From a virus (lineage: Duplodnaviria > Caudoviricetes): a DNA stretch of 64,000 nucleotides. This document shows positions 1 to 64,000 of the stretch, piece after piece. The notes beneath the pieces were generated by a model. It saw nothing but the letters and a program-made list of their open reading frames with translations, searched no databases and was not told the DNA's origin. The position numbers and the translations under genes were made by a program. Numbering within the stretch: position 1 is the first letter of the stretch; each line of letters begins with the position of its first letter. The stretch is taken from the IMG/VR virus record IMGVR_UViG_3300017914_002346; one strand, 5' to 3'.

Positions 1-1
1 G

Positions 2-709
2 CACAATCAGGTTATCTTGTTCACCTGCTTCTACATAAGCACCGTCTGTTCTCATTGAACGACACTTCTTGCCTTTTTTATCACCACGTGCTTTTGATGC
101 TGCTTTTGCAATCTTATCTTTGCCACAATAACCTTTCTGGTTTACCATTTCTGCAAACGATGCACGAGTACCAGATGTTGTTGGTGGACCATAGACACGA
201 ATTGCTGTGTCAGGTAAGTTAGGGTTGATATCTGACCATTTCTTAAATGGATTCGCAATCCACTGGTCACAATTAAAGTTGCGGCCTGAGCCTTCGTAAC
301 ATGCAGGTACTTCAGCTGTCAATGCCATACCAAGTTCTGCACGAGTAATGTTTAATGGGTTACCATCTACTGAATGTGCTAAGACGATACCGTCATAGCC
401 AACTTTTATTTCTGTGAGTGTCACATTGTTTGCATTACAATAATCAAGTTCCTTCTGCTTCATGCGAGAAGATGCATTACCGATATCAATAAATTCTGTA
501 CCAATACCGTCACAAACACCTTTTTTACCAACAGACGATCCGCCAGATTCTACGATTGGTGTTTTATGATTTGGATTTTTGCCAAGTTCTTCAGCAACGA
601 TTGTCGCAAACGGAAGTACTGTTGACGATCCTGCAATAGAAATATAATCTCTTGCATAAGCTTGAGTTGACAGACATATTGCTGCCATAGTTAGTAAGAT
701 TTTTTTCAT
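2..709 (-). CDS. pstS: Phosphate ABC transporter substrate-binding protein PstS (3' end runs off window)
   Basis: Manual translation MKKILLTMAAICLSTQAYARDYISIAGSSTVLPF...VESGGSSVG...GYDGIV...YGPPTTSGTRASF; signal peptide; AAGGAG SD and TATAAT upstream. Confidence 0.92.
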   Translation of the reverse strand, partial: MKKILLTMAAICLSTQAYARDYISIAGSSTVLPFATIVAEELGKNPNHKTPIVESGGSSVGKKGVCDGIGTEFIDIGNASSRMKQKELDYCNANNVTLTEIKVGYDGIVLAHSVDGNPLNITRAELGMALTAEVPACYEGSGRNFNCDQWIANPFKKWSDINPNLPDTAIRVYGPPTTSGTRASFAEMVNQKGYCGKDKIAKAASKARGDKKGKKCRSMRTDGAYVEAGEQDNLIV

Positions 710-797
710 GGGAACTCCTTAATGTAAAAAAACTATTATAGGGTATTTACATATAGTTTTTAGAGTTTCATAAAAAGTTAATATGTAATAAAAACAA

Positions 798-932
798 CTA
801 TCCCGGGCCGTTAGTAAAAGAGTCCGGGATATCTTTATCATTACATTTGCATTCATAACATACATCGTTTACACACTCTTTACAGGATTCATTACAATGA
901 CATTCATGACCACATTTTTTACATTTGTTCAT
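798..932 (-). CDS. 44-aa Cys-rich metallothionein-like micro-protein (not in ORF track)
   Basis: MNKCKKCGHECHCNESCKECVNDVCYECKCNDKDIPDSFTNGPG*; 9 Cys + 2 His; GGAG SD; overlaps stop of upstream gene. Confidence 0.75.
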   Translation of the reverse strand: MNKCKKCGHECHCNESCKECVNDVCYECKCNDKDIPDSFTNGPG

Positions 933-1557
933 CTTCCACTCCAATAAAATCTATAAATTGCTCTTGATCTTCAATATTGTTAAAAACATAACTACAAGTT
1001 AGTCTTGGACCACTTTTTCCGTTTTTAGCACAGTGCCAGAAAATATCTTTACTTGAATTACCAAAATAACCAGCTTTAGCTGTCCATCCAGGTTTATCTT
1101 GAATAGTAATAATTTCTTTAGATACAGGGTCTTTATATCTAAAAAAGCCATTTCCGGTTTCAGAAAAAGTAAAGATAATGTTATAACCAGGTCTGTTGGA
1201 ATTTGTATGCCAACCTATAAAGCCATCTGGTGGGTAAATACTAGCTAAAGTACGTTCAGAGCTAGATACTACGTTATCAATATTTGTTAAATGCCAAACG
1301 AAATCATGATAATAAGGAATAAAGTCATCTGTTTTATCTACTGTATAATTAAAATCAAATAAGAAACTATCATCTGGGTAGAATTTATCTTCTTTAAAAG
1401 AATTGAGACAATTTTCAGTAACTACATATTCATAATCATTTCCATTAACAATACCATGAGTAAAAATTAACTTAGCCGGGTTAATATCTAAAATATAATC
1501 GGACCATTCATATAATTTATCTGATAATTTTGAGTTATTAATTTCTATATTTTTCAT
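919..1557 (-). CDS. 2OG-Fe(II) oxygenase / cupin-like protein
   Basis: YPPDGFIGWHTN...FWHCA...R pattern of a jelly-roll oxygenase. Confidence 0.6.
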   Translation of the reverse strand: MKNIEINNSKLSDKLYEWSDYILDINPAKLIFTHGIVNGNDYEYVVTENCLNSFKEDKFYPDDSFLFDFNYTVDKTDDFIPYYHDFVWHLTNIDNVVSSSERTLASIYPPDGFIGWHTNSNRPGYNIIFTFSETGNGFFRYKDPVSKEIITIQDKPGWTAKAGYFGNSSKDIFWHCAKNGKSGPRLTCSYVFNNIEDQEQFIDFIGVEDEQM

Positions 1558-2168
1558 TCGTTTTCTAATTCATCTACATAGTCTATATAACTTAACCAAC
1601 CAGTTGCGATAAATTTATCAGTATCGCATATTTCACCTCTATGTGTGTATGTCCAATCTGCAGGCCATATGACTGTATTACCTTTTCTTGCTTCTAATTT
1701 TAGCTGTTGATGCTGAAAAAATGTTCCTCCATTTTCAACTGTATTTAGATAAGTCATAAAAACTAAAACCCTTTCTTGGGAAAGTTTACTTGGAGCTCTT
1801 TCATAATGCCAAGGAAAAAAACCTTGATTAGGTTTGTAATATTGGATGTTCCACCCATATCTAATTCCTAAAGAATGGCCGTTTCTCAAACAAGGAAAAC
1901 CAGAAACATAGTTTTTAATACAAATACTTAAAGTATCCATATAGTCTTTTACTTCTTTATATTTTTCAATATCTTGTTCCATAATTGATATATCTGTAGA
2001 TATTTTAATAGGTTTTTTATCCCATTTTCTATCTTTTCTATTAACATCATGATATAAATTTTTATTACTATGAAAAAAATTAACTAAATTATCGCAGACA
2101 TCTTCAGGAATAGACCACCCTTTAAGAAAGGGGTCGTCTATATCAAGCGGCTTATAATTTTTAATCAT
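1554..2168 (-). CDS. 2OG-Fe(II) oxygenase
   Basis: IQYYKP..GFFPWHYE...RVLVFMTYLN..GGT...WTYTHRG...KFIATGW. Confidence 0.85.
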   Translation of the reverse strand: MIKNYKPLDIDDPFLKGWSIPEDVCDNLVNFFHSNKNLYHDVNRKDRKWDKKPIKISTDISIMEQDIEKYKEVKDYMDTLSICIKNYVSGFPCLRNGHSLGIRYGWNIQYYKPNQGFFPWHYERAPSKLSQERVLVFMTYLNTVENGGTFFQHQQLKLEARKGNTVIWPADWTYTHRGEICDTDKFIATGWLSYIDYVDELENE

Positions 2169-2701
2169 ACCAATCTAGGACCTTCAAACCAACAAGATAA
2201 AGAAATTCTTTCTCCTTTAGTAACAGGAGATACTTTGTGCGGAATAAATGAGGGAAATATTATTGCTGTTCCTTTTTCTCTTAACTCTTCAACAACTAAA
2301 GGCTTCCCAGGAGATAACATGAAATCGCCTCCTTCAAAATCATTTTCAGAGACATTAACGATAAAAGTTAATTTTAAATCTCTTAATTCACCGAAAGGAG
2401 TTGCATCAATATGCCAATCATAGTTGTTATGATTTTTAGAATATAAATTAAGATTTACACCGGGAGGATATCTATCTATATTAAAACCATATATTCTTTC
2501 ATTTATGGTTCTAGTTAGGTTATTAAAATTAGGAAGATATATATCTTCATCGTTAGAGGAACATTGCCAACTTTTAACTTCTTTATAATCTGTTCCTAAG
2601 TCATCTTCTTTTATTTTATTTTGTTTGTAAAAATTAATAGCTTTATCGCAGTCTTCGCTGGATAAAACATTAGGTTCTATCCAATAATGATATAAATACA
2701 T
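2165..2701 (-). CDS. 2OG-Fe(II) oxygenase (PKHD/prolyl-hydroxylase type)
   Basis: YDWHID...KLT...FEGGDF...FPSFIPHKVSPVTKGERISLSCW. Confidence 0.9.
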   Translation of the reverse strand: MYLYHYWIEPNVLSSEDCDKAINFYKQNKIKEDDLGTDYKEVKSWQCSSNDEDIYLPNFNNLTRTINERIYGFNIDRYPPGVNLNLYSKNHNNYDWHIDATPFGELRDLKLTFIVNVSENDFEGGDFMLSPGKPLVVEELREKGTAIIFPSFIPHKVSPVTKGERISLSCWFEGPRLV

Positions 2702-2715
2702 ATTTTAAAAAACTC

Positions 2716-4377
2716 CTACCATTGAGATTGTTTACTATATTTTATTCTTACGGCGCCGCCTTTGCCTCTTTCACCAATTCTATTTGTGGTTTGAAAATAG
2801 TTGTTATTAGCTCTTGTCCCGGCGCCTTTGCCTCCTCCTCCATATTCGTAATTAGACCAAGGAGAACCATCACCTCCATTTGAAGCGTTGTTTGTTTGAT
2901 AACTAGTACCAGAACCTCCGGCACCATTTGCGCCAGATCCATCTAGTCCGACGCCTCCTCCGTTACCCGGAGATTTCAGAGAAGAGCCACCGCCTCCTCC
3001 GCCTGTTATACCGGTGTCACCAGCACCCCCGTTTTGACCGCCATGGCCTCCTGCGCCGTTCCATCCACCAGCGCCGCCACCACCGCCGCCCCATGAGCCT
3101 ACGTTATTAGCGTTGTTGTAAACGTAATACCCTGGACCTCCAGATCCACCTCTGTTAGAATTACCTTGTGTTCTGGAGCTTCCTGGAGGATTTGAACCAA
3201 AATTATTATTTGCAGCACCACCTGGCATTAGATTATTACTGTTTCCTGTAGGACCTTGACCGCTAGCCGCTTGACCACCATTAGCATAAAGACTACCAGC
3301 ATAATTTGTTTGTTTACGCCAAAAGGATTGACCACCATTCGCGGTTCTATTTCCACCTTTACCAACTCGAAGTTCAAATACAGTTCCTGATTGAGCACCG
3401 GTCCAGGATGCCCAAGTTGTGGCACCACCTCCTCCTCCACCGGCGCCGTATGCTGCCTGGTTGGTATCATTACCACCTCCTCCTCCACCAACTGCTACTA
3501 CAGAAAAATCAGTTACGTTAGATGGTAATGTATAGTTATAGTCTGTAAAACCGGCATTAGTATTTGAATAATTCTGGGCCGGATTATCTCCCCAAACATA
3601 TTGCCCCGTCGGGTGGGTAACAGAAGTGTCGTTAATTTGAACTGATGCACCAGAAGAACCATCAGTTCTAAGAGTTGTACCGGAGCCATTTGCCAATCTA
3701 GTAACTGTAAACGTAAAAGTTTGGTTTCCTTCAGTAGCCTCATCGGCATTAATACTAATAGTACAATTACCTGTACCCGAACTGTTAGTAGTAATATAAC
3801 CTGCTTCAGATGTCATTGAACCTGAATTAAAAGTAACCGTACCGGTACTCGGGCTACCTGTAGTTACGTTAGTGATATCTGCAGATTGAACACCTGTAAT
3901 TTTATAATAAATTCTTTTAGCGTTTCCTAAATTACTAGTAGTTACACTCATTGTAACTGTAGACCCTTCATCTACTGAAGATGCGCCTCTAGTAACTGCT
4001 GATACAGATGGTGTTAGAGAAGTGTCATTAATTTGAACAGTAGATGTAGAGCCATCTGGCGCAAAACTTTGAAAATCTGAATTTAAGTTAAAAGTCATAT
4101 TTTCTGTGCCTTCAGTAAGACTATCAGCACTTGTAGTTAAAGTAACACTTCCTGTTTCATTTTCATTAATAGTTATATTACCATTTAAACTTCCAGAGCT
4201 TAAGTCAGCTGATGAAATACCGGTTATATTATAACCAATTGATTCACCTGCAAATCCAGATGTGTTAAGTGTAAAAGTAACTGAAGAGCCTTCATTAACA
4301 GATGCAGCTGATCTACTTATAGTAATACTTTTACTATTTCCTCCTGTTAATACTGATCTTGCAAAAGCGAGTGGCAT
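2716..4377 (-). CDS. Putative adhesin / tail-fibre tip protein: two Ig/Calx-beta-like repeats plus glycine-rich C-terminal domain
   Basis: Start reassigned to MPLAFARS (AGGAG SD); two SV(N/D)EGS.VT...D..TEG.....F...VQINDTS repeats; VVAVGGGGGG and polyglycine stretches ending GGAVRI. Confidence 0.75.
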   Translation of the reverse strand: MPLAFARSVLTGGNSKSITISRSAASVNEGSSVTFTLNTSGFAGESIGYNITGISSADLSSGSLNGNITINENETGSVTLTTSADSLTEGTENMTFNLNSDFQSFAPDGSTSTVQINDTSLTPSVSAVTRGASSVDEGSTVTMSVTTSNLGNAKRIYYKITGVQSADITNVTTGSPSTGTVTFNSGSMTSEAGYITTNSSGTGNCTISINADEATEGNQTFTFTVTRLANGSGTTLRTDGSSGASVQINDTSVTHPTGQYVWGDNPAQNYSNTNAGFTDYNYTLPSNVTDFSVVAVGGGGGGNDTNQAAYGAGGGGGGATTWASWTGAQSGTVFELRVGKGGNRTANGGQSFWRKQTNYAGSLYANGGQAASGQGPTGNSNNLMPGGAANNNFGSNPPGSSRTQGNSNRGGSGGPGYYVYNNANNVGSWGGGGGGAGGWNGAGGHGGQNGGAGDTGITGGGGGGSSLKSPGNGGGVGLDGSGANGAGGSGTSYQTNNASNGGDGSPWSNYEYGGGGKGAGTRANNNYFQTTNRIGERGKGGAVRIKYSKQSQW

Positions 4378-4401
4378 AATAACTCCTATAGTTGTTATAA
4401 A

Positions 4402-4430
4402 GAAAAATGGAGAGTTTTCACTCTCCATTT
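4402..4430 (-). terminator. Rho-independent terminator after the hsp20 operon
   Basis: ATGGAGAG-loop-CTCTCCAT stem followed by a T-run on the minus strand. Confidence 0.7.
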
Positions 4431-4435
4431 ATTTA

Positions 4436-4501
4436 TTAGTTATCTCTTCTTTCAGGTTTATTCATAAACCACTTCGCTTCTTCATATGTGTAAGGCCACA
4501 T
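4436..4501 (-). CDS. 21-aa micro-ORF MWPYTYEEAKWFMNKPERRDN
   Basis: Manual translation; ATG 1 nt after the upstream stop; last ORF before the terminator. Confidence 0.45.
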   Translation of the reverse strand: MWPYTYEEAKWFMNKPERRDN

Positions 4502-4502
4502 A

Positions 4503-4631
4503 TTACACCCAAATCCCTTTGTACTTAAGTTGCTTCATACGATTCTCAAGATCTACATGATCTGTAGCTTGAGCAAGATATGTTTCAACAGGATCTGTTG
4601 CTGTAAAGATTTTCTTGATAAATTTAAGCAC
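4503..4631 (-). CDS. Small DUF3563-like protein (42 aa, GTG start)
   Basis: MLKFIKKIFTATDPVETYLAQATDHVDLENRMKQLKYKGIWV; E.YLA.A.D..DLE.R motif. Confidence 0.65.
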   Translation of the reverse strand: MLKFIKKIFTATDPVETYLAQATDHVDLENRMKQLKYKGIWV

Positions 4632-4845
4632 CGTAAATATCCTTTCTGCTTCTTTCGTTTAACATTGCTGCAATTTCAGCTACTGATTGGTCTTTATAAT
4701 CATGCTGAAGTTTCTGTGCTACCTGCCAGTTAGCTTCCACTGAACGTGACATAGCAATGCCTTTACCGAAAGCATCAAAAAAGTTTACGATACCTTGATA
4801 TAAATCAAGACCTAGAGTATAACCTCTGATCGCTAATTGTGTCAT
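4624..4845 (-). CDS. Hypothetical protein in hsp20 operon
   Basis: ORF with AAGGGG SD, overlapping the hsp20 3' end. Confidence 0.6.
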   Translation of the reverse strand: MTQLAIRGYTLGLDLYQGIVNFFDAFGKGIAMSRSVEANWQVAQKLQHDYKDQSVAEIAAMLNERSRKDIYGA

Positions 4846-5272
4846 TTTCTTTCCCCTTATGACTGTTAATGTTAATCAATTGGGGACGCTTTTCTTTAGG
4901 AAGGACTACTTCTAATTGAATAGCAAGAATTCCATCCATAAGATCTGCTCCGTTGACTTCTGTATACTCAGACAGCCTGAATGACTTTTTAAATTTGCGA
5001 GCTGAAATACCTTTATGAATATACTTCTCAGGCTCTCTACGACGTTCGCGTGAGCCTTCTATAGTAAGAATATTATCTTTCAACTCAATTGAAATATCAT
5101 CTTCTTTGAAACCTGCGACAGCCATTTCTAGCACATAGTTAAGCTCATCTTCTTTCACAACATTGTGAGGAGGATAAGAATCCTGTGCGTGTTTTGATAT
5201 ATTGTCTAGTTCATTGAAAATGTGATCGAAACCTAGAAAAACGTTTCTAGGAAATGCAAAGTTTCCTGTCAT
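4805..5272 (-). CDS. hsp20: Small heat shock protein Hsp20 (IbpA-like)
   Basis: SYPPHNVVK...LEMAVAGF...YIHKGISARKFKKSFRL...DGILAI. Confidence 0.95.
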   Translation of the reverse strand: MTGNFAFPRNVFLGFDHIFNELDNISKHAQDSYPPHNVVKEDELNYVLEMAVAGFKEDDISIELKDNILTIEGSRERRREPEKYIHKGISARKFKKSFRLSEYTEVNGADLMDGILAIQLEVVLPKEKRPQLININSHKGKENDTISDQRLYSRS

Positions 5273-5335
5273 TTATACCTCCATAATTTGGACAGTTAAA
5301 AAGTGACCCGGTCTACCGGCGTCAATATATTTATA
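5273..5335 (-). promoter_or_regulatory. T4 late promoter (TATAAATA, 5328-5335) and ROSE-like structured 5' UTR of hsp20
   Basis: TATAAATA; hairpin GACGCCGG..CCGGGTC; second hairpin ACUGUCCA/UGGAGGU masks the SD with a bulged G. Confidence 0.55.
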
Positions 5336-5339
5336 AAAG

Positions 5340-5660
5340 AAAAGAGAAGTTTTTTCTGTTGCCAGGAAAAACCTCTCCACAAAACCCCGCTAGTTGTACT
5401 TAACTCAACTAGGCAATTGCAGCAAGAGCCTGAGCACGCGGTGAAGTAACTTCTACCTTTGTGCTAAGGATTGATGCGAAAGTAGACTTGCTTTTTGCAG
5501 TTACTTTAATTATACTAAATCTACGCATATTTTTACAACATCTGTCGATCCTATTTCGCCCCCACAAAAAGACTCTCGTCTTGAATGTTTTGGTGGAGGC
5601 GCCGGGTACCGCCCCCGGGTCCAGCCTGTTTATTCTATACGCGATCATAAATCAAGTACA
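5340..5660 (-). ncRNA. ssrA: Circularly permuted two-piece tmRNA (alphaproteobacterial type)
   Basis: Acceptor piece ends GGGGGCGGTACCCGGCGCCTCCACCA at 5591; coding piece starts GGGGGCGAAATAGGATCGAC at 5563; G3-U70 Ala pair; tag ORF 5498-5409; ends approximate. Confidence 0.92.
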
Positions 5661-5663
5661 ATA

Positions 5664-5671
5664 TATTTATA
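5664..5671 (-). promoter_or_regulatory. T4 late promoter upstream of tmRNA
   Basis: TATAAATA on the minus strand just upstream of the acceptor piece. Confidence 0.7.
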
Positions 5672-5703
5672 ATAAATAATTTAAATAAGTTATGGATTAA
5701 ATT

Positions 5704-5922
5704 ATGGCACCAAATTTTAAATTTAAAATAGTTAAGAGTTGGAACGGAGATCTTATGACTTTGGTTGACTCTGAATGGGAACACCCGATGTGGCAGAGAT
5801 CTTTCGATCAAACTATATGGAACAAATATAGAGATAGTGATTTTAACACATTTGATAGCGATTCTATAGCAGCAGATGGTTTTGATTATAAAGACTATCA
5901 TAACGATTCGTTTGAAGTGTAG
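5704..5922 (+). CDS. Small acidic protein with three DS[D/E] motifs
   Basis: 72-aa ORF directly upstream of and co-oriented with 5932..7023. Confidence 0.65.
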   Translation: MAPNFKFKIVKSWNGDLMTLVDSEWEHPMWQRSFDQTIWNKYRDSDFNTFDSDSIAADGFDYKDYHNDSFEV

Positions 5923-5931
5923 GAAAATAAA

Positions 5932-7023
5932 ATGCCTTTTGCCTTTACAAGATCTATTTTAACAGCCGGAGGAAGCGCAAGTTATACTTTTGAGTCTAAC
6001 TCTCAATTTGCTGCTTCATCAAAATACACAAATACATCCACAACAGTTCACATTGATAGTGATGTGTCAGGCAGTTTTTCTGTCGGGCAAGCTATTCAAG
6101 CTCCTAACGGAGATGTAGCTGTTATTTCAGCTGTTAATTATGGTGAGGGTACAAGAACTACTTTAGGTACTACATATTCCCATTTCTTAAAAAGAGTGCA
6201 ATCCGCTATTGCTACGCCTTATAGAAGCGGTCAAACAGGTGGGTTCTTTATCAGATACAATAATAGAAGTTTGTTTACGAGTAATCAGTTGCAAGTGGGT
6301 GATTACTTATCAGCTGGTACATCTTTTAGTCAAGCTAGACAAGTACAACATCATGGTCATTCTATTAATAGTAATCACCAGGTCACTGAAATGCAAGGGA
6401 AAAGAATGAGATGGAGTAATTCTACAGGATCAAGCGCCACAAAACAATATATTCCTTCTAAAAACGGACATCAAGGCGCTGTTTCAAGTCAGTCTACAAG
6501 TGCTCAAGGTGTTACAACTGTTAATTTAAGAAATAATTCCGCTCAATCAGTATTAAGAGATGAATATTTAGATAAAATTAACGGTATTGATATTCCTAAC
6601 GATTTCGTCCAAGGCAATGATCGAGGATATGGTGGTTTTCCTCATACTAACTATTCTAGCTCTGGAATAGGAACGTTTGAAGATTCTATATCTGGTACAG
6701 CTACACAATATGCTAATAGAACTTTTAAACTAGTTACTATGATATCAAATGAAACTGGCTCAACAGCTCCGTTATATGCTAGTGCTAATGTAGATCCCAG
6801 TGATTTTTGGGGTAATCAGGGATCTCCTAACTATACACAATGGTGGAGATCAACAGATGTTTGTTATTTCGTAGAATGGAATGAGCATAGAAATATTTCT
6901 GCATACGGTGGTTCTTTTCAAAATAGAACTTGGTATAGATGGAGACCTAGAACTGTCTTAACTGTTGATGCTAACGGTGATAGTTTTAACCAAGGTGATG
7001 CTATTCTTAGATCCGAAAGTTAG
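5932..7023 (+). CDS. Putative virion adhesin / structural protein
   Basis: Ser/Thr/Gly/Asn-rich; N-terminus MPFAFTRSILTAGG resembles that of 2716..4377. Confidence 0.6.
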   Translation: MPFAFTRSILTAGGSASYTFESNSQFAASSKYTNTSTTVHIDSDVSGSFSVGQAIQAPNGDVAVISAVNYGEGTRTTLGTTYSHFLKRVQSAIATPYRSGQTGGFFIRYNNRSLFTSNQLQVGDYLSAGTSFSQARQVQHHGHSINSNHQVTEMQGKRMRWSNSTGSSATKQYIPSKNGHQGAVSSQSTSAQGVTTVNLRNNSAQSVLRDEYLDKINGIDIPNDFVQGNDRGYGGFPHTNYSSSGIGTFEDSISGTATQYANRTFKLVTMISNETGSTAPLYASANVDPSDFWGNQGSPNYTQWWRSTDVCYFVEWNEHRNISAYGGSFQNRTWYRWRPRTVLTVDANGDSFNQGDAILRSES

Positions 7024-8711
7024 ACTACAATATTATATCTAGCTAACCAGTGTTTAAAATAAACAGCTGCGTAAAAAGTTTTAGGACCATTAGTCTTTCT
7101 CCATTGAATAATATTATCCATTTGATTATCTAATGGTTGTCTAATAACGTTAGCCATCTTACTCATAAACTTTTGTTCTTCTTTACGCCATTCAGCATCA
7201 GGAATAGTCCAACCAGACTTACCTTTATTAATAACATAATCAGGTAAGACGCCGTTAAGACCTTCTCTAGCCAGAAACTTATATTCACCTGGTTTAAAAG
7301 TTTTAGGTTTAAGATTCATCATCTTTACACTAGATGGAATACTCATTACATAGTGATAAAACTTTTGATTAAGAAGAGGGAATCTTCCTTCCATTCCAAA
7401 GTGAGAACCGAACTTATCATTTCTAGTTAAAAAGTCTTCTGCTACTCTAGTTAACATTTCAACAAACAAAGTATTATTTACTCTGTCTTCTCCAAAGACT
7501 TCTGATGGAAACCAACTTTCCATATATTTTCTGTAGCTATCAACAGTAACATACATCTCTTGGTTACTAAGAGGAAGTGCTTTATTAGGACCCCAAGCAA
7601 CGACATCAAAATGATCCCAAAAAGGGCATTCTTCTTTACCATACTGACCGTGAATTGCATAACCTGTGTACATTTCATCTCCACCATCTCCTGAATAGGT
7701 AACAATAGTTCCTTTCTTTCTCATAACTTTATTCATAAAGTAGTAGGAAGGAGTAGATTTGTTAAACACAGGTAATTCTAACGCTTCTACAGACTCGGAA
7801 ATATTATTGTAAAAGTTGTCAGGAGTAACTAAAACTTCTGTATGATTGTAACCATATTGTTCTGCCATCTTAAAAGCTACATTTGCATCATCGTTAACTA
7901 ATTCATTGTTAGTTTGATATCTATTAGTAAATGTATTTCTTTCATTAAGATAGTGTGCGACAGAAGTAGAATCTAAACCACCAGATAGGAACACACCTCT
8001 TTGTCTTACGCCTACATGGCTTTTAGCAATAGCTGTACCTAGTTTAGTCTGAAACTCTTCTTTATCAAAAGCACTAGAATAAAACTTTTTATTCTTCCAT
8101 AGGTTTCCTCTATAAGATTCTGACTTAGAATACACTATAAATTCACCAGGACATAATTTATATAAACCAGAAATAAGAGTAAGAAAACCTGGTACATATC
8201 CGAACGCATTGTAAAGACTAAATGCATACATATCGAGTTTGTTTTCTTTATTCTCTAGAGCATGAATAGATGAAGAGAATATTAAACCATCTTCTTTTGT
8301 AGTTTTATAATATAAAGGTTTTACACCAAAATGATCTCTACAAATAGTAGTGACACCATTTTTGTACCAAGCTACAGCCCACATACCTTCACAATATTCT
8401 AAAAACTTGACTCCATATTTTTGTAGACCTTTAGCCAATACTTCCGTGTCTGTATTAGTTCTACAATTCCATTCATCAAGTTCTTTGTAATTGTAAATAG
8501 CACCATTAAACACCATAACAAAATCACCATCTACATATGGTTGTATAGAGTTTTCAGGTTTATCAAAGATAGCTAATAAGTTATGACCAAAAGTAATATC
8601 TTTATTAGTATAAACGTCACGACCATCAGGACCTCTCCTAGCAGTCGTATCGAGCATTTTATTGACTCTGTCAATTTGATTTGGTTGAGTTATTCCGTTG
8701 ATTCCGCACAT
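7020..8711 (-). CDS. asnB: Asparagine synthase (glutamine-hydrolysing)-like amidotransferase
   Basis: MCGI Ntn start, RGPD, FNGAIYNY, RDHFGVKPLYY, LSGGLDS, SGDGGDE, EGRFPLL. Confidence 0.92.
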   Translation of the reverse strand: MCGINGITQPNQIDRVNKMLDTTARRGPDGRDVYTNKDITFGHNLLAIFDKPENSIQPYVDGDFVMVFNGAIYNYKELDEWNCRTNTDTEVLAKGLQKYGVKFLEYCEGMWAVAWYKNGVTTICRDHFGVKPLYYKTTKEDGLIFSSSIHALENKENKLDMYAFSLYNAFGYVPGFLTLISGLYKLCPGEFIVYSKSESYRGNLWKNKKFYSSAFDKEEFQTKLGTAIAKSHVGVRQRGVFLSGGLDSTSVAHYLNERNTFTNRYQTNNELVNDDANVAFKMAEQYGYNHTEVLVTPDNFYNNISESVEALELPVFNKSTPSYYFMNKVMRKKGTIVTYSGDGGDEMYTGYAIHGQYGKEECPFWDHFDVVAWGPNKALPLSNQEMYVTVDSYRKYMESWFPSEVFGEDRVNNTLFVEMLTRVAEDFLTRNDKFGSHFGMEGRFPLLNQKFYHYVMSIPSSVKMMNLKPKTFKPGEYKFLAREGLNGVLPDYVINKGKSGWTIPDAEWRKEEQKFMSKMANVIRQPLDNQMDNIIQWRKTNGPKTFYAAVYFKHWLARYNIVV

Positions 8712-8758
8712 GTCAATATTATAATAAATAAATTAAATTATTTATTGGAGATAGAAAT

Positions 8759-10687
8759 ATGCCTTTAGGTTTCGGGTTTTCATTGATTGCTAGAAAAGTA
8801 GTTTCAGGAGGAGGAGGAGAAGGCTCTGGAGGAGGTGACGGTAGTAACTCTCCTTACGGTGTTAAATATTCTACTACAACTATACCTTTAGACAGGGCTC
8901 CTTATCAATTAACGATTCATAAAACATCCAACGGAACTACTTCAGTACCGGCTAGGTTAAATGGATTAGGTAGTGGAGGAGAGTTTACCCTAAAAAATTG
9001 GACATCTCAAGTTGATTATAATAAAGGAGAAGTTCAAACTATTCATTCAGACTGGACATCGGATACATTTACAACAGCATTATCCGGAAATGATGCAAGT
9101 ACTCAGAATGTAGCATTTGGAGGATCAAAAGATAGAAACGCATATGCTACATATTATAGAGAATCACAGCCACTTCCTTGGGGAGGTTATCAGACGGTAA
9201 CATACGGTAAGGTAAAAGTAGTTAAATGGAATGGTTCGAGCTGGAACCTGGAATACACTTATAAAGGGTATCAGAATCATTTACCTGGAAGAAATGGTAA
9301 AATGCAGATGACTCCAGACGGATCAAGATTAATATTTGCATATGCAACCTCTGGTGTTAACAACCATCATTTAGAACCATACTTGTATGCAGGAAGGAGT
9401 GGTACTTCTTGGGATATTAGACAAGATGTTACTCTTCCAGATACTTCAGTAACTGTAAACACTGATAGGCTATCTATCATGAATTCCGGTCAGAATAGCT
9501 TTGATACTACTAATTCTACCGCTGCATCAACTATAAGATACACTTGCTCTTTTGACGCGGAATTAATGTCATACTTATATGTTTTTCATGATACTTCAGG
9601 AACTAGAAATCATGGAAGGGTAGTTTTAGGACATGTTGACACAGCTGATTTATCAACTGATACATTGCAAAAATTATGGAATAATAAAATTTCAAGAAGT
9701 TTAATTAAAGATTTTATTATTAAAAATAGTAGTGTTCCTATTGATTCTGATGCAATAGGAAATATAGATTCTACATATGCTGTTAATAACACTAACTCAA
9801 CAGCTCAAGGCGTTTTTCATCCCTACGCACAATCTTTAGTTAACGGATTAAACTATATGGGATTAGGAGGAGACACTTTACATGAAAATTCTATGCCGTT
9901 TCCCTTAAAAAACGGAATTTACAATTCCGGTGTAAGCATGTCTAAAAATGGAAGAAAAATGATTATATCGTTGAATAATCCATATAGAATTAACAAAACT
10001 ACATCTGAATGGAGATCTCTAAATGGGGGACATACTAGTGATATTAACAAAACATTACATTTTTCTAGTTTAGTTATTTTTGAAAGAGATAGTTTTACTG
10101 ATCATACATGGACATATAAACAAACTATTAACTGGTATGATAGCGACACTCATGACGCAACATATTCAAACTATTTAAATAGATGGGTTGGAAAAAATGA
10201 AAATGATTCTGATGCAAAACCGTTTTTTGGCAAACCTATACTTAGTAAAGACGGTAACGCTTTTGTAGTTGAATGTCATAATTATCTTGGAGATTCAGAA
10301 GCATTATCAGAGACTGTTAGATTCGGTGCAGTTAATGGATACTATCAGCAAAGAGTTCATAAACGACCTGGAAGAACCCACTTTATGATTTTCAATTATG
10401 ATAGTGATGATGCAAAATATAAAATGGAAAAAATTTATAGATGGCATTTAGAAGATTCTGATCATGTAGGGTTTATGAGTAAACCTAGATCTGCTAGTGA
10501 TATGACTAATAGACATATAATTTACGACTATAAACCTCATAGAGCTCCTCCTACAATTGCATGTACAAGTGATGATTTAAAATATATAGTAATTCATGCA
10601 GCTAGAGACTCAGAACGTAATGATCATGCGTCAACAGGTGTTTTTACAGGCGCATACGTTCTTTACGATAGTGAAAATAATTATTAA
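8759..10687 (+). CDS. Putative virion adhesin, beta-propeller-like, DS[D/E]-rich C-terminal half
   Basis: Blade-like segments (MTPDGSRL, MSKNGRKM, LSKDGNAF, TGAYV); N-terminus MPLGFGFSLI. Confidence 0.6.
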   Translation: MPLGFGFSLIARKVVSGGGGEGSGGGDGSNSPYGVKYSTTTIPLDRAPYQLTIHKTSNGTTSVPARLNGLGSGGEFTLKNWTSQVDYNKGEVQTIHSDWTSDTFTTALSGNDASTQNVAFGGSKDRNAYATYYRESQPLPWGGYQTVTYGKVKVVKWNGSSWNLEYTYKGYQNHLPGRNGKMQMTPDGSRLIFAYATSGVNNHHLEPYLYAGRSGTSWDIRQDVTLPDTSVTVNTDRLSIMNSGQNSFDTTNSTAASTIRYTCSFDAELMSYLYVFHDTSGTRNHGRVVLGHVDTADLSTDTLQKLWNNKISRSLIKDFIIKNSSVPIDSDAIGNIDSTYAVNNTNSTAQGVFHPYAQSLVNGLNYMGLGGDTLHENSMPFPLKNGIYNSGVSMSKNGRKMIISLNNPYRINKTTSEWRSLNGGHTSDINKTLHFSSLVIFERDSFTDHTWTYKQTINWYDSDTHDATYSNYLNRWVGKNENDSDAKPFFGKPILSKDGNAFVVECHNYLGDSEALSETVRFGAVNGYYQQRVHKRPGRTHFMIFNYDSDDAKYKMEKIYRWHLEDSDHVGFMSKPRSASDMTNRHIIYDYKPHRAPPTIACTSDDLKYIVIHAARDSERNDHASTGVFTGAYVLYDSENNY

Positions 10688-10705
10688 ATTTAAGAAAGCG
10701 AAAAA

Positions 10706-11767
10706 ATGTATAATATTATTGGAAGAGGGACTGCTGGTATAATAACAGCAGCTCTTCTACTACTTAATGATAATAAAATTAGATGGTACTACAATTCAAA
10801 AATTAAACCTGTTAGAGTAGGTGAAGGTACATTAACAGACATTCCTCAATTATTTACTGCATTAGGTTTTTCAACAGAAGAACTTATTGAAATAAATGCA
10901 ACTTTTAAAATGGGTCTTTTTAAATCTGGATGGAGTAAAAATGATTTTTACGACGAGTTTAAATTAGGTCATCCTGGTATTCATATGAGTGCTGTAGATT
11001 TACAAGAAAATTTTTTTAGTAAACTAGCATCTCATCCTAATGTCGTTGAAGTGGTAGATGAAGATGTTTGTGTTACCGATTTTAACTCCGACTATACTAT
11101 AGATTGTTCCGGTACCCCTAAAGTCTTTGACAATTCTTTTGTTGAAACTAATATTCCTGTTAATAATGCTTATGTTACTCAATGCAATTGGGGTAAGAAA
11201 AGAATGGAATTTTCTCTCACAATAGCAAGACCTTATGGTTGGGTTTTTGGTATACCGTTACAAAATAGAGTAAGTATAGGTTATTTGTTTAATGAAAACT
11301 TTAATAATTTAGAAGATATAAAAGAAGATGTTAAATACATTTTTGAAAGATTTGATTTATATCCAACAAAGGAAACTAACCATATAAAATTTAACAATTA
11401 TTACAGAAAAGAAAATTTTAATAATAACTACTGTTTCAGTGGAAATAAATCGTTTTTTCTAGAGCCATTAGAAGCAACTTCTTTATCTTGTAGTTTAGAG
11501 ATAGCGGGTATTTTATTACAAGAAGATCTAAGTCCATTAGTAAAAAACTCTCATTATAAAAATCTCTTAAAACAAGCTGAAAATGTAATTATGTTACATT
11601 ACTTGTCAACAAATAATTTTAAAACAGATTTTTGGAAATATGCCAGAGATAAAGCCTTGACACATTTTGATGGTAAAGATTTATATTACATTAAAAATAA
11701 TTGTTTATTTTTTGACAAACATAAAGTTGAAAAACACATAAGAGAGCTTGAAATAAATATTGTATGA
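10706..11767 (+). CDS. Flavin-dependent tryptophan-halogenase-family protein
   Basis: IIGRGTAG, VGEGT, IDCSG, GWVFGIPLQNR, FLEPLEATS. Confidence 0.85.
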   Translation: MYNIIGRGTAGIITAALLLLNDNKIRWYYNSKIKPVRVGEGTLTDIPQLFTALGFSTEELIEINATFKMGLFKSGWSKNDFYDEFKLGHPGIHMSAVDLQENFFSKLASHPNVVEVVDEDVCVTDFNSDYTIDCSGTPKVFDNSFVETNIPVNNAYVTQCNWGKKRMEFSLTIARPYGWVFGIPLQNRVSIGYLFNENFNNLEDIKEDVKYIFERFDLYPTKETNHIKFNNYYRKENFNNNYCFSGNKSFFLEPLEATSLSCSLEIAGILLQEDLSPLVKNSHYKNLLKQAENVIMLHYLSTNNFKTDFWKYARDKALTHFDGKDLYYIKNNCLFFDKHKVEKHIRELEINIV

Positions 11768-12141
11768 GAAAGCGTAAAAAAGCACCTCCTCAGGTGCATA
11801 GAGTTTATTGTACATATTTCCCTGATGGCAGATACTATATTGGATACTCTGGTAAACCAGATAAACAATACGAAAAGTATTTCGGGTCTTCAACAATTGT
11901 AAAAGAATATGAAGGTGAGTTACAAAAGGAAACCATCTTCACATATGATAAGAAATCGTATGCGAAGATGGCTGAATTTTTGCTTCAGTGGCAACAGAGA
12001 AATGATCCTCTCTGTTTAAACGACATGATCAATATTAGACTGAGAATGACTCATCTAGCTGAATTTGAAATGTCCCACCATTGGACACCTCGAGACGTTT
12101 CGCAACTTCAATTTTGTCTTCAGCATCAGCAATCTGAGTAA
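11764..12141 (+). CDS. GIY-YIG-like putative endonuclease
   Basis: HRVYCTYFPDGRYYIGYS...YFGSS...E...N pattern. Confidence 0.65.
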   Translation: MRKRKKAPPQVHRVYCTYFPDGRYYIGYSGKPDKQYEKYFGSSTIVKEYEGELQKETIFTYDKKSYAKMAEFLLQWQQRNDPLCLNDMINIRLRMTHLAEFEMSHHWTPRDVSQLQFCLQHQQSE

Positions 12142-12277
12142 GAAGAGTATCAATTTCTTCAGCATGTTGTGGGTGTTCACCAATACCTACTGAATTATTC
12201 TGATAGATTTTAATTGTCTGTTCAGCAACAGCAATCTCACCTTCATACTTTTTAATTAACGCATTTAACATAGACAT
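12035..12277 (-). CDS. Hypothetical protein
   Basis: NSVGIGEHP motif; end of the minus-strand nrd operon. Confidence 0.7.
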   Translation of the reverse strand: MSMLNALIKKYEGEIAVAEQTIKIYQNNSVGIGEHPQHAEEIDTLLTQIADAEDKIEVAKRLEVSNGGTFQIQLDESFSV

Positions 12278-12453
12278 TACATTGAATTCCTTTTTTCTTG
12301 GATTTCTTTTCTGCGCTCTTTTACGAGTTTACCAATTTCACCAAGAGCTTTTCTTGATGTAGTTGATGCACCTTTGATACCTTTTGTCTCAAATCTTTCA
12401 TTTTCTTCAAGATAAGATTCAAAAGCTTTAACAATATCTTCATGAACACTCAT
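12277..12453 (-). CDS. Histone H1-like (Hc1-family-like) small protein, 58 aa (not in ORF track)
   Basis: MSVHEDIVKAFESYLEENERFETKGIKGASTTSRKALGEIGKLVKERRKEIQEKRNSM; TAATG-coupled on both sides. Confidence 0.7.
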   Translation of the reverse strand: MSVHEDIVKAFESYLEENERFETKGIKGASTTSRKALGEIGKLVKERRKEIQEKRNSM

Positions 12454-12581
12454 TATTTAATCTCCACAGCTTTCATAGCAGCAGCCATTGTAACTTTACC
12501 GTTAATCATGTTCTGATGCTTGATAGCTTTTTTTCTTTGTTTTCTAACTTCGCGTTTGCGATCACGCTGCTGTTCGTTCAT
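12453..12581 (-). CDS. Small basic hypothetical protein
   Basis: MNEQQRDRKREVRKQRKK...; likely true start inside ORF 12453..12677. Confidence 0.45.
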   Translation of the reverse strand: MNEQQRDRKREVRKQRKKAIKHQNMINGKVTMAAAMKAVEIK

Positions 12582-13527
12582 ATGTACCCCAGTTACCTTC
12601 CATACCGTTAGCTGAGTACTCAGTAACTCTTTTCTCAAAGAAGTTATCGTGTGAAGCGCCATTAAGCACCCAATCAAGCCATGGAATAGGATTATCTTTA
12701 ACGTTAAATTTAGGTTTCATACCTAACTGTAAGAGACGTCTATCAGCAATATGTCTAATATACTGCTTAACTTCTTTCTCTGTCAAGCCTTCAATTGCAT
12801 TGCCCTTGAAAGCAAGTTTAATAAACTTATCTTCTAATGCTACAGCATCTTTTGACATCTGATAGATTTTAGATTTAAGTTCATCAGTTACAATACGAGG
12901 ATGCTCATCACAGAAAGTTCTAAACAACTTCGCATTACCTTGTACATGCATAGATTCGTCTCTAATTGACCATTCTACAATAGTACCCATACCCTTCATT
13001 TTACCGAAGCGTTGAAAGTTAAGAAGCATAACGAAAGAAGCAAACAATGACATACCTTCGTTAAACACTGATTGTGCTAATGCAAGAGCGAGACCTGTAT
13101 GTGTCTGAATATTATTATCTTGCATATACTCAATCTTATCAGCCATCTCAGAATACTCTAAGAACTTATGAAAGTCTTCTTCTGGTAAACCTAGCGTATC
13201 ATTTAAAAGAGCATATGCTCTCTGATGTACACCTTCTCTGTTAGCGAAAGATGCTAACATATTTCTAATCTCATTATTCTTAAATTTAGGAATCAAAAAC
13301 TCATGATAGTTCTGACCTACCTGAACATCTGATTGTGTAAACAATCTAAGAATATGGGTAATAAATTCTTTCTCACCCTCGTTAAGTTTAGTACGCCAGT
13401 CCTGAACGTCTTCTGACAATTCAGCTTCATCTTCTACCCAATGGATTTCTTCATGTTTCTTTACCAAGTCCACTGCCCATGGATAAAGAAATGGTTTATA
13501 TGTTTTAGATTCTTCTAATAATGACAT
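12562..13527 (-). CDS. nrdB: Class Ia ribonucleotide reductase beta subunit
   Basis: EGVHQRAY, EGMSLFASF, IRDESMH, NFFEKRVTEY. Confidence 0.97.
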   Translation of the reverse strand: MSLLEESKTYKPFLYPWAVDLVKKHEEIHWVEDEAELSEDVQDWRTKLNEGEKEFITHILRLFTQSDVQVGQNYHEFLIPKFKNNEIRNMLASFANREGVHQRAYALLNDTLGLPEEDFHKFLEYSEMADKIEYMQDNNIQTHTGLALALAQSVFNEGMSLFASFVMLLNFQRFGKMKGMGTIVEWSIRDESMHVQGNAKLFRTFCDEHPRIVTDELKSKIYQMSKDAVALEDKFIKLAFKGNAIEGLTEKEVKQYIRHIADRRLLQLGMKPKFNVKDNPIPWLDWVLNGASHDNFFEKRVTEYSANGMEGNWGTYERTAA

Positions 13528-13718
13528 TAGCTTTCCTTTTTAGTTGAGGTTTTCTTCGCTGGTTTATCATCAAGTACAATTTGTTCTTCTAACGCTTGAA
13601 CACGTTGGTCTAAACGCCAGATAATTGAAGCGAGTTTAGCAAGAGTATTCTTATCTGGATTACCTCTAAGAGTTACTCTGTTAATCTCTTCTCTAAGTTC
13701 GTCTGTGTAAGTACTCAT
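13527..13718 (-). CDS. Hypothetical protein
   Basis: ORF with AGGAG SD between nrdA and nrdB. Confidence 0.65.
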   Translation of the reverse strand: MSTYTDELREEINRVTLRGNPDKNTLAKLASIIWRLDQRVQALEEQIVLDDKPAKKTSTKKES

Positions 13719-13727
13719 AATTTCTCC

Positions 13728-15722
13728 TTATCCTTCACACGCTCTACACTCGGCTCCTTCGAACGTAGCTTCATTACTATTATTATCAAAAAACTGCATA
13801 AGTTCGTCATAACCCCCGATATAATTACCATCTAGATAAATTTGTGGTACAGTTTTTACATCTCTGCCAGTTACTTCAGCAGCTGTTTTACCTATTTCCT
13901 TAAGGTTAACAAACTCGTGTTCAATACCTCTCATAGATAATTCTTCTTTAGCCATTTCGCAGAATGGGCAGTCGTCTTTCCCATAAATGACCGTACCCTT
14001 GTAGTCCTCGAGCGCGATCCGTTCGACTTTGTCAGCAACAGTTTCTGCACGCGATTTGGCTTCAGTACGTAAGTAGTAAAGACCTTTGAGGCCTCCTTCC
14101 CAGGCTGCCAAGTGTACGCTATTAACATAGGATCTCTCACAACCCGCAGGGAAAAATAAGTTAACGCTTTGTCCTTGACAGACGAATCTTTGCCTATCAG
14201 ATGCGTGACGTACGACCCACATTTGATCGAGCTCCTGCGCAGTCTTAAAAATATTCTTTTCTTCATTCGAAAGGAAGTCAAGGTGTTGGACAGAGCCTTT
14301 ATTTGTAATAATAGATGACCATGTCTTATCATCATTCTTTTCCTTCTTCGCTAAAACTTGTTCCAAGTATTTGTTCTTAACTAAGAACGAACCTGCTCTT
14401 GTTCTATGTGTATATGCATTTGCTTTTAACGGCTCAATAGAAGGGCTAGTAGAAAGAATGATACCGCTAGAAGCGTTGGGAGCGATTGCCAGAAGGTGCG
14501 CAAATCTATTGCCAGTTCCAATACCATCAGGATATTCTCCTCTTCTTGTTGCTAAGTCTTTTGATTGCTTTGCTGCTTTTGTTTTGATGTTGTCGAAGAT
14601 AATCGAGTTGTGTACAGCTGCGCTCTCGGACTCCCAGGCGATATTGTTTCGCTGTAAGTATGAGTGGAATCCCATTGCACCAAGTCCAATTGACCGTTCT
14701 CTTTCAGCACTATACCGCGCTCTGGATATAGCATCCGGCGCATTTTCGATGAAGAATTCCAAGACATTATCAAGCATCGTAACAAGATCTTGTACAATAT
14801 TGGTATCTTTCCACTCCTCAAACAACTCCAGATTAAGAGAGGACAAACAACAGACAGCAGTGCGATCCGGACCTGTAGGTAGGTGTATTTCATTGCAAAG
14901 ATTAGATCCATGAACTTTTAATCCCATATTTTTTAGATTGGAAGGTAACGCGTTGTTAGCAGTGTCAATAAAATTAAGATATGGTTCTCCGGTTCTAAAC
15001 CTAATTTCAATAATACGTTCCCAAAGTTTACGTGCATTTACTGTCTCCTTTACAGAATTATCTTTAGGGTCTTTTAGATGCCAAGGCTCATTGTTAAACA
15101 CACAGTGCATAAACTCATCAGAGATATTTACTGCGTTATGTAAGTTAAGAGCTTTTCTCTGTACATCTCCAGTAGGAATACGAATGTTAATAAACTCCAT
15201 AATATCAGGATGTGACACATCCATATAAGCTGCATAAGAACCTTTACGAGTTTTACCCTGTCTATATGCAATCATATCTGCATCTACTGTATGTAAGAAC
15301 GGAATAGGTCCGGGAGCAATATCTGATACAGTTCTTACATCTGACCAGTGGCCACCTACACCACCACCGTAGATAGATAACCATCTTAACTCTGATGAAT
15401 GACTAATAAGACCTTCTAAAGTATCTGGTACATAAGTTAAGAAACAAGAGATAGGAAGGCCTTTGTCTTTTTTCGTTCCATTAGGTGCGTTAGATAACAC
15501 TGGGGATGCAAACATAAAGTATTTCTTACTAACATAATCATATAGACGTTGCGCTAATTCATAATCAGTTTCACCTTTATAGGTAGCCCATGCAGTTGCT
15601 GCACGTGCGTATGCTTCTTGAGGTGAATCCTCATGATCTAACATATAAAAATCTTCTAACATATTGATTGCATAATCAGTTAGAATCTTATCGTTATCTT
15701 TGTTAATTTTTACTTTAGCCAT
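13728..15722 (-). CDS. nrdA: Class Ia ribonucleotide reductase alpha subunit with in-frame glutaredoxin domain
   Basis: ISCF, GSNLCNEI, APNASS, GLKGLYY; then CPFC...TVPQI...IGGYDEL, then terminal CRACEG. Confidence 0.97.
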   Translation of the reverse strand: MAKVKINKDNDKILTDYAINMLEDFYMLDHEDSPQEAYARAATAWATYKGETDYELAQRLYDYVSKKYFMFASPVLSNAPNGTKKDKGLPISCFLTYVPDTLEGLISHSSELRWLSIYGGGVGGHWSDVRTVSDIAPGPIPFLHTVDADMIAYRQGKTRKGSYAAYMDVSHPDIMEFINIRIPTGDVQRKALNLHNAVNISDEFMHCVFNNEPWHLKDPKDNSVKETVNARKLWERIIEIRFRTGEPYLNFIDTANNALPSNLKNMGLKVHGSNLCNEIHLPTGPDRTAVCCLSSLNLELFEEWKDTNIVQDLVTMLDNVLEFFIENAPDAISRARYSAERERSIGLGAMGFHSYLQRNNIAWESESAAVHNSIIFDNIKTKAAKQSKDLATRRGEYPDGIGTGNRFAHLLAIAPNASSGIILSTSPSIEPLKANAYTHRTRAGSFLVKNKYLEQVLAKKEKNDDKTWSSIITNKGSVQHLDFLSNEEKNIFKTAQELDQMWVVRHASDRQRFVCQGQSVNLFFPAGCERSYVNSVHLAAWEGGLKGLYYLRTEAKSRAETVADKVERIALEDYKGTVIYGKDDCPFCEMAKEELSMRGIEHEFVNLKEIGKTAAEVTGRDVKTVPQIYLDGNYIGGYDELMQFFDNNSNEATFEGAECRACEG

Positions 15723-16569
15723 TAACTTTCTTCCATGCGTTAAATTTTATTTTAGCTGCAAGTCCAGCGTAGGTATTATGTTCAACCAGATGTTGAACGT
15801 CAATACCTTTAGATATCATATCGTTTATGTCTTTTTCTTTAATGTAATTGGGCCAAATAACTGTCTTAAAACCTTTTTCAATATACTTCTCTACCTTACC
15901 GACTATTTGTTTGTTCCTAGGCTCGTTATCAAAGACTAAGACAGCGTTTGAGTTGTATTTATCATCTATACCATCTGATCCCGCCATGGCTATACAATTT
16001 TTTAGAAATAAACTATCAATAGGTCCTTCTACTACATAAAAAGTTTTATTAAGATCAACTTTCTGTTTACCAAATAGTTTCTCTTCTTCTTTAAACATTA
16101 TAGTAATGTATCTAGGTTCTGATCCGTCTAGTGATCTACCCTGTAAACCAAATAGATCTCCATCTTCGTTAAAGAAAGGTAGGATTAATCTTTCAGATCG
16201 TCCGACGTCAACCTGGGCATACTTAGCAACATCTCTAAAGTCCTCACAGTAAAAGAGCTCAGAATAAGCGCTACTAGGGATGTTTCTATTCCGTACATAA
16301 TGTACGCATTTATGGCTATCAGGAAGATCAGATAGAACCGTACAATGAGATAAGATATTGCTATAGTTGATATTTGATTGGATATTGCTCCTACTACTCC
16401 TATCGATAGCACTATTGTTGTTAACATTTTTTACCTTACTATAATTAAAGTGTCTTTGACAGTGATGACATAAGAACATCTCTCTATCTTCATGAGTATA
16501 GACGAAGGCATCCTTACCACAGTAAGGACAGTCACCATGCTTTACAAGATCACTTAAGTTTCTGAACAT
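15715..16569 (-). CDS. gp61: DNA primase (T4 gp61-like)
   Basis: CPYCG..CHHC Zn finger; VVEGPIDSLF; FDNEPRN; KDINDM. Confidence 0.93.
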   Translation of the reverse strand: MFRNLSDLVKHGDCPYCGKDAFVYTHEDREMFLCHHCQRHFNYSKVKNVNNNSAIDRSSRSNIQSNINYSNILSHCTVLSDLPDSHKCVHYVRNRNIPSSAYSELFYCEDFRDVAKYAQVDVGRSERLILPFFNEDGDLFGLQGRSLDGSEPRYITIMFKEEEKLFGKQKVDLNKTFYVVEGPIDSLFLKNCIAMAGSDGIDDKYNSNAVLVFDNEPRNKQIVGKVEKYIEKGFKTVIWPNYIKEKDINDMISKGIDVQHLVEHNTYAGLAAKIKFNAWKKVNG

Positions 16570-16582
16570 ACAGATATTATAT

Positions 16583-17137
16583 CTATCTGTCTAATATTTT
16601 TCTGATATCTTTGCGTTTCTTTTTACCAAGAACTGGATCAATGCCGGCTATTCCTGTAGCATTTACTTGTGCATTTGTACCTGCACCTGACATAGCGCCT
16701 CCGAATGTAGCACCGGATGTCATAGATTCCATCATTGCTTCTTCCCAAGCATCCATGAAACCTTCAGCAGTAGAAAGATCATGTTTAATCTTAGGAACAA
16801 TTTTATGTTCTTGTAATTTTTCCATTAGTACATCTGATGTTTCTTTATTTGCTTCATTCTCTACATGTTCTTTTAGTAAAGCTAACGCAGCAATATATGA
16901 TGCAAGTTGAGTAGAACCACCAGGTACTTTAGCAAGTAATCTTTTAAGATTGAATACCATTCTATCTAATAATGTAATTGTTTTCTTTTGATTAGCTGTT
17001 CTGTCACCAGGTTTAATTAGAATTTTACCTTTAGCGTCAATAACACCTGCTTTAAAAGCAGCTGTTTTGTTAAACGGAGTAACAAGCTTTTTTAAGATTC
17101 TAAAAATTATAACCGTATCAATTACATTAGCGGGCAT
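16583..17137 (-). CDS. Conserved T4-like hypothetical protein with capsid-N-arm-like C-terminus
   Basis: FRILKKLVTPF..T.AFK.GVID..G; aa137-170 match gp23 aa51-84. Confidence 0.8.
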   Translation of the reverse strand: MPANVIDTVIIFRILKKLVTPFNKTAAFKAGVIDAKGKILIKPGDRTANQKKTITLLDRMVFNLKRLLAKVPGGSTQLASYIAALALLKEHVENEANKETSDVLMEKLQEHKIVPKIKHDLSTAEGFMDAWEEAMMESMTSGATFGGAMSGAGTNAQVNATGIAGIDPVLGKKKRKDIRKILDR

Positions 17138-17501
17138 TTCTATCCATCTCTTTTAAACTCTTAGCAGTATACAGATCAAACTTTATTTCTGGCATCTCAT
17201 TAGGTATTAAAAATCCAAAATAGTTCAATACTGTTTTCATTACCTCTTTTTCTTTTTCAGAGATACCATACATTAATATTTTCTTCGCAGCTGGTAACTC
17301 AAAACTATTTGTAAAACATAATATATGATTGCATAACAATCTAATATTTTCCGATCTTTGAGCTGCAAACTTTTTAACTAATTTTTTTGCAAGCTTATGT
17401 CTTGATAAATCATCTAGAAACTCTTCTTTACTTAAACAAGACTCAGATCTATAATTTTTCGCAGCATAAACCTCTAGATTGCTATCGTTTAGGTCCATCA
17501 T
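17127..17501 (-). CDS. Conserved T4-like hypothetical protein
   Basis: YAAKNY...EEFLDDL...RLLCNHI...N.F motif. Confidence 0.75.
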   Translation of the reverse strand: MMDLNDSNLEVYAAKNYRSESCLSKEEFLDDLSRHKLAKKLVKKFAAQRSENIRLLCNHILCFTNSFELPAAKKILMYGISEKEKEVMKTVLNYFGFLIPNEMPEIKFDLYTAKSLKEMDRNAR

Positions 17502-17883
17502 CTTTTACAGTAATCTTCGGCTTCATATTAACTTTTTCAGTTTTACCTGATAACTTTATTTTCACAGCCTTAGGATCTGCTTCATCTTCTACATCCTTAC
17601 GACCTATAGCAACCTGTGAACCCGGCGCAGCAGTAGGATCTACTGGAGGGCCTGGAGGCGGAGGAGGGACCTCTTCTCCACTTGTATCGTAATGCGTTTC
17701 TGTTCCCGAACCATCAGCATTCTTTTTGACCTCCTTAGAGATTTTTTTTTCTTTCTTTTCCTCTTTAGAAGTTTCTGTAGAAGTTTTACCTCTGGAAATT
17801 TCAGCTCCATCATTAATCTTCTCATTTAAAAACTCTCTAAAGTTAGACAAAGAACCAAATTTTTTAACTAACTCTATATCCAT
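17482..17883 (-). CDS. Hypothetical protein (Lys/Glu/Pro-rich)
   Basis: Start reassigned to MDIELVKK; C-terminal LSGKTEKVNMKP. Confidence 0.65.
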   Translation of the reverse strand: MDIELVKKFGSLSNFREFLNEKINDGAEISRGKTSTETSKEEKKEKKISKEVKKNADGSGTETHYDTSGEEVPPPPPGPPVDPTAAPGSQVAIGRKDVEDEADPKAVKIKLSGKTEKVNMKPKITVKDDGPKR

Positions 17884-17884
17884 A

Positions 17885-18004
17885 TCAATCTCTTTTTGGT
17901 AACATACTAATAATTTTTTCTTGAATAGATTTAGCCCACCAAGGTTGAGGAAAATTCCATCCAATAAAAGCACCTACGATAATCCAAAGAATAATATCTA
18001 CCAT
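17885..18004 (-). CDS. 39-aa membrane protein (not in ORF track)
   Basis: MVDIILWIIVGAFIGWNFPQPWWAKSIQEKIISMLPKRD; AGGAG SD. Confidence 0.7.
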   Translation of the reverse strand: MVDIILWIIVGAFIGWNFPQPWWAKSIQEKIISMLPKRD

Positions 18005-18027
18005 AACAGTCTCCTTTGTTATATTTA

Positions 18028-20520
18028 TCAAGCAAAGAAGTCTTCTAGAGTGTTTTGCTTCTCAGGAGTCCAACCAATAGGAGAAAGAATGATATCCATA
18101 GGTTCAATAATTGCTTTCGAGAATTGTTTTTCGTAATCAATATAGCTAGTAAAACTAAACTCTTTAGGTACTGTATGATTGAACGATAATACATTAGTAC
18201 CTATGTTATTAGGTTCTCTAAGATAGATAAACTTACCTTTTTCACCATCTTTCATAGTTTCCCAGTCTTTTTCTAGATCATACTTCTTAAGCAATCTATT
18301 AAACTGTATAGCACCTCTAATATGAGGAGGAGTACCTTTCTGGAAACCATTCGCAATAGTCATCTTAGAAATATTATTCATAGTTCTAGGAAAAGCAATA
18401 TCTTCAAACTGCATATTAATAAACTTATCCTTAAAGTTAGCAATATATTCTTGTACTGTTTTCTCATCTTCTAATAGAGTAAGTCTAATCATAGTAAGTA
18501 GGGCTTCTCTGCAAGACTGAGGGGTAGAAGATCGAATAGCATCTAAACCTTGAATCTTAAGTTTAGGTTTATCTGGTGGCATTCTCACACCTTCCATATC
18601 CCAAACACACATAGCATATCTCTTCTTAGCAGTCCAGAAGGCAGAAGAAGCAATAGCTTCTCTTTCCATGACCATTTTTTGAGAGTATGCATTAGTATAG
18701 TTCTTAGTATCTTCCCAACCTTCTTCTAATACCTTTTGTACTTGCTCTTTAGCAATCTTATCTAAGATATCTACTATTTCTTCTTTAGACTTATTAGAGA
18801 AAAATTTATTCACTAGAGGTTGACAGTTAAGATAGTTAGAGTCAGTATCGATAGCAATAATATAATCTATATCTTCGGTCTGTAAGACTTTATTCATCCA
18901 TTTGTTAATCTCTCGTTCAGCTACTTGAATAACAAACTGACCTGATAAAGTAATAGACTTACCGATACGCTGATCATACCATCTAAAATACTTGTTAACG
19001 AATGCGCCATAACCTGAGTTAAGTAGAATCTTTAGCACATATTGACGTAGATTTTCTAATGAATCATCTTTACCTTCACGTTGCTTTTGCAACATTTTCT
19101 GTTTAATACCTCTACGCTCATCATAAAGCCTACGCATTAGACGTGGTATTACCCCTTCTATCTCATTGGAGAACACGTATCCTGAACCACATACTGAATG
19201 TCCTACAGGTGCTTTGAAAGACTCTTTAGCAAGGAATTTTTGCACTCTTTCCATATCACCTTCCATAGGCCATACTTGCATTTCAGGTCTAAAAGTTTCT
19301 GGAGAGATATTAAATTGCATAATAAGGTGCGGATACAGAGAGTTTAAATCAAAGGACATACACCATCCATGTTTACCTACTTGAGGTTCTTTAACATGAC
19401 CACCTGGAATATTACCTGATGACTCAGCAGTAGTAATATGGAAATGAGGTATAACTCTATCCTTTTGTAGCTCTTTGTTAATTAAGCTATCCCAAGTTCT
19501 AACAGTAGAGTTAACCTCACCATAGTTAATACAAGCCATATACGCAATCATAATCTGCGCATCAATAAGACCTAACTTCTCGTCGAGTCGTTTAACTAGG
19601 TTAACGTCCTGAATATTGTAGTCAATAAACTTCTGAAAGTTTTCTACATAAAGCATATGCAAACCTGACACTTCAGAATAGTCAAGTTTACGTTCACCTA
19701 GTTCTACAGATGCGATAAAATCTAGTCTATATGACTCTTGAATCTTTGTCTTACGATAACGTTCGATATAGTCAATCTGATCTACACCGTCAATATTAAC
19801 AGCTATCTCCTCTCCTCTAGCAGTCTGAATAGTTCTTAAACTTGCCCTATTCCAAGGAGATAATCTATGACCACCAATACCTAAGTTCTCTAATCTATTA
19901 TAGAGATAAGGAAAGTCAAACTTCTCAATATTCCAACCAGTAACAATATTAGGTGTAAACTGATTCCAATACTTAAGAAACCTTGACAGTAGCTCAGTCT
20001 CTGTTGCACACTCTACATAAACTACTCTTGAACGAATATCTTCTGGCAGTTCTGAGTTTTCTTCTAACCACTTACCATGACCAAAAGTAACAAACTTATC
20101 TACTTTAGAATCGTGAATACATATAGCAGTTACAGGGTATGCAGCATCTTTAGCTTCAGGAAAGCCTTCATTAGAAAAAACCTCGATATCGATATTGAAT
20201 ACTCTAAGGTCTTTCTTATTCCAATTGTCCACCGCATTACCAAAGTTCTCTAACGAATACTGAGATTCAAATCTAGGAAAACCATAGATTTTTAGATTAG
20301 AGTCTTTATGCTCCTGAGCAAATTCGAAAGCACTATTCATGTTATCGAATTCAATAGGTTTAAGGTTAGCACCATAAAGTGACTTATACCCATAATCTTT
20401 CGTATGTTCTACATACAGAGTAGGTTCGTAACGTACTTTGTCACGAACCTCTTCTCCGTTACGAACACCTCTAATTAAGAGTTTATCACCACGTCGAACA
20501 ATATTAGTATAGTAATCCAT
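18028..20520 (-). CDS. gp43: Family B DNA polymerase (T4 gp43-like)
   Basis: DIE exonuclease, SFDLNSLYP, KILLNSGYG, IDTDS, KKRYA. Confidence 0.98.
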   Translation of the reverse strand: MDYYTNIVRRGDKLLIRGVRNGEEVRDKVRYEPTLYVEHTKDYGYKSLYGANLKPIEFDNMNSAFEFAQEHKDSNLKIYGFPRFESQYSLENFGNAVDNWNKKDLRVFNIDIEVFSNEGFPEAKDAAYPVTAICIHDSKVDKFVTFGHGKWLEENSELPEDIRSRVVYVECATETELLSRFLKYWNQFTPNIVTGWNIEKFDFPYLYNRLENLGIGGHRLSPWNRASLRTIQTARGEEIAVNIDGVDQIDYIERYRKTKIQESYRLDFIASVELGERKLDYSEVSGLHMLYVENFQKFIDYNIQDVNLVKRLDEKLGLIDAQIMIAYMACINYGEVNSTVRTWDSLINKELQKDRVIPHFHITTAESSGNIPGGHVKEPQVGKHGWCMSFDLNSLYPHLIMQFNISPETFRPEMQVWPMEGDMERVQKFLAKESFKAPVGHSVCGSGYVFSNEIEGVIPRLMRRLYDERRGIKQKMLQKQREGKDDSLENLRQYVLKILLNSGYGAFVNKYFRWYDQRIGKSITLSGQFVIQVAEREINKWMNKVLQTEDIDYIIAIDTDSNYLNCQPLVNKFFSNKSKEEIVDILDKIAKEQVQKVLEEGWEDTKNYTNAYSQKMVMEREAIASSAFWTAKKRYAMCVWDMEGVRMPPDKPKLKIQGLDAIRSSTPQSCREALLTMIRLTLLEDEKTVQEYIANFKDKFINMQFEDIAFPRTMNNISKMTIANGFQKGTPPHIRGAIQFNRLLKKYDLEKDWETMKDGEKGKFIYLREPNNIGTNVLSFNHTVPKEFSFTSYIDYEKQFSKAIIEPMDIILSPIGWTPEKQNTLEDFFA

Positions 20521-20541
20521 ACCTATATTATAGTACCTGTA

Positions 20542-20937
20542 CTAAGACTTTTTGCCTATTGTATAATTTTGTTTGAGGGTATATTCGTTTTTCTTTGAGA
20601 ATGGGACGATCTTAATTCTATTCAATGAGCTTGGTTCTGCTCTATCTTTTTCTAAGATATCACACAAACCCCATTCTTCTAAAAGTTTAGCAATAGCATT
20701 TCTTCTTGAGACATCTTCTTCTGTAATATCTGTTTTATCCACACCATCAAGTTTAAACAACTCTTTAAAGTGACAAACATAATACTTCCCCCTCTTATGA
20801 AAGAGATGGCAAGTTTGTACTAGTTTTTTATCTCTAGTAGAAATACCAATTCTGGTTAAGGTTTCAACGATTTTGAGGAAGTCTTCTTTTTCTCGCAACC
20901 GCACTTCTAATAAAGTATCTATCATATTATCTTCCAT
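20542..20937 (-). CDS. regA: Translational repressor RegA
   Basis: DFLKIVETLTRIGI...QTCHLFHKRGKYYVCHFKELF. Confidence 0.96.
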   Translation of the reverse strand: MEDNMIDTLLEVRLREKEDFLKIVETLTRIGISTRDKKLVQTCHLFHKRGKYYVCHFKELFKLDGVDKTDITEEDVSRRNAIAKLLEEWGLCDILEKDRAEPSSLNRIKIVPFSKKNEYTLKQNYTIGKKS

Positions 20938-20970
20938 AAATTAGAAGATCCGCATATGATATTTATAAAA

Positions 20971-21408
20971 CTATTTTCCGCCTTTTCTATTGTTATACCA
21001 CTCTTTAATTTGTTTCATTTGAGGTTCTAACAATATCTTTTCATACTGTTTAGCTACTTTGTATGATACGTTGAAGTATTCCATAATCATTTCAGTCTCT
21101 TCAGTTTTCATACCTTTAGCCCATTTAGCGAAATAGTTCTTCTTAGGAAGAGCGTAAAAGTAAAAGTCAAATTGTGCTTTATCTTCTAGTTCATGATACT
21201 TATTTAACTCATTAGCATATAACACTGTATCAGCTCTTTGACTAAATCCTAAATTAGTAAGAAAAGGACTATACCCTGAGAATGTTTCAGGGTAAGTTTT
21301 TTTAGAAATATAATTCATATATACGAAAGGAGACTCTTTATCCTCTTTAGGTACATAAGTCTCTTCTTCTTCAATAATATTACCAAATAAGTCTATTTTG
21401 AGGTCCAT
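20971..21408 (-). CDS. gp62: Clamp loader small subunit (gp62)
   Basis: YSPFLTN..FS...DTVLYANELN...QFDFY...KWAK; position between gp44 and regA. Confidence 0.9.
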   Translation of the reverse strand: MDLKIDLFGNIIEEEETYVPKEDKESPFVYMNYISKKTYPETFSGYSPFLTNLGFSQRADTVLYANELNKYHELEDKAQFDFYFYALPKKNYFAKWAKGMKTEETEMIMEYFNVSYKVAKQYEKILLEPQMKQIKEWYNNRKGGK

Positions 21409-21599
21409 AGTCTATCCAATACAAAATACCATAAACCGTTAAGTAAGGGCTCTATTACAGAAGCTTGAATAGCAATATGTAAAGGAGCACCAGTAACGAT
21501 GCTAATAACACAAGCAGCAATAATAAAGTGACCCAATGTGAAAACAATAGCTCTAGCAAGTGAACCTCTTACAGCTTTATACGAATGGATTATTTCCAT
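21393..21599 (-). CDS. Small membrane protein (DUF2061-like)
   Basis: IVFTLGHFIIA...IEPLLNGLWYFVLDRLW. Confidence 0.6.
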   Translation of the reverse strand: MEIIHSYKAVRGSLARAIVFTLGHFIIAACVISIVTGAPLHIAIQASVIEPLLNGLWYFVLDRLWTSK

Positions 21600-22525
21600 T
21601 TTACACTCTTCATAACTTCTACTACAAAAGCAGCCATATTAATCTCTGCTGATGCAACAAACGCAGCTCTATGCTGATACTCACCCATGATAAGTATAAG
21701 GTTAGGTATAGATTCTGCTTCTACTAAATCAGATATACTCTGATATAATTCATTAAACAATACTGATGAGTCTGGATTATCTGCAATCCATTGACGACAA
21801 GATTTAAAGTCTTTAGCCTTAAGAAAGTTTACAAGACTTTTAACTTTAGAACTATCTACTACGGATAGAATACCAGTATCAATGCTACCAGAAATATTAG
21901 CATAACGTTGTAATTCATTTAACACTCTTCTATTATCTGGATAATGACGTTTAATAACTTCAATAACTACTTCTTTATTATACTCTACGTTTTCTTGCTC
22001 TAATATAGAGAATGTGCGTTTAGCAAACTCTACCATAAGCTTAGGCTGTTCAGCTCTATCGATAGTAAAGTCTACTACAGAACATCTTGAGTGTAGAGGT
22101 TCAATAATTTTATGCTTGAAGTTACAAGTAAGAATGAAACGGCAAGATGAAGAGAAGGACTCAATCAAGTTGCGGAGAGCAGCTTGTGCTTCGGGTGTGA
22201 TATAATCCGCTTCATCGAGAATCACTACCTTCACCTTGCCGTTTGTAGACATGGTAGAAGCAAACGAACCAACTTGCTGTCTTACCATGTCTATACCGCG
22301 CGTTTCAGAACCGTTGATAATGATATAATCACAACCTAGTTCATTACATAAAGCTCTAGCAGCTGAGGTCTTACCAGTACCTGCCCCACCAGAGAGCAAT
22401 AGGTTAATGATCTCACCTTTCTCCTTTAACGCAGTAAATACTTTCTTAATACTATCTGGGAGTATACATTGTTCAATAGTATTAGGACGATACTTTTCTA
22501 CATATAGGAAATCGTTACTCATCAC
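21590..22525 (-). CDS. gp44: Clamp loader large subunit (gp44)
   Basis: VEKYRP, GGAGTGKT, ILDEAD, PLHSRC. Confidence 0.97.
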   Translation of the reverse strand: MMSNDFLYVEKYRPNTIEQCILPDSIKKVFTALKEKGEIINLLLSGGAGTGKTSAARALCNELGCDYIIINGSETRGIDMVRQQVGSFASTMSTNGKVKVVILDEADYITPEAQAALRNLIESFSSSCRFILTCNFKHKIIEPLHSRCSVVDFTIDRAEQPKLMVEFAKRTFSILEQENVEYNKEVVIEVIKRHYPDNRRVLNELQRYANISGSIDTGILSVVDSSKVKSLVNFLKAKDFKSCRQWIADNPDSSVLFNELYQSISDLVEAESIPNLILIMGEYQHRAAFVASAEINMAAFVVEVMKSVKWK

Positions 22526-22550
22526 AACCTTCTTCGCGCGTTTATTTTTA

Positions 22551-22742
22551 TTATAATAGTTTGCCGTGTTTTTTAAGCCACCAAATAGACTTTCCTGTCT
22601 TTTCTTTAGCTTGTTTTAATGTCTCAAAGACTTGACCTTCTACTTCAATAGCCACTGCATTAGAAGTAGCAACTCCTGATTTATTCATTGCTGGAAGGTC
22701 TTTGAATGTCTTTTTCCACTTGGTGTCGAAATCTTTTTTCAT
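22551..22742 (-). CDS. Small hypothetical protein with NUMOD1-like HTH
   Basis: IEVEGQVFETLKQAKEKTG. Confidence 0.5.
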   Translation of the reverse strand: MKKDFDTKWKKTFKDLPAMNKSGVATSNAVAIEVEGQVFETLKQAKEKTGKSIWWLKKHGKLL

Positions 22743-22819
22743 CTTCTTTTTTCTGTTTAATAAACTTTACTCTTTTAATAAATTTTACTAATCTTCTTCT
22801 TTTTCTAGCAAATATACTT

Positions 22820-23098
22820 TTAAGATTTCTCTTTGCTCTTTTCATCTAAAATTCCCCGAACTCTTAACAACTCTACTATTTGAACCGGAACGAATAGATG
22901 TAGTTTATAATTACCTACCATCTCATCTTTTTTAATTTCGTCTTTTAAGATCTGCAAGTTTTCAATAGCCTCTTGCACACTCATAACTAAAAGTTTTTTA
23001 TGAATATCTTTACCAGATTCTAAATACTTTTCAGCAGCAAAATGTGCATCGTAAATAGAACCTTCTAAAGTTTCTCTATCTTTTTTACTAAGAGACAT
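22820..23098 (-). CDS. Hypothetical protein
   Basis: Likely start MSLSKK overlapping the gp45 stop. Confidence 0.55.
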   Translation of the reverse strand: MSLSKKDRETLEGSIYDAHFAAEKYLESGKDIHKKLLVMSVQEAIENLQILKDEIKKDEMVGNYKLHLFVPVQIVELLRVRGILDEKSKEKS

Positions 23099-23753
23099 AA
23101 CTAAACTTTCCGTCTGGAAGCAAAGCAATAAAGTATTCAATACCTTGCGAACCGTTAAAGTGTGATAAACCTTTTGAACATACTTCGATATTATAATCGT
23201 CTTGAATCATTTTTAACTTTTCTACTGAAATAGATAGGTTATAATCTGCTTCCTGATCTGTAGAACAAACATTCTCAAACACAAAGTTATTAGAGTTAGG
23301 AACACCTTTATCATGTAGTAAGATGTCACCGTTAGCAAAGGTAAGCGTAGAAGCGTTATTAGCAGAAGCTGCTCTAATAGCCACACCCCACTGCTCTTTC
23401 TTCATATCAGCTTTGACCTCTACTGACGGTAACGTTACACCCTTCTCTGGAGGAGAAGTGATGATAGAAGGATCGGCGTAGTAATACTTTTGCTTCATTT
23501 TACCTTGGGAGATAATAACATGACCATCCTGAAAATCAAAGTCAGGATCTTCGAACAGGCTTACTACGCCGAGAAACTCATTAAGATCGTAGATAGCAAA
23601 AGAAGTCTCAAACGTCTCATCAACATCTACTTTAGCAAAGATATCTTTAACATTAGATATAGTTTCAATTTTATTACCTGGCTTGACTACAATCGATTGA
23701 TTAATAGAAGCAAAGTTCTTTAGAATAGCTAAAGTCCTTTTAGACAGTTTCAT
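23088..23753 (-). CDS. gp45: Sliding clamp (gp45)
   Basis: MKLSKRTLAILKNFASINQSI...FAIYDLNEFL...YFIAL. Confidence 0.96.
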   Translation of the reverse strand: MKLSKRTLAILKNFASINQSIVVKPGNKIETISNVKDIFAKVDVDETFETSFAIYDLNEFLGVVSLFEDPDFDFQDGHVIISQGKMKQKYYYADPSIITSPPEKGVTLPSVEVKADMKKEQWGVAIRAASANNASTLTFANGDILLHDKGVPNSNNFVFENVCSTDQEADYNLSISVEKLKMIQDDYNIEVCSKGLSHFNGSQGIEYFIALLPDGKFSYVS

Positions 23754-24271
23754 GTTTTTTTCCTTCTACGTTTCTTAGGTTTCTGTTCTTCTATTATAGT
23801 ATCTACAATAGTATCTTTTCTAACCCCATCCTTATTATATGCATGAGCAACAATCTTAAAGTTAGTTTTCATTTGTTGATGTTCACCCCAGTAACTAGAT
23901 ATCCAATCACCGTGATTAAGATACCAATTAATATCAGTTGCATATCCTTGCCACCAATGATATCTATCTGAAGCATGAGCTAACTCTTTATTAGATTTAC
24001 CTCTCATATCTCTTTTATAGATACTAGCTTGTTCTTTTGCATGTTTTTGCCATGCTAAGATTTGATCGAGAGGTTTAAATCTTTTCTTTTCATCATAAAC
24101 ATCTGGATGCCATCTTTTAGTTTTTGCAGGTTTTTTTGCAGCTCTAGCTTTTGCTAACCTTTCAGATGCAGCAGCTTTCTGCTCTGCAGTCATAGGTTTA
24201 CGCTTGCGCTTAGGTTTATAGGTCTTACGCTCAGGGGTAAGAGACTCGATAATTTGTTTCTTGGATACCAT
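23750..24271 (-). CDS. Basic conserved hypothetical protein
   Basis: RKPMTAEQKAAASERLAKAR...YL..GDWIS..WGE. Confidence 0.7.
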   Translation of the reverse strand: MVSKKQIIESLTPERKTYKPKRKRKPMTAEQKAAASERLAKARAAKKPAKTKRWHPDVYDEKKRFKPLDQILAWQKHAKEQASIYKRDMRGKSNKELAHASDRYHWWQGYATDINWYLNHGDWISSYWGEHQQMKTNFKIVAHAYNKDGVRKDTIVDTIIEEQKPKKRRRKKT

Positions 24272-24311
24272 TCACACCTCCTATTATATTATAAGAGGTG
24301 TTACAGAAAAG

Positions 24312-24482
24312 TTATTCTTTAGTTTTGTGAAACTCTATAAGCCATTTGATATCAGTTTTTAATTCTTTGATATCTGCTTCAAGATGTGCTAGGTGGTTTG
24401 ATTCGATGGTCCATACGCGCCAAGCAATAAAGCCAACGACCGTAATAAGAGTAGTGATAAAGATAGACTCGTAGAATTCCAT
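24312..24482 (-). CDS. 56-aa single-TM plus coiled-coil peptide (holin/XhlA-like architecture; not in ORF track)
   Basis: MEFYESIFITTLITVVGFIAWRVWTIESNHLAHLEADIKELKTDIKWLIEFHKTKE; GGAG SD. Confidence 0.65.
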   Translation of the reverse strand: MEFYESIFITTLITVVGFIAWRVWTIESNHLAHLEADIKELKTDIKWLIEFHKTKE

Positions 24483-24564
24483 AGTTGCTCCGTTAGTTCT
24501 TAAAAAATATTTTTAATAATAAAAGCTATTTTACACTGCAGGAGCAACCTGGATAATCTATTTA

Positions 24565-24906
24565 TTATTCCTTGTCTTCGTTATCGTTATTAACTACCGT
24601 AAGATCAGGTTTTTTTCTATAGTCTTTTAAGTCTGCAATATCAGCTTTTAATTGATCAAAGTTAAAAACAATATCCATACTTTCCTTAATATTATCTTCA
24701 CTTGAGATTTCTTTACCGTCAGACTTTGTTGCGATTAAAGAGTCAACATAATCAAAGCCACAAGCTCTTAAAAATGTAACCATCTCTTCTAACACATCAG
24801 GTAAAGATAACTCTTCAAACTCATAAGTAAGAGTATTTTTTACCTCATCATCTTCAATAGTATTCTTAATTAGCGTATAACTTTCAGTATATGAAAAATC
24901 ACTCAT
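24565..24906 (-). CDS. Hypothetical protein
   Basis: Acidic ORF with FLRACGF motif. Confidence 0.7.
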
Positions 24907-25942
24907 GAGTATTTCCTTCGTAGATTCTATTATGTGTATTGTTTACTCTCACAAACGTAGTACATTTAGGGAGTTCTCTTAATTCTCTTGCACCTACATA
25001 AGTACAAGAACTTCTTAAACCACCTAGCATATCTTGAACTGTATTTTCAATAGGTCCTCTATATTTTAACTTTACAGTTCTTCCTTCTGATGATCTATAA
25101 TCAGCTACACCGCCAGAATATTTTTCCATTGCTGTATCAGATGACATACCATAGAAAACTTTATACATATTACCATCTTCTACGATAGTTTCACCACCCG
25201 ATTCATCATGTCCTGCTAGCATACCGCCAAGCATAACAAAATCAGCTCCAGCACCAAAAGCTTTTGACACATCTCCAGGAGTAGTACAACCACCGTCAGC
25301 AATAATCCTTCCACCTATACCATGAGCAGCATCAGCACATTCTATGATAGCAGATAGTTGAGGATAACCTACCCCGGTTTGTAATCTTGTAGTACAAACA
25401 GAACCTGGACCAATACCCACTTTAACAATATCAGCGCCTGCAAGAATTAGCTGTTCTGTAATATCACCAGTAACAACATTACCAGCTACAAGTCTAACTG
25501 TAGGGTTATCTTTCTTAAACCCGCTAATGAAGTTAATGAATCGTTCAGTATAACCGTTAGCTACATCTATACAAACCCATTGAATATTACCTGCTGGTAA
25601 TTTAGATTTTAACTGCATCCATTTTTTAATATCTAGATCAGTAATGCCCATTGTATAACCAATGTACTCTTGAGGTTCAAAGAATACATCATACAACTCA
25701 TCAACTTCGTAATGCTTATGTAAAAATGTAAGCATCTTAAAATCTTTTAAAACTTTAGCAATCTCAATAGTACCAGTGGTATCCATATTAGATGCAATAA
25801 TAGGAATACCTGACCAAGTATTAAGTTCGTTAATCTCAAAGGTTCGCTCTAGATTTACTTCAGATCTAGAGCTAAGTTCACTTCGTTTAGGACGAATAAG
25901 TACGTCACTAAAGTCTAGTTTAATATCATTTTCTATACGCAT
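24899..25942 (-). CDS. guaC: GMP reductase
   Basis: [39 protein letters not shown]. Confidence 0.96.
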
Positions 25943-26576
25943 TAGTTAATGCCTTCCAACTATACGGAGCAATAGGCTCAATTTCTTTCTGTAACATTAT
26001 AGCAAGATCTTGAATTTCTTTCTGCGCGTCTTCTTGAATTCTAAGAGAACAAATTCTGGCAGCAGCAGCTAAACTACCAGTTTCTACCCATTCGGTATAC
26101 ATACCTTGAGGTAAAACTGCTCTGGCTTGTTCAGGAGCTACTCCTTTTTCAATCATAGCTTTATATGAATCTGTAGAGTGTCTTACAGCATCACTATATA
26201 AAAATGAAACAGTATCTAATTCTGATTCAGAGAAGAAACTAGTATCTGAAGAACCTTGTTTTTTATTTTCAGGTCTTTTACGCCAAAGTCTAGTATTATA
26301 AATTTCAGGATCAAAATCTACATATCTTCTAGATACTTCATTTCTTGTAATACCTATTTGATGTTTAAACCATTGACGCGCTACAAAAATAGGAGCGCTA
26401 ATTCTAACTTGATATTGAACTTGACTAAAAGGTGTCCAGTGATCGTGATCAGCTAGATACTTAATTAGTCTTTCATCTTTTTCTTCAAAAATAATTTGTT
26501 CTTTTGCAAACGAAACCCTTGCTGCGTTTACTACATTTACATCTGTACCTAAACTATCAAGTAAGGTTACTTTCAT
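25926..26576 (-). CDS. thyX: FAD-dependent thymidylate synthase
   Basis: [13 protein letters not shown]...[22 protein letters not shown]. Confidence 0.96.
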
Positions 26577-26578
26577 AT

Positions 26579-27151
26579 TTACCTCTTAGTTACAATTTCA
26601 TCTACGAGACCGTATTCTAATGCTTGTTGAGCAGTCATATACTTATCTCGTTCCATATCTTCAACTAACTTTTCAATGGGTTGTTTAGTATGGTTATGAT
26701 AAATGTTAGTCAATACTTCTTTCCATCGAACTAATTCATTAGCATGAATAACAACATCAGTAGCTTGACCTGATGCACCACCTAAAGGTTGATGAATCAT
26801 ATGACGAGAGTTGGTAGTGATAGATCTATGAGCACCAGAACAGGCGAGCAACGAAGCCATCGATGCTGCTTGACCTATCACTACCGTATGGATTGGAGAA
26901 GTAATATACTGCATCGTATCGTAAATAGCCATCCCATGAGTAACTGAGCCTCCTGGACTATTGACATACATAATAATAGGAGCCTTATCATTTTGCGACT
27001 CAAGCAGTAAAAGCTGAGCTACGAGATGATTAGACATATCTTCGCCAACAACGCCAGTCAAGAATACAATTCTATCCTTGAGCATACGAGTGTATACATC
27101 ATATGCTTTTTCACCATCACGGGTTGATTCTATATAAGCTGGAAACGGCAT
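26579..27151 (-). CDS. clpP: ClpP protease proteolytic subunit
   Basis: YVNSPGGSV, GQAASM (Ser), MIHQP (His), QATD (Asp), DMERD. Confidence 0.96.
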   Translation of the reverse strand: MPFPAYIESTRDGEKAYDVYTRMLKDRIVFLTGVVGEDMSNHLVAQLLLLESQNDKAPIIMYVNSPGGSVTHGMAIYDTMQYITSPIHTVVIGQAASMASLLACSGAHRSITTNSRHMIHQPLGGASGQATDVVIHANELVRWKEVLTNIYHNHTKQPIEKLVEDMERDKYMTAQQALEYGLVDEIVTKR

Positions 27152-27182
27152 CTTTTCTCCTTCTAATCCATAATAGTATTAT

Positions 27183-27217
27183 AAAAAAAGAAGCAGAGAG
27201 TTTCTCTGCTTCTCTTT
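27183..27217 (-). terminator. Rho-independent terminator after porin
   Basis: AGAAGCAGAGA/TCTCTGCTTCT stem with a T-run. Confidence 0.75.
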
Positions 27218-27236
27218 ATCGTTGATAAAAAATATC

Positions 27237-28178
27237 TTAGAAAGATACTTTTAGACCAAAGTTATATGACTGACCATCTTCCTCTGTAACAGCAGAAGAT
27301 TGTTTCTCTTCATAGTCTGTCATAGTTGCGTGTACAACTAAACCAGGAGCAACAGTTTTAGCAACTGTTACAGCAGTTTCGTTAAATTTATACGCGGAAT
27401 CTTTATCATCTTTAGCTTCTGCCATATGAGTTGAGATATCTAAACCATTCATGCTAGTTTTAATACCAATACTGTTACCAGTATATGCATACGTCTCAGC
27501 GTCATCTTCTTTAGTATTTTGTGCTAATGTAATAGCTGCCATACCTGCATTAATTGTAAAGCCATATGACTTAATATCAATACCTGTATCAGCAGTGCCA
27601 TTATCATCTACCATTTCCATTGCATACTGTGCAGTAACTGGGCCAGCTGTATAACTTAAACCTAAACCTGTTGTATCTGCTTTTGATGTAGTACCTGCAT
27701 CAACAAAACCTACACCAAAATTTAAGCCTGCAATTGAGTTATGATAACCAATGCCGTTTTCTTCATTAGATGCACCGATTAGCTCACCGCCAGTATATTC
27801 AATTGTACCAGTACCATGGTAATCATCACCGGCTACTCTACCGTCAATTGAATATGTATCAGCTGCACTGTTACCGCCCATTACAATTTTACCAAAATCA
27901 CCAGCGATAAAAGCACTTACGCCATCAGCGTCATGTGTACCATCTTCCATATCTAAAAGAGTAGCACCCATAGTCATACCATTATCTAAAGCAGTTTTTG
28001 CCTTAATTGTAATTGTATGGTCAACATCCATTTTTGTGTTGTTAGCCCCACCTGTATCAACTTCGGCATCATCCCACATCTGATAATCAAAAGTACTTGA
28101 ACCAGAAATAGTAATATCCGAAGCCATTGCAGGTGATGCTAATACTGCCAACACTGCAGCCGTCATCATCTTTTTCAT
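27237..28178 (-). CDS. Outer-membrane porin (alphaproteobacterial type)
   Basis: Start reassigned to MKKMMTAAVLAVLASPAMA (signal peptide, AAGGAG SD); LDNGMT.G, GDFGKIVMG, TVAPGL; C-terminal Phe. Confidence 0.85.
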   Translation of the reverse strand: MKKMMTAAVLAVLASPAMASDITISGSSTFDYQMWDDAEVDTGGANNTKMDVDHTITIKAKTALDNGMTMGATLLDMEDGTHDADGVSAFIAGDFGKIVMGGNSAADTYSIDGRVAGDDYHGTGTIEYTGGELIGASNEENGIGYHNSIAGLNFGVGFVDAGTTSKADTTGLGLSYTAGPVTAQYAMEMVDDNGTADTGIDIKSYGFTINAGMAAITLAQNTKEDDAETYAYTGNSIGIKTSMNGLDISTHMAEAKDDKDSAYKFNETAVTVAKTVAPGLVVHATMTDYEEKQSSAVTEEDGQSYNFGLKVSF

Positions 28179-28199
28179 TTTGAGCTCCTTTCGTACGAC

Positions 28200-28331
28200 A
28201 AAAAAGATGGAGAGCTTACCATGGCTCTCCACGTGTCTATTAAGCGACAAACCTTAAATGTAGCAGAGCCGGTGTATACTTTCCGGGTGCAATCCTCCAA
28301 GTTTTAGCATAGCTAGGCACAGAGGGTTAGC
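28200..28331 (-). ncRNA. Candidate structured RNA / attenuator upstream of porin
   Basis: GC-richer intergenic stretch with several stems, ending in TGGAGAGC-loop-GCTCTCCA plus a T-run. Confidence 0.45.
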
Positions 28332-28532
28332 CTATTCTTTAACAAGTTTAAAACAGACATATTCATTACCAATTGGCGTATCAATAGTAATATGTTCTGT
28401 ATTAGGAAGAGGGGCTCTACATTTTTTAAGCTCTATCCACTGATAACCTTCTGCAATTTGTTGATTTTTAGTTTTCAAGAAATCAGCCTCACTCCACGCA
28501 AACATAGCTAAAAAAATAATTAAGCCTTCCAT
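28332..28532 (-). CDS. Small hypothetical exported protein
   Basis: Hydrophobic N-terminus, two Cys, AGGAG SD. Confidence 0.6.
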   Translation of the reverse strand: MEGLIIFLAMFAWSEADFLKTKNQQIAEGYQWIELKKCRAPLPNTEHITIDTPIGNEYVCFKLVKE

Positions 28533-28602
28533 AATCTTCTCCTGGGCACCACTCGTTTAATTATTTATAAAGAGAAACGAGACTCTTTTCTAAGGTATTT
28601 AT

Positions 28603-28676
28603 TGGCAGGGGCACAAAGAATTGAACTCTGTCTTACTGGGTTGGAGCCAGCCGTGCTACCGTAACACTTTACCCCT
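28603..28676 (-). tRNA. tRNA-Trp (CCA)
   Basis: AGGGGTA...CTCCAAC anticodon loop...GTTCAATT...TGCCCCTGCCA. Confidence 0.93.
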
Positions 28677-28681
28677 AAATT

Positions 28682-28768
28682 TGGTGGGCACACCCGGACT
28701 TGAACCGGGAAGACTGTATCGTCGACAGATTTTAAGTCTGTTGTGTTTACCAATTTCACCATGCGCCC
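28682..28768 (-). tRNA. tRNA-Leu (TAA)
   Basis: GGGCGCA...CTTAAAA loop, long variable arm, GTTCAAGT, CCA end. Confidence 0.95.
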
Positions 28769-28769
28769 T

Positions 28770-28846
28770 TGGTGATTCCGGGAGGATTCGAACCCCCGAC
28801 CTACTGATTAGAAGTCAGTTGCTCTATCCAGCTGAGCTACGGAACC
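28770..28846 (-). tRNA. tRNA-Arg (TCT)
   Basis: GGTTCCGTAGCTCAGCTGGATAGAGC...CTTCTAA...GTTCGAATC...CCA. Confidence 0.95.
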
Positions 28847-28974
28847 TATCTTTCCTATCACGTTCGTTCTTTTTACGTAAAGCTTCTTGACGATTCTTTT
28901 CTCGTACTTTAGGATCAAGATGATCATATCCTTTGATACCCCAATCTCGAGCCCATTCAGCAATCATATTAATA

Positions 28975-29211
28975 TTATGTTTCCGCATCTCTGCCAACTC
29001 CTAATCTATTATACATATACTCTACATCACTTTTAGCACTCTTAAGAGTGTCTCTAGTAAAGACTGGTCTACCTGTTACATTAGCTTCATATACTTTCCC
29101 CAAAGGTTTAACATAACCAATCTTTACTTGCTGAACAGTATCTACTAGAGTGTGTTCAATAAACCCTAGTTCGTTTCTGTTTCTGCTCCATCTCACCCAT
29201 TCATCCATCAC
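28975..29211 (-). CDS. Hypothetical protein
   Basis: ORF coupled to upstream gene. Confidence 0.6.
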   Translation of the reverse strand: MMDEWVRWSRNRNELGFIEHTLVDTVQQVKIGYVKPLGKVYEANVTGRPVFTRDTLKSAKSDVEYMYNRLGVGRDAET

Positions 29212-29417
29212 AAACCTAGCACTTTCTCTACTTCTTTTTCCGTAGTAGGAAGACCCTTACCTGATCGAAGCCAATCTTCGACCTGCTCAAAGTAAAACCC
29301 AGCATCTTCATTACCGTTATTATACAAGCTTTGCTTAGCTATTTTAAAAAAAGTTACTGTAGCCATACCGTCAATAGAGACAACCGCCGGCTTGCTCTTA
29401 GCTCTTCGCTGATACAT
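29208..29417 (-). CDS. Hypothetical protein
   Basis: ORF downstream of a TATAAT box. Confidence 0.65.
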   Translation of the reverse strand: MYQRRAKSKPAVVSIDGMATVTFFKIAKQSLYNNGNEDAGFYFEQVEDWLRSGKGLPTTEKEVEKVLGL

Positions 29418-29456
29418 AATTACACCCTAATTGTTATTAATACTTATATTATAGAA

Positions 29457-29885
29457 TTATTTTCTGAGATTTTCAATAGCTTCTTTATTTTTAGCTATCT
29501 TTTCATCTTGAGCTTTATCAATCATTTCTTGTATTCTTCTACCTTTTTCTTCATCTGTGTCAAGATGAAGGTCTTTATTGATAATCTTTTCTAACCTTTG
29601 TCTTGGAAGCTGATCGTTTGGAATAAATCGCCAGACATAACCTCTATCACTGTACACACCAAACACGGTTTCTCTTAATCCAAACTTAACTATGATAGCA
29701 TCTTTACCGTCTAGTATAACATGATCACCTTCACAAAAAGCAGAGTTGTTTCTATACTTTAACCCAATCATAAGATTAGTTGCAAAGTCCTTGAACCAGA
29801 ACGCTGCACTAATAGAAATTAGTATAGCAATCCATGGTGCAAGGAGATCTGTTAGTTCCATTCCAAGTTGGTCAAATACTTCCAT
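29457..29885 (-). CDS. Minimal MscS-domain membrane protein
   Basis: TM helix then KDFATNLMIGL...F.EGD.V.LDG....I...GLRET...IPN. Confidence 0.7.
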   Translation of the reverse strand: MEVFDQLGMELTDLLAPWIAILISISAAFWFKDFATNLMIGLKYRNNSAFCEGDHVILDGKDAIIVKFGLRETVFGVYSDRGYVWRFIPNDQLPRQRLEKIINKDLHLDTDEEKGRRIQEMIDKAQDEKIAKNKEAIENLRK

Positions 29886-29895
29886 ACACTATTTA

Positions 29896-30843
29896 TTAGG
29901 CTGCTTCTGCGTACTCCACAGCCTTCTTTACCGCGTCAATCTTCTTAGTACGAGTTGCACCATACCAGATAGAATTTAGACGAGTATCACCAGGACGACC
30001 TAATTGGTGATCAGTTACATATGTAACCGCGTTAAGAGCGGACCACCAAGAGCCTCTAGCAAACTCTGCACCAGGTTGAGTTTCTAATACATCGTAAGCC
30101 ATTTGAGCTGAACGAACTAGTTTATCGTCTTTAAGAGACTTACCAAATACATCAGATAAGAACTTCTTAAACTGCTCATCTGTTACCTGCTTAGAACCTA
30201 AAAACTTAGCTGTCTCTTTATATTCATCCATATGAGTTGAAGCAAGACCAAGAACTTCTTTAACTCCTTCAGGTTCAAACTCTTTGCGATGATTAAGTTT
30301 AACTGCATTCTGAGCAGCCTGGCCAAGCGATAGAGTCAACGTATTATTACATACAACTCTTACGGGAGTGAAACGAATATCTACCGCTTGACCAAACTTA
30401 TGAGGATTAGAGAACAATAGATAACCTTCTACTTTATCTCCGCTAAACAATTCAAAGTCAGATGCAATCTTTGCTAAAGCCCATACTCTTTTACCATCAA
30501 ATAAAGAACCTGCAGTATGCATAGTCATTTGACCTTTCTTACAAAACGAATCAAAAAACTTAAATGCTTCTTCATTTTGTACAGGGTTCCAGTCAACACC
30601 TACAATATCTAGCAATTTATTATCTGTGCTACGTATTAGAGCTTGTTTATTAGGTACTTTGATCTCATCATAGTCACCATAATACATATTAACTTTCTTA
30701 ACTGACCAATCAAGACCTGCAGCTAGCATCATTTCTTTCGGAGTCACACCCTCCTCAAGTTTAACACCTAGCCCGTGCCAAGGAGTTTCACCTACATAGG
30801 CCATTTGAGCTTGACCGTCAACAATTTCTAATTCATGTGCCAT
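29896..30843 (-). CDS. DUF932 / TIGR03299-type phage protein
   Basis: MAYVGETPWHGLG...AGLDW...PVQNEEAF...TAGSL..G...FTPVRVVCNNTL. Confidence 0.9.
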   Translation of the reverse strand: MAHELEIVDGQAQMAYVGETPWHGLGVKLEEGVTPKEMMLAAGLDWSVKKVNMYYGDYDEIKVPNKQALIRSTDNKLLDIVGVDWNPVQNEEAFKFFDSFCKKGQMTMHTAGSLFDGKRVWALAKIASDFELFSGDKVEGYLLFSNPHKFGQAVDIRFTPVRVVCNNTLTLSLGQAAQNAVKLNHRKEFEPEGVKEVLGLASTHMDEYKETAKFLGSKQVTDEQFKKFLSDVFGKSLKDDKLVRSAQMAYDVLETQPGAEFARGSWWSALNAVTYVTDHQLGRPGDTRLNSIWYGATRTKKIDAVKKAVEYAEAA

Positions 30844-30900
30844 TTTCTTCTCCAATTTTATTACATATACATTATAACAACAAGTTTTTAAAAGTTCTAA

Positions 30901-31140
30901 TTAAACTAACTTTTTTTCGTACTCTAAGTAGATTATAATATCTTTTACTTCTTCTTGTGTTGGAATTTTATATGGACCTACAGCACTATCAAGTTCCATA
31001 TAAGTATTACCAAACCTGTCCTGCAGAAAATGCCAAAACTTGACAGTTCTATCATCGGGATCAACATCTGTATCTCTGTAATAATTCCATGTACCTATTT
31101 CAAAGATAAGATCTCCGGTAGGTTCAAAATTAGACCACAT
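30901..31140 (-). CDS. Hypothetical early protein
   Basis: Likely start MWSNFEP with GGAG SD. Confidence 0.55.
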   Translation of the reverse strand: MWSNFEPTGDLIFEIGTWNYYRDTDVDPDDRTVKFWHFLQDRFGNTYMELDSAVGPYKIPTQEEVKDIIIYLEYEKKLV

Positions 31141-31342
31141 AATCACTCCAATACTCATTCCAAAGCTCTGTAGTAAGCTCTGCTTTTTCTCTCCAGTCCA
31201 TATGAGCAATTAAATTCATAGCTCCATTATTAACTAAATCAAGCATTAGTTCTTCTACAGATTCTTGACCACAAATAGTCTCTGATACCTTATCAATAAA
31301 CTCTTCTTCCATATCCATGGCTAATGATTTCATCTTTCCCAT
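31130..31342 (-). CDS. Hypothetical early protein
   Basis: MGKMKSLAMDMEE. Confidence 0.65.
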   Translation of the reverse strand: MGKMKSLAMDMEEEFIDKVSETICGQESVEELMLDLVNNGAMNLIAHMDWREKAELTTELWNEYWSDYVV

Positions 31343-31653
31343 TACGCTACCTCATCTGCTTTTATTAAAATACCCATCTGAGCACAAAAGTCAATTAACT
31401 GCTCATTAGTTAGTTTAGAGAAGTCTAATGAACGAGCGTAAGACTTACTCATTGCATCAGCTGCCATGTAATAAGCTGACTCTTCTAGCTCAATACGCTC
31501 ATACTCAGCCATAGTACCTGAAGGAACCCGATCAGACCAATACTCAGTATCAGTATGACAAGGAAGCATTCCCATCCAGTTGCCTGGAATCTTAGAAAAC
31601 TCTTCAGCTTCTTTACGCTGCGCTACAATATAGTCTACAAGTGCTTTTTCCAT
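31342..31653 (-). CDS. Hypothetical early protein
   Basis: Likely start MEKALV with GGAG SD. Confidence 0.65.
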   Translation of the reverse strand: MEKALVDYIVAQRKEAEEFSKIPGNWMGMLPCHTDTEYWSDRVPSGTMAEYERIELEESAYYMAADAMSKSYARSLDFSKLTNEQLIDFCAQMGILIKADEVA

Positions 31654-31655
31654 AA

Positions 31656-31925
31656 TTAAGCTCCAAATGAAGTTGAAAGACAAACTGGGTTATCAATACC
31701 TAACTGCTTACCGTTAACAGTAGTAGGACACTCACACCATTCCATGGCACGCTCAAGGTTACCAAAAACCTCTTCATAAGATTCGAAAGTACCATCTTCT
31801 AACTGCTTCTCAACGATAGCAACATAATCACCAAGCATATCTACCTGAACAGAAATATCGTGACCAGATACACAGTTAGTAGCCTGAAAAAAACCTTCTT
31901 CAACTTTTGCAAATTCGATAATCAT
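31656..31925 (-). CDS. Hypothetical early protein
   Basis: Likely start MIIEF with AGGAG SD, first gene after a sigma70 promoter. Confidence 0.6.
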   Translation of the reverse strand: MIIEFAKVEEGFFQATNCVSGHDISVQVDMLGDYVAIVEKQLEDGTFESYEEVFGNLERAMEWCECPTTVNGKQLGIDNPVCLSTSFGA

Positions 31926-31956
31926 GTCTAAATCTCCTAAATTCTTATTATACCTT

Positions 31957-31985
31957 ATTATAACTACTTCTATAGTAAAGATCAA
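31957..31985 (-). promoter_or_regulatory. Sigma70-type early promoter
   Basis: TTGATC-N17-TATAAT with A/T-tract-rich upstream region. Confidence 0.75.
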
Positions 31986-32106
31986 CTAAAAAAGGGCTAC
32001 TAAAACCCAATAAAAACAAAAGGTTAGGATTTTTTTTCCTAACCTATTGAAAACATTGATAATAAAAATGAACTTTTTTTAACTTTTTTTCTCAATAATT
32101 ACAACA

Positions 32107-32310
32107 CTATACAAACTTTATATCTTTTTTCTGCAAATTGTGTGGATTAATATGAGGTAAATCTCTTTTTGCTTCTTCTACTGTAAGATATGGACCAACA
32201 GACCCTAAGATTTTTTGTGAACCATCAACATTAGTTCTTACACACAATACTTCATATGCTTCTTCAATAGAGAATATTCGTACTATAGGATAACTAAGTT
32301 CATACGACAT
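32107..32310 (-). CDS. Hypothetical protein
   Basis: ORF at end of glycan operon. Confidence 0.5.
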   Translation of the reverse strand: MSYELSYPIVRIFSIEEAYEVLCVRTNVDGSQKILGSVGPYLTVEEAKRDLPHINPHNLQKKDIKFV

Positions 32311-32977
32311 TTATCACAACATTGAACACCTGTCTATGCATATGTTCTGGGCAGTTAATCTGAGTTACGCTATGCCATCCGACAGGGTCATTTTTAAATA
32401 ATAATGAATAGTTACCAGTAACAGGATAGGTAGTAAAACTTTCAAAATCTTCTGCTTCTGGATTCATTTTTTCAACTAGTTTATTCTTATAGAAGCAGGT
32501 TGTTCCTCCATATTCTTCCTTCCAGCCTTCTGGCATAAAATAGAATAAATGAGACCCGTGTTTACCTGCACTATCTACATGAGGAGACACATCTAAACCG
32601 TATTGTGTTCTATGAAAATCTAATCTCATAGAAAATTTTTTAATTTTAAGAGTGTCTTTAATCCAATCGCTATATTGTTTACCTCTAAGTATTTCTTCAG
32701 CAAAAGTTCTCCATGTTCCTTCTAATGCTGATAAAGGTCTGTTATATTTGTCAAAATAACTAGGTTGTTTAACATCACTTATGACCATCATTCTTCTACA
32801 ATGAGGTCTTTGATTAAGTTTTCTTTGTTCAGGAAACTCATCATCGAATAAATCATTACTAGGAAAATTATCTCTGAGATAGCTAAATGTAGTATCATCT
32901 AAAAAACCTGAAATATGCTCATGAGGTGCCATTCCAGGTTTATTGTAAAACTCATTCAATGTACTTGTATTAAGCAT
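32300..32977 (-). CDS. 2OG-Fe(II) oxygenase
   Basis: SPHVDS..K..SHLFYF...GGTT...WHSV...R. Confidence 0.8.
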   Translation of the reverse strand: MLNTSTLNEFYNKPGMAPHEHISGFLDDTTFSYLRDNFPSNDLFDDEFPEQRKLNQRPHCRRMMVISDVKQPSYFDKYNRPLSALEGTWRTFAEEILRGKQYSDWIKDTLKIKKFSMRLDFHRTQYGLDVSPHVDSAGKHGSHLFYFMPEGWKEEYGGTTCFYKNKLVEKMNPEAEDFESFTTYPVTGNYSLLFKNDPVGWHSVTQINCPEHMHRQVFNVVINVV

Positions 32978-33671
32978 AGTGTTGTTTTACCCAATCCACT
33001 TCATTTATCACTTCTTCGGGGTTTGGGTTCCCGTGGAAAACACACACTCTGCCACCTTCGGGAATCCATCTACCAAACATTTGAGAACGATCTCCGGCGT
33101 GGGCGCCTCTTTTAACTCCTTTTTTATAACTCCACAACCATTCATCAGGAAAAGGGTTGTGAAAATCAGGGTAACTATTGAGATAGTGCGAAATAACGTT
33201 CTGGTCTCCAAAGAAATGTACTTGTTTAGTATAACTGTGCCATAGTTTCCTGTTATTTATATAGTGTGTGTAAATGCCAGCACTTTGTACATTATTAAAT
33301 CTTAGAACAGAGGAATTATATTCTTTTCCAGGGAGAATACCATTGTCAGGCCGGATAAAATCTCTAATAGCAGAAAAGGATGGCCAGTCAAAAAGCTCAT
33401 CAATATTATCAACAATAACAACATCAAGATCAAAATATAAATATTCACCATCTGGTAATACTCCCGGTTTAAACATTTGAAGTTTATTCCACCAACCCAC
33501 TTCATCTGTATTTAATTCGACAGTTTTATAGTTAGGATATCTATCTACTTGATCTGTTAAGACATAGAAGTCAAAGTTGCGATTAGTATTACGACGGACC
33601 ATATTGTAAAGTCTATGAGTGTAATCGGGTCCATATTTAGTTCCCCAGTTTACGCATACAACGTTAACCAT
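32970..33671 (-). CDS. GT-A glycosyltransferase
   Basis: VCVNWGTKY, WWNKL, YFDLDVVI, NSSV, GDQ, VFHGNP.P. Confidence 0.85.
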   Translation of the reverse strand: MVNVVCVNWGTKYGPDYTHRLYNMVRRNTNRNFDFYVLTDQVDRYPNYKTVELNTDEVGWWNKLQMFKPGVLPDGEYLYFDLDVVIVDNIDELFDWPSFSAIRDFIRPDNGILPGKEYNSSVLRFNNVQSAGIYTHYINNRKLWHSYTKQVHFFGDQNVISHYLNSYPDFHNPFPDEWLWSYKKGVKRGAHAGDRSQMFGRWIPEGGRVCVFHGNPNPEEVINEVDWVKQHYA

Positions 33672-34026
33672 CTTTTTTCATTTGCTCTCTAATCTTAGTA
33701 GCTGAAATTGATGTAAACTCTTCTCCAAGTTCTTCTTTTTCAATCTTATAACCAACATCTCTACCATAAGTAATATGTACAATGTTAGGTACAGATAAGA
33801 TAGTGTAATCTTTAAGAGTTTCGAACCCTGCTTCTGTTAACTTTTCAGCTATCTGCATAACTCTTTCATCTACATCATAAGGATTATTTTCATCAATTTC
33901 AGTAGTACGCAGCATAATAGCTACTTGACCAGTTTTTGAATGTGCCCGTCTAAAAAGTTCTGTATGCCCTTCATGCCAGGGTTGAAATCTTCCAAGCATC
34001 TGTGTAGTTGGTTTTGTCCAATCCAT
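33664..34026 (-). CDS. HxGH nucleotidyltransferase (cytidylyltransferase-like)
   Basis: MLGRFQPWHEGH...YGRDVGY...ISATKIR. Confidence 0.85.
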   Translation of the reverse strand: MDWTKPTTQMLGRFQPWHEGHTELFRRAHSKTGQVAIMLRTTEIDENNPYDVDERVMQIAEKLTEAGFETLKDYTILSVPNIVHITYGRDVGYKIEKEELGEEFTSISATKIREQMKKDG

Positions 34027-34364
34027 TTTTCTATCCTTAAATCATATTTCATTGGAGGTTCAAATAATTTGTTAGTATCTTCGTATCTACCTTCGTTAAT
34101 AGTATCCATCCAAATAGTAAAGTTGGGGTTAGCTATTTTTCTTAGATATTCTGTAGGAGAAACAAAGTCTAATATACCCCAATAATTACTCATTCTTTGT
34201 GCTTGTCTTCTTCTTCCCGTAGGTGTAAAATCCCAATCATTGTAGAGCTCTCTTACAGTGTCTGCACAGTAATGAGGTATACAAAAGTGATATGCTAACT
34301 CTCTAGCTAACCAAGTTTTACCAGATCCGGGAAGCCCGCAAATAAGTATTTTTCTAAAAGCCAT
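33921..34364 (-). CDS. Adenylylsulfate-kinase-like P-loop kinase
   Basis: GLPGSGKT, AD.VR...NDWDF...GR.RQA.RM, DTNKLFEPP. Confidence 0.8.
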   Translation of the reverse strand: MAFRKILICGLPGSGKTWLARELAYHFCIPHYCADTVRELYNDWDFTPTGRRRQAQRMSNYWGILDFVSPTEYLRKIANPNFTIWMDTINEGRYEDTNKLFEPPMKYDLRIEKWIGQNQLHRCLEDFNPGMKGIQNFLDGHIQKLVK

Positions 34365-34368
34365 TGGC

Positions 34369-34719
34369 TCACCTATCATTATTAAAACCCACAGACTCTC
34401 TAACTATATCTTTTTCAGGAAACTCAGCCCAATACAATTCATAAGCAACTGCATCTTCTAAACACTCAAATTGGTGTTGTACACCAGGTTTTACTTTAGT
34501 GTATTCACCCGGACCTAAAACAGTTTCATCTACTAAATCATAATCGTTTTGCCATACACGAATAAGCAGTTTACCTGATTCTACAAAGAAACCATTCCAT
34601 TTAAACTCATGCAAGTGCTTTGAGCATACACCACCTGCTTTTGTTTCAATACGATGAAATTCTAATACACCGTTACGTTCTACTAATTCTGTAGTTCCCC
34701 ATACTTTACCTGCAATCAT
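34369..34719 (-). CDS. Cupin (sugar isomerase-like)
   Basis: GKVWG...CSKHLH..K.N.F.VESG...PG..HQF. Confidence 0.8.
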   Translation of the reverse strand: MIAGKVWGTTELVERNGVLEFHRIETKAGGVCSKHLHEFKWNGFFVESGKLLIRVWQNDYDLVDETVLGPGEYTKVKPGVQHQFECLEDAVAYELYWAEFPEKDIVRESVGFNNDR

Positions 34720-35498
34720 TTTACTACTCTTTCTATCTCTAAAAGTTTTTGTATGATACCTACCATATCTTCTAATTTGACCATGTTTGGTCCGTCTGAT
34801 GGTGCGTCATCAGGGCTTGGGTGTGTTTCCATAAAGAACGACTGTACTCCAACTGCAGCTGCTGCTCTCGCAAGTGTTGGAACGTACGATCTATTTCCTC
34901 CCGACGACGTTCCGTTTCCACCAGGTTTTTGTACACTGTGCGTTGCATCGAAAACAATATCAACATCAGTATAATTATCAAGCATGTACTGGATGCCAGT
35001 GAAATCATTAATAAGAGTGTTGTATCCAAAACTAGTTCCTCTTTCTGTTATCCATACTTCTTTAGCATTTTCTGTCTTAGTTAAAATACCTGCAACATCC
35101 CATGGAGCTAAAAACTGACCTTTTTTAACATTAATAATAAAGTCGGTGTCACAAGCACTTTTAATTAGATCAGTTTGTCTACATAAGAAAGCAGGAATCT
35201 GTAATACATCTAAAGCGTTTCTATAATCTACAGAAGCACTATTTACTTGCCATATTTCATGAACATCAGTTAACGTCTTAAGACCTGGTATAGCTTCTTT
35301 AATGGCTAAAAAGTCTTCTAGCGTTTCATGAAACCCTAAACCTCTTTTTCCAGATAAAGATGTTCTATTAGCTTTATCGAATGATGCTTTGAAATAATAT
35401 TCAAAGTTTAACACTCTACTTAACTCATGAAGATGTGAAGCAATTTCTAGAGACTGCTCATATGATTCATGTTGACATGGACCTGCAATAATTCTCAT
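34716..35498 (-). CDS. kdsA: KDO-8-phosphate synthase
   Basis: IAGPC, KASFDKANRTS, QIPAFLCRQT, KKGQF, ERGTSFGY, DATHSVQ. Confidence 0.96.
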   Translation of the reverse strand: MRIIAGPCQHESYEQSLEIASHLHELSRVLNFEYYFKASFDKANRTSLSGKRGLGFHETLEDFLAIKEAIPGLKTLTDVHEIWQVNSASVDYRNALDVLQIPAFLCRQTDLIKSACDTDFIINVKKGQFLAPWDVAGILTKTENAKEVWITERGTSFGYNTLINDFTGIQYMLDNYTDVDIVFDATHSVQKPGGNGTSSGGNRSYVPTLARAAAAVGVQSFFMETHPSPDDAPSDGPNMVKLEDMVGIIQKLLEIERVVK

Positions 35499-36250
35499 CT
35501 ACGTTCAATATCCAACTCTGTTAACTCATCACCAAACCAAGTTTCTATTACTTTAGCAGGTTCTTTACCTCTATTATAAGCTTTATGCCAAACTTGTTGC
35601 CCGATATCAAAACTTTGTGTCGGAATAATCATATCAGTTCTTTTTACGCCCATCCACTCTGTCTCAATAGTTACTTGACCTTGTACTACATGCCAATGTT
35701 CTGATCTATGACTATGTCTTTGATCAGATAAACTCTTATTAGGTAGAATAGTTAACTCTTTTACAGCCCAACCTTCGCCTTCATCTAGTACTCTATACCA
35801 ACCCCAAGGTCGTTCTGTTTTAGGTGCTTTCCAGTCTTCTAATATCCAAGAAGAGCTGTTCATTTTATTTTTACCACCCACACCAAACTTAAACTCTACA
35901 TCAAACTCAAAACTCATATCCATTTCAGGAATGTTTGATTTAGTTCTGTCTCCACCGTTCATAAAGATGAGTTGGCTATCTGGAAACATTGCTGCAGCTC
36001 TTTCAATAAGATCACTAGCAGAGTCATCTTCATCAGAAAAGTCTGTTGCGTAGTTTACATCATGTAGAGCTTTTAGAATGCGAACTCTTTCTTGAAAAGG
36101 CATGAAGAATCTACCTTTCTTTCTACATAACCAATCATCAGAGTTAACACCTACTAATAAAAAGTCACAAGCGTTTTTTGCAGCTTTAATGTAATTTATA
36201 TGCCCTGAATGTATAGGGTCAAAGCCTCCTGATATAATACCTATTTTCAT
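35495..36250 (-). CDS. Cytidylyltransferase-like domain fused to mannose-6-phosphate-isomerase-type cupin
   Basis: SGGFDPIHSGH, NGGDR, NSSS; then RPWGWY...SLSDQRH.HRSEHW. Confidence 0.88.
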   Translation of the reverse strand: MKIGIISGGFDPIHSGHINYIKAAKNACDFLLVGVNSDDWLCRKKGRFFMPFQERVRILKALHDVNYATDFSDEDDSASDLIERAAAMFPDSQLIFMNGGDRTKSNIPEMDMSFEFDVEFKFGVGGKNKMNSSSWILEDWKAPKTERPWGWYRVLDEGEGWAVKELTILPNKSLSDQRHSHRSEHWHVVQGQVTIETEWMGVKRTDMIIPTQSFDIGQQVWHKAYNRGKEPAKVIETWFGDELTELDIERR

Positions 36251-36930
36251 TATTCAATTCCAAACATTTCTTTAATTTCATTTTTCCATAGTTCACCATG
36301 AGGACAGTTATGGTATTCTTTAAACCAAGGACCACCATCTGTATAGTGAATAAGAACTGGGTTTTCTTGTTCTATGTCATAGTAACCTGCTAAGAAATTA
36401 AACTTAGGTGGCAGTTTACCTATTCTTTCATCATTAGCCCACATCATTCTATGTAGATACATAGGCGTCTCTGTATTGACTACTTCTGGTGTTAGTGATG
36501 TGCAGTTCTTATTATTAAACAACATTACAGAGGACCAGTTCTTTCTAGGGTAAATGTGCTGCTCTCTTCCATCCATCTTAACCATTGACTTGGGATCATA
36601 GTCATGCTGCACACAATAAACATCTTTACCATAATCAGCAAACTCTAACACAAACTCTAAATCACTAAGACAAACCATATCACAGTCCATAAAAAGAGAA
36701 TAGCCTTCATAGTTACTAAGATGAGGAACTAAAAATCTACTAATAGTAAATTCTGTAGAACCTTTTTTATCATTATCTCTAGTATATAACCCCTGTTCTC
36801 TCAGCTCATATAACTTAAGAGGATATACTTCAATATTAGGATTATGTTTAAGAATAGAGTGTTTTGCAACTTCATACGCAATATCTTCTCTACTATCCCA
36901 ACCTATAAAGACTTTTAGATTATCTGACAT
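36250..36930 (-). CDS. Glycosyltransferase (GT8-like)
   Basis: FIGWDSRE, STEFTISRFLVP, FMDCDM, YPRKNWSS, HYTDGGPW. Confidence 0.88.
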   Translation of the reverse strand: MSDNLKVFIGWDSREDIAYEVAKHSILKHNPNIEVYPLKLYELREQGLYTRDNDKKGSTEFTISRFLVPHLSNYEGYSLFMDCDMVCLSDLEFVLEFADYGKDVYCVQHDYDPKSMVKMDGREQHIYPRKNWSSVMLFNNKNCTSLTPEVVNTETPMYLHRMMWANDERIGKLPPKFNFLAGYYDIEQENPVLIHYTDGGPWFKEYHNCPHGELWKNEIKEMFGIE

Positions 36931-37667
36931 TTACTATTCTCCATCATGACTTCCCAAGCGTCACCTAGTTCATTTCTTTCAAAAGAAGACCAAGTTAAGT
37001 TATCAAATACTTTCATTCTATCTGGTTCTTCTATCATTGCGTCTGTTTCTAACTGTTCTATATTCTTTGATGCACCTTTAGCTGGACACCAACCTAAAGA
37101 AATTGTTGGTGTACCAAGTCGCATTGCTTCTAATGCTGCAGCAGAACCCCAAGTAATCACACAATAGGCTTCTTTTATTTGCTGCTCTAAAGGTCTTGCT
37201 TTGCGACCTTTTGCAGGTTTACCTCTTACTATTATATCTTTATCTGTATATAAGTTCACATTATGTGCAATATAGTTTAAGAAGTTACGCAACCCGAACG
37301 TGTCCATATAAGGAGGAGATGGAGGAAGGACAAGTATTTTATCTCCTGTCCCTCCTCGCCACGGTAGTAGTTGCGTGCCGTGTTCGAATCTTCTACCTTC
37401 TCTCATAGTAGTTGGAGCGGTAGAATTAAGTAGTACTCTTTTATATTTACCTAAATAGCCATTATCCATACACACCCAAGGTATTTTTCTATCAATAGCT
37501 TGTTTAATTACTTCATCCATTCCTCTAAGTACACCGTGTACTACAACACAAGATGCATCATCTGGTACTATTGTACTAGGAAGTTCTATAAAGCTAGCTT
37601 CTTGATTTTGAACTAACTCTCTAACATTTGTAGCTTTAATATTTTTATCTAAGTACGCGTATATCAT
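36915..37667 (-). CDS. KpsS/capsule-synthesis-like GT-B transferase (paralogue 1)
   Basis: DNGY, IIVRGKP, VITWGSAAALEA..LGTP. Confidence 0.6.
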   Translation of the reverse strand: MIYAYLDKNIKATNVRELVQNQEASFIELPSTIVPDDASCVVVHGVLRGMDEVIKQAIDRKIPWVCMDNGYLGKYKRVLLNSTAPTTMREGRRFEHGTQLLPWRGGTGDKILVLPPSPPYMDTFGLRNFLNYIAHNVNLYTDKDIIVRGKPAKGRKARPLEQQIKEAYCVITWGSAAALEAMRLGTPTISLGWCPAKGASKNIEQLETDAMIEEPDRMKVFDNLTWSSFERNELGDAWEVMMENSKCQII

Positions 37668-38458
37668 GCTCTACGTTCTGGCGAGTAACCCTGATCTTTT
37701 CTTTTACCTTTAAGATGATCTAAATACTTCCCGAGAGGTCCAGTAACAAAAGGATGACGAGATGAGCCATCGCCGATATCAATAGATACATTACCATTGG
37801 CTTCTTTTTCAACATATTTTTCAGCTGCCCACCAAACATAGCTATCATGCCATTCTTCAAGTTGAAATAATGCTCCTTCATCATATAACCATTTCATTAG
37901 TTGAAAGTACCTATCATAGTACTTGTTTTGTGTATCCCATATCATGAAACCACACTCAGGGTATACATTAGGACGACCAATTCTAGTCCATAGTTTACCC
38001 TCTTCTACTAAACTATTAAGAAAGTCTATAGGTATATTTTTAGTTGCAACTACATCAGCATCACACCAAACAATATATCTTGCCTCTGAATTTTGTCTAA
38101 AATGATCAATAGCATAATACTTATGACTAAACCTAGTAGCTTCGAATAAGTATCTAGAACCAGTAGTTACAGGTCCTTCTCTATGTGATCTAGGATCTTC
38201 TCCATTAGGTCCTAATACTTTTTCTTCCCATGGCGCTGCAAGAATAGAAAAGTCATTATACCTTTCACCTATACTGTCTTCAAAACTTCTAAATGAAACG
38301 TTACCGTGTTGAGTTAAAGGTTCATCCATATCTTCATAGTAACAAGTTAAATGTACTTCAGATGGCCAAAACTCAGAAAAGGTTTCAACCATTCTGTCTC
38401 CATACTTATCGTATCCTGCTTTATGAAATGTAGTAACTACATCAAACTTATCTGCCAT
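37664..38458 (-). CDS. Glycosyltransferase
   Basis: RFSHKYYA, WCDADV, ECGF, EWHDS, DHLKGKRK. Confidence 0.8.
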   Translation of the reverse strand: MADKFDVVTTFHKAGYDKYGDRMVETFSEFWPSEVHLTCYYEDMDEPLTQHGNVSFRSFEDSIGERYNDFSILAAPWEEKVLGPNGEDPRSHREGPVTTGSRYLFEATRFSHKYYAIDHFRQNSEARYIVWCDADVVATKNIPIDFLNSLVEEGKLWTRIGRPNVYPECGFMIWDTQNKYYDRYFQLMKWLYDEGALFQLEEWHDSYVWWAAEKYVEKEANGNVSIDIGDGSSRHPFVTGPLGKYLDHLKGKRKDQGYSPERRA

Positions 38459-39215
38459 GTGCTTGTACTCTTTCTTTAGAAAAACCTACGTGCTTTCTTC
38501 CACCTTTCATATGGTCGAAATACTTACCTAATGGACCTGCTACTAAAGGATGTCTAGAGTTAACACCATAACCTAGATCAGCAGTTGTAATTTTACCTTG
38601 CTCTTCTAATGTAAAGGTAGCATAATCAAAAGCATAACAATCATGAGACTCTTTAAACGTAAAAATTTTATCTTCTGTATAGCAGCTATCATAAAGATTA
38701 CACCACTCTTTATGCATTTCATGTTCTGTATCCCAGATCATCATACCAGTCTCAGTAAACTTCTTTCGCTGTCTTCTATCAGGAAAAGAGTTATAGTGAT
38801 TACCTTGTGTAAGATTGTCTAATAATTCAGTAGGTACATCTTGTAAGGTCATTAAGTCTGCATCTAAATAGATGACGTATCTAGTTCTAGGATTACGTAA
38901 CTCTTGTAATTGTGCATAGACTTTTTTACTAAACTTAACAGCCTGTCTTTTGCTAATATCACCACCTACCATATCATCAAAGATATCTTTATCTTTATTA
39001 CGTTCAGCAAAGTCTTTTGAACCTGTAATGTAATCATCAAAGTTTAGAATATGAACTCTACTAGAAGGTTCATATGGTATTTCTTGTTGTCCCTCCAAGT
39101 ATACATATGCATTAATATCAGAAGGCCAATGCTTATCAAAAGAAGGTACGCTATGTTTTCCATAAACGTCCCAATACTTAGTTGGAAAAGTCATAATGAC
39201 TGAATAGTTACTCAT
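38448..39215 (-). CDS. Glycosyltransferase (tandem paralogue of 37664..38458)
   Basis: KFSKKVYA, YLDADL, ETGM, ESHDC, DHMKGGRK. Confidence 0.8.
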   Translation of the reverse strand: MSNYSVIMTFPTKYWDVYGKHSVPSFDKHWPSDINAYVYLEGQQEIPYEPSSRVHILNFDDYITGSKDFAERNKDKDIFDDMVGGDISKRQAVKFSKKVYAQLQELRNPRTRYVIYLDADLMTLQDVPTELLDNLTQGNHYNSFPDRRQRKKFTETGMMIWDTEHEMHKEWCNLYDSCYTEDKIFTFKESHDCYAFDYATFTLEEQGKITTADLGYGVNSRHPLVAGPLGKYFDHMKGGRKHVGFSKERVQAHGR

Positions 39216-39742
39216 GTTAAGTCCTGCATTATATCTATAGTAAGAGACTTAATGTTAATCTCTCTTGGTTGGTTAATCATCCACACGACAGCATTAGCGA
39301 CATCTTCAGGTCTCATTTTAGGTGCATCAATATGTTCTACCATTTTAGTATTCATTCTACCTGGTTTGATAAGAGAAACTTTACATTTACTATTAACTAA
39401 TGCTAATTGTTGACAAGCTTTCTCTAATGCTGCTTTATGTACACAGTAAGGATGTACTTTCATTCTGTCACCATCACTAGCAACAGAACCTACATTTATT
39501 ATATGACAATATCTATCTTTGTTAGCTTCGACTAACTTATATAATATCTCTACTTGCGCAAACCCGTTGTGAGAACAATTTATATACACGTTAAAATCAT
39601 TCTTGATAAACTTGTAAAGACTAAAGTCCATATCATATTCAGGTCTATCTAAACAAGTAACTTCTAAAAGAGGTGTATCTCTTTCTAACTTTTGTTTAAT
39701 AGCAGAACCTAGTCCGCCTCTACTACCAGTTAAGTATATCAT
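39212..39742 (-). CDS. Short-chain dehydrogenase/reductase
   Basis: TGSRGGLG, INVGS, YCVHK, PGRMNT. Confidence 0.85.
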   Translation of the reverse strand: MIYLTGSRGGLGSAIKQKLERDTPLLEVTCLDRPEYDMDFSLYKFIKNDFNVYINCSHNGFAQVEILYKLVEANKDRYCHIINVGSVASDGDRMKVHPYCVHKAALEKACQQLALVNSKCKVSLIKPGRMNTKMVEHIDAPKMRPEDVANAVVWMINQPREINIKSLTIDIMQDLT

Positions 39743-40713
39743 TAATTACTATGCCGCCATATATCTTTTCTTACCATATCTTTAATCATAGCCTCGAAAG
39801 TCCATTCGGGTTCCCAACCTAGTTCTTTTTTAGCCTTATCAGAACTTGCATGTAAAGATACTAAGTCATTAGGTCTAACAAATTCAGGATCAGATACTAC
39901 ATGCTTTTCCCAATTATCTATAGCCGCAGCATCGAAAGCTACTCTACAAAGATCTCTAATTGTCTTTTTAACACCTGTTGCAATAATATAATCTTTAGCT
40001 TCTTCTTGTTGCAACATTAACCATTGAGCTTTAACAAAGTCTTGGGCATGACCCCAATCACGTTCAGCATCTAAGTTGCCTAACTTAATAACATCCTTCT
40101 TTCCATGATAGATTTGTGCTACACCATCAGTTACTTTACGAGTTACAAATTCAATACCTCTTAAAGGTGATTCATGATTGAATAAAACACCTGAACAAGC
40201 AAACATATCATAACTTTCTCTAAAGTTACGAGTAATATGATAACCAAACAGCTTAGCTACACCGTAAGGTGATGCCGGCATGAAAGCTGTTTCTTCTGTT
40301 TGTACACCATTAGTACTATTATTACCAAACATTTCAGACGTACCTGCTTGATAAAACTTAATCTTAGGATTAATACGTTTAATAGCTTCTAAAAAATTAA
40401 GAGGACCTAACGCATCAACTTGAGATGTAGTATGTGCTAATCTCCATGAGCTACCTACATAGCTTTGTGCAGCTAGGTTATAAACCTCTGTAGGTTCAGA
40501 AGCTTCAACAGCATCAAATAGACTACCAATGTCAGTTACATCGGCTGTAAATAGTTTTAAACCTCTTTCTCTTAGATCTAAAAAATCTAAATTAGAGTAG
40601 TTAGGTACGGAATACCTTTTTATAATACCATATACTTCATAACCTTTATCTAGTAAAAGGTCAGCTAAGTAACATGCATCTTGACCTGGAAAGCCAGATA
40701 TTAATGCTCTCAT
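39742..40713 (-). CDS. gmd: GDP-mannose 4,6-dehydratase
   Basis: GFPGQD, YNLAAQS, TSEMFG, SPYGVAK, FNHESPLRG.EFVTRK, RDWGHA. Confidence 0.95.
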   Translation of the reverse strand: MRALISGFPGQDACYLADLLLDKGYEVYGIIKRYSVPNYSNLDFLDLRERGLKLFTADVTDIGSLFDAVEASEPTEVYNLAAQSYVGSSWRLAHTTSQVDALGPLNFLEAIKRINPKIKFYQAGTSEMFGNNSTNGVQTEETAFMPASPYGVAKLFGYHITRNFRESYDMFACSGVLFNHESPLRGIEFVTRKVTDGVAQIYHGKKDVIKLGNLDAERDWGHAQDFVKAQWLMLQQEEAKDYIIATGVKKTIRDLCRVAFDAAAIDNWEKHVVSDPEFVRPNDLVSLHASSDKAKKELGWEPEWTFEAMIKDMVRKDIWRHSN

Positions 40714-41885
40714 ACAACACTCCTAATTAATTTACTAACAGCTTTGATCTTATCAGTTAAATCGACACAATCATTACCAATAAAGAAACCGTTATCGTGA
40801 ATATAGTCGGCGTTAGGACAGTCTGTCTTAATATGATTGAGATGATCAATAACTGGGTTTCTCATAAAGTTACCAGCAACAATAGGTCTACATTCAACAC
40901 CTTGCGCTTGTAATGCATCAATAACTTCTCTTCTTCTACCTTCAAGGTTACCCATACAAGTTAAACCGAAACCGAACCAGCTGCTTTGTCCGATTTCGCT
41001 TTGTAAATGCATATGAGTAGAGTGTAACTCTTCTTGAGCAACAAGAGCGTTCTGTCTTCTCATCTTAAGCATCTCAGGCCATTTCTTCAATTGCTCTTGA
41101 CCTACAGCACCAGACATTTCCAATGGTCTAACTGTATAACCCGGAAGAACAAACTTAAAACTATCTTCAAAAGGGTCACCTGTTTTATCTAATAAACTAT
41201 TTTCATTAGGTAGATCTCTAATCCAACCATGCGCTCTCAGAGGAAGTAAATACTCATATAAGTCATCATCATCTGTAACTACCATACCACCTTCCATAGT
41301 CTGTAGATGATGACTAAAGAAGAAACTAAAGGTACCCATTCTACCAAACGTAGCACATTGTTGACCGTTAAGTTTAGCACCTAGACTCTCACAATTATCT
41401 TCTAGCAATACAAGGTCATGTTGATTACATAAAGCTCTTAAGTCTTCTAAAGGACATGGATTACCTAGAAGGTTAACAGCGAAAACACCCACTGTGTACT
41501 CATCAATATTTTTTTCCACTGTCTGTACATCTAGATTATAAGTAAAAGGATTTACATCAACAAACTTAAGATCAAAATCATTTTGATGCACAGGAAAATA
41601 AGTAGTAGACCAACTAACAGCAGGTACTATAATATTAGGTTTAGCCTTACCTCTTACTTCTGTATTAAACTTAGGATGTAATTTAAGTGCAGATAGCATA
41701 ATAAGATTAGCAGATGAACCACTATTAGTCATAACTGCATGTTTAGTGCCAAAGAAGTCGGCAAACTGTCTTTCATATTCTTTTACTTCAGGTCCCATTG
41801 TGTATCGGCCCGAATCAATAACTCTATGTAACGCAGCTATCTCAGCTGAGTCCCAAGTGTCGCTTGATAAACCATAATTAATCAT
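40710..41885 (-). CDS. PLP enzyme, ColD-type GDP-4-keto-6-deoxymannose 3-dehydratase
   Basis: NSGSSAN, EDNCESLG, FSFFFSHHLQTMEGG (His at the usual Lys position), LRAHGW; adjacent to gmd. Confidence 0.85.
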   Translation of the reverse strand: MINYGLSSDTWDSAEIAALHRVIDSGRYTMGPEVKEYERQFADFFGTKHAVMTNSGSSANLIMLSALKLHPKFNTEVRGKAKPNIIVPAVSWSTTYFPVHQNDFDLKFVDVNPFTYNLDVQTVEKNIDEYTVGVFAVNLLGNPCPLEDLRALCNQHDLVLLEDNCESLGAKLNGQQCATFGRMGTFSFFFSHHLQTMEGGMVVTDDDDLYEYLLPLRAHGWIRDLPNENSLLDKTGDPFEDSFKFVLPGYTVRPLEMSGAVGQEQLKKWPEMLKMRRQNALVAQEELHSTHMHLQSEIGQSSWFGFGLTCMGNLEGRRREVIDALQAQGVECRPIVAGNFMRNPVIDHLNHIKTDCPNADYIHDNGFFIGNDCVDLTDKIKAVSKLIRSVV

Positions 41886-42504
41886 ATACTACCTCTATGC
41901 TATTCTTCACATCTCTATACTGGTTAATTTTTTTAATTAGATCAAAGTCAGGTTTAAACACTTTCATAATCTTCTCGATGGTTTTAACTTTAGGTTTTGC
42001 TTTTCTATTTCTAGAAGCGTTTACCCCTGTACTTTTTAATTTGACTTTAATAAGGTTATGCTCTTCACAAAACATATCTAAATCTTCTTGTAAATTTTCT
42101 ACTCTAAGCAAATTTTCTACAGGCAAATCTTTAACCCATTCAGATTGAGTAAGTACACCAAATCTTTGTACAAGTATATTATAACCTTTCCCTTCAATAA
42201 AGTCATCAAAGGTTTTAAACTTTTTTACAGATAGTTCTATCTTAGATCTTTGCGCATGAAAGCCAGCGAAGTAATAATAACTTTGCAGCCAGTCAATAGG
42301 ATTTCTTATTGTAGCAAAGAAGTAATCAAAATTATCTAAATTATAATCTTCTAAATGAAAATGAACTGTATTTTTAACACCTCTTTTTGGTCTTCCTCTA
42401 GATTTAGGAGGAATGTATAGCCCGTGATCAGATAAGGTGTTACGAATAGTTCTACCAGCAGTCTTAGGAATGTGAATAAAACCAACTCTATTAAAATTAT
42501 TCAA
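41878..42504 (-). CDS. Sulfotransferase family protein
   Basis: FIHIPKTAG (5'-PSB), IRNP.DWL.SYY (3'-PB). Confidence 0.85.
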   Translation of the reverse strand: MNNFNRVGFIHIPKTAGRTIRNTLSDHGLYIPPKSRGRPKRGVKNTVHFHLEDYNLDNFDYFFATIRNPIDWLQSYYYFAGFHAQRSKIELSVKKFKTFDDFIEGKGYNILVQRFGVLTQSEWVKDLPVENLLRVENLQEDLDMFCEEHNLIKVKLKSTGVNASRNRKAKPKVKTIEKIMKVFKPDFDLIKKINQYRDVKNSIEVVYD

Positions 42505-43444
42505 GACCTGCTCTTTGTAAATAATAAATTAACCAGTTAGGATCAGCCATTTCATCGACTGTCCAACTAGTATATGCCCAATCGTTAAGGTATTGTTCTC
42601 TTTCATTCCAGTCTACAGTTTCTAGATAATTCAACTTACTAAAATCATGCATGCAAGCATCATAAACTACACATCTTTCATCTAGCGCAATTGTTGGAAT
42701 GCCTTCTGTTAGAGCTTCACATGCAGCAGATGAGCTATGTGTTACTACTACACCTGCATTCTTAATAGACTCAATTACTGACATTCTATTTTTATCAGCA
42801 CGTTCTATAACTATATCTTCATAACCATCAGCTATCATCTCTGTTGGATTTCTATCTAAGTTAGGATGAGCTCTTAATATAATTTTTCTATCAGTATTAG
42901 ACCTAATTTGTTTAACTATATTTCTAGCCCATGCATAGAAGGGAAGATGCTCATCATACTGCCACCCTCTCTCTGATTGCAACAAGAATAAAATAGGAGC
43001 TTTATTGTCTATCTTAGGTTCTTTTTCTGTAAAACCAAAAGCTTCTTTCATCCATTCATATCTTTGCGAGTCAGAATTCTTATTGAGAAAATCTCCGGTA
43101 CCTACACAATCACCATACCCCACTCTAAACATAAAAGTTTCTGAACTACTCATTGCATTTCTAATGTAAGTAGAGAACAATGCTGAGTCAAGAGAGAAGA
43201 TAGGTATACCTTTGTCTCTATGTCTTTGTATAGAAATAGCTCTTTCTGTATCCATTTTACGTTTAGTAATAGAACCAAACACAAATACAACATCCGGATC
43301 TTCGTGAACTATTTCATGACCTGCTCCTTCAATAGAAGCTTGTATAGCATGAAAAGCTGCTGTAATCGGATTAGAAAGAATGTGGCGTTTGCTAGCCTTT
43401 ATAGTTGAGAAATCGCATTGAATTTTCATAACATATACCTTCAC
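42497..43444 (-). CDS. KpsS/capsule-synthesis-like GT-B transferase (paralogue 2)
   Basis: LLQ, IILRAHP, VVTHSSSAACEALTEGIP. Confidence 0.65.
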   Translation of the reverse strand: MKVYVMKIQCDFSTIKASKRHILSNPITAAFHAIQASIEGAGHEIVHEDPDVVFVFGSITKRKMDTERAISIQRHRDKGIPIFSLDSALFSTYIRNAMSSSETFMFRVGYGDCVGTGDFLNKNSDSQRYEWMKEAFGFTEKEPKIDNKAPILFLLQSERGWQYDEHLPFYAWARNIVKQIRSNTDRKIILRAHPNLDRNPTEMIADGYEDIVIERADKNRMSVIESIKNAGVVVTHSSSAACEALTEGIPTIALDERCVVYDACMHDFSKLNYLETVDWNEREQYLNDWAYTSWTVDEMADPNWLIYYLQRAGLE

Positions 43445-44165
43445 GCATTTCTTTTATAGAGTATTGTTTGTAAGCTAAATTATAAAAGAGATGCTCTCTA
43501 TCGTATTTATAAGGATTTTCTATATCGGAAAGATTCCAATTTGTACACCAGGCAGAAGGAGCATACTGAGAAGTACCAAAAACAGGAACACCATAGGCCA
43601 GCGCATCAACTGCACATAACGATCCGCTAACGACAACAGCATGACAGTTATCAAGATCGGACTCAAGAGAAGTATCAGCAACGCTAGGACCGCTAGTGCC
43701 GCGTTTTCTAGGCTTAAGACGGACTTTAATTGGCCTTTTTGTATATTTTTTAATTTCTGCAGATGTTTTCTTAACCCACTCATCTACGTTACCTCCATGC
43801 ATGTAGAAAGTCATAGTCTCTGAAGAAGGACATAATAGAATATGTTCACCGTCATTTTTCCATGGCTCAATTTTTCTATTCCAGTTTTCAAATCTATCAG
43901 CTGGTACATCAAGCTTTCTATTATCATGTAAAGACTGATAACACCATCTCCAATATGTATTATCCCAATCTACATTATTAGGATCATATCTTCCATTATA
44001 GGGCATATCACAAAAGATAAAATCACCTTGCATGTAAAGCATATTGTTGCCAATTAGGCCCCATAAAACATATCTATCAAAATCGTGAGAGTTAGTTGTT
44101 GCACCAGGCCAACCTTTTTCTAGTGCTGCGTATATTTTTTCCATCTTAGGAGATGGTCTTGGCAT
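43392..44165 (-). CDS. KpsS/capsule-synthesis-like GT-B transferase (paralogue 3)
   Basis: IKVRLKP, VVSGSLCAVDALAYGVP; start reassigned to MPRPSPK. Confidence 0.6.
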   Translation of the reverse strand: MPRPSPKMEKIYAALEKGWPGATTNSHDFDRYVLWGLIGNNMLYMQGDFIFCDMPYNGRYDPNNVDWDNTYWRWCYQSLHDNRKLDVPADRFENWNRKIEPWKNDGEHILLCPSSETMTFYMHGGNVDEWVKKTSAEIKKYTKRPIKVRLKPRKRGTSGPSVADTSLESDLDNCHAVVVSGSLCAVDALAYGVPVFGTSQYAPSAWCTNWNLSDIENPYKYDREHLFYNLAYKQYSIKEMREGICYENSMRFLNYKG

Positions 44166-44181
44166 TATTAGACTTAATCTT

Positions 44182-44379
44182 TCAACCAAATTTTGCTGCA
44201 TAAGCTTCTTCAAAACCTTCTTCGTAGATATATGTTTCTTCGTTATACCAAGTACGTCTTACATAACCATCATAACATTGTTCTGCTATTTCATCAGTTG
44301 TAATATAACCTTTGACAATCCAGAACATTTTATGCATCTCTTTATGACTTACCAGAGATGTTTTTTTAGTCTCTGCCAT
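44182..44379 (-). CDS. Hypothetical protein
   Basis: ORF within operon. Confidence 0.5.
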   Translation of the reverse strand: MAETKKTSLVSHKEMHKMFWIVKGYITTDEIAEQCYDGYVRRTWYNEETYIYEEGFEEAYAAKFG

Positions 44380-45203
44380 GGAATACCTTTAGCAATTTCA
44401 TCAGGCCACCATTCAATATGAACTAATTCTTTTAACCATTGTGTTCTGTCTTCTTGAGGTGGTGCAGTTAAGTCAGCCCAACTTCTCATAGACATAGGAT
44501 AAGCAAATGATTGTGTACCTGTAAACGTGTATACACCATTTATTGTAGCTTCTATAGCTGGATTGGAAGAATGATTAACTAGGCAATAACTTCTATCTAA
44601 GATGTCTTTAAAGTTAAAATTATCTTCTACACCGGTATGCCTGGGAGTGTCGAAGAACACATCCCTATTTTCTCTAGCAATTCTATGAAAGTCTGTAATT
44701 CTGTCTCTAGGATGGGGTCTGATGACGATGTCTTTATCGCTATATTCTCTAATATTTGTAATAGCGTTCTGTACATATGTTTCAACTGTTGGCATTGTAG
44801 ACCATTGATGAGAGTCTGGTCGTTGTGTAGCGATTGTAATAAATTGTCCATCTTCTATCCACGGTTTAAGTTTAATGCCAAACTTATCTACTCTATCTTC
44901 GATAAGATCTTCTTTATTTGCAAAATTGGCACCGTTGTTAATACCACCGATGCCAACACGCCAAGTTTCATTTCTTTTGAGAGCGCCTACTTCAATAACT
45001 ATTATAGGTTTGCCGCGGCTATTGTAATGTTCCCATACTTGTTTGTTGGGCGCCATTCTACCTGCGAATAGTATTGACCAGATGACTGCAACGTCTGCTT
45101 CCATGTCGTTCCATACGACATGTTCGTCACATCCTTCTGCGAAGGCGTCAAAGATTGGAGGAGAGTTAAGAGCTCCGTACTGACTAAAGAGTGATACACG
45201 CAT
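44349..45203 (-). CDS. KpsS/capsule-synthesis-like GT-B transferase (paralogue 4)
   Basis: TQ, IVIRPHP, VNHSSNPAIEATINGV. Confidence 0.65.
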   Translation of the reverse strand: MRVSLFSQYGALNSPPIFDAFAEGCDEHVVWNDMEADVAVIWSILFAGRMAPNKQVWEHYNSRGKPIIVIEVGALKRNETWRVGIGGINNGANFANKEDLIEDRVDKFGIKLKPWIEDGQFITIATQRPDSHQWSTMPTVETYVQNAITNIREYSDKDIVIRPHPRDRITDFHRIARENRDVFFDTPRHTGVEDNFNFKDILDRSYCLVNHSSNPAIEATINGVYTFTGTQSFAYPMSMRSWADLTAPPQEDRTQWLKELVHIEWWPDEIAKGIPWQRLKKHLW

Positions 45204-45217
45204 ACAGTCATTATAGA

Positions 45218-46528
45218 CTACTTAGGATAATTTTTCAGATTAACGATAGTTTTTCTTTGTTTATCTAAAGGATCAGATGCTAATTTAGCTCCACCTTTGC
45301 CATCTGATGCTGGGTCGCCTTTCTTAAGTTGACCTGATCTAGTAAAGTATGTACCTGGAGGTGCTTCTTTAGTCTCTTTTCGTAATGTAGGTCTATTATC
45401 ATCTTGCTTTTGCATTGCTGCGATACGTTCTTTTGATGCACCTGTTTTTACTTTACCACTATCAACAGCTTTTTTAGTAAAAGCGTCTTCATCTACATCA
45501 TCATTTATACTTTTACCTTTATAAAAATCATGTGTCATTCTCTTAACTTTAGGATTAGGAATTTTTAGATTTTTAAGTTTAGGGTCTTGAATAAACTTCT
45601 TCTTAGGAGTTTCTTCTATATCTTCTTTCATTGCATGCTGTTTTTCATGATTGCTCATAATTCTGTCTAATGAGTTTTGACCCAAGTGAGCGTTCTTCTT
45701 ATACACTTCTGCAGCTGCTTTAGCTTTTTCTTTTGAGTCATAATGTGCAGAACTCAAGTAAGAAGTTTTACTACCTTTTTTAAGATGTGCTCTATATGCA
45801 CCTTTCTTAAACTGGCTAGCTTCAGCACCTGCTTTGTATTCCATAAGCTCTTCTTCTGTCATTGAAAAGATATTAGTATCTAAAGTTTCATCAACTTTAT
45901 TTTTTGCCATATTGAGACGCTTAACTGTTTCTCTAAAAGACTTAGTACGGCCATCAATCTTATCTTCCTTGATACCTAGTCTCTTCATATACATAGTCTT
46001 TGTATGCTTAGGCATCCCTTGTAGTAAAAGTTTTACGTTATCTTCTTCACCTGTCTTCATCATATCTTTAAAAGTTTTAAGAACTTTTTGATCGATACCT
46101 TCGGCTACTTTTGAAATAGGAACATGTTTCTTTTCTTCATTAGCTTGTAGCTTTGCAGCAATAGCCATTTGACGTCTCTTAGCTTTTGACTTACCATCGA
46201 ACTGAGGTGCGTCTGACTTATAGAAGTCATCAATTACATCACCCATATCTGCTTTTTTCATATTCATCTTTTCTACTAAGAAAGGATTATCACCTGTAAG
46301 TACAGAAACTTCATCCATGTCTTCACTCCTTAACATATTCCATCTAGCGTGTTGCATATAGTTGTCACCAAACTCTGCTTCTGCATCTTGGTTTGAAATA
46401 GGAACAACTTCATCTACGTTACCATCACCAAACATTCTTTTAGCACGTTTACTAGCTTTTGATCTAGTATAATCGTGTAACAGAACACCTGGTTGGTCGT
46501 TATGCATACGTACGTAAAATAATTTCAT
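45218..46528 (-). CDS. Modular Lys/Glu-rich protein, probable internal head protein
   Basis: Short modules (DFYKSDAPQF.GKSK.KRR.MAIAA; DGRTKSFRE) separated by L/I/M-x-E sites; late-type promoter upstream. Confidence 0.55.
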   Translation of the reverse strand: MKLFYVRMHNDQPGVLLHDYTRSKASKRAKRMFGDGNVDEVVPISNQDAEAEFGDNYMQHARWNMLRSEDMDEVSVLTGDNPFLVEKMNMKKADMGDVIDDFYKSDAPQFDGKSKAKRRQMAIAAKLQANEEKKHVPISKVAEGIDQKVLKTFKDMMKTGEEDNVKLLLQGMPKHTKTMYMKRLGIKEDKIDGRTKSFRETVKRLNMAKNKVDETLDTNIFSMTEEELMEYKAGAEASQFKKGAYRAHLKKGSKTSYLSSAHYDSKEKAKAAAEVYKKNAHLGQNSLDRIMSNHEKQHAMKEDIEETPKKKFIQDPKLKNLKIPNPKVKRMTHDFYKGKSINDDVDEDAFTKKAVDSGKVKTGASKERIAAMQKQDDNRPTLRKETKEAPPGTYFTRSGQLKKGDPASDGKGGAKLASDPLDKQRKTIVNLKNYPK

Positions 46529-46538
46529 ATGTTATTTA

Positions 46539-48242
46539 TTATTTTTTAGAGTCTTTTATTTTCGAGAAGTTGCCGTCTTTATAGAACTCAATTAGTGACT
46601 TGAATCGATCACCGTTTTGACTCTTATGAGAGATAACAAACACGTTAGTCTTATCTAACCCACCTAGAATATCCCATAACACATCCGTAGCTTCTGCATC
46701 AAGAGAACTATCACCTACTTCATCCATAATAAGTAGATTAGTATTGACACTATTCTTTAACTTAGCAATCTCGCGCCAAGTAAACATTAGCGCTAAGTCA
46801 ATACGCATCTTCTCACCTTCAGAAAACGAAGCATATGAGAAAGTATCTCTATATCTAGACTTAATAACTTCATTAAACGATTCATCTAGATGGAACGAAT
46901 AATTGGCACCCATACGATCTAAGTATTGATTAATCAATTGATTCATTACGGGTAGGTATTGTTTGATAATCTTAGCCTTAATACCATCATCTTTCAATAA
47001 GATCTTACAGATTTCATAGTAGTGTTTTAACTCTACTAACTCATGACCTTCTTTCTCAAGTGTCTTAAACTCTTTATCTAATACATCTAGTTCTTCTTGA
47101 GCTTGTTTAAGAGATTGTTCGTCTGATTCTTCAGTACGCGAGTTAAGATTACCATATAAAGTATACAAAGCTTTGCGTTGATTAACATGATCTTTTCTCA
47201 ACTCTATTAGAGAGTTATACTGTTCTTTAATATCATTAGCATGTGTAATCTTTTCTTCTAGTTTACTATACGCGTCTAGTACTATAGGTTTTAAACTTTC
47301 TAACTTATCTGCTTCTGTACGTAACGCAACTAATTGCTCTTCTTTAATAGAAGAGTCTATATCTTGTCTACATACATGACAGTTATCATTCGATTCATAG
47401 AACTCTATTCTACTATCTACGTTCTTTCTTTTTTCTTTTATCTCAAAGCCTTTAAACTTAGCAGCTGATAACTTATCATTTAACTCATCTGTATCAATAA
47501 GTTCAATCTGATTAATTTCACTATCTGTTTCTGCAATCTTAGACTCGATAAGACTAATCTGACCATCAATCTTATTCTTCTCTTGTAATATCTTTTCTTC
47601 TGATTCTTTAGATCTATTTACTAGGTTATTAATAAGACCTTTTTGACCTGATATCTTAGTCTTAGCTATCTCTTTCTGATACTCATTCTCTTTTATGTCG
47701 AGTTCAGTATTTTGCATCTTAGTTTTTAAGATAGTATTCATCTTAGAGAAAACAGTAATATCTAATATCTCTTCGATAATAACTCTACGGTCATTAGTAG
47801 TTAAGTCCATAAACGATTGATATCTAGCAGAACCTAGAATAACAATCTGTGTAAATGCTTTATAGTTAAGACCTATAATATCTTCTAGTTTCTTTTGATA
47901 GTCCTTGATAGCAGCATCATGAGGTATAAGTTTTTCATTTCTGTATATCTCAAACTTATTGGGTTTAACACCTCTAACTACTTTATAGTCTACTTCATTA
48001 ACCGTAAACTCGACTTGTACTTCTAAGCCTTTCTCGTTTACAGTATTCATAAGTTGTGGTTTACTAATGTTACGATAAGGTTTACCAAACACACCAAAAC
48101 ATAACGCATCTAAGATAGTAGATTTACCTGAACCATTTTGACCAGTAATAAGAACCGAAGGTACTCTATTCAATAGAATAACGTTCGGTGTGTTACCAGT
48201 AGAAAGAAAGTTCTTATAGGAGACTGTCTTAAAAGTAATCAT
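46539..48242 (-). CDS. gp46: Recombination endonuclease ATPase subunit (gp46)
   Basis: KNFLSTGN, GQNGSGKST, CHVC hook, FSEGEK, LIMDE. Confidence 0.97.
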   Translation of the reverse strand: MITFKTVSYKNFLSTGNTPNVILLNRVPSVLITGQNGSGKSTILDALCFGVFGKPYRNISKPQLMNTVNEKGLEVQVEFTVNEVDYKVVRGVKPNKFEIYRNEKLIPHDAAIKDYQKKLEDIIGLNYKAFTQIVILGSARYQSFMDLTTNDRRVIIEEILDITVFSKMNTILKTKMQNTELDIKENEYQKEIAKTKISGQKGLINNLVNRSKESEEKILQEKNKIDGQISLIESKIAETDSEINQIELIDTDELNDKLSAAKFKGFEIKEKRKNVDSRIEFYESNDNCHVCRQDIDSSIKEEQLVALRTEADKLESLKPIVLDAYSKLEEKITHANDIKEQYNSLIELRKDHVNQRKALYTLYGNLNSRTEESDEQSLKQAQEELDVLDKEFKTLEKEGHELVELKHYYEICKILLKDDGIKAKIIKQYLPVMNQLINQYLDRMGANYSFHLDESFNEVIKSRYRDTFSYASFSEGEKMRIDLALMFTWREIAKLKNSVNTNLLIMDEVGDSSLDAEATDVLWDILGGLDKTNVFVISHKSQNGDRFKSLIEFYKDGNFSKIKDSKK

Positions 48243-49273
48243 ACATCCATACTCATAGCTTCATCATATATTTCTATCATAAGCTTTTTTATTGATTCTT
48301 TATTATTTTGTGTAGCCACATCATCAATATAATCTTGTATAAGATCAGTAGTAGAGGAGACTGTAATAAGGTCTCTAACATTCTCTTGATTATATTCTTC
48401 GAATGATTCTACTATCTTAACTTCAAACGGTGCTTGAAAATTAACCTTATCTACAAAACGTTCAAAGTCTTCGAAGCTTGTCTTCTTCTTAATATTAATC
48501 TTAACATATGAATCGTTTAGTTGTTCTAGTGGATAGTCACAGCCGTCATTCCAAGTTAATCTATGGAAGTAACGATATGTATTCTCAATAAACTCCCAAG
48601 AACGATCCGTAGTGTCAAAGATCCAAAACCCTTGTTTAACTAGAGCATCAGTCCACATTAACTGATAAGGTATACCAATATAGTGTATATTTTCTATTTT
48701 ATTTTGTGCATGATAGTGACCGGATATAACTTCTTTCCAGTTCTTAAACTGAGTGGGTTTATAGCCATCGTCAGATAATCTACCAGGGAATAAAACTGCA
48801 CCTTGAGTCTCTAAATGACCCACTAATAAGTCCCCACCTTTGTTAATGACTTCTGTTATCTCTTCATAGTTCTCTTTACATACCCAAGGAATGAAAGTAA
48901 TATCAATACCATCAAAGTTAATTACCTTTGCTTCACTATAATAGTTCATATGAGGTTCAGTAAGTATCTGTTGAGGTGAGTTCATATTAAGTGAATGACG
49001 CAAAGGGATATCATGATTACCAATAATACCATGAACAGTAACACCTAACTCAGCAGCCACATCTACAAAAACTCTCTTTTGAAAAGACATCGTCTGTAGA
49101 TTAATCCATTTGCGGTTATCAAAATAATCACCAGTTTGTATTACTGTCTTAATATTATGTTCTTTAATATAAGGCCAGAATATTTTGTCTAAGAATAACT
49201 CTTGATGTCTTTGAATAACTTGATTAGAGTTACGACACCCGAAATGAGTGTCGCCTAAGAACGCAATTTTCAT
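48239..49273 (-). CDS. gp47: Recombination endonuclease nuclease subunit (gp47)
   Basis: DTHFG, GDYFDNR, GNHD, SGHYH. Confidence 0.96.
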   Translation of the reverse strand: MKIAFLGDTHFGCRNSNQVIQRHQELFLDKIFWPYIKEHNIKTVIQTGDYFDNRKWINLQTMSFQKRVFVDVAAELGVTVHGIIGNHDIPLRHSLNMNSPQQILTEPHMNYYSEAKVINFDGIDITFIPWVCKENYEEITEVINKGGDLLVGHLETQGAVLFPGRLSDDGYKPTQFKNWKEVISGHYHAQNKIENIHYIGIPYQLMWTDALVKQGFWIFDTTDRSWEFIENTYRYFHRLTWNDGCDYPLEQLNDSYVKINIKKKTSFEDFERFVDKVNFQAPFEVKIVESFEEYNQENVRDLITVSSTTDLIQDYIDDVATQNNKESIKKLMIEIYDEAMSMDV

Positions 49274-49869
49274 TTTTTACCTTTCTTTGGTCTTAGTGGT
49301 GTACCACCTTTGTATGCTTCTCTTGACTCTTTTGTATAACCTGTACGTAAAGAAAAACCACCTTTACCTTTTTCTACTTTCTGGTTTTGTAGTTCATCTA
49401 GTTTTTGATCTGCAATAGCTCTTGCATGCTCATTTGCTACGTCATGAAATTCATTACTATCGATAACATTTACTTCTGCTTCCTGAATAAGTCTAAGGTT
49501 AAGTTCATACTTCTTTTTCTCATTCTTAATAGTCTGAATCATATGACTGAATAGTATTTGTGTTACATATGCAAACCCGTTGTCAAAACGTTCTCCATCG
49601 AAGCGGTACATATATTTCATAGCACCTAGAATAGCATTTTGTACCATTTCATCTCTATACATATAACCCTTAAAGCGAGGTGTAAGAGATAATCTATTAG
49701 ACATTTTATATACACACTCACCTAAGTAACGAGACATAACAGGTCGTTCTTTACCCTCTGCTAATGCCTTCTTACATTGCTGAGCATACTCATCTAATGC
49801 TAAAGTAAAGTCATGATTATTAACATAATGCTCGTCACCGGGCTTTTGTCTAGTTCTTTTTTGTGTCAT
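49270..49869 (-). CDS. gp55: Late transcription sigma factor (gp55)
   Basis: HYVNN..F, F.GY.YRDEM, FAYVTQI. Confidence 0.93.
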   Translation of the reverse strand: MTQKRTRQKPGDEHYVNNHDFTLALDEYAQQCKKALAEGKERPVMSRYLGECVYKMSNRLSLTPRFKGYMYRDEMVQNAILGAMKYMYRFDGERFDNGFAYVTQILFSHMIQTIKNEKKKYELNLRLIQEAEVNVIDSNEFHDVANEHARAIADQKLDELQNQKVEKGKGGFSLRTGYTKESREAYKGGTPLRPKKGKK

Positions 49870-51329
49870 AGATCAATTGTATTGATTTTATAATCAAATT
49901 CCTCTGTGGTATAATACTTAAATCGTTCGTTAGAATGTCTTAGAGCAAAATTATCTCTTGATTTATATTTTAGATCATCTATAATATCAAATACAGTAGC
50001 TTGTTGACCGTTATCTGACTTACGTAAAATTCTACCTATAGATTGTAATACTTTAATCTTCGACTTAGTAGGATGAGCAAAGATTAGATTATGTAGGTTG
50101 CGTATGTTAACTCCTGTAGAGAACACACCAAGAGACGCAACAATAACTACATCGTTATTTTCTGCCATTTGTCTTACCGCTTCTCTACTTTCTTTATCTG
50201 TTTCGCCTGCGACATAATAAAGTTGTTTTTCTGTCTCTATGTTATCGAATAGATCTTTACCATGTTCTAGTCTTTGAAAAACAACTAACGTATTACCAGG
50301 TAAGGTTCCCGCCATCTTAGATATGAGTTTATTACGTTTATCATGACTTACAATAAACTCTACTTCGTCATTATAAGACATATCTTTTACTTTTTTACGA
50401 TCTTCATCTTGGTAACGTAGCTGTAATAATCTTATATTCATCTGTGATACTTGATCACGTTCCATAAGCTCTTTAGTTGTAATCATCTTATGTATGGAAC
50501 CGAAAAGACCTTTGAGTACTAATTCGTGGGTCTTAGTATCTTGCAATGTACCTGTAAGACCTACTCTATCAGGACATATAAGCATCTTATTCATAATAGA
50601 TTGTATAGACTTTGATTGTGCATGATGTACTTCATCTACTACAATAGAACCAAATTTTGCGAACCAAGAAGCAGGTTGTTTATAAACTGACTGCCAGGTT
50701 GATATGACAACTCTTTGATATGAGTCTTTAGGAGTACCACCTGTAACACCATGCATATCGTTGAACTTACCGTTAGAGTAGTCTAAGAAGTCTGTAAACA
50801 ATTGACCTACAAGTGATATTGTAGGTACAATTATAAGTATCTTTCTATCATGTGTCTCTAACCACCATCTTATCAATGCGTATATAATAAGAGACTTACC
50901 TGAAGCGGTTGGTGATAGAAGTAAACATCTTTGTTTATGTATTGCTGTCTTAAACGCTTCTATCTGATAATCTCTCATTTGAATTGGTTTGTTATTCGAA
51001 TGAGGGTTAAGTACTTTTAGAAACTCATCTAAAAAACTATCATCAGCTATTTGTTCTCTACCAGGAAAATCATACTTGCTACCTTCGAAGAAACATTCTA
51101 CATCCATGTCTTTTGCAAACTTAGTAATGTCACCAGTTAAGCCAGCATAGATAGTACTATCTCTAAGGTTAGCGAGTCTTATCTTACCATCCCAGAACTT
51201 ATTTCTAAACTGAGGTGTAAACTCTGCACCTGGTACTTTAAATGTAAAATAGTCACTTAACATTCTTAGGTCACTTTTGTCACCTTCGAACTCTAAGTAT
51301 ACATCATTCTTTTTACGAAATGTTATCAT
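49866..51329 (-). CDS. uvsW: DNA helicase UvsW
   Basis: WDGKIRL, RDYQ, SPTASGKS, DEVH, QSIGRILR; start reassigned to MITF. Confidence 0.96.
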   Translation of the reverse strand: MITFRKKNDVYLEFEGDKSDLRMLSDYFTFKVPGAEFTPQFRNKFWDGKIRLANLRDSTIYAGLTGDITKFAKDMDVECFFEGSKYDFPGREQIADDSFLDEFLKVLNPHSNNKPIQMRDYQIEAFKTAIHKQRCLLLSPTASGKSLIIYALIRWWLETHDRKILIIVPTISLVGQLFTDFLDYSNGKFNDMHGVTGGTPKDSYQRVVISTWQSVYKQPASWFAKFGSIVVDEVHHAQSKSIQSIMNKMLICPDRVGLTGTLQDTKTHELVLKGLFGSIHKMITTKELMERDQVSQMNIRLLQLRYQDEDRKKVKDMSYNDEVEFIVSHDKRNKLISKMAGTLPGNTLVVFQRLEHGKDLFDNIETEKQLYYVAGETDKESREAVRQMAENNDVVIVASLGVFSTGVNIRNLHNLIFAHPTKSKIKVLQSIGRILRKSDNGQQATVFDIIDDLKYKSRDNFALRHSNERFKYYTTEEFDYKINTIDL

Positions 51330-51760
51330 AGACTGCCAGAAGTAAATCTTGCCCAATCAATAGCATTTTTTATTGATTGATTTCTCCACTTGATTTGTTC
51401 TAATATATGATTGAGACCTTCAAGTAGAATATTTATATACTCTATTCTCTGTTCTAGCTGTACAACTTCTGGATCAGTATTAACGTGTTTGTCAATGCCT
51501 GCTTTTGTCTTTAGTTTGAGATCGAAAGGTTTTTCTTTATAGACATCAGCAGTTGCTTGACCAGAGTAATAGAGTTCTTTCTCCTTCTTAAGATTTTCTA
51601 TCTTGTGAGAGAAAGCTATCTTTTTTGCTTTAAGATCCATAAGCATAGAAAGATATTTATGATGTAGTTTAGGAGCATCTGTAGCTGCAGTATCTAGCGC
51701 TGTCTTATCTATAGGTGCATCTTCTTCCCACATAGATAAAAGTTGCTCATGAGTCAACAT
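51326..51760 (-). CDS. uvsY: Recombination mediator UvsY
   Basis: PKLHHKYL...YYSG...PFDLK...IKNAIDW.RF. Confidence 0.92.
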   Translation of the reverse strand: MLTHEQLLSMWEEDAPIDKTALDTAATDAPKLHHKYLSMLMDLKAKKIAFSHKIENLKKEKELYYSGQATADVYKEKPFDLKLKTKAGIDKHVNTDPEVVQLEQRIEYINILLEGLNHILEQIKWRNQSIKNAIDWARFTSGSL

Positions 51761-51797
51761 AATTCTTAACCTTCCATACGAATCTCAACATGTCTAT

Positions 51798-51880
51798 TAT
51801 AAATAGTTTAATGGTAAAGTTCTTTACTATCCTTTCAAACCACTCCCAGCCATTCTGGCTAAGGGAGTCTTTTTATTTTC
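51798..51880 (+). promoter_or_regulatory. Late promoter TATAAATA plus structured leader of phoH
   Basis: TATAAATA at 51798-51805, then two hairpins and a T-run before the AGGAG SD. Confidence 0.55.
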
Positions 51881-51896
51881 AACAGGAGAAAATTAC

Positions 51897-52583
51897 ATGG
51901 CACGTGCTAAAAAGAAAGACAGTTTCGTGAAAGAGATACAGTCTTCAGCAGCATTTCACATTCAACCTAAAAATCCAACTCAACAGTACTTACTAGATTG
52001 TATTGATCAATCTGTAATGACTATTTGTATTGGACCTGCAGGGACCGGCAAAACGTTCTGCTCTGGTATGAAGGCCGCACAGTTAATTTTAAAAGGAGGT
52101 TATGATAAGATTGTGCTCACTAGACCTAATGTATCTACAGGAAGATCATTAGGATATTTTCCAGGGTCAGTAGAAGAAAAAATGACCCCGTGGCTCAAAC
52201 CTATCATGAATGTCCTTCAAGAAGGATTAGGTAAAGGTAGATATGACTACATGGTATCCAAAAATCAAATAGTTGTACAACCTATAGAGACTATTAGAGG
52301 TAATTCATTTGAAGATTGTATTATCATTGTAGATGAATCTCAAAACCTTAATATGTCAGAGATTAAAGCTATTACTACTCGTATTGGTGAAAACTCTAAA
52401 CTTATTATGCTTGGCGATCCGGCTCAATCAGATGTACATGACGGAGAAGATCTAGACGATTTTGTTGAGATGTGTCATCACTATGGAATAGAAGCACCAA
52501 TTGTAAGGTTTACTACCGATCATATTGTTCGATCGGATATAGTTGCTCAATTAGTAAAGATGTTTGCTAGAAATAAGATATAA
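51897..52583 (+). CDS. phoH: PhoH-family protein
   Basis: GPAGTGKT, LGYFPG..EEK..PW, RG.SF, DESQN, TRIGENSK, GD..QSD, IVRS. Confidence 0.96.
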   Translation: MARAKKKDSFVKEIQSSAAFHIQPKNPTQQYLLDCIDQSVMTICIGPAGTGKTFCSGMKAAQLILKGGYDKIVLTRPNVSTGRSLGYFPGSVEEKMTPWLKPIMNVLQEGLGKGRYDYMVSKNQIVVQPIETIRGNSFEDCIIIVDESQNLNMSEIKAITTRIGENSKLIMLGDPAQSDVHDGEDLDDFVEMCHHYGIEAPIVRFTTDHIVRSDIVAQLVKMFARNKI

Positions 52584-52584
52584 G

Positions 52585-52612
52585 AAAAAGGGGGCTTAAG
52601 CCCCCTTTTTTT
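52585..52612. terminator. Bidirectional terminator between convergent genes
   Basis: AAAAAGGGGGCTTAAGCCCCCTTTTTTT. Confidence 0.85.
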
Positions 52613-53048
52613 AACCTGTTGTAAAGTCTTGTGCTATATTTCCGATATAATTTGTACCATCATAAACAATAGTTACTGCATCAATTGCATTTGCATCAGT
52701 GCTTAATGTTGGATCACCACCAGGGAATTTAACATTGTTTGAACCGTCTGTAAAAGTGCCTGTTCTTGAACCAGTAGCGTCTTGAGTAATAATAATTGTC
52801 ACAGAAGAACCTGTATCAAAACCACTCATTGTAAAAGTTGCGTTTGTGTCTAAAGTAACAGATTGAATTGATCCGTCTTTCGGATCAATTGTAATTGATG
52901 AAGCAGAAGTCTTAGCTTGTACTTTTTCTTTAATACCACCTCTGAAATCAACTACTTTATCAAACTGTGATGCGTTAGCAACAGCTGGGTTAGCTAAATA
53001 TGCTGCAAATTTTCTTGCTCTTGAAGTCCATGCGGTTCTAATTGCCAT
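52611..53048 (-). CDS. Tail-fibre distal/adaptor-domain protein
   Basis: IIITQDATGSRT...KFPGGDPTLSTDANAIDAVTI.YDGTNYIG, a domain typical of marine phage fibre C-termini. Confidence 0.7.
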   Translation of the reverse strand: MAIRTAWTSRARKFAAYLANPAVANASQFDKVVDFRGGIKEKVQAKTSASSITIDPKDGSIQSVTLDTNATFTMSGFDTGSSVTIIITQDATGSRTGTFTDGSNNVKFPGGDPTLSTDANAIDAVTIVYDGTNYIGNIAQDFTTG

Positions 53049-53157
53049 GAGTGTTACTCCCTAATTTCTACTTTATTTATTATTTTTTAAAAATAGTCGT
53101 TACTTTTTCTTATAATCTGAACAGATGCCTGAGCTGTTCTAAGCCCCGGATACCATA

Positions 53158-53781
53158 TTAACTTTTAGCTTTCTTTCTTCTACCTTTACGCATATTTAAT
53201 AACCAATGAGCTAACTGTTTCTTGCGAGGTGATGCAGATGAACTAGATCGTATCTTCTTAAGAGAAGAATCAGAACCTTTAGTATTAATTCCATGACGTT
53301 TACTATCACCTTTGTCTTGTGGGTTCTTTCCATCCATAAAATTTTCACCTACTTTATTTCTAAGAGCTCTTAACTGTTCTCTCTTTTTATTAAAAGCAGT
53401 TTGTCCACCAACCATTTTTTTAGCTCTTATACCGGTAGAAGTCTTCTGTCTTTGAAAATCATTAGTTCTCATATTAGAAACACCTGTACCGGTACTACCA
53501 GTCATTATTGCTTCACTAACATCATTCATCATATAATCTCTAGCTGTATCAATATAATCACAGGCTTTAGTAATCTTATTTTGTACCCATTCAGCCATGT
53601 TAGTGTTATCTTCTAACATGTTAATCAAATCATTTGCGTTTCGAATAATACCTCTTAATTGAGTCTTAGCCATCTCACCTTCATAGTCATATTCTCTTTC
53701 GTTAGATTCTTTTGACTCAGATCTAAGTTTAATATATTCTCTTCTTTGAGCTATTTTTTTATCTCTCATATTACTTGGCAT
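53158..53781 (-). CDS. Modular protein, probable internal head protein
   Basis: DYEGEMAKTQL...WVQNKITKA.DYI module and ENFMDGKNP module. Confidence 0.6.
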   Translation of the reverse strand: MPSNMRDKKIAQRREYIKLRSESKESNEREYDYEGEMAKTQLRGIIRNANDLINMLEDNTNMAEWVQNKITKACDYIDTARDYMMNDVSEAIMTGSTGTGVSNMRTNDFQRQKTSTGIRAKKMVGGQTAFNKKREQLRALRNKVGENFMDGKNPQDKGDSKRHGINTKGSDSSLKKIRSSSSASPRKKQLAHWLLNMRKGRRKKAKS

Positions 53782-53795
53782 AGCGACCCTTCTTT

Positions 53796-53845
53796 ATTAT
53801 ACTTATTATAAATTTACGAAATTATACTTATTATAAATTTACGAA
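53796..53845. repeat. Perfect 25-bp tandem duplication
   Basis: ATTATACTTATTATAAATTTACGAA at 53796-53820 and 53821-53845. Confidence 0.95.
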
Positions 53846-53866
53846 GCTTATTCTTAATAGCTTTAT

Positions 53867-54208
53867 TTACCATTGTTTACAGCTCCAGTAACGAGCCTTT
53901 GTTTTAGGTCCAGGGTTATCACAGTTATGCCTAGCTCTAAAAGACTTTCTACGAGCTGGATTGTCAGCTTTAATTTCCATATTAGGATCACCAAAGTTAA
54001 CTTTAACTACATTACCTTTTTCGTTCTTTACATACACTGAACGCTTTTTAGGTCCACCCGGAGTCAAAAATGGCTTGTTTAATTTTACATTTTTCTTTTT
54101 GCCACCATCTTCCTCATCAATGTATAAGGCATCTTCTTCAACTTCACCCCATTCATTAATTTGTGTCTTTACATTTTCGAATACATTATCACCGGTTAAG
54201 ATGCTCAT
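53867..54208 (-). CDS. Conserved phage protein (DUF6321-like)
   Basis: VKLNKP...GPKK..VYVKN.KGNV.KV.FGDP...RRKSFRARH.C...ARYWSC..W. Confidence 0.75.
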   Translation of the reverse strand: MSILTGDNVFENVKTQINEWGEVEEDALYIDEEDGGKKKNVKLNKPFLTPGGPKKRSVYVKNEKGNVVKVNFGDPNMEIKADNPARRKSFRARHNCDNPGPKTKARYWSCKQW

Positions 54209-54217
54209 AGTTTACTC

Positions 54218-54799
54218 CTATAGTAAGTTATTATTAAGTCTACCATTTGTGTAGGTTTGATTTTCAAAGTATAAGTATCTAAATGATGCTGTACTTTTTA
54301 CATATGTTATATCTTGATCAGCAGCATTGTATGTTGGTCCATCTAAACTAATAGGAAAACAATCAACAAAATTCCAATGTACTAAAGGTTTGTTACCAGC
54401 ATCACAACCAAATACAGTTATGTTAGAGGTAGTGTTTCTCCACCCTGTACTTCCAGTAGTATTAGTTGTATTAGTAAACTCATTATACTGTTCATGTTGT
54501 TCGGGATGATTAATAGCTTTTAACCATTCAAGTACCGTTCTATAATTAGTGAAGTCTTTATCCACTAAGAACTCAAAATCTAAAGATGAATAATCAACTC
54601 CATTACCAGGTAGAAAAGCTCTAACAGGGTTAAGTCTATTAGATAAAGGTACTTCACCTCCAGTTACGTTTGGTATGTTTACTGATTGTATATTAAAAAC
54701 TAGAGAAGGTAATGTCTCTGCAACAGCATAGAAATTTTGAGGAGCTACATATGAGAGCTCTGGTATTCTAGATGATACTGTACTATATGATACTGCCAT
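54218..54799 (-). CDS. gp3: Tail completion / sheath stabiliser (gp3-like)
   Basis: QSVNIP, FLVDKDF.NY...EW, F.DCFPISL, A.F.Y; position after gp23. Confidence 0.85.
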   Translation of the reverse strand: MAVSYSTVSSRIPELSYVAPQNFYAVAETLPSLVFNIQSVNIPNVTGGEVPLSNRLNPVRAFLPGNGVDYSSLDFEFLVDKDFTNYRTVLEWLKAINHPEQHEQYNEFTNTTNTTGSTGWRNTTSNITVFGCDAGNKPLVHWNFVDCFPISLDGPTYNAADQDITYVKSTASFRYLYFENQTYTNGRLNNNLL

Positions 54800-54811
54800 A
54801 TTCTATTTATT

Positions 54812-54841
54812 AAAAAAAGAGGCAGCCGAAGCTGCCTCTTT
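54812..54841 (-). terminator. Terminator after gp23
   Basis: AGAGGCAGC-TTCG-GCTGCCTCT plus a T-run (UUCG tetraloop on minus strand). Confidence 0.9.
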
Positions 54842-54862
54842 GTTATCGTTGTATCTAAACGT

Positions 54863-56353
54863 TTACACGTTGTCGATACGGAACTTACGATAGTAAACGT
54901 TAGTATTATGAGCTGCCAAGCCTTGTGACTGTACTGCTGCAGAACCCTGTGAGAATGGATTTGAAACCATACCGTAACGAGTCTTGAAGCCAATCTTTGG
55001 CTGGAATGTCTCTTGTGCAACTGCACGTACCATCTGTAGTGGTACGTATGGGCAGTAGAACATACCTGCGTCCATGTTGTTTGCACCCTTATAACCAACA
55101 ACAGCATAATCGCCATTAGTTGCATATGGGTCAACATACACTTTCATGCGTCCGTTCAATGTACCTGCAAATACACCTGATGTCACATCAACGTTTAAGT
55201 TGTCTGACAAGCCTGATGAATAGTCTAAAAGACCAGCCATTGTCAAGCTAGATGCTACGTTTGCAGAACAAAGTACGAAATTACCTTTACCGCGGCGTGT
55301 TTCGAAAGCAATTTTGTTTGCTTCTTTCTCAAGCTGCAACATAAGGCCTTTCTGACGCTCAACTGACCAACGGCCTTGACCATCTGCAATCAAGTCAAAG
55401 ATACCATCGTTTGTTAAACCGTCTGCACCATACTTAGCTTGGCTAATCATAGTACGTACTACTTCACGGTTAATTTCAGCAAGAATTTCTGTTGACAAAA
55501 TGTTTGACAATTCTGCTTCTGCATCCAAACCATGAACTGCTTTAAGGTCTTGAACCAATTCCATGGTGTATTCACTCTTGAGCGCACGTGTCTTTGCTTC
55601 AACAGCTGTACGTTCAATTGTGAATGACATTTCACGGAAGTTATCCCCTTCACCTTCTCTGGTTGTCATACCAAATGGTGTTGTGCCTGCTGAAGACATA
55701 CCTGATGGTACATAACCTGTGTTAAGTGCTGGGTCAGCTGTTACTGTGTCAACGAATGGATCGTTAACAGGTGTAACTGAGTTGTCTGTGTAAGCTTCTG
55801 ATTCAGCTGCTGTTGAACCGTCTGACTTTGAACGTGATGGTGAGAATGGATTCCCTGAAGTATCTTCATTGGTACCTGCAGCATGTGTTCCTGGCTGACC
55901 AGTGTTAAATGCTGTACCAGAGAAGTTCGGGAATACTTCATCATAGAATGCTTCTAATCCGAGATCACCTGCACCTGGTTCGTTGTTGTTATTGTAACGT
56001 GCACGTAATGCGAAGATCAAACCTGTCGGAGCTGACATTGGCTGAACACCACATAAATCGAATGCCATCATCTGTGGCATTGCACGGCGGACCAATGAGA
56101 TAATGATTGGATCATAACCTGCACGGCCTGTAGCATTGATGGTTGCGTTTGTACCTGCGCCTGAGAATGCGCCACCGAATGCTGCACCAGAAACTGATGC
56201 TTCATCGATAATACCTGCCTCTTCCTTCAATGCCTTTTCTGTGTTTTCGAGGACCTGAGCAACAACCGCTTTACGATCACGATCCTGAATTGGATCTAGA
56301 TCTTCATGGCTGATTACTGGTGCCCATTTTTCCATAAGGACATCGGTTGACAT
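54863..56353 (-). CDS. gp23: Major capsid protein (gp23)
   Basis: DP..ISLVRR, GVQPM..PTGLIFA, ELVQDLKAVHGLDAE.EL, FYCPYVPL, FQPKIGFKTRYG. Confidence 0.99.
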   Translation of the reverse strand: MSTDVLMEKWAPVISHEDLDPIQDRDRKAVVAQVLENTEKALKEEAGIIDEASVSGAAFGGAFSGAGTNATINATGRAGYDPIIISLVRRAMPQMMAFDLCGVQPMSAPTGLIFALRARYNNNNEPGAGDLGLEAFYDEVFPNFSGTAFNTGQPGTHAAGTNEDTSGNPFSPSRSKSDGSTAAESEAYTDNSVTPVNDPFVDTVTADPALNTGYVPSGMSSAGTTPFGMTTREGEGDNFREMSFTIERTAVEAKTRALKSEYTMELVQDLKAVHGLDAEAELSNILSTEILAEINREVVRTMISQAKYGADGLTNDGIFDLIADGQGRWSVERQKGLMLQLEKEANKIAFETRRGKGNFVLCSANVASSLTMAGLLDYSSGLSDNLNVDVTSGVFAGTLNGRMKVYVDPYATNGDYAVVGYKGANNMDAGMFYCPYVPLQMVRAVAQETFQPKIGFKTRYGMVSNPFSQGSAAVQSQGLAAHNTNVYYRKFRIDNV

Positions 56354-56422
56354 TGTATTTCTCCTTCAAAAAATTTTAATAATGTCTAATTTTTCTTAAT
56401 TATTTAATACTCTTCAATTTTC

Positions 56423-58417
56423 TTAATTATTCACAGTCTTTGAAAGGAACTTCGCATACTGCGATACAGTACTGTCATCTTCTTCGATAACTGTACCACC
56501 GAATACTTCCTCACTCAATGAGCTAAGAAGTGGTTGCTCAGATGATTCGTTGAAATAGCCCTCTTTAAGCTGCTCTACTTTATATCTGAACTCTTCGATG
56601 TCATCTGCTTCAACATTTTCAGACAAGTTTTCTAAGCGGATCTTTTGTGTCTGAGTTAAGTCGTTGCTGACTTCATCTACGATTTCTTTTCTTTTGATTT
56701 CCAAAAGTTCTCTCTTAGCTGACTCAAGCTCACCTGCTTGCTCATCTAACTGCTCTTTATATGATTCAACTGCTTCAGTTAACTCATCAACAACAGATAC
56801 TTCTTCTTCTGGAATATCAATAAAGTTAGATTCAAATACTGTCTTCATTTCGCGAATAAAGTTTTCAGCAATTTCAGTTCTTAATGAGTATTTGATCTCT
56901 AACTGATTTTCTTCTAACCATTCATTAACTACATAGTCAACATACTGGTCAACTTTTTCGTTAATCTTTTTAACTTCTTCTTCTAATTCATCAGCGTATT
57001 TAGCTTCAATTTCTTCAGCTAACTTATTAGCCTTTTCATTGACTGCTGTTTCAAAGATAACAGAAGCTTTTTCTTTAAAGTCTTCATCAAGATCTTCCAT
57101 TAACTCATCCGCATCTTCCTTAACAGGGCCTTTTGGATTAGCTTTAGTTGGAGTATCAATAGGATCTTTAGCTTGATCATGAGCACCTTCACCAGGATTA
57201 CCACCTTTAGAAGTAGGCTCATTTTTACCTTTCTCTTCTTTAGGACGTTTGTCTTCATTTTCAGCAGAAGATGGTGCAGCTTCTAACTTTTCACCAGTTG
57301 CTTCTTCTACTTCTTCTTCTGACTCTTCTTTAGCCATAGCTTTCTTAATAGCTTTGTCTTTATTGTCCATATACTCTTTATCATCTGGCTCATCTACACC
57401 ATCACCATCCATGTCACCTTTATCTTTTGCTTCAGTGACTTCTTGATAATGAGCTTCGATTTCTGCTTGCTCTTCTTCAGTCAAGTTAGAATAGAAATCA
57501 TGGAACTCTTCTTCTGTAAGACCTTCGATCTTATCCCAGTCCCATTCCATTTCTTCTTCTACAGATTCTTTAGCTTCTTCTTCATCATCGTCGTCATCGT
57601 CATCATCTTTTTCGTGATCATCTTTAGAAGCCTCTTCTACTGACTCATCAGTTTCTTCTTTATCATCGTCTTCATCATCGTCATCAGAATCATCTTCTTC
57701 TTTCATGTTCTTCATTGACTCTTTTTCATCGTCTGGAATATGATCATCATTAGCATTCTTTTTTACAGTTGTGTCTTGTGCTTCTTCGATCTCGTCTTCT
57801 TCCACTACAACAGAATCATAACGCTCTTTAAACTCAGCTAACTCTTCTTCTGTTAACGAATCAACTAACTCCTGGAAATCATCTTCAGAAAGGTTATCAA
57901 TCTTATCCCAATCCCATTCCATTGTTTCTGCATCTTCGTCCATAGCTTGATTATGAGGACCTTTGTTAGCTTCAACTTCAGCTGAAGCGTCAGAAGGTAA
58001 TGCATTCTTACCATCTTTCTTAGGACCTACATCTTTATCACCACCACCATCGATAGCAGCACCTTTTTCTGAACCTAAAACTTCTTTAGAATTATCTGAT
58101 GCGCTAGAAGCAATCTTACCTTTGTTCATATCACCGACGTCTTTATCACCGCCTGCGTCAATAGCAGCACCTTTTTCAGAACCAATAACCTCAGATGAAT
58201 TATCACCTTCTTGATCTGACTTAGGCTTAGCTGTATCAGTAAGTTTATTAGCTGCAAGAGACTTATCAGTCTTGTCCTGCGCTTCGTCTACCTGATCTTC
58301 TTCACTCATTTTGTTTTGAGGGTTTCTAACTTTTTTAGGTGCAGTCATATCCGCTTCTAAAAGCTCCTCAATAACATCAATTAAACCGTTATTCTTTTCC
58401 ATTGTATTAAACTCCAA
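56423..58417 (-). CDS. gp22: Prohead core scaffold protein (gp22), greatly extended acidic N-terminus with internal repeats
   Basis: C-terminal EDFKEKASVIFETAV...DQYVDYVV.EWL.EN...IDIPEE; position between gp21 and gp23. Confidence 0.92.
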   Translation of the reverse strand: MEFNTMEKNNGLIDVIEELLEADMTAPKKVRNPQNKMSEEDQVDEAQDKTDKSLAANKLTDTAKPKSDQEGDNSSEVIGSEKGAAIDAGGDKDVGDMNKGKIASSASDNSKEVLGSEKGAAIDGGGDKDVGPKKDGKNALPSDASAEVEANKGPHNQAMDEDAETMEWDWDKIDNLSEDDFQELVDSLTEEELAEFKERYDSVVVEEDEIEEAQDTTVKKNANDDHIPDDEKESMKNMKEEDDSDDDDEDDDKEETDESVEEASKDDHEKDDDDDDDDEEEAKESVEEEMEWDWDKIEGLTEEEFHDFYSNLTEEEQAEIEAHYQEVTEAKDKGDMDGDGVDEPDDKEYMDNKDKAIKKAMAKEESEEEVEEATGEKLEAAPSSAENEDKRPKEEKGKNEPTSKGGNPGEGAHDQAKDPIDTPTKANPKGPVKEDADELMEDLDEDFKEKASVIFETAVNEKANKLAEEIEAKYADELEEEVKKINEKVDQYVDYVVNEWLEENQLEIKYSLRTEIAENFIREMKTVFESNFIDIPEEEVSVVDELTEAVESYKEQLDEQAGELESAKRELLEIKRKEIVDEVSNDLTQTQKIRLENLSENVEADDIEEFRYKVEQLKEGYFNESSEQPLLSSLSEEVFGGTVIEEDDSTVSQYAKFLSKTVNN

Positions 58418-58431
58418 TTAATTTATTTATA

Positions 58432-59097
58432 TTAAAGCGTCTTTAAGAAGCTCTCAAATACTTCTAACTTAACTTCATTAAGTTCTTTTAATTTAGCTCT
58501 CTTTAATTTCTCTCTCTGAAATTCTAAATCTACTTGTTTCCAAATTCCAGATTCGTAAATCCATTCAGCTTGTTCCATTACACCTTCAACAAAAGATGAT
58601 TGTGCAGATGGATCAAACACAACATCAGCGGCAGTAGTAAGTACAAAATCATTACCTACTAAATTATAACCTTCTCTTTGAGGAATAAGACTACCTAAAC
58701 CTCTAGAAGATACACCAATCTTTACACCATCAGATAAAAGATTCTCTACTATCTTACCCATTGGTGTTGATAAAACCTTAGCTTTACCCATATAGTAAAC
58801 AGCGTCGTCAGCCCTTTCTTTAGTCAACTTAGTTGTCATAATAGCTGCGCGCTCAGGATTTACAATAGGTTCAGCTGGATGGTTCAATTCCCCCAAAGCT
58901 CTTTTTTGTGAAATATAATCTTCGTTATACTTTTCAACTGCAGCATCCATAACTTCTTCTGTATAGATTCTGCCATTTTTATTTTTCTTTTCAGCTTGAA
59001 GAAAAGGACCATTAATATACATTCTTTTCTCTGAACCTTTACCTTCAGAGATGACATCTAGATCATTAAAAGTGATATCTTCTTTAATAAGTTTCAT
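58432..59097 (-). CDS. gp21: Prohead protease (gp21)
   Basis: NKNGRIY, ALGELNHP, GVSSRGLGS, DVVFDPSA. Confidence 0.97.
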   Translation of the reverse strand: MKLIKEDITFNDLDVISEGKGSEKRMYINGPFLQAEKKNKNGRIYTEEVMDAAVEKYNEDYISQKRALGELNHPAEPIVNPERAAIMTTKLTKERADDAVYYMGKAKVLSTPMGKIVENLLSDGVKIGVSSRGLGSLIPQREGYNLVGNDFVLTTAADVVFDPSAQSSFVEGVMEQAEWIYESGIWKQVDLEFQREKLKRAKLKELNEVKLEVFESFLKTL

Positions 59098-59099
59098 AA

Positions 59100-59420
59100 T
59101 TATGTCCTAAACTCAATAACAACATTACCCTGTGATGCGGTTGTAAAAGTAATTGCACACGCAGCAGGTGCAGCTAAATTAATACCACCGTGTAATGATA
59201 ATTCCCATCTGCCGGTTTCAAAATCTTTACCGTCAATTGTTACAGCAGACTGTCCCATGTTAGTAACTGATTCAATCTTTCTTACTCGTACATAGTTACC
59301 ATTTACAGTAAAGTCATCTGAATCTAATGTATGATCTGCATCATAGACATGATAGACAATTCTGTTACCAGGTGTTGAACCATTTACTTGTACCGCTTTT
59401 GCTACAATTTCTGCTGCCAT
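59100..59420 (-). CDS. Small hypothetical structural protein
   Basis: Beta-rich ORF in head operon, one DSD motif. Confidence 0.65.
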   Translation of the reverse strand: MAAEIVAKAVQVNGSTPGNRIVYHVYDADHTLDSDDFTVNGNYVRVRKIESVTNMGQSAVTIDGKDFETGRWELSLHGGINLAAPAACAITFTTASQGNVVIEFRT

Positions 59421-59431
59421 TTTCTATACCC

Positions 59432-60148
59432 TTAATTTAATGTATTAGCAATTGATCTAGATCTACCTTTAACTCTACGTTTGGTAATCTTTGTCTTAAT
59501 TGCTGCTTTCTTCTTTGCACCTTTACCCATTGCTTTTTTAGCTCTCTTGAGCTTAATACCAACGCGGCGCATCTTTGCTTTTTGTGTTCCAGTTTGAGGT
59601 AAACATCTATTGCCTGCTAATCTCATTCCTGGACCGCAGATCTTTTTCTTTTTAATCTCACCCTTAGCTCTTTTAAAGATAACTTTTGCTCTTTGAGCTT
59701 TACCTTTATACTTCTTACCACCTGGAGGATTTTTTTCTGCTTCTTCTAATTCTTCTTCTGTATCTTCAATGATTTCCATTTCATAGTCTTCAGCAAACAA
59801 CATCTCTTTAAGTGCTAACATACTGTTTACTGAAGGATCTACTTCATTAAGATCAAACTCAAATACTAAGTCCATTACTGAACCGTCTTGATTAGGAGCA
59901 AAGTCAAACACTTCTTGAACTTCATAATGGTTTTCAATAAGTTCGATATCTAAATCCAACTCACCATCGAACTCAACAGTTTCTTCAAACTGTTCAATTT
60001 CAACTTCTTGTCTCATCTCATCTAATTCACTCTCAGTAAATAAGAAATGAGTGTTATGAGAAACTCCGTTGAGCATCTGTTTCTTTAACTCTTCTCTAAA
60101 AGTCTGAGTCTGATATTTTTTCCATTCAAGAAGATTCATTTTCATCAC
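59432..60148 (-). CDS. Prohead core protein (gp68-like)
   Basis: Acidic N-terminal half, very basic C-terminal half; position upstream of gp21. Confidence 0.6.
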   Translation of the reverse strand: MMKMNLLEWKKYQTQTFREELKKQMLNGVSHNTHFLFTESELDEMRQEVEIEQFEETVEFDGELDLDIELIENHYEVQEVFDFAPNQDGSVMDLVFEFDLNEVDPSVNSMLALKEMLFAEDYEMEIIEDTEEELEEAEKNPPGGKKYKGKAQRAKVIFKRAKGEIKKKKICGPGMRLAGNRCLPQTGTQKAKMRRVGIKLKRAKKAMGKGAKKKAAIKTKITKRRVKGRSRSIANTLN

Positions 60149-60290
60149 TCTTTAAATAATCTTTGGCCATTTCTTTTTTGATTCCATCTAATCTAGTTAA
60201 CACTCTAGTTGTGATTTCATCTTTAAATGACTTGGTAAAATCCTTCTCTGACTCTTCATTTGAGTTTAAATAATCATAAAAGTCTATCAT
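60126..60290 (-). CDS. 54-aa prohead core protein (gp67-like; not in ORF track)
   Basis: MIDFYDYLNSNEESEKDFTKSFKDEITTRVLTRLDGIKKEMAKDYL; position before the gp68-like gene. Confidence 0.6.
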   Translation of the reverse strand: MIDFYDYLNSNEESEKDFTKSFKDEITTRVLTRLDGIKKEMAKDYLKSDENESS

Positions 60291-60307
60291 AATTTATTTA
60301 TTCCTTT

Positions 60308-61792
60308 TTAACCCCAGAGAATAGAGTCCATCTCAAGAGTTGAGTTCTTCAACTCCTCTTCAAGCTCTTGTTTCTCTGCATTCGCTTCATCCCAAAGTCC
60401 TTGACCATCGAGTTGTACACCACCAGGAAGTTCAGTATTTTGATATTTCTTTAAATTAGAACCCCACTGTTGCTTTGCTAACACCGTAGCATATCTTTTT
60501 AACCATGTGTTTTTATAAACCTCACCTGTTAGTTCTGGATCTGCTTGTTCATATACTTCACATAAAAGATAAAAATCTCCTCTACTTTTACCTGTCTTAA
60601 TTCTATTCCAATCTACGTCTAAATATAATCTACTTCTATATTGATTAAATCTTATTGCAGGAGCTGTGTTTAATAAAAAGTCAATATGTTCTACATTTAA
60701 CTTTTGTGTGTAGTAGTTTGATAAACCAGTACCTACAGCATTACCATAGAACATATCAAAGTTATTAAGGAAGTACTGATATTCAAAATTGTACATACCT
60801 GCATGAGTGAAAGAATCTACTTTAGCAACCTTAGTAACAGATACAATACTATCTGGAACTTTAATACCAATCTGTCCTGTAGATGTAACTGTAATGTTTT
60901 CATCTTCTAATACTTTTAATTCTTCTTTAAAGTATTTGCTAAAGCCATTATGAGCTGTTCGTTTACCAAATCTTCTAGGTCTTGTAGATGTAGGGCTAAA
61001 ACGTTGACTTCTTAGAACATCTCTTTGTGTATATCTAGTAGCTCTTTCTATAATTACCAATTTAAATCTTTGATCTGAATCTGTATCTAAATCACTATCA
61101 AACAATCTAAAAGTAGTACCATCGGAATCTTGTACGTATGCACCAACTTCGTCACTATCATATCTATTAGAGTAATCTAAATCTGAGTCAAGTAGTCTAT
61201 AAGTAACACCGTCAGAGTCTAAAATATATGCTCCGCTATTATCAGAATCATATACTTGGTAATAATCTAAATCAGAATCAATAGCTCTAAATTCAGAACC
61301 ATCAGAATCTAAAATATGAGAACCGTATTGTTCAGAGTCATAAAATTTAGCTGTTTCAGAAATGTCTAAATCACTATCAAATACTCTTATATTACCATCT
61401 GAATCTCTTACAAAGGCACCATTAGTATCTGAATCATAAAAGATATTAGTTGACTCTGAATCAGTCTTAATAAAGATTCTATTTCCTCTAGTATTATCAA
61501 CTTTAACCATAACTCTATCACCAATGCGATAGTCGTTTAGCTTATCTGAGTCAAATTTTTCTGCTGTAAGATCTTGGTGAATTCTATTATTACGGTTAAG
61601 TAAATTTGAATCTACTTTAATTGTTCTCCAAGATCTAGTTACACCATCATAGTGATAGTTGTAAAAGAATTGCACGGCTTCGTCAATACAATCTTCCAAT
61701 TGTACATCAGCGATTTCTACGTTAATGACTGGCGCGCCTAGTCTACGTAAAACCCAATCTGCTAACTCTTGTTTAGTCGCTGGTAATGGCAT
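60308..61792 (-). CDS. gp13: Neck protein (gp13) with large DSD-repeat insertion
   Basis: LRRLGAPVINVE...Q.EDCIDEA.Q....YHYDG; WLKRYAT...K.QWGSNLKKY....LPGG..LDG. Confidence 0.93.
   Translation of the reverse strand: MPLPATKQELADWVLRRLGAPVINVEIADVQLEDCIDEAVQFFYNYHYDGVTRSWRTIKVDSNLLNRNNRIHQDLTAEKFDSDKLNDYRIGDRVMVKVDNTRGNRIFIKTDSESTNIFYDSDTNGAFVRDSDGNIRVFDSDLDISETAKFYDSEQYGSHILDSDGSEFRAIDSDLDYYQVYDSDNSGAYILDSDGVTYRLLDSDLDYSNRYDSDEVGAYVQDSDGTTFRLFDSDLDTDSDQRFKLVIIERATRYTQRDVLRSQRFSPTSTRPRRFGKRTAHNGFSKYFKEELKVLEDENITVTSTGQIGIKVPDSIVSVTKVAKVDSFTHAGMYNFEYQYFLNNFDMFYGNAVGTGLSNYYTQKLNVEHIDFLLNTAPAIRFNQYRSRLYLDVDWNRIKTGKSRGDFYLLCEVYEQADPELTGEVYKNTWLKRYATVLAKQQWGSNLKKYQNTELPGGVQLDGQGLWDEANAEKQELEEELKNSTLEMDSILWG
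61073..61441 (-). repeat. Four ~30-aa in-frame repeats in gp13
   Basis: Consensus YDS[D/E]xxG[A/S]xxxDSDGxxxRxxDSDLD, aa118-240. Confidence 0.95.
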
Positions 61793-63371
61793 CGTGCTCT
61801 ACTATTTCCGTTTCAGTATTTATTGTAAGAACATCTTTCTCTCCTGATAGAGTAACATCTCTAACTTGTACACTTTCAAAACCAAAAGGTTCTGGTGGCA
61901 TATCAGGATCTTTAATTTGTTCTTTTTCCATCTCGTTCATAATCTCTGTATCAATACGTGCAATATCTTCTTCTGTATGACCAAGAATAACTTTGCGTAC
62001 ATATTCGATAGAGAAATATTTACCTACATATTCATTAGCATCTCTAAGTACTGCTAACTGATCGTTAAGTAATTCTACCTGCTTAAGTTTATCAAAGTGC
62101 ATATCTTTGAGATAGTCATAACTGATATACTGTCTCATTTCTTCGAACTCAGCTTGAGTACAAACACCTTTAAGTACTAACTGAACTCTTAACACTTCGT
62201 TAAACAATTCAGCAAACTGTTTTCTAATACGTTTAATAAACTTACTAAATTTTATTTCATCTCTTGAGATGTCTGATGCTCTTCCGAGTTGAAAGTTGTT
62301 GTCTTGGTTGATTCTTGAGATTGGGACATTGAGCGATTGATATAATTTCTCCTTGAAGTAATTGACATCGTCAAGATCTCCAAGATTTTGTCCTCCAGGG
62401 AGTGTACTAATCTCCGTACCTCTTGACCCTTCTCTTCTAGGGAGCCAGAAGTCCTCCAACAACGACATAAATTTTCTCGAATCACGAATCTCTCCTGTAT
62501 TTGGATTGTAGTCAATTTTATTTCTATAACGATTCATCATATCTCTAAGATAAGTCTCAGCTTTAATCTTAGGTAATGAACCCACATCAACATAAAAAAT
62601 TCTTCTTTCAGGTGCTCTAGCAATACGATAAACAATAAGAGCATCTTCCATAGAACGAAGATTGTTAAAAGGTTTAATTGCTTTGTCTAAGTAACCAACA
62701 ATACTACCTTTATTTCTATCTACCAATCCTGATGGACAAAAGATAACAGAGTCTTTGGATAACTTTACACCATTATTACCACCATCAGGAGAATATTCAA
62801 AGTACTCATCTACTTTAACTAATACAGGAACACCTGTTCTAGGGTCTTTATCATATTTAGGTTTAACATGTCTTTTAATCTTAAGAGCGTCGATAGGTCT
62901 TAATTCTTTAATACCATTCTTAAGATTTTCTTGATCTACAATAACTTGGTAGTGTAGTCTACTATCTACATACCATTGTCTAAAGATGTCATATGAACGT
63001 CTTTGAAACTTAAGAAGATGAAGAGTTGTCTTAAACTCTTCTCTAATTATTTCTTTAATTCTATCATCAATGTTAAGAAGATCTAATCTAATAGATACTG
63101 AAGGTCTTTCATGTTCTGTAGTGAAAGCTTCGTTTACAATATCATCAATAGCAGCATCAGCTTCTGGATAGAAAGAAATGTCTCTATACTGAGCAATTAA
63201 TGCATGTTCGCTTCTTGCTTTACTATATTGTTCGTAAGTATAACCAATCCTACCACCAACAGGTAAGTCAGTACCATCATCCATTGGTTTAGGAACGGGT
63301 GATGGTACTGGTTGATCATTCTTGTTTTGAACTAATTCGAACCCGAATAGTTCTTCTTTCTGTAAAGCCAT
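61773..63371 (-). CDS. gp20: Portal protein (gp20)
   Basis: IYRIARAPERRIFYVDVG-type motif, EDFWLPRREG.RGTEISTLPGGQNLG. Confidence 0.98.
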   Translation of the reverse strand: MALQKEELFGFELVQNKNDQPVPSPVPKPMDDGTDLPVGGRIGYTYEQYSKARSEHALIAQYRDISFYPEADAAIDDIVNEAFTTEHERPSVSIRLDLLNIDDRIKEIIREEFKTTLHLLKFQRRSYDIFRQWYVDSRLHYQVIVDQENLKNGIKELRPIDALKIKRHVKPKYDKDPRTGVPVLVKVDEYFEYSPDGGNNGVKLSKDSVIFCPSGLVDRNKGSIVGYLDKAIKPFNNLRSMEDALIVYRIARAPERRIFYVDVGSLPKIKAETYLRDMMNRYRNKIDYNPNTGEIRDSRKFMSLLEDFWLPRREGSRGTEISTLPGGQNLGDLDDVNYFKEKLYQSLNVPISRINQDNNFQLGRASDISRDEIKFSKFIKRIRKQFAELFNEVLRVQLVLKGVCTQAEFEEMRQYISYDYLKDMHFDKLKQVELLNDQLAVLRDANEYVGKYFSIEYVRKVILGHTEEDIARIDTEIMNEMEKEQIKDPDMPPEPFGFESVQVRDVTLSGEKDVLTINTETEIVEHDAITSD

Positions 63372-63398
63372 AAGGACTCCTCATTATAAAATGAAGAG

Positions 63399-64000
63399 TT
63401 AGCCAGTTACTGGCTGTTCAGCGACATCAGCTGTAGTTCTAGCTGAAGTAGGAACTGAAGTTGTATTTGATTCCCACCACTGATATGCAAAAGTAACTGC
63501 AAACTCTTCGATTGTATCTGCACTGTCGTAAGAAACATCAATTGTATCTACAACAGTAGGCCACGCACCTACAATAACATATCTCTTAATCACTGCACCT
63601 GTTCTACTTAGTTGTTCAATTTCTAAGTTAGCAACATATGAGTCAAATGAAGCGGCATCAACACCTCTTCCAGATACGTTTGTAGCTGCGCCGTTAATCG
63701 CATCTTGCCATCTTTCGAAAGCATTTCTTACAGCAAAGTTATTGTCATTAACTACACTTACTGTCCAAGCATCGTAAACAGTATCACCTGATACTTTTAA
63801 TTGTCTACCTCTAAATGGTACAATAATTTCACCAATAGATCTAGCTGGCATTGCTGCAGTTTTAATCATAAAAGAGCTCAATGCTTCTGTCTCACCGGAA
63901 CCGAAAGCTGTATTAGCTAGACCTTCAATGTTCCCGTTTGGCCAGTTACAGTTTACTCTAAATAGATTGGCTCTTGCACCGCCGCCAGTTAAAGCTGTTT
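63399..64000 (-). CDS. gp19: Tail tube protein (gp19), 5' end outside window
   Basis: Frame open to the window edge (GGGARANLF); VPFRGR.LK..GD..YD.W, IEEF.VTF.YQWW. Confidence 0.95.
   Translation of the reverse strand, partial: TALTGGGARANLFRVNCNWPNGNIEGLANTAFGSGETEALSSFMIKTAAMPARSIGEIIVPFRGRQLKVSGDTVYDAWTVSVVNDNNFAVRNAFERWQDAINGAATNVSGRGVDAASFDSYVANLEIEQLSRTGAVIKRYVIVGAWPTVVDTIDVSYDSADTIEEFAVTFAYQWWESNTTSVPTSARTTADVAEQPVTG

Follow-up and report, generated by a model that had tools for sequence, protein, structure and literature searches.

Trans-translation takes place in nearly all bacteria, and the peptide tag that tmRNA adds normally hands broken proteins to ClpXP. The locus described here raises the question of whether a tmRNA carried by a phage, with a tag that has neither of the usual ends, still works, and what would become of the proteins that it tags. 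The window (the whole stretch of DNA that was analysed, 64,000 nucleotides) is, by its predicted genes, from an uncultured marine T4-like myophage. It encodes DNA polymerase, clamp, clamp loader, primase, ribonucleotide reductase, major head protein, portal and scaffold. Compared with cultured phages, the polymerase is just 41% identical and the head protein approximately 50%; the best matches are cyanomyophages. The GC content is approximately 35%. The window also contains a tRNA cluster (28603-28846, minus strand) with tRNA-Trp(CCA), tRNA-Leu(TAA) and tRNA-Arg(TCT); the same three specificities were reported for the phage Melnitz (PMC9004378).

Gene anatomy, promoter and RNA structure

Rfam covariance models matched the region twice on the minus strand: alpha_tmRNA (RF01849) at 5692-5343 along the whole model (120.9 bits, cut-off 50) and tmRNA_permuted (RF04321; 84.4 bits, cut-off 47). 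The original prediction of a two-piece tmRNA is borne out by Rfam, above both cut-offs, and not by ARAGORN, which made no tmRNA call on the 64-kb window or on the excised region, also with a lowered threshold. The gene is circularly permuted: the T-arm, the acceptor 3' strand and CCA come first, and the acceptor 5' strand and the tag frame follow, an order found in 17/17 aligned relatives. Direct reading of the strand confirmed the predicted CCA end at 5591, the 27-nt spacer, the start of the coding piece at 5563 and the acceptor pair G3-U70 (G at 5561 opposite U at 5597). Judged by its sequence, this is a complete phage-borne two-piece (permuted) alpha-type tmRNA gene (Table 1).

Table 1. Positions of the tmRNA features and of the neighbouring Hsp20 gene in the window.
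Feature	Position	Strand	Details
T4-type late promoter motif TATAAATA	5664..5671	-	Conserved GTAC, at which the RNA model begins, lies 5 nt downstream
Acceptor piece	5591..5659	-	Rfam alignment; 5' end placed from the promoter position
Acceptor-piece parts	5' tail GTAC 5659-5656, P2 3' strands, T-arm 5618-5602	-	Rfam alignment
Acceptor-piece end	3' strand CGCCUCC 5601-5595, ACCA 5594-5591	-	Rfam alignment
Intervening spacer, 27 nt	5564..5590	-	Read from sequence; extends the acceptor helix
Coding piece	5338..5563	-	Rfam alignment; 3' end placed from hairpin and U run
Coding-piece parts	Acceptor 5' strand GGGGGCG, P2 5' strands, tag frame, stop-codon hairpin, 3' hairpin with U run	-	
Tag reading frame, 29 codons	5409..5498	-	Resume GCA 5498-5496 after GTAACT; stop TAG 5411-5409
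Imperfect hairpin inside tag frame	approx. 5436..5474	-	Helices 9 and 10; apex (approx. codons 15-19) covaries
Stop-codon hairpin	5390..5412	-	CTAGTTG, loop AGTTAAGTA, CAACTAG
3' terminal hairpin, loop CCUGGCAACAG, U run	5336..5378	-	Covariation (helix 12)
Hsp20 small heat-shock protein gene	4805..5272	-	PHROG 432 at 2.5e-37; Pfam HSP20 at 1.3e-18

Two further features of the sequence overlap the gene. A 79-codon ATG ORF (5409-5648, minus strand) lies in the tag frame and covers the tRNA-like domain together with the tag; it is spurious and could enter an automatic annotation, in error, as a hypothetical protein. A sigma-70-like match (TTGTAA, 18 nt, TATAAT; 10/12) is found inside the tmRNA just before the resume codon (5509-5538, minus strand) and is probably a by-product of AT-rich sequence.

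T4-type late promoters consist of TATAAATA at about -10 with no -35 element, stand upstream of late genes and need gp55, gp33 and the sliding clamp. The motif predicted upstream of the tmRNA was found exactly as described and is comparatively well conserved: ATAAATA is invariant at a fixed distance in 17/17 aligned relatives, and where TATAAATA is intact (13/17) it starts 81-82 nt before the CCA end. The flanks upstream of the motif show no conservation in the alignment. Its count in the AT-rich window, 11 with 10.5 expected, does not by itself exceed chance. The motif is also found on the minus strand in front of neck, scaffold and three other long ORFs (the AsnB-like gene among them), at a distance of 21-27 nt from the ATG. 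Clamp and clamp-loader genes are present in the window, and a search of the window with the Melnitz protein as query gave no match for gp33. Because the motif count is at chance and gp33 was not found in the window, late timing rests on the conservation of the motif, and is what we infer from general knowledge of T4-type late promoters.

Late promoter motifs stand back to back at 5664-5678. TATAAATA on the minus strand (5671-5664) serves the tmRNA. The plus-strand motif, AATAAATA (5671-5678), precedes an ATG at 5704 by 25 nt.

The gene sits in an accessory region with PstS-like, 2OG-Fe(II) oxygenase, glycine-rich fibre-like, Hsp20 and asparagine-synthase-like genes. The Hsp20 gene has its own TATAAATA at 5335-5328, and Hsp20 is found near the tmRNA in 20/25 family loci. 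This neighbour fits a small late proteostasis module together with the tmRNA.

Secondary structure was assessed from 17 aligned copies by an RNAalifold consensus, with covariation compared with 500 shuffles and partner-slide controls. In the consensus helices 96% of the cells are paired, and sliding the partners drops this to 35-47%. Pairs that change on both sides number 28, compared with 14.4 in shuffles, and no shuffle (0/500) reaches 28. Covariation supports the T-arm, the acceptor stem, two P2 segments, the stop-codon hairpin, the 3' hairpin and a hairpin within the tag frame. In the T-stem both sides change in 2/5 pairs. The acceptor stem keeps G3.U70 in 17/17 copies and shows compensatory changes at pairs 4 and 5 (G-C, U-A, A-U; G-C to C-G); its helix (consensus helix 6) continues into the spacer. 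The stop-codon hairpin (helix 11), which has the TAG in its 5' strand, is paired in 97% of the cells, with a middle pair that is A-U, C-G or U-A. In the 3' terminal hairpin (helix 12) 6/13 pairs change on both sides. This hairpin with its U run is likely the transcript end; its loop is too long for it to be picked up by a simple terminator scan. With a transcript running from about GTAC to this hairpin and U run, the spacer alone would be left to remove.

The hairpin inside the tag frame was unexpected. At its apex (helix 10) 5/7 pairs are compensatory on both sides in relatives, so the variable middle of the peptide is shaped at least partly by RNA structure. By this comparison, RNA structure and peptide sequence are constrained together within a tmRNA reading frame.

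Pseudoknot PK1, a normal part of tmRNAs, is absent: at its site the alignment has a 19-nt gap relative to the Rfam model, and the resume codon follows the last P2 pairing after only 13 nt. PK1 is also lacking in several other viral alpha-type tmRNAs. The predicted transcript start GUAC pairs with GUA(C/U) just before the resume codon, with an A-U replacement in one lineage. According to this model, an extension of P2 by the 5' tail would take the place of PK1.

One structural element of the original prediction was rejected. It had proposed a 14-bp pairing between the two pieces, from the 5' tail to the sequence after the stop codon. The complementarity is perfect in the window alone (14/14), falling to 6-11/14 in relatives. 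Across the family 64.7% of the cells are paired, compared with 63.8% in shuffles, with no covariation, and the 3' arm overlaps the conserved, covarying stop-codon hairpin, with which it would compete. The helix was discarded because of this lack of conservation and the clash with the hairpin.

The 29-residue tag across the family

The predicted frame was recovered unchanged. It encodes a peptide with the N-terminal part AKSKSTFASIL, the middle STKVEVTSPR and the C-terminal part AQALAAIA, and a net charge of +3. Pattern scans found the same tmRNA gene in 25 further loci (9 IMG/VR and 16 metagenome contigs), whose lineages are just 71% identical overall. When the gene was compared by blastn with 50,697 phage records, nothing matched apart from two short stretches in the tRNA-like domain. 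A metagenome scan for the N-terminal pattern of the tag returned loci of this tmRNA family exclusively, and most of the fetched metagenome stretches also carry phage Hsp20 or AsnB neighbours. One exact pattern (tag ending plus downstream box), run against 185,579 species genomes, gave nine hits, all of them chance matches outside tmRNA genes. On the evidence of these two scans the tag does not appear to copy a known host tag.

The frame is exactly 29 codons long in 26/26 copies (the window and the 25 loci) and there are no indels. These copies comprise 12 distinct nucleotide versions of the ORF and 10 peptide variants, and the stop codon alternates between TAG and TAA. The start AK-(R/S/K)-K-S-T-F-A-S-I-(L/F) and the end A-(Q/E/K)-A-L-A-A-(I/S)-A are near-invariant, and the ten residues between them vary. 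All 26 loci combine a start AK-x-K with an end Ile-Ala or Ser-Ala, and the typical ANDN start with an Ala-Ala end is found in none. In codons 26-28 (Ala-Ala-Ile) only third positions change (GCT/GCA; GCA/GCT/GCG; ATT/ATC/ATA), except in the L007 lineage, which has a Ser codon at tag position 28. Pairwise pN/pS is 0.50 in the tag frame and 0.91 and 1.05 in the other two frames, both of which contain stops. By section, it is lowest in codons 22-29 (0.21), with 0.46 in codons 1-11 and 0.67 in the middle. The resume context GTAA(C/A)T-GC(A/T)-AAA is invariant in the family and aligns with the resume site of the Rfam model. ARAGORN, run on the L007 sister lineage, called the same resume codon and a 29-aa tag.

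Taken on this homology of the resume context, the ARAGORN call on the sister lineage and the codon-type substitutions, the 29-residue tag is very probably real. The N-terminal codons could owe much of their conservation to an RNA-level constraint, namely selection on the resume site. The substitution pattern indicates purifying selection on the tag, above all on its C-terminus, so something probably still reads it.

The latter point bears on the alternative that only ribosome release is needed, and that the tag has lost its function and drifted, with fragments neither specifically degraded nor spared. In some coliphages tmRNA charging and ribosome release matter and the degradation signal does not, and here the middle ten residues of the tag vary freely. 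However, the changes in the last eight codons are almost all synonymous, as the low pN/pS there reflects, and a length fixed in every locus is not a pattern of drift. Rescue without a meaningful tag is on balance doubtful.

It is improbable that the true resume codon lies further downstream in the frame, for example at the GCT of codon 22, which would give an 8-residue tag and leave the upstream 21 codons as structural RNA. The covarying hairpin, formed by about codons 8-27, and the weaker coding signal in codons 1-21 would suit such an arrangement, but the invariant upstream context is the one that aligns with the resume site of the model, and ARAGORN chooses the same upstream codon in the sister lineage. 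The sequence GTAACT-GCA-AA also precedes the canonical ANDN tag in other viral tmRNAs (e.g. L009 and L023), and neither a stop nor an indel is found over 87 nt despite the low overall identity.

A decoy RNA that titrates host SmpB or AlaRS, and so blocks host trans-translation, would need none of the conserved tag frame, stop-codon hairpin, resume context or coding-type substitutions. This makes it very unlikely, even with PK1 missing and with the precedent of mycobacteriophage DS6A, whose tmRNA is reduced to the tRNA-like domain and was reported to resemble an inhibitory molecule (PMC4131195). Least credible of all is a host ssrA fragment left by imprecise prophage excision and unused by the phage: integration at ssrA is common and prophages can contain pieces of it (PMC9004378, PMC4131195), but this gene is complete, shows covariation among divergent contigs of lytic T4-like phages, is preceded by a conserved phage promoter motif of its own and carries a tag ending that the single exact pattern matched in none of the species genomes' tmRNA genes.

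A separate observation concerns proteins encoded near the tmRNA. Large proteins (approximately 390-660 aa) that are otherwise unrelated have in common the N-terminus MP-(L/F)-x-F-(A/S/T)-R-S-(I/V)-L-(A/T)-G-G. Their genes are found in the window (4377, minus strand; 5932 and 8759, plus strand) and in L042, L044, L046, L064, L068 and L070, and in several relatives they cluster directly around the tmRNA. Loose motif matches of the tag segment T-F-A-S-I-L are rare: 31,162 aa contain 4, of which 3 lie within 1.6 kb. Mimicry by this segment of the fibre-like N-termini MP-L-A-F-A-R-S-I/V-L was considered and is probably a coincidence, as F-A aligns with canonical ANDNFA, the match needs a gap and the motif was picked post hoc.

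Comparison with phage and bacterial tmRNAs

Two-piece tmRNAs in phages are already known. Buchholz et al. (2022) described one in Melnitz, a phage of OM43 (Methylophilales), together with 53 two-piece tmRNAs in phage isolates and permuted tmRNAs in 17/47 related contigs (PMC9004378). In tmRNA database papers, phage tmRNAs number just a few dozen (PMC4131195, PMC11915505), and a pelagimyophage survey does not mention tmRNA (PMC7029224). Since alpha-type two-piece tmRNAs of marine myophages have been published (PMC9004378), the novelty implied by the original prediction was overstated. Tags like the one in the window are not mentioned in the text or supplements of PMC9004378, and a description of this tag variant was not found in the literature.

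Melnitz and the window share an alpha-type permuted tmRNA in a marine T4-like myophage, matches to the same Rfam models and a TATAAATA just upstream of the acceptor piece. An early promoter was assigned to the Melnitz tmRNA by its authors (PMC9004378). The Melnitz tag is canonical, ANDNYVPVDYALAA, unlike that of the window. Melnitz has a glutamine riboswitch after the tmRNA, whereas Rfam found none in the window, and the DNA similarity between the two is too low for blastn. Melnitz and related pelagimyophage contigs also resemble the window family in having a variable spacer between the pieces, which sometimes holds small ORFs.

In relatives of the window the spacers range from 30 to 202 nt, and those of at least 107 nt that were read carry small ORFs. 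These spacers of 107-202 nt have ORFs with Shine-Dalgarno-like sites. Loci with spacer ORFs are L058:65-513, L070:2413-2884, L043:11200-11634, L042:1602-2028, L066:11211-11727, L072:3040-3470 and, for Melnitz, L057:11070-11225. A recurring ORF type ends ...QHRVH-x-x-K/Q-Y/F-E/D-D-L-C-K/M and another begins MFKLIKNWFEKW. The L066 spacer holds a 62-codon ORF, and in L072 and Melnitz the spacer ORF extends into the coding piece. The spacers of the window (27 nt) and the L007 group (30 nt) have no ORF.

Caulobacter-type RF01849 tmRNAs share with the window the gene order, T-arm, acceptor stem with G3-U70, P2 and resume context, as well as a stop codon inside a hairpin and a 3' CCUGGCAACAGAA hairpin. 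Unlike these bacterial genes, the gene in the window is without PK1, an ANDN start and an Ala-Ala end, and it is carried by a phage with a phage promoter. Its RF01849 score is 121 bits, compared with 160-313 bits for bacterial genes.

Other alpha-type tmRNAs from the IMG/VR scan have ANDN...AA tags of 13-14 aa, with two exceptions. The first is a set of 11 contigs (L005, L006, L011, L013, L021, L022, L025, L026, L033, L035 and L036) with a 29-aa tag that has a canonical ANDN start and ALAA end. Long tags therefore arose more than once in marine viral tmRNAs. The second is a single contig with a 24-aa tag.

A bacterial baseline was prepared from 151 alphaproteobacterial genomes, in which small genomes are over-represented by choice, and 92 tmRNA loci were read. 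A tmRNA match was found in 148/151 genomes (the unpublished G043 is counted in this tally only). ARAGORN reported 73 tags with a median length of 12 aa; 12/73 are at least 20 aa and 4/73 at least 29 aa long. An AN start is found in 63 of them and an AK start in 6, and 13 are net basic. Alphaproteobacterial tags had been characterised beforehand as short and acidic, with the form AND(N)...AA. The Ala-Ala end holds in 71/73, so that another ending, as in the window, is rare (2/73). Shortness and acidity do not hold as generally: the long and basic tags in this sample mean that the length and charge of the phage tag are not unprecedented.

The long basic alphaproteobacterial tags are 21-33 aa with net charges of +6 to +9 (L108, L114, L129, L140, L151 and L154), and the genomes that carry them (G010, G022, G068, G112, G143 and G152) are mostly small, 0.5-1.7 Mb. 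Some tags of small-genome Alphaproteobacteria start with AK like the tag in the window. In contrast to the latter, nearly all long basic tags end in Ala-Ala and they are chromosomal; none is similar to it in sequence. AT-rich alphaproteobacterial genomes of approximately 1.1 Mb, possibly SAR11-like, have canonical ANDN...AA tags. In one very AT-rich 1.1-Mb genome (L138, G109:C23:31873-32506) the two-piece tmRNA has a spacer of approximately 440 nt, within which lies a large internal direct repeat.

What sets the phage family apart, as far as these sequences indicate, is the conserved non-Ala-Ala ending together with the lost ANDN start. The tag looks like a modified canonical skeleton (A-x-x-x...F-A...A-L-A-A) in which the start is basic, a hairpin-coding stretch is inserted and a cap is added, and it appears to have been derived from the canonical alphaproteobacterial tag. 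The acidic ANDN start appears to have been replaced by the basic AK-x-K start. Approximately 13-15 codons appear to have been added mid-tag, about ten of them forming the RNA hairpin, and the ALAA end appears to have been extended by Ile/Ser-Ala, a two-residue cap.

Outside the Alphaproteobacteria, Mycoplasma/Mesoplasma have a long ssrA tag of 27 aa that is read by Lon, in an organism lacking ClpXP (PMC8403727; PMC10695633). Both this tag and the 29-aa tag in the window are unusually long and depart from the ClpX type; the length is shared and the sequences are dissimilar. It is the precedent known for a long tag moved to another protease.

Proposed function and fate of tagged proteins

The reading preferred here, at a probability of roughly 0.7, is that the gene, from a lytic marine T4-like myophage, encodes an alpha-type two-piece tmRNA that is functional and used for ribosome rescue. 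We infer its processing, charging and timing and the fate of the tagged proteins as follows. One precursor, from approximately 5659 to approximately 5338, would be transcribed from the T4-type late promoter. Host tRNA-end enzymes (host RNase P and 3' trimming) would remove the 27-nt spacer, and the two pieces would be held together by the acceptor stem and P2. Host AlaRS would charge the RNA through G3-U70. Delivery to ribosomes stalled on broken mRNAs would be by SmpB of the host, which is assumed because no SmpB was found in the 64-kb window, itself part of the phage genome, or in the fetched parts of the family loci. Translation would resume at GCA (5498) and add the 29-residue tag. What the phage mainly gains is probably additional capacity for ribosome rescue late in infection, and the tag is most likely still read by a protease or adaptor, with altered specificity.

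In E. coli, SspB recognises the beginning of the tag, and ClpX the terminal Leu-Ala-Ala carboxylate. Going by the predicted peptide, both of these ends are changed in the phage tag. The original prediction had proposed a changed fate for tagged proteins, which would be either spared or routed to another protease, and this is plausible. A stronger form is that this is a private trans-translation tag, which would escape host SspB and ClpXP and be read by another host protease or a phage factor. The escape is suggested by the loss of the ANDN start and the capping of the Ala-Ala end by Ile/Ser-Ala, but this form of the idea is tentative and rather unlikely. If it is true, the phage rather than the host would decide the fate of truncated proteins late in infection.

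For annotation, the locus is an example of a tmRNA gene that is missed by ARAGORN and whose tag frame surfaces as a spurious ORF. The system also bears on whether a trans helix can replace PK1. With one RNA and one 29-residue peptide, it would be a compact setting for asking how the sequence of a tag sets the choice of protease. A widespread lineage of marine phages appears to have its own tmRNA with a late promoter motif, beside Hsp20, and with both recognition ends of the tag rewritten. This suggests that phages may tune not only ribosome rescue but also the later fate of the rescued products.

Follow-up and report, generated by a model that had tools for sequence, protein, structure and literature searches.

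A gene 61.1-family protein of a T4-like phage carries an old copy of the N-terminus of the major capsid protein

Introduction

Head assembly of bacteriophage T4 is among the most thoroughly studied pathways, yet T4 gp61.1 is still without an assigned function. The mature major capsid protein of T4, gp23*, carries at residues 66-91 the "N-fist", a 25-residue element (PMC9958956, PMC7136217, PMC9546572) which touches four subunits, two within its own capsomer and two in the adjacent capsomer (PMC9958956, PMC7136217), and helps to form the Soc site (PMC9958956, PMC7136217, PMC9546572). In the unexpanded prohead, the N-terminal region of T4 gp23 is disordered and lies inside, probably on the scaffolding core (PMC9546572), and after expansion the N-fist region moves to the outer surface (PMC9958956, PMC7136217, PMC9546572). 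The docking site of the N-fist is present only in the expanded lattice (PMC9958956). Three mutations that alter head length, A66D, A94V and G97S, fall within the N-fist or beside it (PMC9958956, PMC7136217, PMC9546572), and five subunits around the T4 portal have disordered N-fists, as the capsomer next to them is absent (PMC9958956, PMC7136217).

The other head proteins that bear on the locus described here are the prohead core proteins with a capsid-targeting sequence, which include IPI, IPII and IPIII as well as Alt, gp67 and gp68, and the vertex protein gp24. The first ten residues of IPIII suffice for packaging foreign proteins, and within its targeting sequence residues 4 and 7 serve targeting and residues 8 and 10 serve processing (PMC9026906). 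In a T4 time course, ipI, ipII and ipIII were classed as "early-RNA, late-protein", and the RNA of 61.1 was early (PMC9697503 supplements).

Here we describe a gene 61.1-family protein encoded in a 64,000-nucleotide stretch of DNA from a T4-like virus of the Caudoviricetes (the window, meaning the whole stretch that was analysed), and we compare it with the major capsid protein of the same stretch and with the T4 proteins named above.

Results

The Gene and Its Family

The ORF list of the window holds an ORF of 184 amino acids at 16583..17137 on the minus strand. Profile searches with its product returned PHROG 18642 (E=4.3e-33) and PHROG 2086 (E=4.6e-19), both without a described function, and a Pfam search returned no family. 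With near certainty, this ORF represents in the window the gene 61.1 family known from T4-like phages, as it shows homology in the N-terminal domain, a site beside the primase gene and the C-terminal module described below. In all three respects it is like T4 gp61.1 and the proteins of PHROG 18642 and PHROG 2086, save that the N-terminal domain is absent from the short forms of T-even phages. The protein collection contained 283 homologues, and about 87 marine relatives, 50-98% identical to the window protein, were alike in length and architecture. When the N-terminal ~100 residues were used as a tblastn query, matches were obtained in 376 phage records, mostly from Straboviridae of enterobacteria, Acinetobacter, Vibrio and Aeromonas, with further records from Sinorhizobium, Stenotrophomonas and Pseudomonas phages and from marine phages such as HTVC008M. 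The matches included Cronus and the family genes labelled 61.1 in CC31 ("61.1") and in S16 ("similar to gp61.1"). Two records (Cronus and Rgz1) annotate the 61.1-family protein as "major capsid protein", an erroneous label, since a Gp23 domain is lacking, and the present assignment corrects this recurring mis-annotation. Only two longer, fused forms of the family were found, both devoid of Pfam domains.

The gene belongs to the replication cluster of the window, which comprises the DNA polymerase gene (18028..20520), the gene of a DUF7207 protein (17127..17501, minus strand; Pfam PF23837, E=2.8e-25), the 61.1-family gene, a gp61-type DNA primase gene (15715..16569, minus strand; PHROG 47, E=3.6e-54) and a ribonucleotide reductase gene. 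The stop of the DUF7207 gene overlaps the start of the 61.1-family ORF, and the primase gene starts 13 nt downstream of the latter, on the same minus strand. A 61.1-family gene is located directly 5' of the primase gene in T4, Cronus, K566, S13, phiAS5, Astolliot, PSTRCR_127, S16 and CC31. Across all annotated records that have both an annotated primase and a family member with the capsid-like module (hereafter, the mimic), the gene was immediately upstream of the primase, with phiM19, where one small ORF lies in between, as the exception. Outside the Straboviridae, DUF7207 is the conserved upstream neighbour, and the pairing was also seen in phiM19 and in metagenomic relatives. The late promoter TATAAATA was not found near the 61.1-family gene, either in the window or in T4.

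In T4, gene 61.2, which adjoins 61.1, is the anti-defence gene AdfA (Pfam E=7.5e-135). This neighbour and the early expression would suit an anti-defence decoy, that is, an early copy of the capsid N-terminus that blocks or saturates a host sensor of the major capsid protein or of its cleavage product, and capsid proteins do trigger several defence systems. However, the synteny of the gene is fixed across phages of enterobacteria, Vibrio, Aeromonas, rhizobia and marine hosts, which is usually otherwise for host-specific counter-defence genes, and a decoy leaves the conserved protease motif and the basic tail of the protein (see below) without a role. Moreover, the T4 Gol region (gp23 residues 93-122) falls outside the copied part. 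We consider a decoy very unlikely.

The N-terminal part of the protein (aa 1-97; 16847..17137, minus strand) was modelled as a helical domain. In an AlphaFold2 (AF2) model of the ORF built with 70 homologues, pLDDT values of 84-94 over about aa 10-70 delimited a confident small helical domain, followed beyond aa 70 by more helices up to aa 140 and then by a disordered C-terminal part. The domain is common to all family members except the T-even short forms, and no counterpart was found in the T4 genome. Neither Foldseek nor VIA (best Z 4.4) matched its fold to a PDB structure, neither an annotated Atlas cluster nor a PDB sequence match was found for it, and its BFVD matches were uncharacterised phage homologues. 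The invariant place of the gene immediately upstream of the primase gene, which it nearly overlaps, and the conserved DUF7207 neighbour would be in keeping with a link to replication. According to this proposal, the N-terminal domain works with the primase or helicase, and the capsid-like tail, whose basic end could bind DNA, connects DNA that is replicating or concatemeric with heads or with the levels of head proteins. Yet T4 and its relatives have dropped the N-terminal domain and kept the capsid-like module beside the primase, and searches with Pfam, Foldseek and VIA revealed no fold or family tie to replication proteins. The probability that we assign to such a link is very low.

The C-Terminal Half Is a Copy of the gp23 N-Terminus

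The major capsid protein of the window, gp23, is a protein of 496 aa encoded at 54863..56353 on the minus strand (Pfam Gp23, E=6.5e-135), and it aligns to the T4 gp23 chains in the PDB with E=1e-18. BLASTP of the 61.1-family protein against this gp23 aligned aa 100-182 of the former to aa 2-96 of the latter (E=2e-12). The core of the alignment is an N-fist-like segment (aa 137-170; 16628..16729, minus strand) with 23 of 34 residues identical, without gaps, to gp23 aa 51-84 (nt 56102-56203), a region predicted to hold the first residues of mature window gp23. Upstream of it, aa 100-136 (16730..16840, minus strand) form a shortened counterpart of the gp23 propeptide, with a gapped alignment to gp23 aa 2-50, which opens with DVLMEK (aa 102-107 of the ORF, 16817-16834; aa 4-9 of gp23, 56327-56344) and finishes in a helix predicted at aa 124-140 in the AF2 model. 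The propeptide likeness is restricted to the window's clade, and in HTVC008M-type members it was at chance level.

At the junction of these two parts lies a predicted prohead-protease site, M-M-E/S (aa 135-138; 16724..16735, minus strand; the slash marks the predicted cut), which is aligned with I-D-E/A of gp23 and which, at the motif level, agrees with the processing motif L/I-x-E followed by a small residue. A hydrophobic-x-E motif occupied the predicted cleavage position in all 87 close family members and in all 61 close gp23 relatives, and in T4, Cronus and others the same alignment leads to the known T4 gp23 site after Glu65. Straight after the gp23-like match begins a polybasic tail (aa 171-184; 16586..16627, minus strand), which reads KKKRKDIRK at its start; the mean net charge of the last 22 aa over the 87 relatives was +5.9. 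The copy thus stops where gp23 passes into its N-arm and core, and the K/R-rich tail is found there instead.

A six-frame search of the 64-kb window with gp23 aa 1-100 recovered only gp23 itself and the 61.1-family ORF (E=1e-11), the next-best match being a low-complexity porin-like ORF with E=0.026, and the alignment score compared with 500 shuffles of the C-terminal segment of the ORF gave z=20.8. It is near certain that the C-terminal half of the ORF copies, at the protein level, the N-terminus of its own gp23 and that this copy is old, and equally that it takes in the propeptide in shortened form, the maturation-cleavage motif and the initial ~34 residues of the mature protein. Judged by position and by the alignment to T4 gp23, these mature residues appear to be the positional equivalent of the T4 N-fist. 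Since both the N-fist and the cleavage site are matched, the module would be a free-standing copy of the two. The 61.1-family protein had no match to Pfam Gp23 (PF07068) at E<=0.1, and its AF2 model consists of helices and disorder only, with the N-fist-like segment among the disordered parts. With no HK97-fold body, the product cannot be a shell subunit.

The sequence-only reading of the window had pointed to a near-copy of the gp23 N-terminus in this ORF, with DVLMEK as a second match, a Glu like that of a gp21 cleavage site and a basic tail behind it, and with the two genes ~39 kb apart. These observations were borne out by the alignments and by the conservation among relatives, the cleavage Glu at the level of the motif, and the two genes, which share one strand, are separated by about 38-39 kb.

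The Module Recurs in T4-Like Phages

The family protein and its cognate gp23 were extracted from 16 phages. The same layout recurred, namely a hydrophobic-x-Glu motif, then a stretch like the start of mature gp23 and then a K/R-rich tail, and it was present in T4 gp61.1, Cronus, S16, CC31, PSTRCR_127, phiAS5, S13, K566 and phiM19. About 36 further Straboviridae genomes from IMG/VR all had the module (z ~9-21 against shuffles), and the K/R-rich tail stood at the equal place in the T4, Cronus, KVP40-like, Aeromonas and phiM12-like members. Outside three clades no significant mimicry was detected (StenoDLP6, z=1.8; BUCT-ZZ01, z<0), and one further IMG/VR locus, L090, was marginal with z=3.0. The HTVC008M-type marine relatives have an unrelated domain of ~70 residues in place of the module, and their gp23 has a short mature N-terminus. 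Pseudomonas phage Astolliot has a gp23 of the N-fist type, yet no mimic was found anywhere in its genome, and the module must therefore be dispensable in at least one lineage.

T4 gp61.1 is a protein of 54 aa that consists of the module only. It aligns to gp23 residues 56-93, a stretch that spans the known maturation site after Glu65, and a search of the complete T4 genome with gp23 aa 50-100 gave only gene 23 itself and gene 61.1 (E=4.8e-6). As the module has been kept in T4 while the N-terminal domain is missing, it represents a conserved functional unit. The first residues of T4 gp61.1 are MKTFKEFIKE, those of IPII and IPIII are MKTYQEFIAE, and three positions differ between them. The first 22 nt of T4 61.1 and ipI are identical. 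A degenerate pattern of this leader found ipI, ipII, ipIII and 61.1 alone in T4, and nothing in the control. At positions 7, 8 and 10, gp61.1 has the same residues as IPIII (F7, I8 and E10), and residue 4 is F as in IPI, IPIII having Y at this position. Similar leaders are kept in the other T-even short forms. The leader of T4 gp61.1 can also be aligned with the final residues of the gp23 propeptide, so that all 54 aa can be read as gp23 56-93 with a tail added. No candidate N-terminal targeting sequence was found in the window protein, where the presumed signal is internal (helix aa 124-140).

Lineage Matching and Selection

The sequence-only reading had also held that the mimic must track the gp23 of its own genome. 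The window mimic scored 123 with the gp23 of its own phage and 33-45 with every other gp23; the mimics of Straboviridae scored 60-110 against Straboviridae gp23 and 20-35 against marine types; and that of phiM19 scored 46 against its own gp23 and about 28 against others. For nine clade representatives the sum of the cognate diagonal was 601, whereas permuted pairings averaged 362 (sd 55), which corresponds to p about 1e-5, and scores between clades were near the shuffle background. In the marine clade of the window, in about 45 Straboviridae and in the phiM12-like phages, the module thus resembles the clade's own type of gp23 and not that of other clades. Simple divergence from one ancient duplication should make the similarity of mimic and gp23 indifferent to pairing; the similarity depends on pairing, and therefore either co-evolution or repeated re-copying is required.

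The identity of the aligned segments at the nucleotide level was 0.49-0.65 in nine phages, and in the window the same codon is used at 14 of the 23 identical residues, compared with 10.4 expected from codon usage. Recent gene conversion or re-copying is ruled out by these identities and by the mostly different codons. Synonymous sites are close to randomised, and selection acts on the protein. Among the distinct variants of the window's clade (37 of the mimic and 51 of gp23) the invariant positions coincide, and those shared are the Glu, SGA, F, GG, SG, two Asn, TG, AG and D. Per-position entropies of the mimic and of the gp23 segment were correlated (rho=0.65, p=4.5e-5), and several differences between the two are themselves fixed, namely F to M/L, R to M/L and Y to I/V. 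Shared invariants together with fixed differences are the signature of a long common structural constraint. Where the mimic of the window's marine clade does vary, for instance at a position occupied by Thr, Ser or Asp and at the residues that separate the two conserved Asn, identical polymorphisms were seen in gp23.

Within the Straboviridae, cognate pairings did no better than shuffled ones over 26 non-redundant pairs, whether identities (p=0.10) or derived matches (p=0.18) were counted, a test of low power because gp23 varies little there. The window's own clade offered two true pairs of mimic and gp23 only. In the additional one (P0036 and P0167, on the same 201,239-bp contig), the mimic had 24 identities with its cognate gp23 and also 24 with the non-cognate one, and a single column covaried, with Thr changed to Asp in both proteins, which is anecdotal as it comes from one pair. 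A search for further gp23 partners in IMG/VR, GTDB genomes and JGI metagenomes retrieved contigs that were too short or relatives of the non-mimic type. The expectation that the mimic tracks its gp23 consequently holds between deep clades only, the fine-scale signal within the Straboviridae being not significant.

Partial duplications are known in phage genomes, and the module might be seen as a relic without function, left behind when gene 23 and the 61.1 locus recombined on a single occasion. Against this speak its presence in hundreds of sequences of very deep divergence, the conservation of residues despite randomised synonymous sites and the retention of a free-standing ORF in T-even phages. 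The conservation data effectively refute a relic, to which we give next to no probability.

Discussion

The results presented here show that a protein-level copy of the gp23 N-terminus is carried by the 61.1-family protein of the window and by gp61.1 of T4. In the literature collection that was searched, we found no paper that ties gp61.1 to gp23 or to a capsid-targeting sequence, though an older remark may exist elsewhere, and among papers mentioning gp61.1 none bore a title on head assembly.

In comparison with described head proteins, the 61.1 family has traits of three. With IPI, IPII and IPIII it shares a basic mature product (predicted for the 61.1 family), a hydrophobic-x-Glu motif and, in T4, early RNA, and T4 gp61.1 has in addition the near-identical 10-residue leader and the 22 nt in common with ipI. 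It differs from these proteins in that the gene is outside the IP loci, in that packaging is in our case inferred from sequence, and in that the signal of the window protein is internal, behind a domain of 100 residues. To our knowledge, no internal protein copies an element of the capsid shell, as the cargo of the 61.1 family does, and we know of no capsid-targeting sequence outside the T-even group. With gp23 the window protein shares the start of the propeptide, the cleavage site and the N-fist (residues 1-65 and 66-91 of T4), with the same invariant positions, although it has no HK97-fold body and several positions differ from gp23 in a fixed way. Like the 61.1-family copy, the vertex protein gp24 is a product of gene 23 duplication in T4-like phages, and it is processed by gp21, but it is a full-length HK97-fold paralogue without an N-fist, whereas the copy in the window protein covers only the N-terminal ~85 residues. 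Thus, the 61.1-family protein may be likened to the head proteins processed by the prohead protease, with the unusual trait that its cargo would be a copy of a shell element.

The reading that we favour, and which we regard as quite possible though short of probable, is that the product of the ORF is targeted to the prohead and cut there by the prohead protease, which would free an N-fist-like basic peptide. By virtue of its gp23-like leader and site, the protein would act during prohead assembly as the N-terminus of gp23 does, which faces inward, and would dock on the core. The window encodes a T4-like head module with the portal (61773..63371, minus strand), and the gp22-type scaffolding protein (56423..58417, minus strand; PHROG 237, E=1.9e-54) is a possible docking partner of both the gp23 N-terminus and the mimic. 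The gp21-type prohead maturation protease (58432..59097, minus strand; PHROG 207, E=3.6e-65), which is the presumed processing enzyme, would cut after Glu137 as it does with gp23 and free a basic peptide of ~47 residues, and this peptide would stay with the shell, the packaged DNA or both. In T-even phages, where the N-terminal domain has been lost, the same peptide would be delivered by a 10-residue leader of the capsid-targeting type of internal proteins. The freed peptide might dock in N-fist sites, remain on the DNA by means of its tail or vie with the N-termini of gp23 for binding to the core.

This prohead reading is favoured because the T4 leader is like that of internal proteins, which fits release by the prohead protease, because the hydrophobic-x-Glu motif is conserved in 87 of 87 members and aligned with the gp23 site, and because the N-terminal region of T4 gp23 lies inside the unexpanded prohead (PMC9546572). 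The early transcription of 61.1 is no objection, since ipI-III are "early-RNA, late-protein" as well. On the other hand, this reading is disfavoured by the location of the gene, which always lies in the replication cluster, coupled to the primase gene and with no late-promoter consensus nearby. It is further disfavoured because the presumed signal of the window protein is internal (aa ~124-137), unlike that of known proteins with a capsid-targeting sequence; because the module has been lost in Astolliot and replaced in many marine relatives; and because T4 gp61.1 is not among the detected proteins (PMC9697503, PMC5694885), its protein-level class in the T4 time-course proteome being NA (PMC9697503) and its name being absent from the main text of the mass spectrometry paper on T4 head proteins (PMC5694885).

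The early RNA in T4 and the absence of a late promoter near the gene would instead accord with a cytoplasmic pseudo-substrate or competitor, an early protein which occupies prematurely active protease or the free contact surfaces of gp23, so that neither premature cleavage nor off-pathway polymerisation (polyheads) takes place before proper proheads form. Conservation of the cleavage motif and of the whole P' side, with invariant positions as in gp23, is what such a protein would require, and the disorder of the mimic in the AF2 model would suit a free substrate. A pseudo-substrate leaves unexplained, however, both the polybasic tail, which always replaces the continuation of gp23, and the ipI-type targeting leader of the T-even short forms, and the docking site of the N-fist exists only in the expanded lattice (PMC9958956). 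On balance we hold this role to be unlikely.

If the peptide is indeed released in the prohead, it might, as the sequence-only reading had suggested, occupy empty N-fist sites around the portal or beside the vertex pentamers, where its basic tail would touch DNA or acidic neighbours. The mimic retains exactly the invariant positions of the N-fist, and the T4 N-fist contacts four subunits in two capsomers, with the five that face the portal being disordered (PMC9958956, PMC7136217). Nevertheless, the terms "extra density" and "unidentified" are both absent from the text of the paper that describes the T4 portal vertex in situ at near-atomic resolution (PMC7136217), and the N-fist is on the outer surface after expansion, while a peptide targeted to the core begins inside. 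Filling of vacant sites is a sub-case of the favoured prohead reading with one further step, and we deem it distinctly unlikely.

Taken together, we tentatively propose that T4-like heads, those of T4 included, may have an unrecognised component, namely a free N-fist copy that bears a DNA-binding tail and is delivered to the prohead, released by the maturation protease and matched to its lineage through docking where the N-fist or its prohead partner docks. This proposal can be tested directly with existing genetics, mass spectrometry and cryo-EM, since the module is present in T4. As a stand-alone copy of an element that locks capsomers after expansion, the module offers a handle on the partner of the gp23 N-terminus inside the prohead, on the control of head length and expansion, given that A66D, A94V and G97S lie in or beside the copied region, and on the addressing of proteins to the head outside the T-even group. 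If the proposal is true, a free N-fist copy would affect head size determination, expansion or DNA anchoring.

Gene neighbourhood of the ORF in the window

The start of the gene 61.1 family ORF (16583..17137, minus strand) is overlapped by a DUF7207 gene (window 17127-17501, minus strand), which is the conserved upstream neighbour of the family gene in marine and phiM12-like phages. Next upstream, on the same strand, lies an ORF of 163 aa (17482-17973) of low complexity, with a PPPPPGPP run, to which no family was assigned. The ribonucleotide reductase large subunit is encoded at 13728-15722 (minus strand), and we observed that this product is extended at its C-terminus by a glutaredoxin-like part that contains a CPFC motif; Pfam Glutaredoxin was found on the same product in relatives.

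In the window search, a weak chance match to the N-terminus of gp23, the major capsid protein, came from a 337-aa ORF of porin-like composition (27237-28250, minus strand). This ORF, lying within the phage window, is Gly/Thr/Ala-rich and shows a signal-peptide-like N-terminal stretch.

Head-gene region

The scaffolding protein of the window (56423-58417, minus strand) is unusually long, with 664 aa, of which only residues 314-661 are covered by the scaffold PHROG match, and its N-terminal ~300 residues are low-complexity and hyper-acidic and contain two pairs of internal repeats. An ORF of 238 aa (59432-60148, minus strand) lies between the prohead protease gene and a head-tail adaptor-like gene. 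The N-terminal half of its product is acidic, the C-terminal ~100 residues are very basic, and an L-E-E|A motif occurs near aa 134-137. The product is a candidate protease-processed internal or core protein of the window phage; the search against PHROG gave a single, weak match of unknown function.

Family members in other phages

Public records list two family members, those of Erwinia phage Cronus (AWD90464.1; L002:2980-3447) and Morganella phage Rgz1 (hit H34), as "major capsid protein"; their N-fist-like segment presumably accounts for this label, and both lack a capsid-fold body. In a sub-branch comprising HTVC008M, Melnitz, C48C1 and many MAG-binned phage contigs (L003:3001-3606, L010:1489-2100, L009:1477-2070, and loci L087, L092, L154, L161, L164, L168 and L171), the capsid-like module is replaced by an unrelated domain of ~70 residues with no Pfam match, and the mature N-terminus of gp23 in these phages is short. 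The member of Pseudomonas phage Astolliot has only 125 aa and is devoid of the module, and that genome contains no N-fist copy elsewhere, although Astolliot gp23 has a T4-type N-fist. In Stenotrophomonas phage DLP_6 (L013:1498-2022), the N-fist-like part did not differ significantly from shuffles (z=1.8); this protein ends, after the basic tail, in a short stretch like the gp23 segment directly past the N-arm (LVRR motif region).

Leader of T4 gp61.1

T4 gene 61.1 (L001:1967-2131) is preceded by gene 61.2 (L001:2133-2759), which encodes the anti-DarT factor AdfA (Pfam E=7.5e-135), at the place where other phages carry the N-domain or small ORFs. Comparison of the starts of 61.1 and ipI (T4 record 73855-73878) showed that their first 22 nucleotides are common to both, and a scan of the T4 genome with a degenerate leader pattern matched only ipI, ipII, ipIII and 61.1. 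The N-terminus of T4 gp61.1 is predicted to be a capsid targeting leader of the internal-protein type.

Follow-up and report, generated by a model that had tools for sequence, protein, structure and literature searches.

The 64-kb stretch of DNA analysed here, referred to as the window, encodes on its minus strand (60308..61792) a gp13 neck protein of 494 aa, the head–tail adaptor Ad2 (phrog_211, E 1.6e-35). A phmmer search against the PDB matched the T4 gp13 chains 9mkb and 9lu4 to aa 4-60 and 409-481 (E 1e-24), and PF26809 was found on database relatives of the protein. Homology to T4 gp13 covers the N- and C-terminal helices of its four-helix bundle, and the AlphaFold core is confident. The gene sits after the portal gene gp20 and before the head genes, a gp20-gp13-head order also found in the loci L112, L113 and L193, and the canonical place before gp14 is not kept.

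Window gp13 is longer than the canonical ~250-310 aa and carries an insertion of ~230 aa (aa ~60-290; 60923..61615, minus strand) that holds all 15 of its DS[DE] tripeptides, every one of them within aa 81-240. The gp13s of isolate phages match both ends of the protein only and lack the insertion, whose insertion point is the site of the peripheral 'swing' domain in the T4 domain map (PMC12929587). Specifically, sequence inspection revealed four tandem repeats of ~30 aa (61073..61441, minus strand) of the form Y-DSD-xxGAYxx-DSDG-xxxRxx-DSDLD, with three tripeptides each at fixed positions (12 in total), as the initial annotation had described; TRF returned a 90-nt period at 61173..61342. The repeat consensus of the gp13 family is [VW]DS[DE]G.[FY]V.YDSD.H, and DSDG makes up 27% of the family's tripeptides. 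In relatives the number of units goes from 0 to >10, with 2-3 tripeptides per unit and gp13 lengths from 330 to 937 aa, and even among 80-95%-identical gp13s it ranges from 0 to many. Pfam and PDB sequence searches with the insertion gave no match, no gp13 with the hairpin repeat was found in IMG/VR, and the looser pattern DSDG-x4-YDSD matched there solely the gp15 C-terminus of another phage group. AlphaFold, run on a 70-sequence alignment, gave a pLDDT of 35-50 across aa 68-281 and did not fold the insertion as a monomer.

The DS[D/E] tripeptide, hereafter the tag, was then counted over the window against 2000 composition-preserving shuffles per protein. In gp13 the 15 tags compare with 0.69 expected (p<=0.0005), in a 642-aa protein (8759..10687) 8 with 0.46 (p<=0.0005) and in a 72-aa ORF (5704..5922) 3 with 0.18 (p 0.0005), while the single tag of the ORF 59100..59420 has a p of 0.05. 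All the counts of the initial annotation were reproduced, including the one tag in 5932..7023; single tags in gp46 (46539..48242) and gp22 (56423..58417), absent from it, were also found. Altogether the outer proteins of the window hold 27 tags against 1.6 expected (Poisson 9e-24), the head, portal and tube proteins 2 against 3.1, and all remaining proteins (15,646 aa) 1 where 8.9 are expected; this depletion has p=0.0014, or about 0.007 when set against the ~0.8 ratio of control phages. The enrichment thus exceeds composition-shuffled controls, and the earlier impression, gained by eye, that the tag is rare outside virion proteins was borne out. The idea that exposed virion proteins carry it stands for neck, sheath and fibres; capsid, portal and tube have none (gp23, gp19 and the gp19-like protein all score 0), nor has the Gly-rich 570-aa fibre 2716..4428. 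The 12 tags of the four gp13 repeats are products of duplication and hence are not independent events; despite this duplication the excess also holds in relatives and in non-repetitive proteins. These data support the view of DS[D/E] as a real, position-strict tag limited to those tail, neck and fibre proteins that face outwards.

The 642-aa protein (plus strand) is a near-orphan putative fibre or adhesin with all its tags in aa 329-642. It gave no Pfam or PHROG match, and the fibres likewise have no Pfam or PDB match; its sole homologue, P0016 (33% identity), keeps 7/8 tag sites. BLASTP found no similarity between it and the gp13 insertion beyond the motif (E 0.93), so that the two may be called unrelated, as had been proposed, at the BLASTP level. 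The 72-aa ORF (plus strand) lies directly 5' of the fibre-like gene 5932..7023 (plus strand, 363 aa), whose product shares an N-terminal motif with those of 8759.. and 2716... Two minus-strand ORFs, 5635..5901, which partly overlaps 5704..5922, and 5409..5648, just before it, fall in a noncoding tmRNA gene region; the tmRNA gene itself maps to 5343..5692 (Rfam alpha_tmRNA, 120.9 bits). A tmRNA of alpha-proteobacterial type suggests an alpha-proteobacterial host and would argue against a Bacteroidetes one. Finally, 59100..59420 (minus strand) encodes a 106-aa protein placed between gp13 and gp21, and its orthologues in L081 and L082 have 0 tags.

To follow the tag across related phages, loci were grouped by the identity of their gp17 (terminase) to that of L103, the clade reference. 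The 13 loci with a gp17 67-81% identical to L103 hold 492 DS[DE] against 46 expected, and the 67 loci at ~50-54% identity hold 101 against 117 expected. No excess was observed in the four control phages AG-345-L05 (21 vs 26.5), P-SSM2 (2 vs 8.1), HTVC008M (3 vs 7.7) and the Pelagibacter phage Mosig (0 vs 4.4 expected). Avoidance of the tag outside the outer proteins recurs in relatives: five loci that span head, replication and sugar genes have 6 vs 18.5 expected. The closest terminase in the GenBank phage collection searched has 53.5% identity to the clade, and no cultured clade member was present there. DS[D/E] enrichment marks one clade of uncultured aquatic T4-like phages.

The strictness of the motif was assessed on 13 fibre and neck proteins from three phages, in which 229 DS[DE] occur in 7,891 aa, 26x the expectation. 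In the same proteins DT[DE] stands at 0.6x, ES[DE] at 0.3x and DS[NQ] at <=0.5x, and DGD, DDD and DED do not occur. After DS, both D and E reach 26-27x, A and M are not found, T (0.6x), L (0.7x) and V (0.5x) are below expectation, and I is only mildly raised (2.0x, 7 cases). The tag Ser is encoded by both TCN and AGY codons, in the window in proportions equal to those elsewhere; this rules out a cause at the DNA level, such as GANTC sites arising through GAY-TCN, and means that selection acts at the protein level. In the tags of L081 and L082 the codons are skewed to GAC-TCN.

The initial annotation had likened the tag to the Bacteroidetes O-glycosylation sequon. That sequon reads D-(S/T)-(A/I/L/V/M/T) and is used in the periplasm on secreted proteins. 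It resembles the tag in its three residues and in the Asp before the modified hydroxyl residue, but its third position must be small or aliphatic, a place taken in the tag by D or E alone, and it allows Thr, which is not enriched here. In addition, the Bacteroidetes system is periplasmic while virions are assembled in the cytoplasm, and the tmRNA of the window is of alpha-proteobacterial type. The comparison breaks down over the third residue and over Thr, and this sequon was rejected as the explanation.

The tag is found in beta-rich gp13 repeats, heptad coiled-coil fibres and outer-domain sheath loops, as well as in LamG, Collar and Gly-rich fibres. Its isolated tripeptides lie 7-35 residues apart. 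Spacings of 14 and 21 residues are the most frequent in the fibres, where hydrophobic residues stand at -1, +6, +9 and +13, DSD is followed by S/L/E/I, and in the coiled coils the third tag residue occupies the heptad 'd' core position. These regularities would suit a tag that is a structural or cation-binding mark, with acidic D/E core layers at intervals of two or three heptads chelating Ca2+ or Mg2+ in trimeric fibres, DSDG forming beta-turns in gp13 and the sheath loops, Ser left unmodified, and exposed fibres stiffened or stabilised in ion-rich water. We regard this as a serious rival, though less likely than not. Several further observations agree with it: the units of window gp13 end in DSDLD, a DxDxD pattern thus present four times; DSDG, a good type I beta-turn, is frequent in the gp13 family and stands at one aligned site of the solved sheath homologue PDB 9ev2; tag positions in the fibre repeats are highly conserved; and the failure of AlphaFold to fold the gp13 insertion as a monomer would fit a dependence on ions or oligomerisation. 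However, turns, helix caps and DxD ion sites would normally accept T, N or G in the middle, and ion sites and turns also D, whereas only Ser is enriched there (26x, against 0.6x for Thr and 0 for Gly), which speaks against all three. The EF-hand-like DxDxDG (Asp at 1, 3 and 5, Gly at 6) differs from the clade consensus DSDG or YDSD.H. Moreover, the tag is also present in globular loops without any coiled coil, where its positions turn over, related phages of the same kind of water do without it, and its depletion in non-virion proteins is unexpected for a purely structural motif; a cytoplasmic reader, through selection against off-target sites, would be expected to leave such a depletion.

Conservation of the tag differs between these contexts. 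Fibre repeats with 38-50% background identity have 20/25 and 22/28 tag sites common to both, while sheaths share 1/4 sites and Gly-rich domains 7/17, with unrelated tripeptides opposite the unshared sites. This bears on a reading in which the tag has no function and merely hitch-hiked on repeat modules duplicated and shuffled among fibre genes, the sugar genes of the window separately remodelling the host envelope. The origin of 12/15 gp13 tags in the duplication of one unit, the range of repeat numbers among near-identical gp13s and the GAC-TCN skew of L081 and L082, as shared descent gives, all suit such a process. Against it, single tags occur in non-repetitive, unrelated proteins (sheath, LamG, Gly-rich and the 642-aa protein, to which the gp13 insertion has no BLAST similarity), tags have been gained at different sites in orthologues, and they are far better conserved than their surroundings. 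We therefore hold hitch-hiking to be very improbable. Our data support the conclusion that the tag was gained independently in unrelated folds and kept by selection, and selection acts on the presence of the tag rather than on its place. The convergent gain in non-homologous exposed proteins that had been put forward for this locus is thus borne out; the acceptor role attached to it is unproven, and we would put it close to an even call.

At that same strength, a sequon for serine modification is our best reading of DS[D/E], as a proposal drawn from sequence statistics. The same statistics would equally serve a sequon for a modification other than a glycan, for instance a phosphate added by an acidophilic kinase, phospho-linked groups, or chemistry carried out by the radical SAM enzymes of the late operon in some clade members. 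An acidic context at -1 and +1, as in the tag, is typical of acidophilic Ser kinases, and upstream of gp16, L103-L105 have a radical SAM gene and, after it, a Cys-rich gene. The late operon beside gp16 contains GT-A-like genes, which are candidate machinery for a glycan, together with a radical SAM gene in L103-L105, L113, L115 and L116. No kinase was found, however, among the proteins scanned; the gp16-adjacent island varies among clade members, and in L118, where tags are especially numerous, the 10 kb upstream of gp16 contain no enzyme island, which weighs on the glycan reading as well. Mosig, for its part, carries a PmgQ-like GT-A (36% identical) and, beside its fibres, a radical-SAM/carbamoyltransferase cluster, yet has 0 tags, on which ground both were rejected as sufficient writers. 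A non-glycan modification appears to us quite improbable.

Glycosylation, by comparison, has close parallels. In staphylococci the cytoplasmic enzymes SdgB and SdgA, which have no signal sequence, place GlcNAc on nearly every Ser of the Asp-Ser-Asp motifs in SD-repeat proteins, that is, on exposed adhesive proteins whose acceptor Ser is flanked by Asp as in D-S-[D/E] (PMC3794999). In staphylococci the acceptor Ser belong to a long, unbroken series of SD dipeptides along a disordered stalk, unlike the phage tags, which are isolated tripeptides, DSE included, within folded repeats and loops. SdgB and SdgA are of GT4 type, and no GT4-type (Glycos_transf_1) Pfam match was obtained in the 20 proteins of the phage sugar cluster scanned. 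As for phages, according to Freeman et al. in Cell Host Microbe (2023), mycobacteriophage glycosyltransferases (GTs) near the structural genes reportedly O-glycosylate the phages' own virion proteins, and capsid and tail-tube subunits are said to be modified on their C-terminal tails. The likeness would lie in phage-encoded GTs near structural genes and in cytoplasmic decoration of virion proteins. Here, in contrast, capsid and tube are untagged, neck, sheath and fibres are tagged, and the tag is a strict internal tripeptide. A third parallel is Maf (PF01973), a cytoplasmic enzyme that transfers CMP-activated acidic sugars (nonulosonate) onto Ser/Thr of flagellin in an exposed filament; PF01973 had no match in five clade records, each a fragment of 2-21% completeness, nor in the cluster proteins of the window.

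The candidate enzymes lie in a sugar cluster at 32-46 kb next to gp46, on the minus strand. Pfam and PHROG scans of 32300..42504 identified a PmgQ-like GT-A (32970..33671), a KDO8P synthase (34716..35498), a cytidylyltransferase+cupin protein (35495..36250), a GT8-like protein (36250..36930), two GT-A-like paralogues (37664..39215), a GDP-mannose 4,6-dehydratase (39742..40713), a DegT aminotransferase (40710..41885) and a sulfotransferase-like protein (41878..42504), together with 2OG oxygenase-like, P-loop kinase-like, cupin and SDR genes. Beyond them lie three paralogous GT-B-like genes (42497..43444, 43392..44213 and 44349..45203), and a fourth member of the same family is found at 36915..37667; all four are on the minus strand. 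Of the about eight GT-like genes that had been counted in this region, one has a PHROG glycosyltransferase match and seven have sub-threshold or paralogy links only, four of these being the paralogue family with one member modelled as GT-B. The GT count is therefore weakly supported, while the sugar-nucleotide enzymes are solid.

In pairwise BLASTP the GT-B paralogues are 24% identical (E 1e-6 to 1e-11) and have the motifs R-x-HPR and HSS..A.EA in common. For the AlphaFold model of the 315-aa member 42497..43444 (pLDDT 77, pTM 0.76), the top ~24 Foldseek matches in the PDB were all WbbB, KrkA or KpsC (E 4e-7 to 5e-6), with a TMq of 0.42-0.49 to these beta-Kdo transferases and of 0.30-0.35 to generic GT-B enzymes. 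The modelled paralogue thus appears closest to retaining beta-Kdo transferases, the best fold matches being WbbB (GT99), KpsC (GT107) and KrkA (PMC10148158, PMC9587256, PMC12887879). The HP motif is present in 2/4 paralogues (R-x-HP-R in 42497.. and 44349.., K-P instead in 43392.. and 36915..), and the stretch aligned to the QxxxD nucleophile reads QSERG, QRPDS, SSETM or PSP, with no clean QxxxD. The KDO8P synthase of the same cluster agrees with the likeness; TM-scores reach only 0.43-0.49. The paralogues lie below the Pfam thresholds, with no PF05159 above threshold and just sub-threshold DUF6716 and Epimerase_2 matches; PF05159 is found on only 10-18% of the members of neighbouring Atlas clusters. 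A profile of the family gave no match in PDB sequences, so that matches came from the fold search alone. The family had no match in the T4-like phage records of the GenBank phage collection, and a metagenome scan with the GT-A-like protein of L103 returned none.

The glycan reading is also affected by what such enzymes are known to do. The usual interpretation of a phage sugar cluster is that it remodels the host envelope. Known beta-Kdo transferases extend glycolipids, glycans or O-antigens, not proteins, and build capsule and LPS (PMC10148158), which agrees with the envelope role that hitch-hiking assigns to the cluster. As to the expected co-occurrence of motif and GT cluster, the cluster is syntenic in 5/5 clade relatives whose contigs reach that region, the GT-B paralogues being so in L187, L188, L190, L194 and L196. 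This link rests on a single clade and therefore counts as one evolutionary event, confounded by shared ancestry. Moreover, the podovirus MW202713 encodes a homologue with 26% identity to the GT-B family and has no tag excess, so that the family alone does not imply the tag. The serine-sequon reading is weakened to this extent: a tie between the candidate cluster and the tag that is independent of phylogeny is unproven.

With these limits, we propose the following. The clade has placed DS[D/E] in those parts of its neck, sheath and fibre proteins that face outwards. A sequence-specific enzyme would read the tag in the cytoplasm of the infected cell, before or during assembly, and modify its Ser. 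The most likely modification would be O-glycosylation by a phage-encoded transferase, in which case the clade-conserved cluster beside gp46 may supply or extend the glycan through its KDO8P synthase, GDP-sugar enzymes and four beta-Kdo-transferase-like paralogues. In the gp13 insertion the beta-hairpin-like repeats form an expandable array, displayed, by T4 homology, 12 times around the neck periphery. T4 gp13 has the same four-helix-bundle core, and its swing domain, which corresponds to the insertion point, adjoins the domain holding the 12 neck fibres (PMC12929587). T4 gp13 (309 aa) binds a separate gpWac fibritin, whereas window gp13 itself bears the variable repeat array; a separate 440-aa tag-rich coiled-coil protein (L083:4420-5742) is encoded upstream of gp18. 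In its most specific form, a strict D-S-[D/E] sequon would direct a phage-encoded cytoplasmic system to several hundred Ser per genome on neck, sheath, baseplate and fibres, so that the tail apparatus, though not the head, would be covered by an acidic Kdo-type glycan and the gp13 array would be a length-variable, glycan-bearing collar; this fuller version we consider unlikely, though worth stating.

In the literature searched, no paper describes a DS[D/E] tag in this clade. If the Kdo-type version were true, a virion modification that is both sequon-directed and proteome-wide would be known for the first time from a phage of Gram-negative hosts, and beta-Kdo-transferase-like enzymes would for the first time be seen to act on proteins. 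A modification sequon of any kind would offer a simple sequence rule to find modified virion proteins in metagenomes and would point to a new system of protein modification in the cytoplasm, whose acceptor of three residues could be transplanted to other proteins; it could also explain how abundant aquatic phages tune the charge, stability or receptor recognition of their fibres. If the tag is a cation-binding layer instead, it would reveal a new principle in the design of segmented coiled-coil fibres. In both cases, DS[D/E] is a clade marker of very large effect, 10-26x in outer proteins with about 3x depletion elsewhere.

The tripeptide Asp-Ser-Asp/Glu (DS[DE], here called the tag) is concentrated in the outer proteins of the virion. 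When expected counts were derived from composition-preserving shuffles of each protein, the neck protein gp13 (60308..61792, minus strand) was found to carry 15 tags against 0.69 expected, the 642-aa protein (8759..10687, plus strand) 8 against 0.46 and the 72-aa ORF (5704..5922, plus strand) 3 against 0.18, with p<=0.0005 in all three cases. By class, the outer proteins of the window hold 27 tags (1.6 expected), the head, portal and tube proteins 2 (3.1 expected) and all remaining proteins (15,646 aa) a single one (8.9 expected); control phages give an observed/expected ratio of about 0.8. These class counts thus indicate a real excess in the outer proteins and a depletion in the rest of the proteome. 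Every tag count given in the initial annotation proved correct, and its observation of a tag concentrated in predicted virion-surface proteins is confirmed.

The sequence continues for 8.5 kb past the window end on a JGI contig that matches the window exactly where the two overlap. In this phage, a 440-aa coiled-coil protein upstream of gp18 carries 17 tags (1.4 expected) and the sheath 4 (0.55 expected), all four within aa 100-400, the part aligned to the outer domains of T4 gp18. LamG fibres have 5-8 tags apiece, gp22 has one and gp19, gp20, gp21 and gp23 have none; the sheath and fibre counts were confirmed on the loci L083 and L100. In addition, otherwise unrelated fibre-like proteins (2716-4428, minus strand; 5932-7023 and 8759-10687, plus strand; L100:7253-12547) share a similar short N-terminal motif, M-P-[LF]-[AG]-F-x-[RF]-S-[IVL]-L-x-x-G-G or M-A-R-S-x-x-R-R-[IL]-S-R, which may be a common attachment peptide. 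A 570-aa Gly_rich_2 protein among the fibres with this motif contains no DS[DE].

The assignment of gp13 is given by phrog_211 (E 1.6e-35) and by T4 gp13 PDB chains, which match aa 4-60 and 409-481 (E 1e-24). The gp13s of isolates (250-310 aa) align to the two ends only, so that about 230 residues (aa ~60-290) constitute an insertion. The corresponding ends of T4 gp13 build the four-helix bundle of its dodecamer, and residue 51 is followed by a peripheral 'swing' domain adjoining the fibritin-binding domain (PMC12929587); by homology, 12 copies of the insertion would sit on the neck exterior. An AlphaFold model is confident for the core, with pLDDT of only 35-50 in the insertion. Four 30-aa units (TRF period 90 nt) account for twelve of the 15 tags. 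Database relatives range in length from 330 to 937 aa and carry as many as 36 tags, with the repeat consensus [VW]DS[DE]G.[FY]V.YDSD.H, and gp13s at 80-95% identity differ by 0, 1 or 4 units. Apart from the tag, no similarity was detectable between the insertion and the 642-aa protein, in agreement with the earlier view that the two are unrelated. In the window (60308-63371, minus strand), as in L088 and L112, gp13 is relocated from its usual site before gp14 to directly after the portal gp20; in the relative L088, up to eight fibre genes lie between gp20 and gp13.

The phage is an uncultured T4-like myophage (GC ~35%) to which cyanophage and pelagiphage isolates are only distant kin: portal DNA identity is at most 68%, and no isolate exceeds 53.5% identity to the terminase (gp17) of L103, the clade reference. 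On the contigs of two gp13 relatives, fibre genes upstream of gp13 carry 8-39 tags each against about 1 expected, with a 601-aa collagen-like ORF (0 tags) as the sole exception, and the head genes downstream carry none. Among terminase-anchored loci, the 13 whose gp17 is 67-81% identical to that of L103 hold 492 tags versus 46 expected, while the 67 at ~50-54% identity hold 101 versus 117 and contain no ORF with at least 4 tags. Four additional controls show no excess, observed and expected counts being 21 and 26.5 in the whole genome of Marine virus AG-345-L05, 2 and 8.1 in the tail module of P-SSM2, 3 and 7.7 in HTVC008M, and 0 and 4.4 in the pelagiphage Mosig. The tag is therefore confirmed as a property of the whole clade, the loci separating cleanly by terminase. 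In another T4-like group from IMG/VR (L094-L099), a 263-aa gp15-like protein (e.g. L097:7026-7817) has 4 DS[DE] near its C-terminus against 0.17 expected, the remainder of the locus being flat.

The tag is strict. In 13 pooled fibre and neck proteins (7,891 aa), 229 DS[DE] correspond to 26x expectation, compared with 0.6x for DT[DE], 0.3x for ES[DE] and <=0.5x for DS[NQ]; DGD, DDD and DED do not occur in this pool. Codons of both types, TCN and AGY, specify the tag Ser, so selection is at the protein level. Neutral hitch-hiking of the tag is a very improbable explanation. In fibre repeats, orthologue pairs keep 20/25 and 22/28 tags at 38-50% background identity, and the single homologue of the 642-aa protein, 33% identical, retains 7/8. 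In globular parts the tags turn over (1/4 shared in the sheath, 7/17 in a Gly-rich domain), with unrelated tripeptides opposite the unshared ones. Taken together, the tripeptide is strict, independent of fold and conserved; it has been gained repeatedly on exposed surfaces and is avoided elsewhere, as would be expected of an enzyme recognition motif.

A sequon for Ser modification is accordingly a reading to which we give slightly less than an even chance; that the sequon is specifically for a glycan is a tentative proposal, and a Ser modification other than a glycan appears unlikely. The nearest known counterpart is the pair of cytoplasmic enzymes SdgB and SdgA, which glycosylate nearly all Ser residues of the Asp-Ser-Asp motifs in staphylococcal SD-repeat adhesins (PMC3794999); the likeness lies in the Ser acceptor within Asp-Ser-Asp. 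A serious rival, though a less probable one, is that cation-binding acidic core layers and turn formation could account for much of what is seen. The commonest tag spacings in coiled-coil fibres are indeed 14 and 21 residues, hydrophobic residues at -1, +6, +9 and +13 bring the third residue of the tag into the heptad core, and DSDG is also a favoured beta-turn. However, the exclusion of Thr, Asn and Gly from the middle position, the turnover in loops and the depletion among non-virion proteins are not easily explained in structural terms.

In the Bacteroidetes O-glycosylation sequon, the residue at position 3 has to be small or aliphatic and Thr is accepted as well as Ser; glycosylation takes place in the periplasm. 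The initial annotation had appealed to this sequon, which fails here on all three points. Specifically with regard to the host, a two-piece (permuted) tmRNA of alpha-proteobacterial type lies at 5343-5692 on the minus strand (Rfam RF01849, 120.9 bits; RF04321, 84.4 bits; no call by ARAGORN). Its type suggests that the host may be an alpha-proteobacterium and points away from a Bacteroidetes one; its position rules out 5409..5648 and 5635..5901 (minus strand) as genes. A tRNA trio (Trp-CCA, Leu-TAA, Arg-TCT) lies side by side at 28603-28846 (minus strand).

As candidate modifying enzymes, we considered the sugar cluster at 32.3-46.5 kb, which encodes a KDO8P synthase, a cytidylyltransferase+cupin protein, a GDP-mannose 4,6-dehydratase, a DegT aminotransferase, an SDR and a sulfotransferase-like protein. 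The sugar enzymes proposed initially are thus present, but evidence for the accompanying eight or so glycosyltransferase (GT)-like genes is thinner than had been implied. Only 32970..33671, a homologue of P1 PmgQ, has a PHROG glycosyltransferase match; the GT-A-like genes 36250..36930 (GT8, E 0.0024) and 38448..39215 (GT2/GT8/GT21, E ~0.07) are sub-threshold, and 37664..38458, with no GT match of its own, is counted solely as a paralogue of the latter. Four mutual paralogues (36915.., 42497.., 43392.. and 44349..) share the motifs R-x-HPR and HSS..A.EA. In a PDB fold search with the AlphaFold model of the 315-aa paralogue (pLDDT 77), the top ~24 matches were the retaining beta-Kdo transferases WbbB, KrkA and KpsC (E 4e-7 to 5e-6, TM 0.43-0.49), generic GT-B folds scoring lower (0.30-0.35). 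This predicted fold supports the proposed Kdo-type glycan, although the QxxxD motif of such transferases is not clearly seen in the paralogues and the known enzymes act on glycolipids. A small P-loop kinase-like protein (33921-34379, minus strand) and the sulfotransferase-like protein (41878-42504, minus strand), both in the cluster, may form a PAPS-dependent sulfation pair; none of the clade loci covering that stretch (L187, L190, L194) yielded the sulfotransferase-like gene.

In each of the five clade loci that extend far enough, the sugar cluster is syntenic, and the four-paralogue family has no match in T4-like phage records of the GenBank phage collection. Cluster and tag therefore co-occur, but inside one clade, and an unrelated podovirus has a 26%-identical homologue of the paralogue family yet no tag excess. 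In this temperate podovirus (L197, MW202713.1, 36.1-40.5 kb), the homologue of the beta-Kdo-transferase-like family is unannotated and belongs to a sugar cassette just upstream of the terminase, in which a PLP enzyme, a methyltransferase and a TibC-like protein heptosyltransferase are annotated.

A variable enzyme island just upstream of gp16 provides a second candidate set. It contains a radical SAM gene, a Cys-rich gene and two GT-A-like genes in L103-L105, three GT-A-like genes in L115 and L116, sulfotransferase-like and SDR genes in L112 and L113 (with a GT-like gene seen only in the longer L113) and other enzymes in L114; L118, a locus very rich in tags, lacks an island of this kind within 10 kb. 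Pelagibacter phage Mosig encodes both a PmgQ-like GT-A and, adjoining its fibres, a radical-SAM/carbamoyltransferase cluster, yet it has no tags. In this cultured pelagiphage (MT647606.1, 54.7-70 kb), the large tailoring cluster directly adjoins the tail-fibre genes and encodes, per GenBank, Asp/Arg hydroxylase-domain proteins, three MoaA-like radical SAM proteins, a carbamoyltransferase, methyltransferases and an aminotransferase; no DS[DE] occurs in the virion proteins of this phage. Among the window fibre genes lie asparagine-synthase-like and tryptophan-halogenase-like genes (7020-8711, minus strand; 10706-11767, plus strand), and beside the fibre gene 2716..4428 three tandem ORFs (919-2701, minus strand) are 2OG-oxygenase-like by eye; all are possible protein- or sugar-tailoring enzymes.

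In conclusion, the glycosylation interpretation is partly supported. The effect is very large, no published description of the tag was found in a literature search, and recombinant proteins allow a direct test. If modification were shown, the system would be a variant of two known kinds, virion glycosylation and SD-motif glycosylation.
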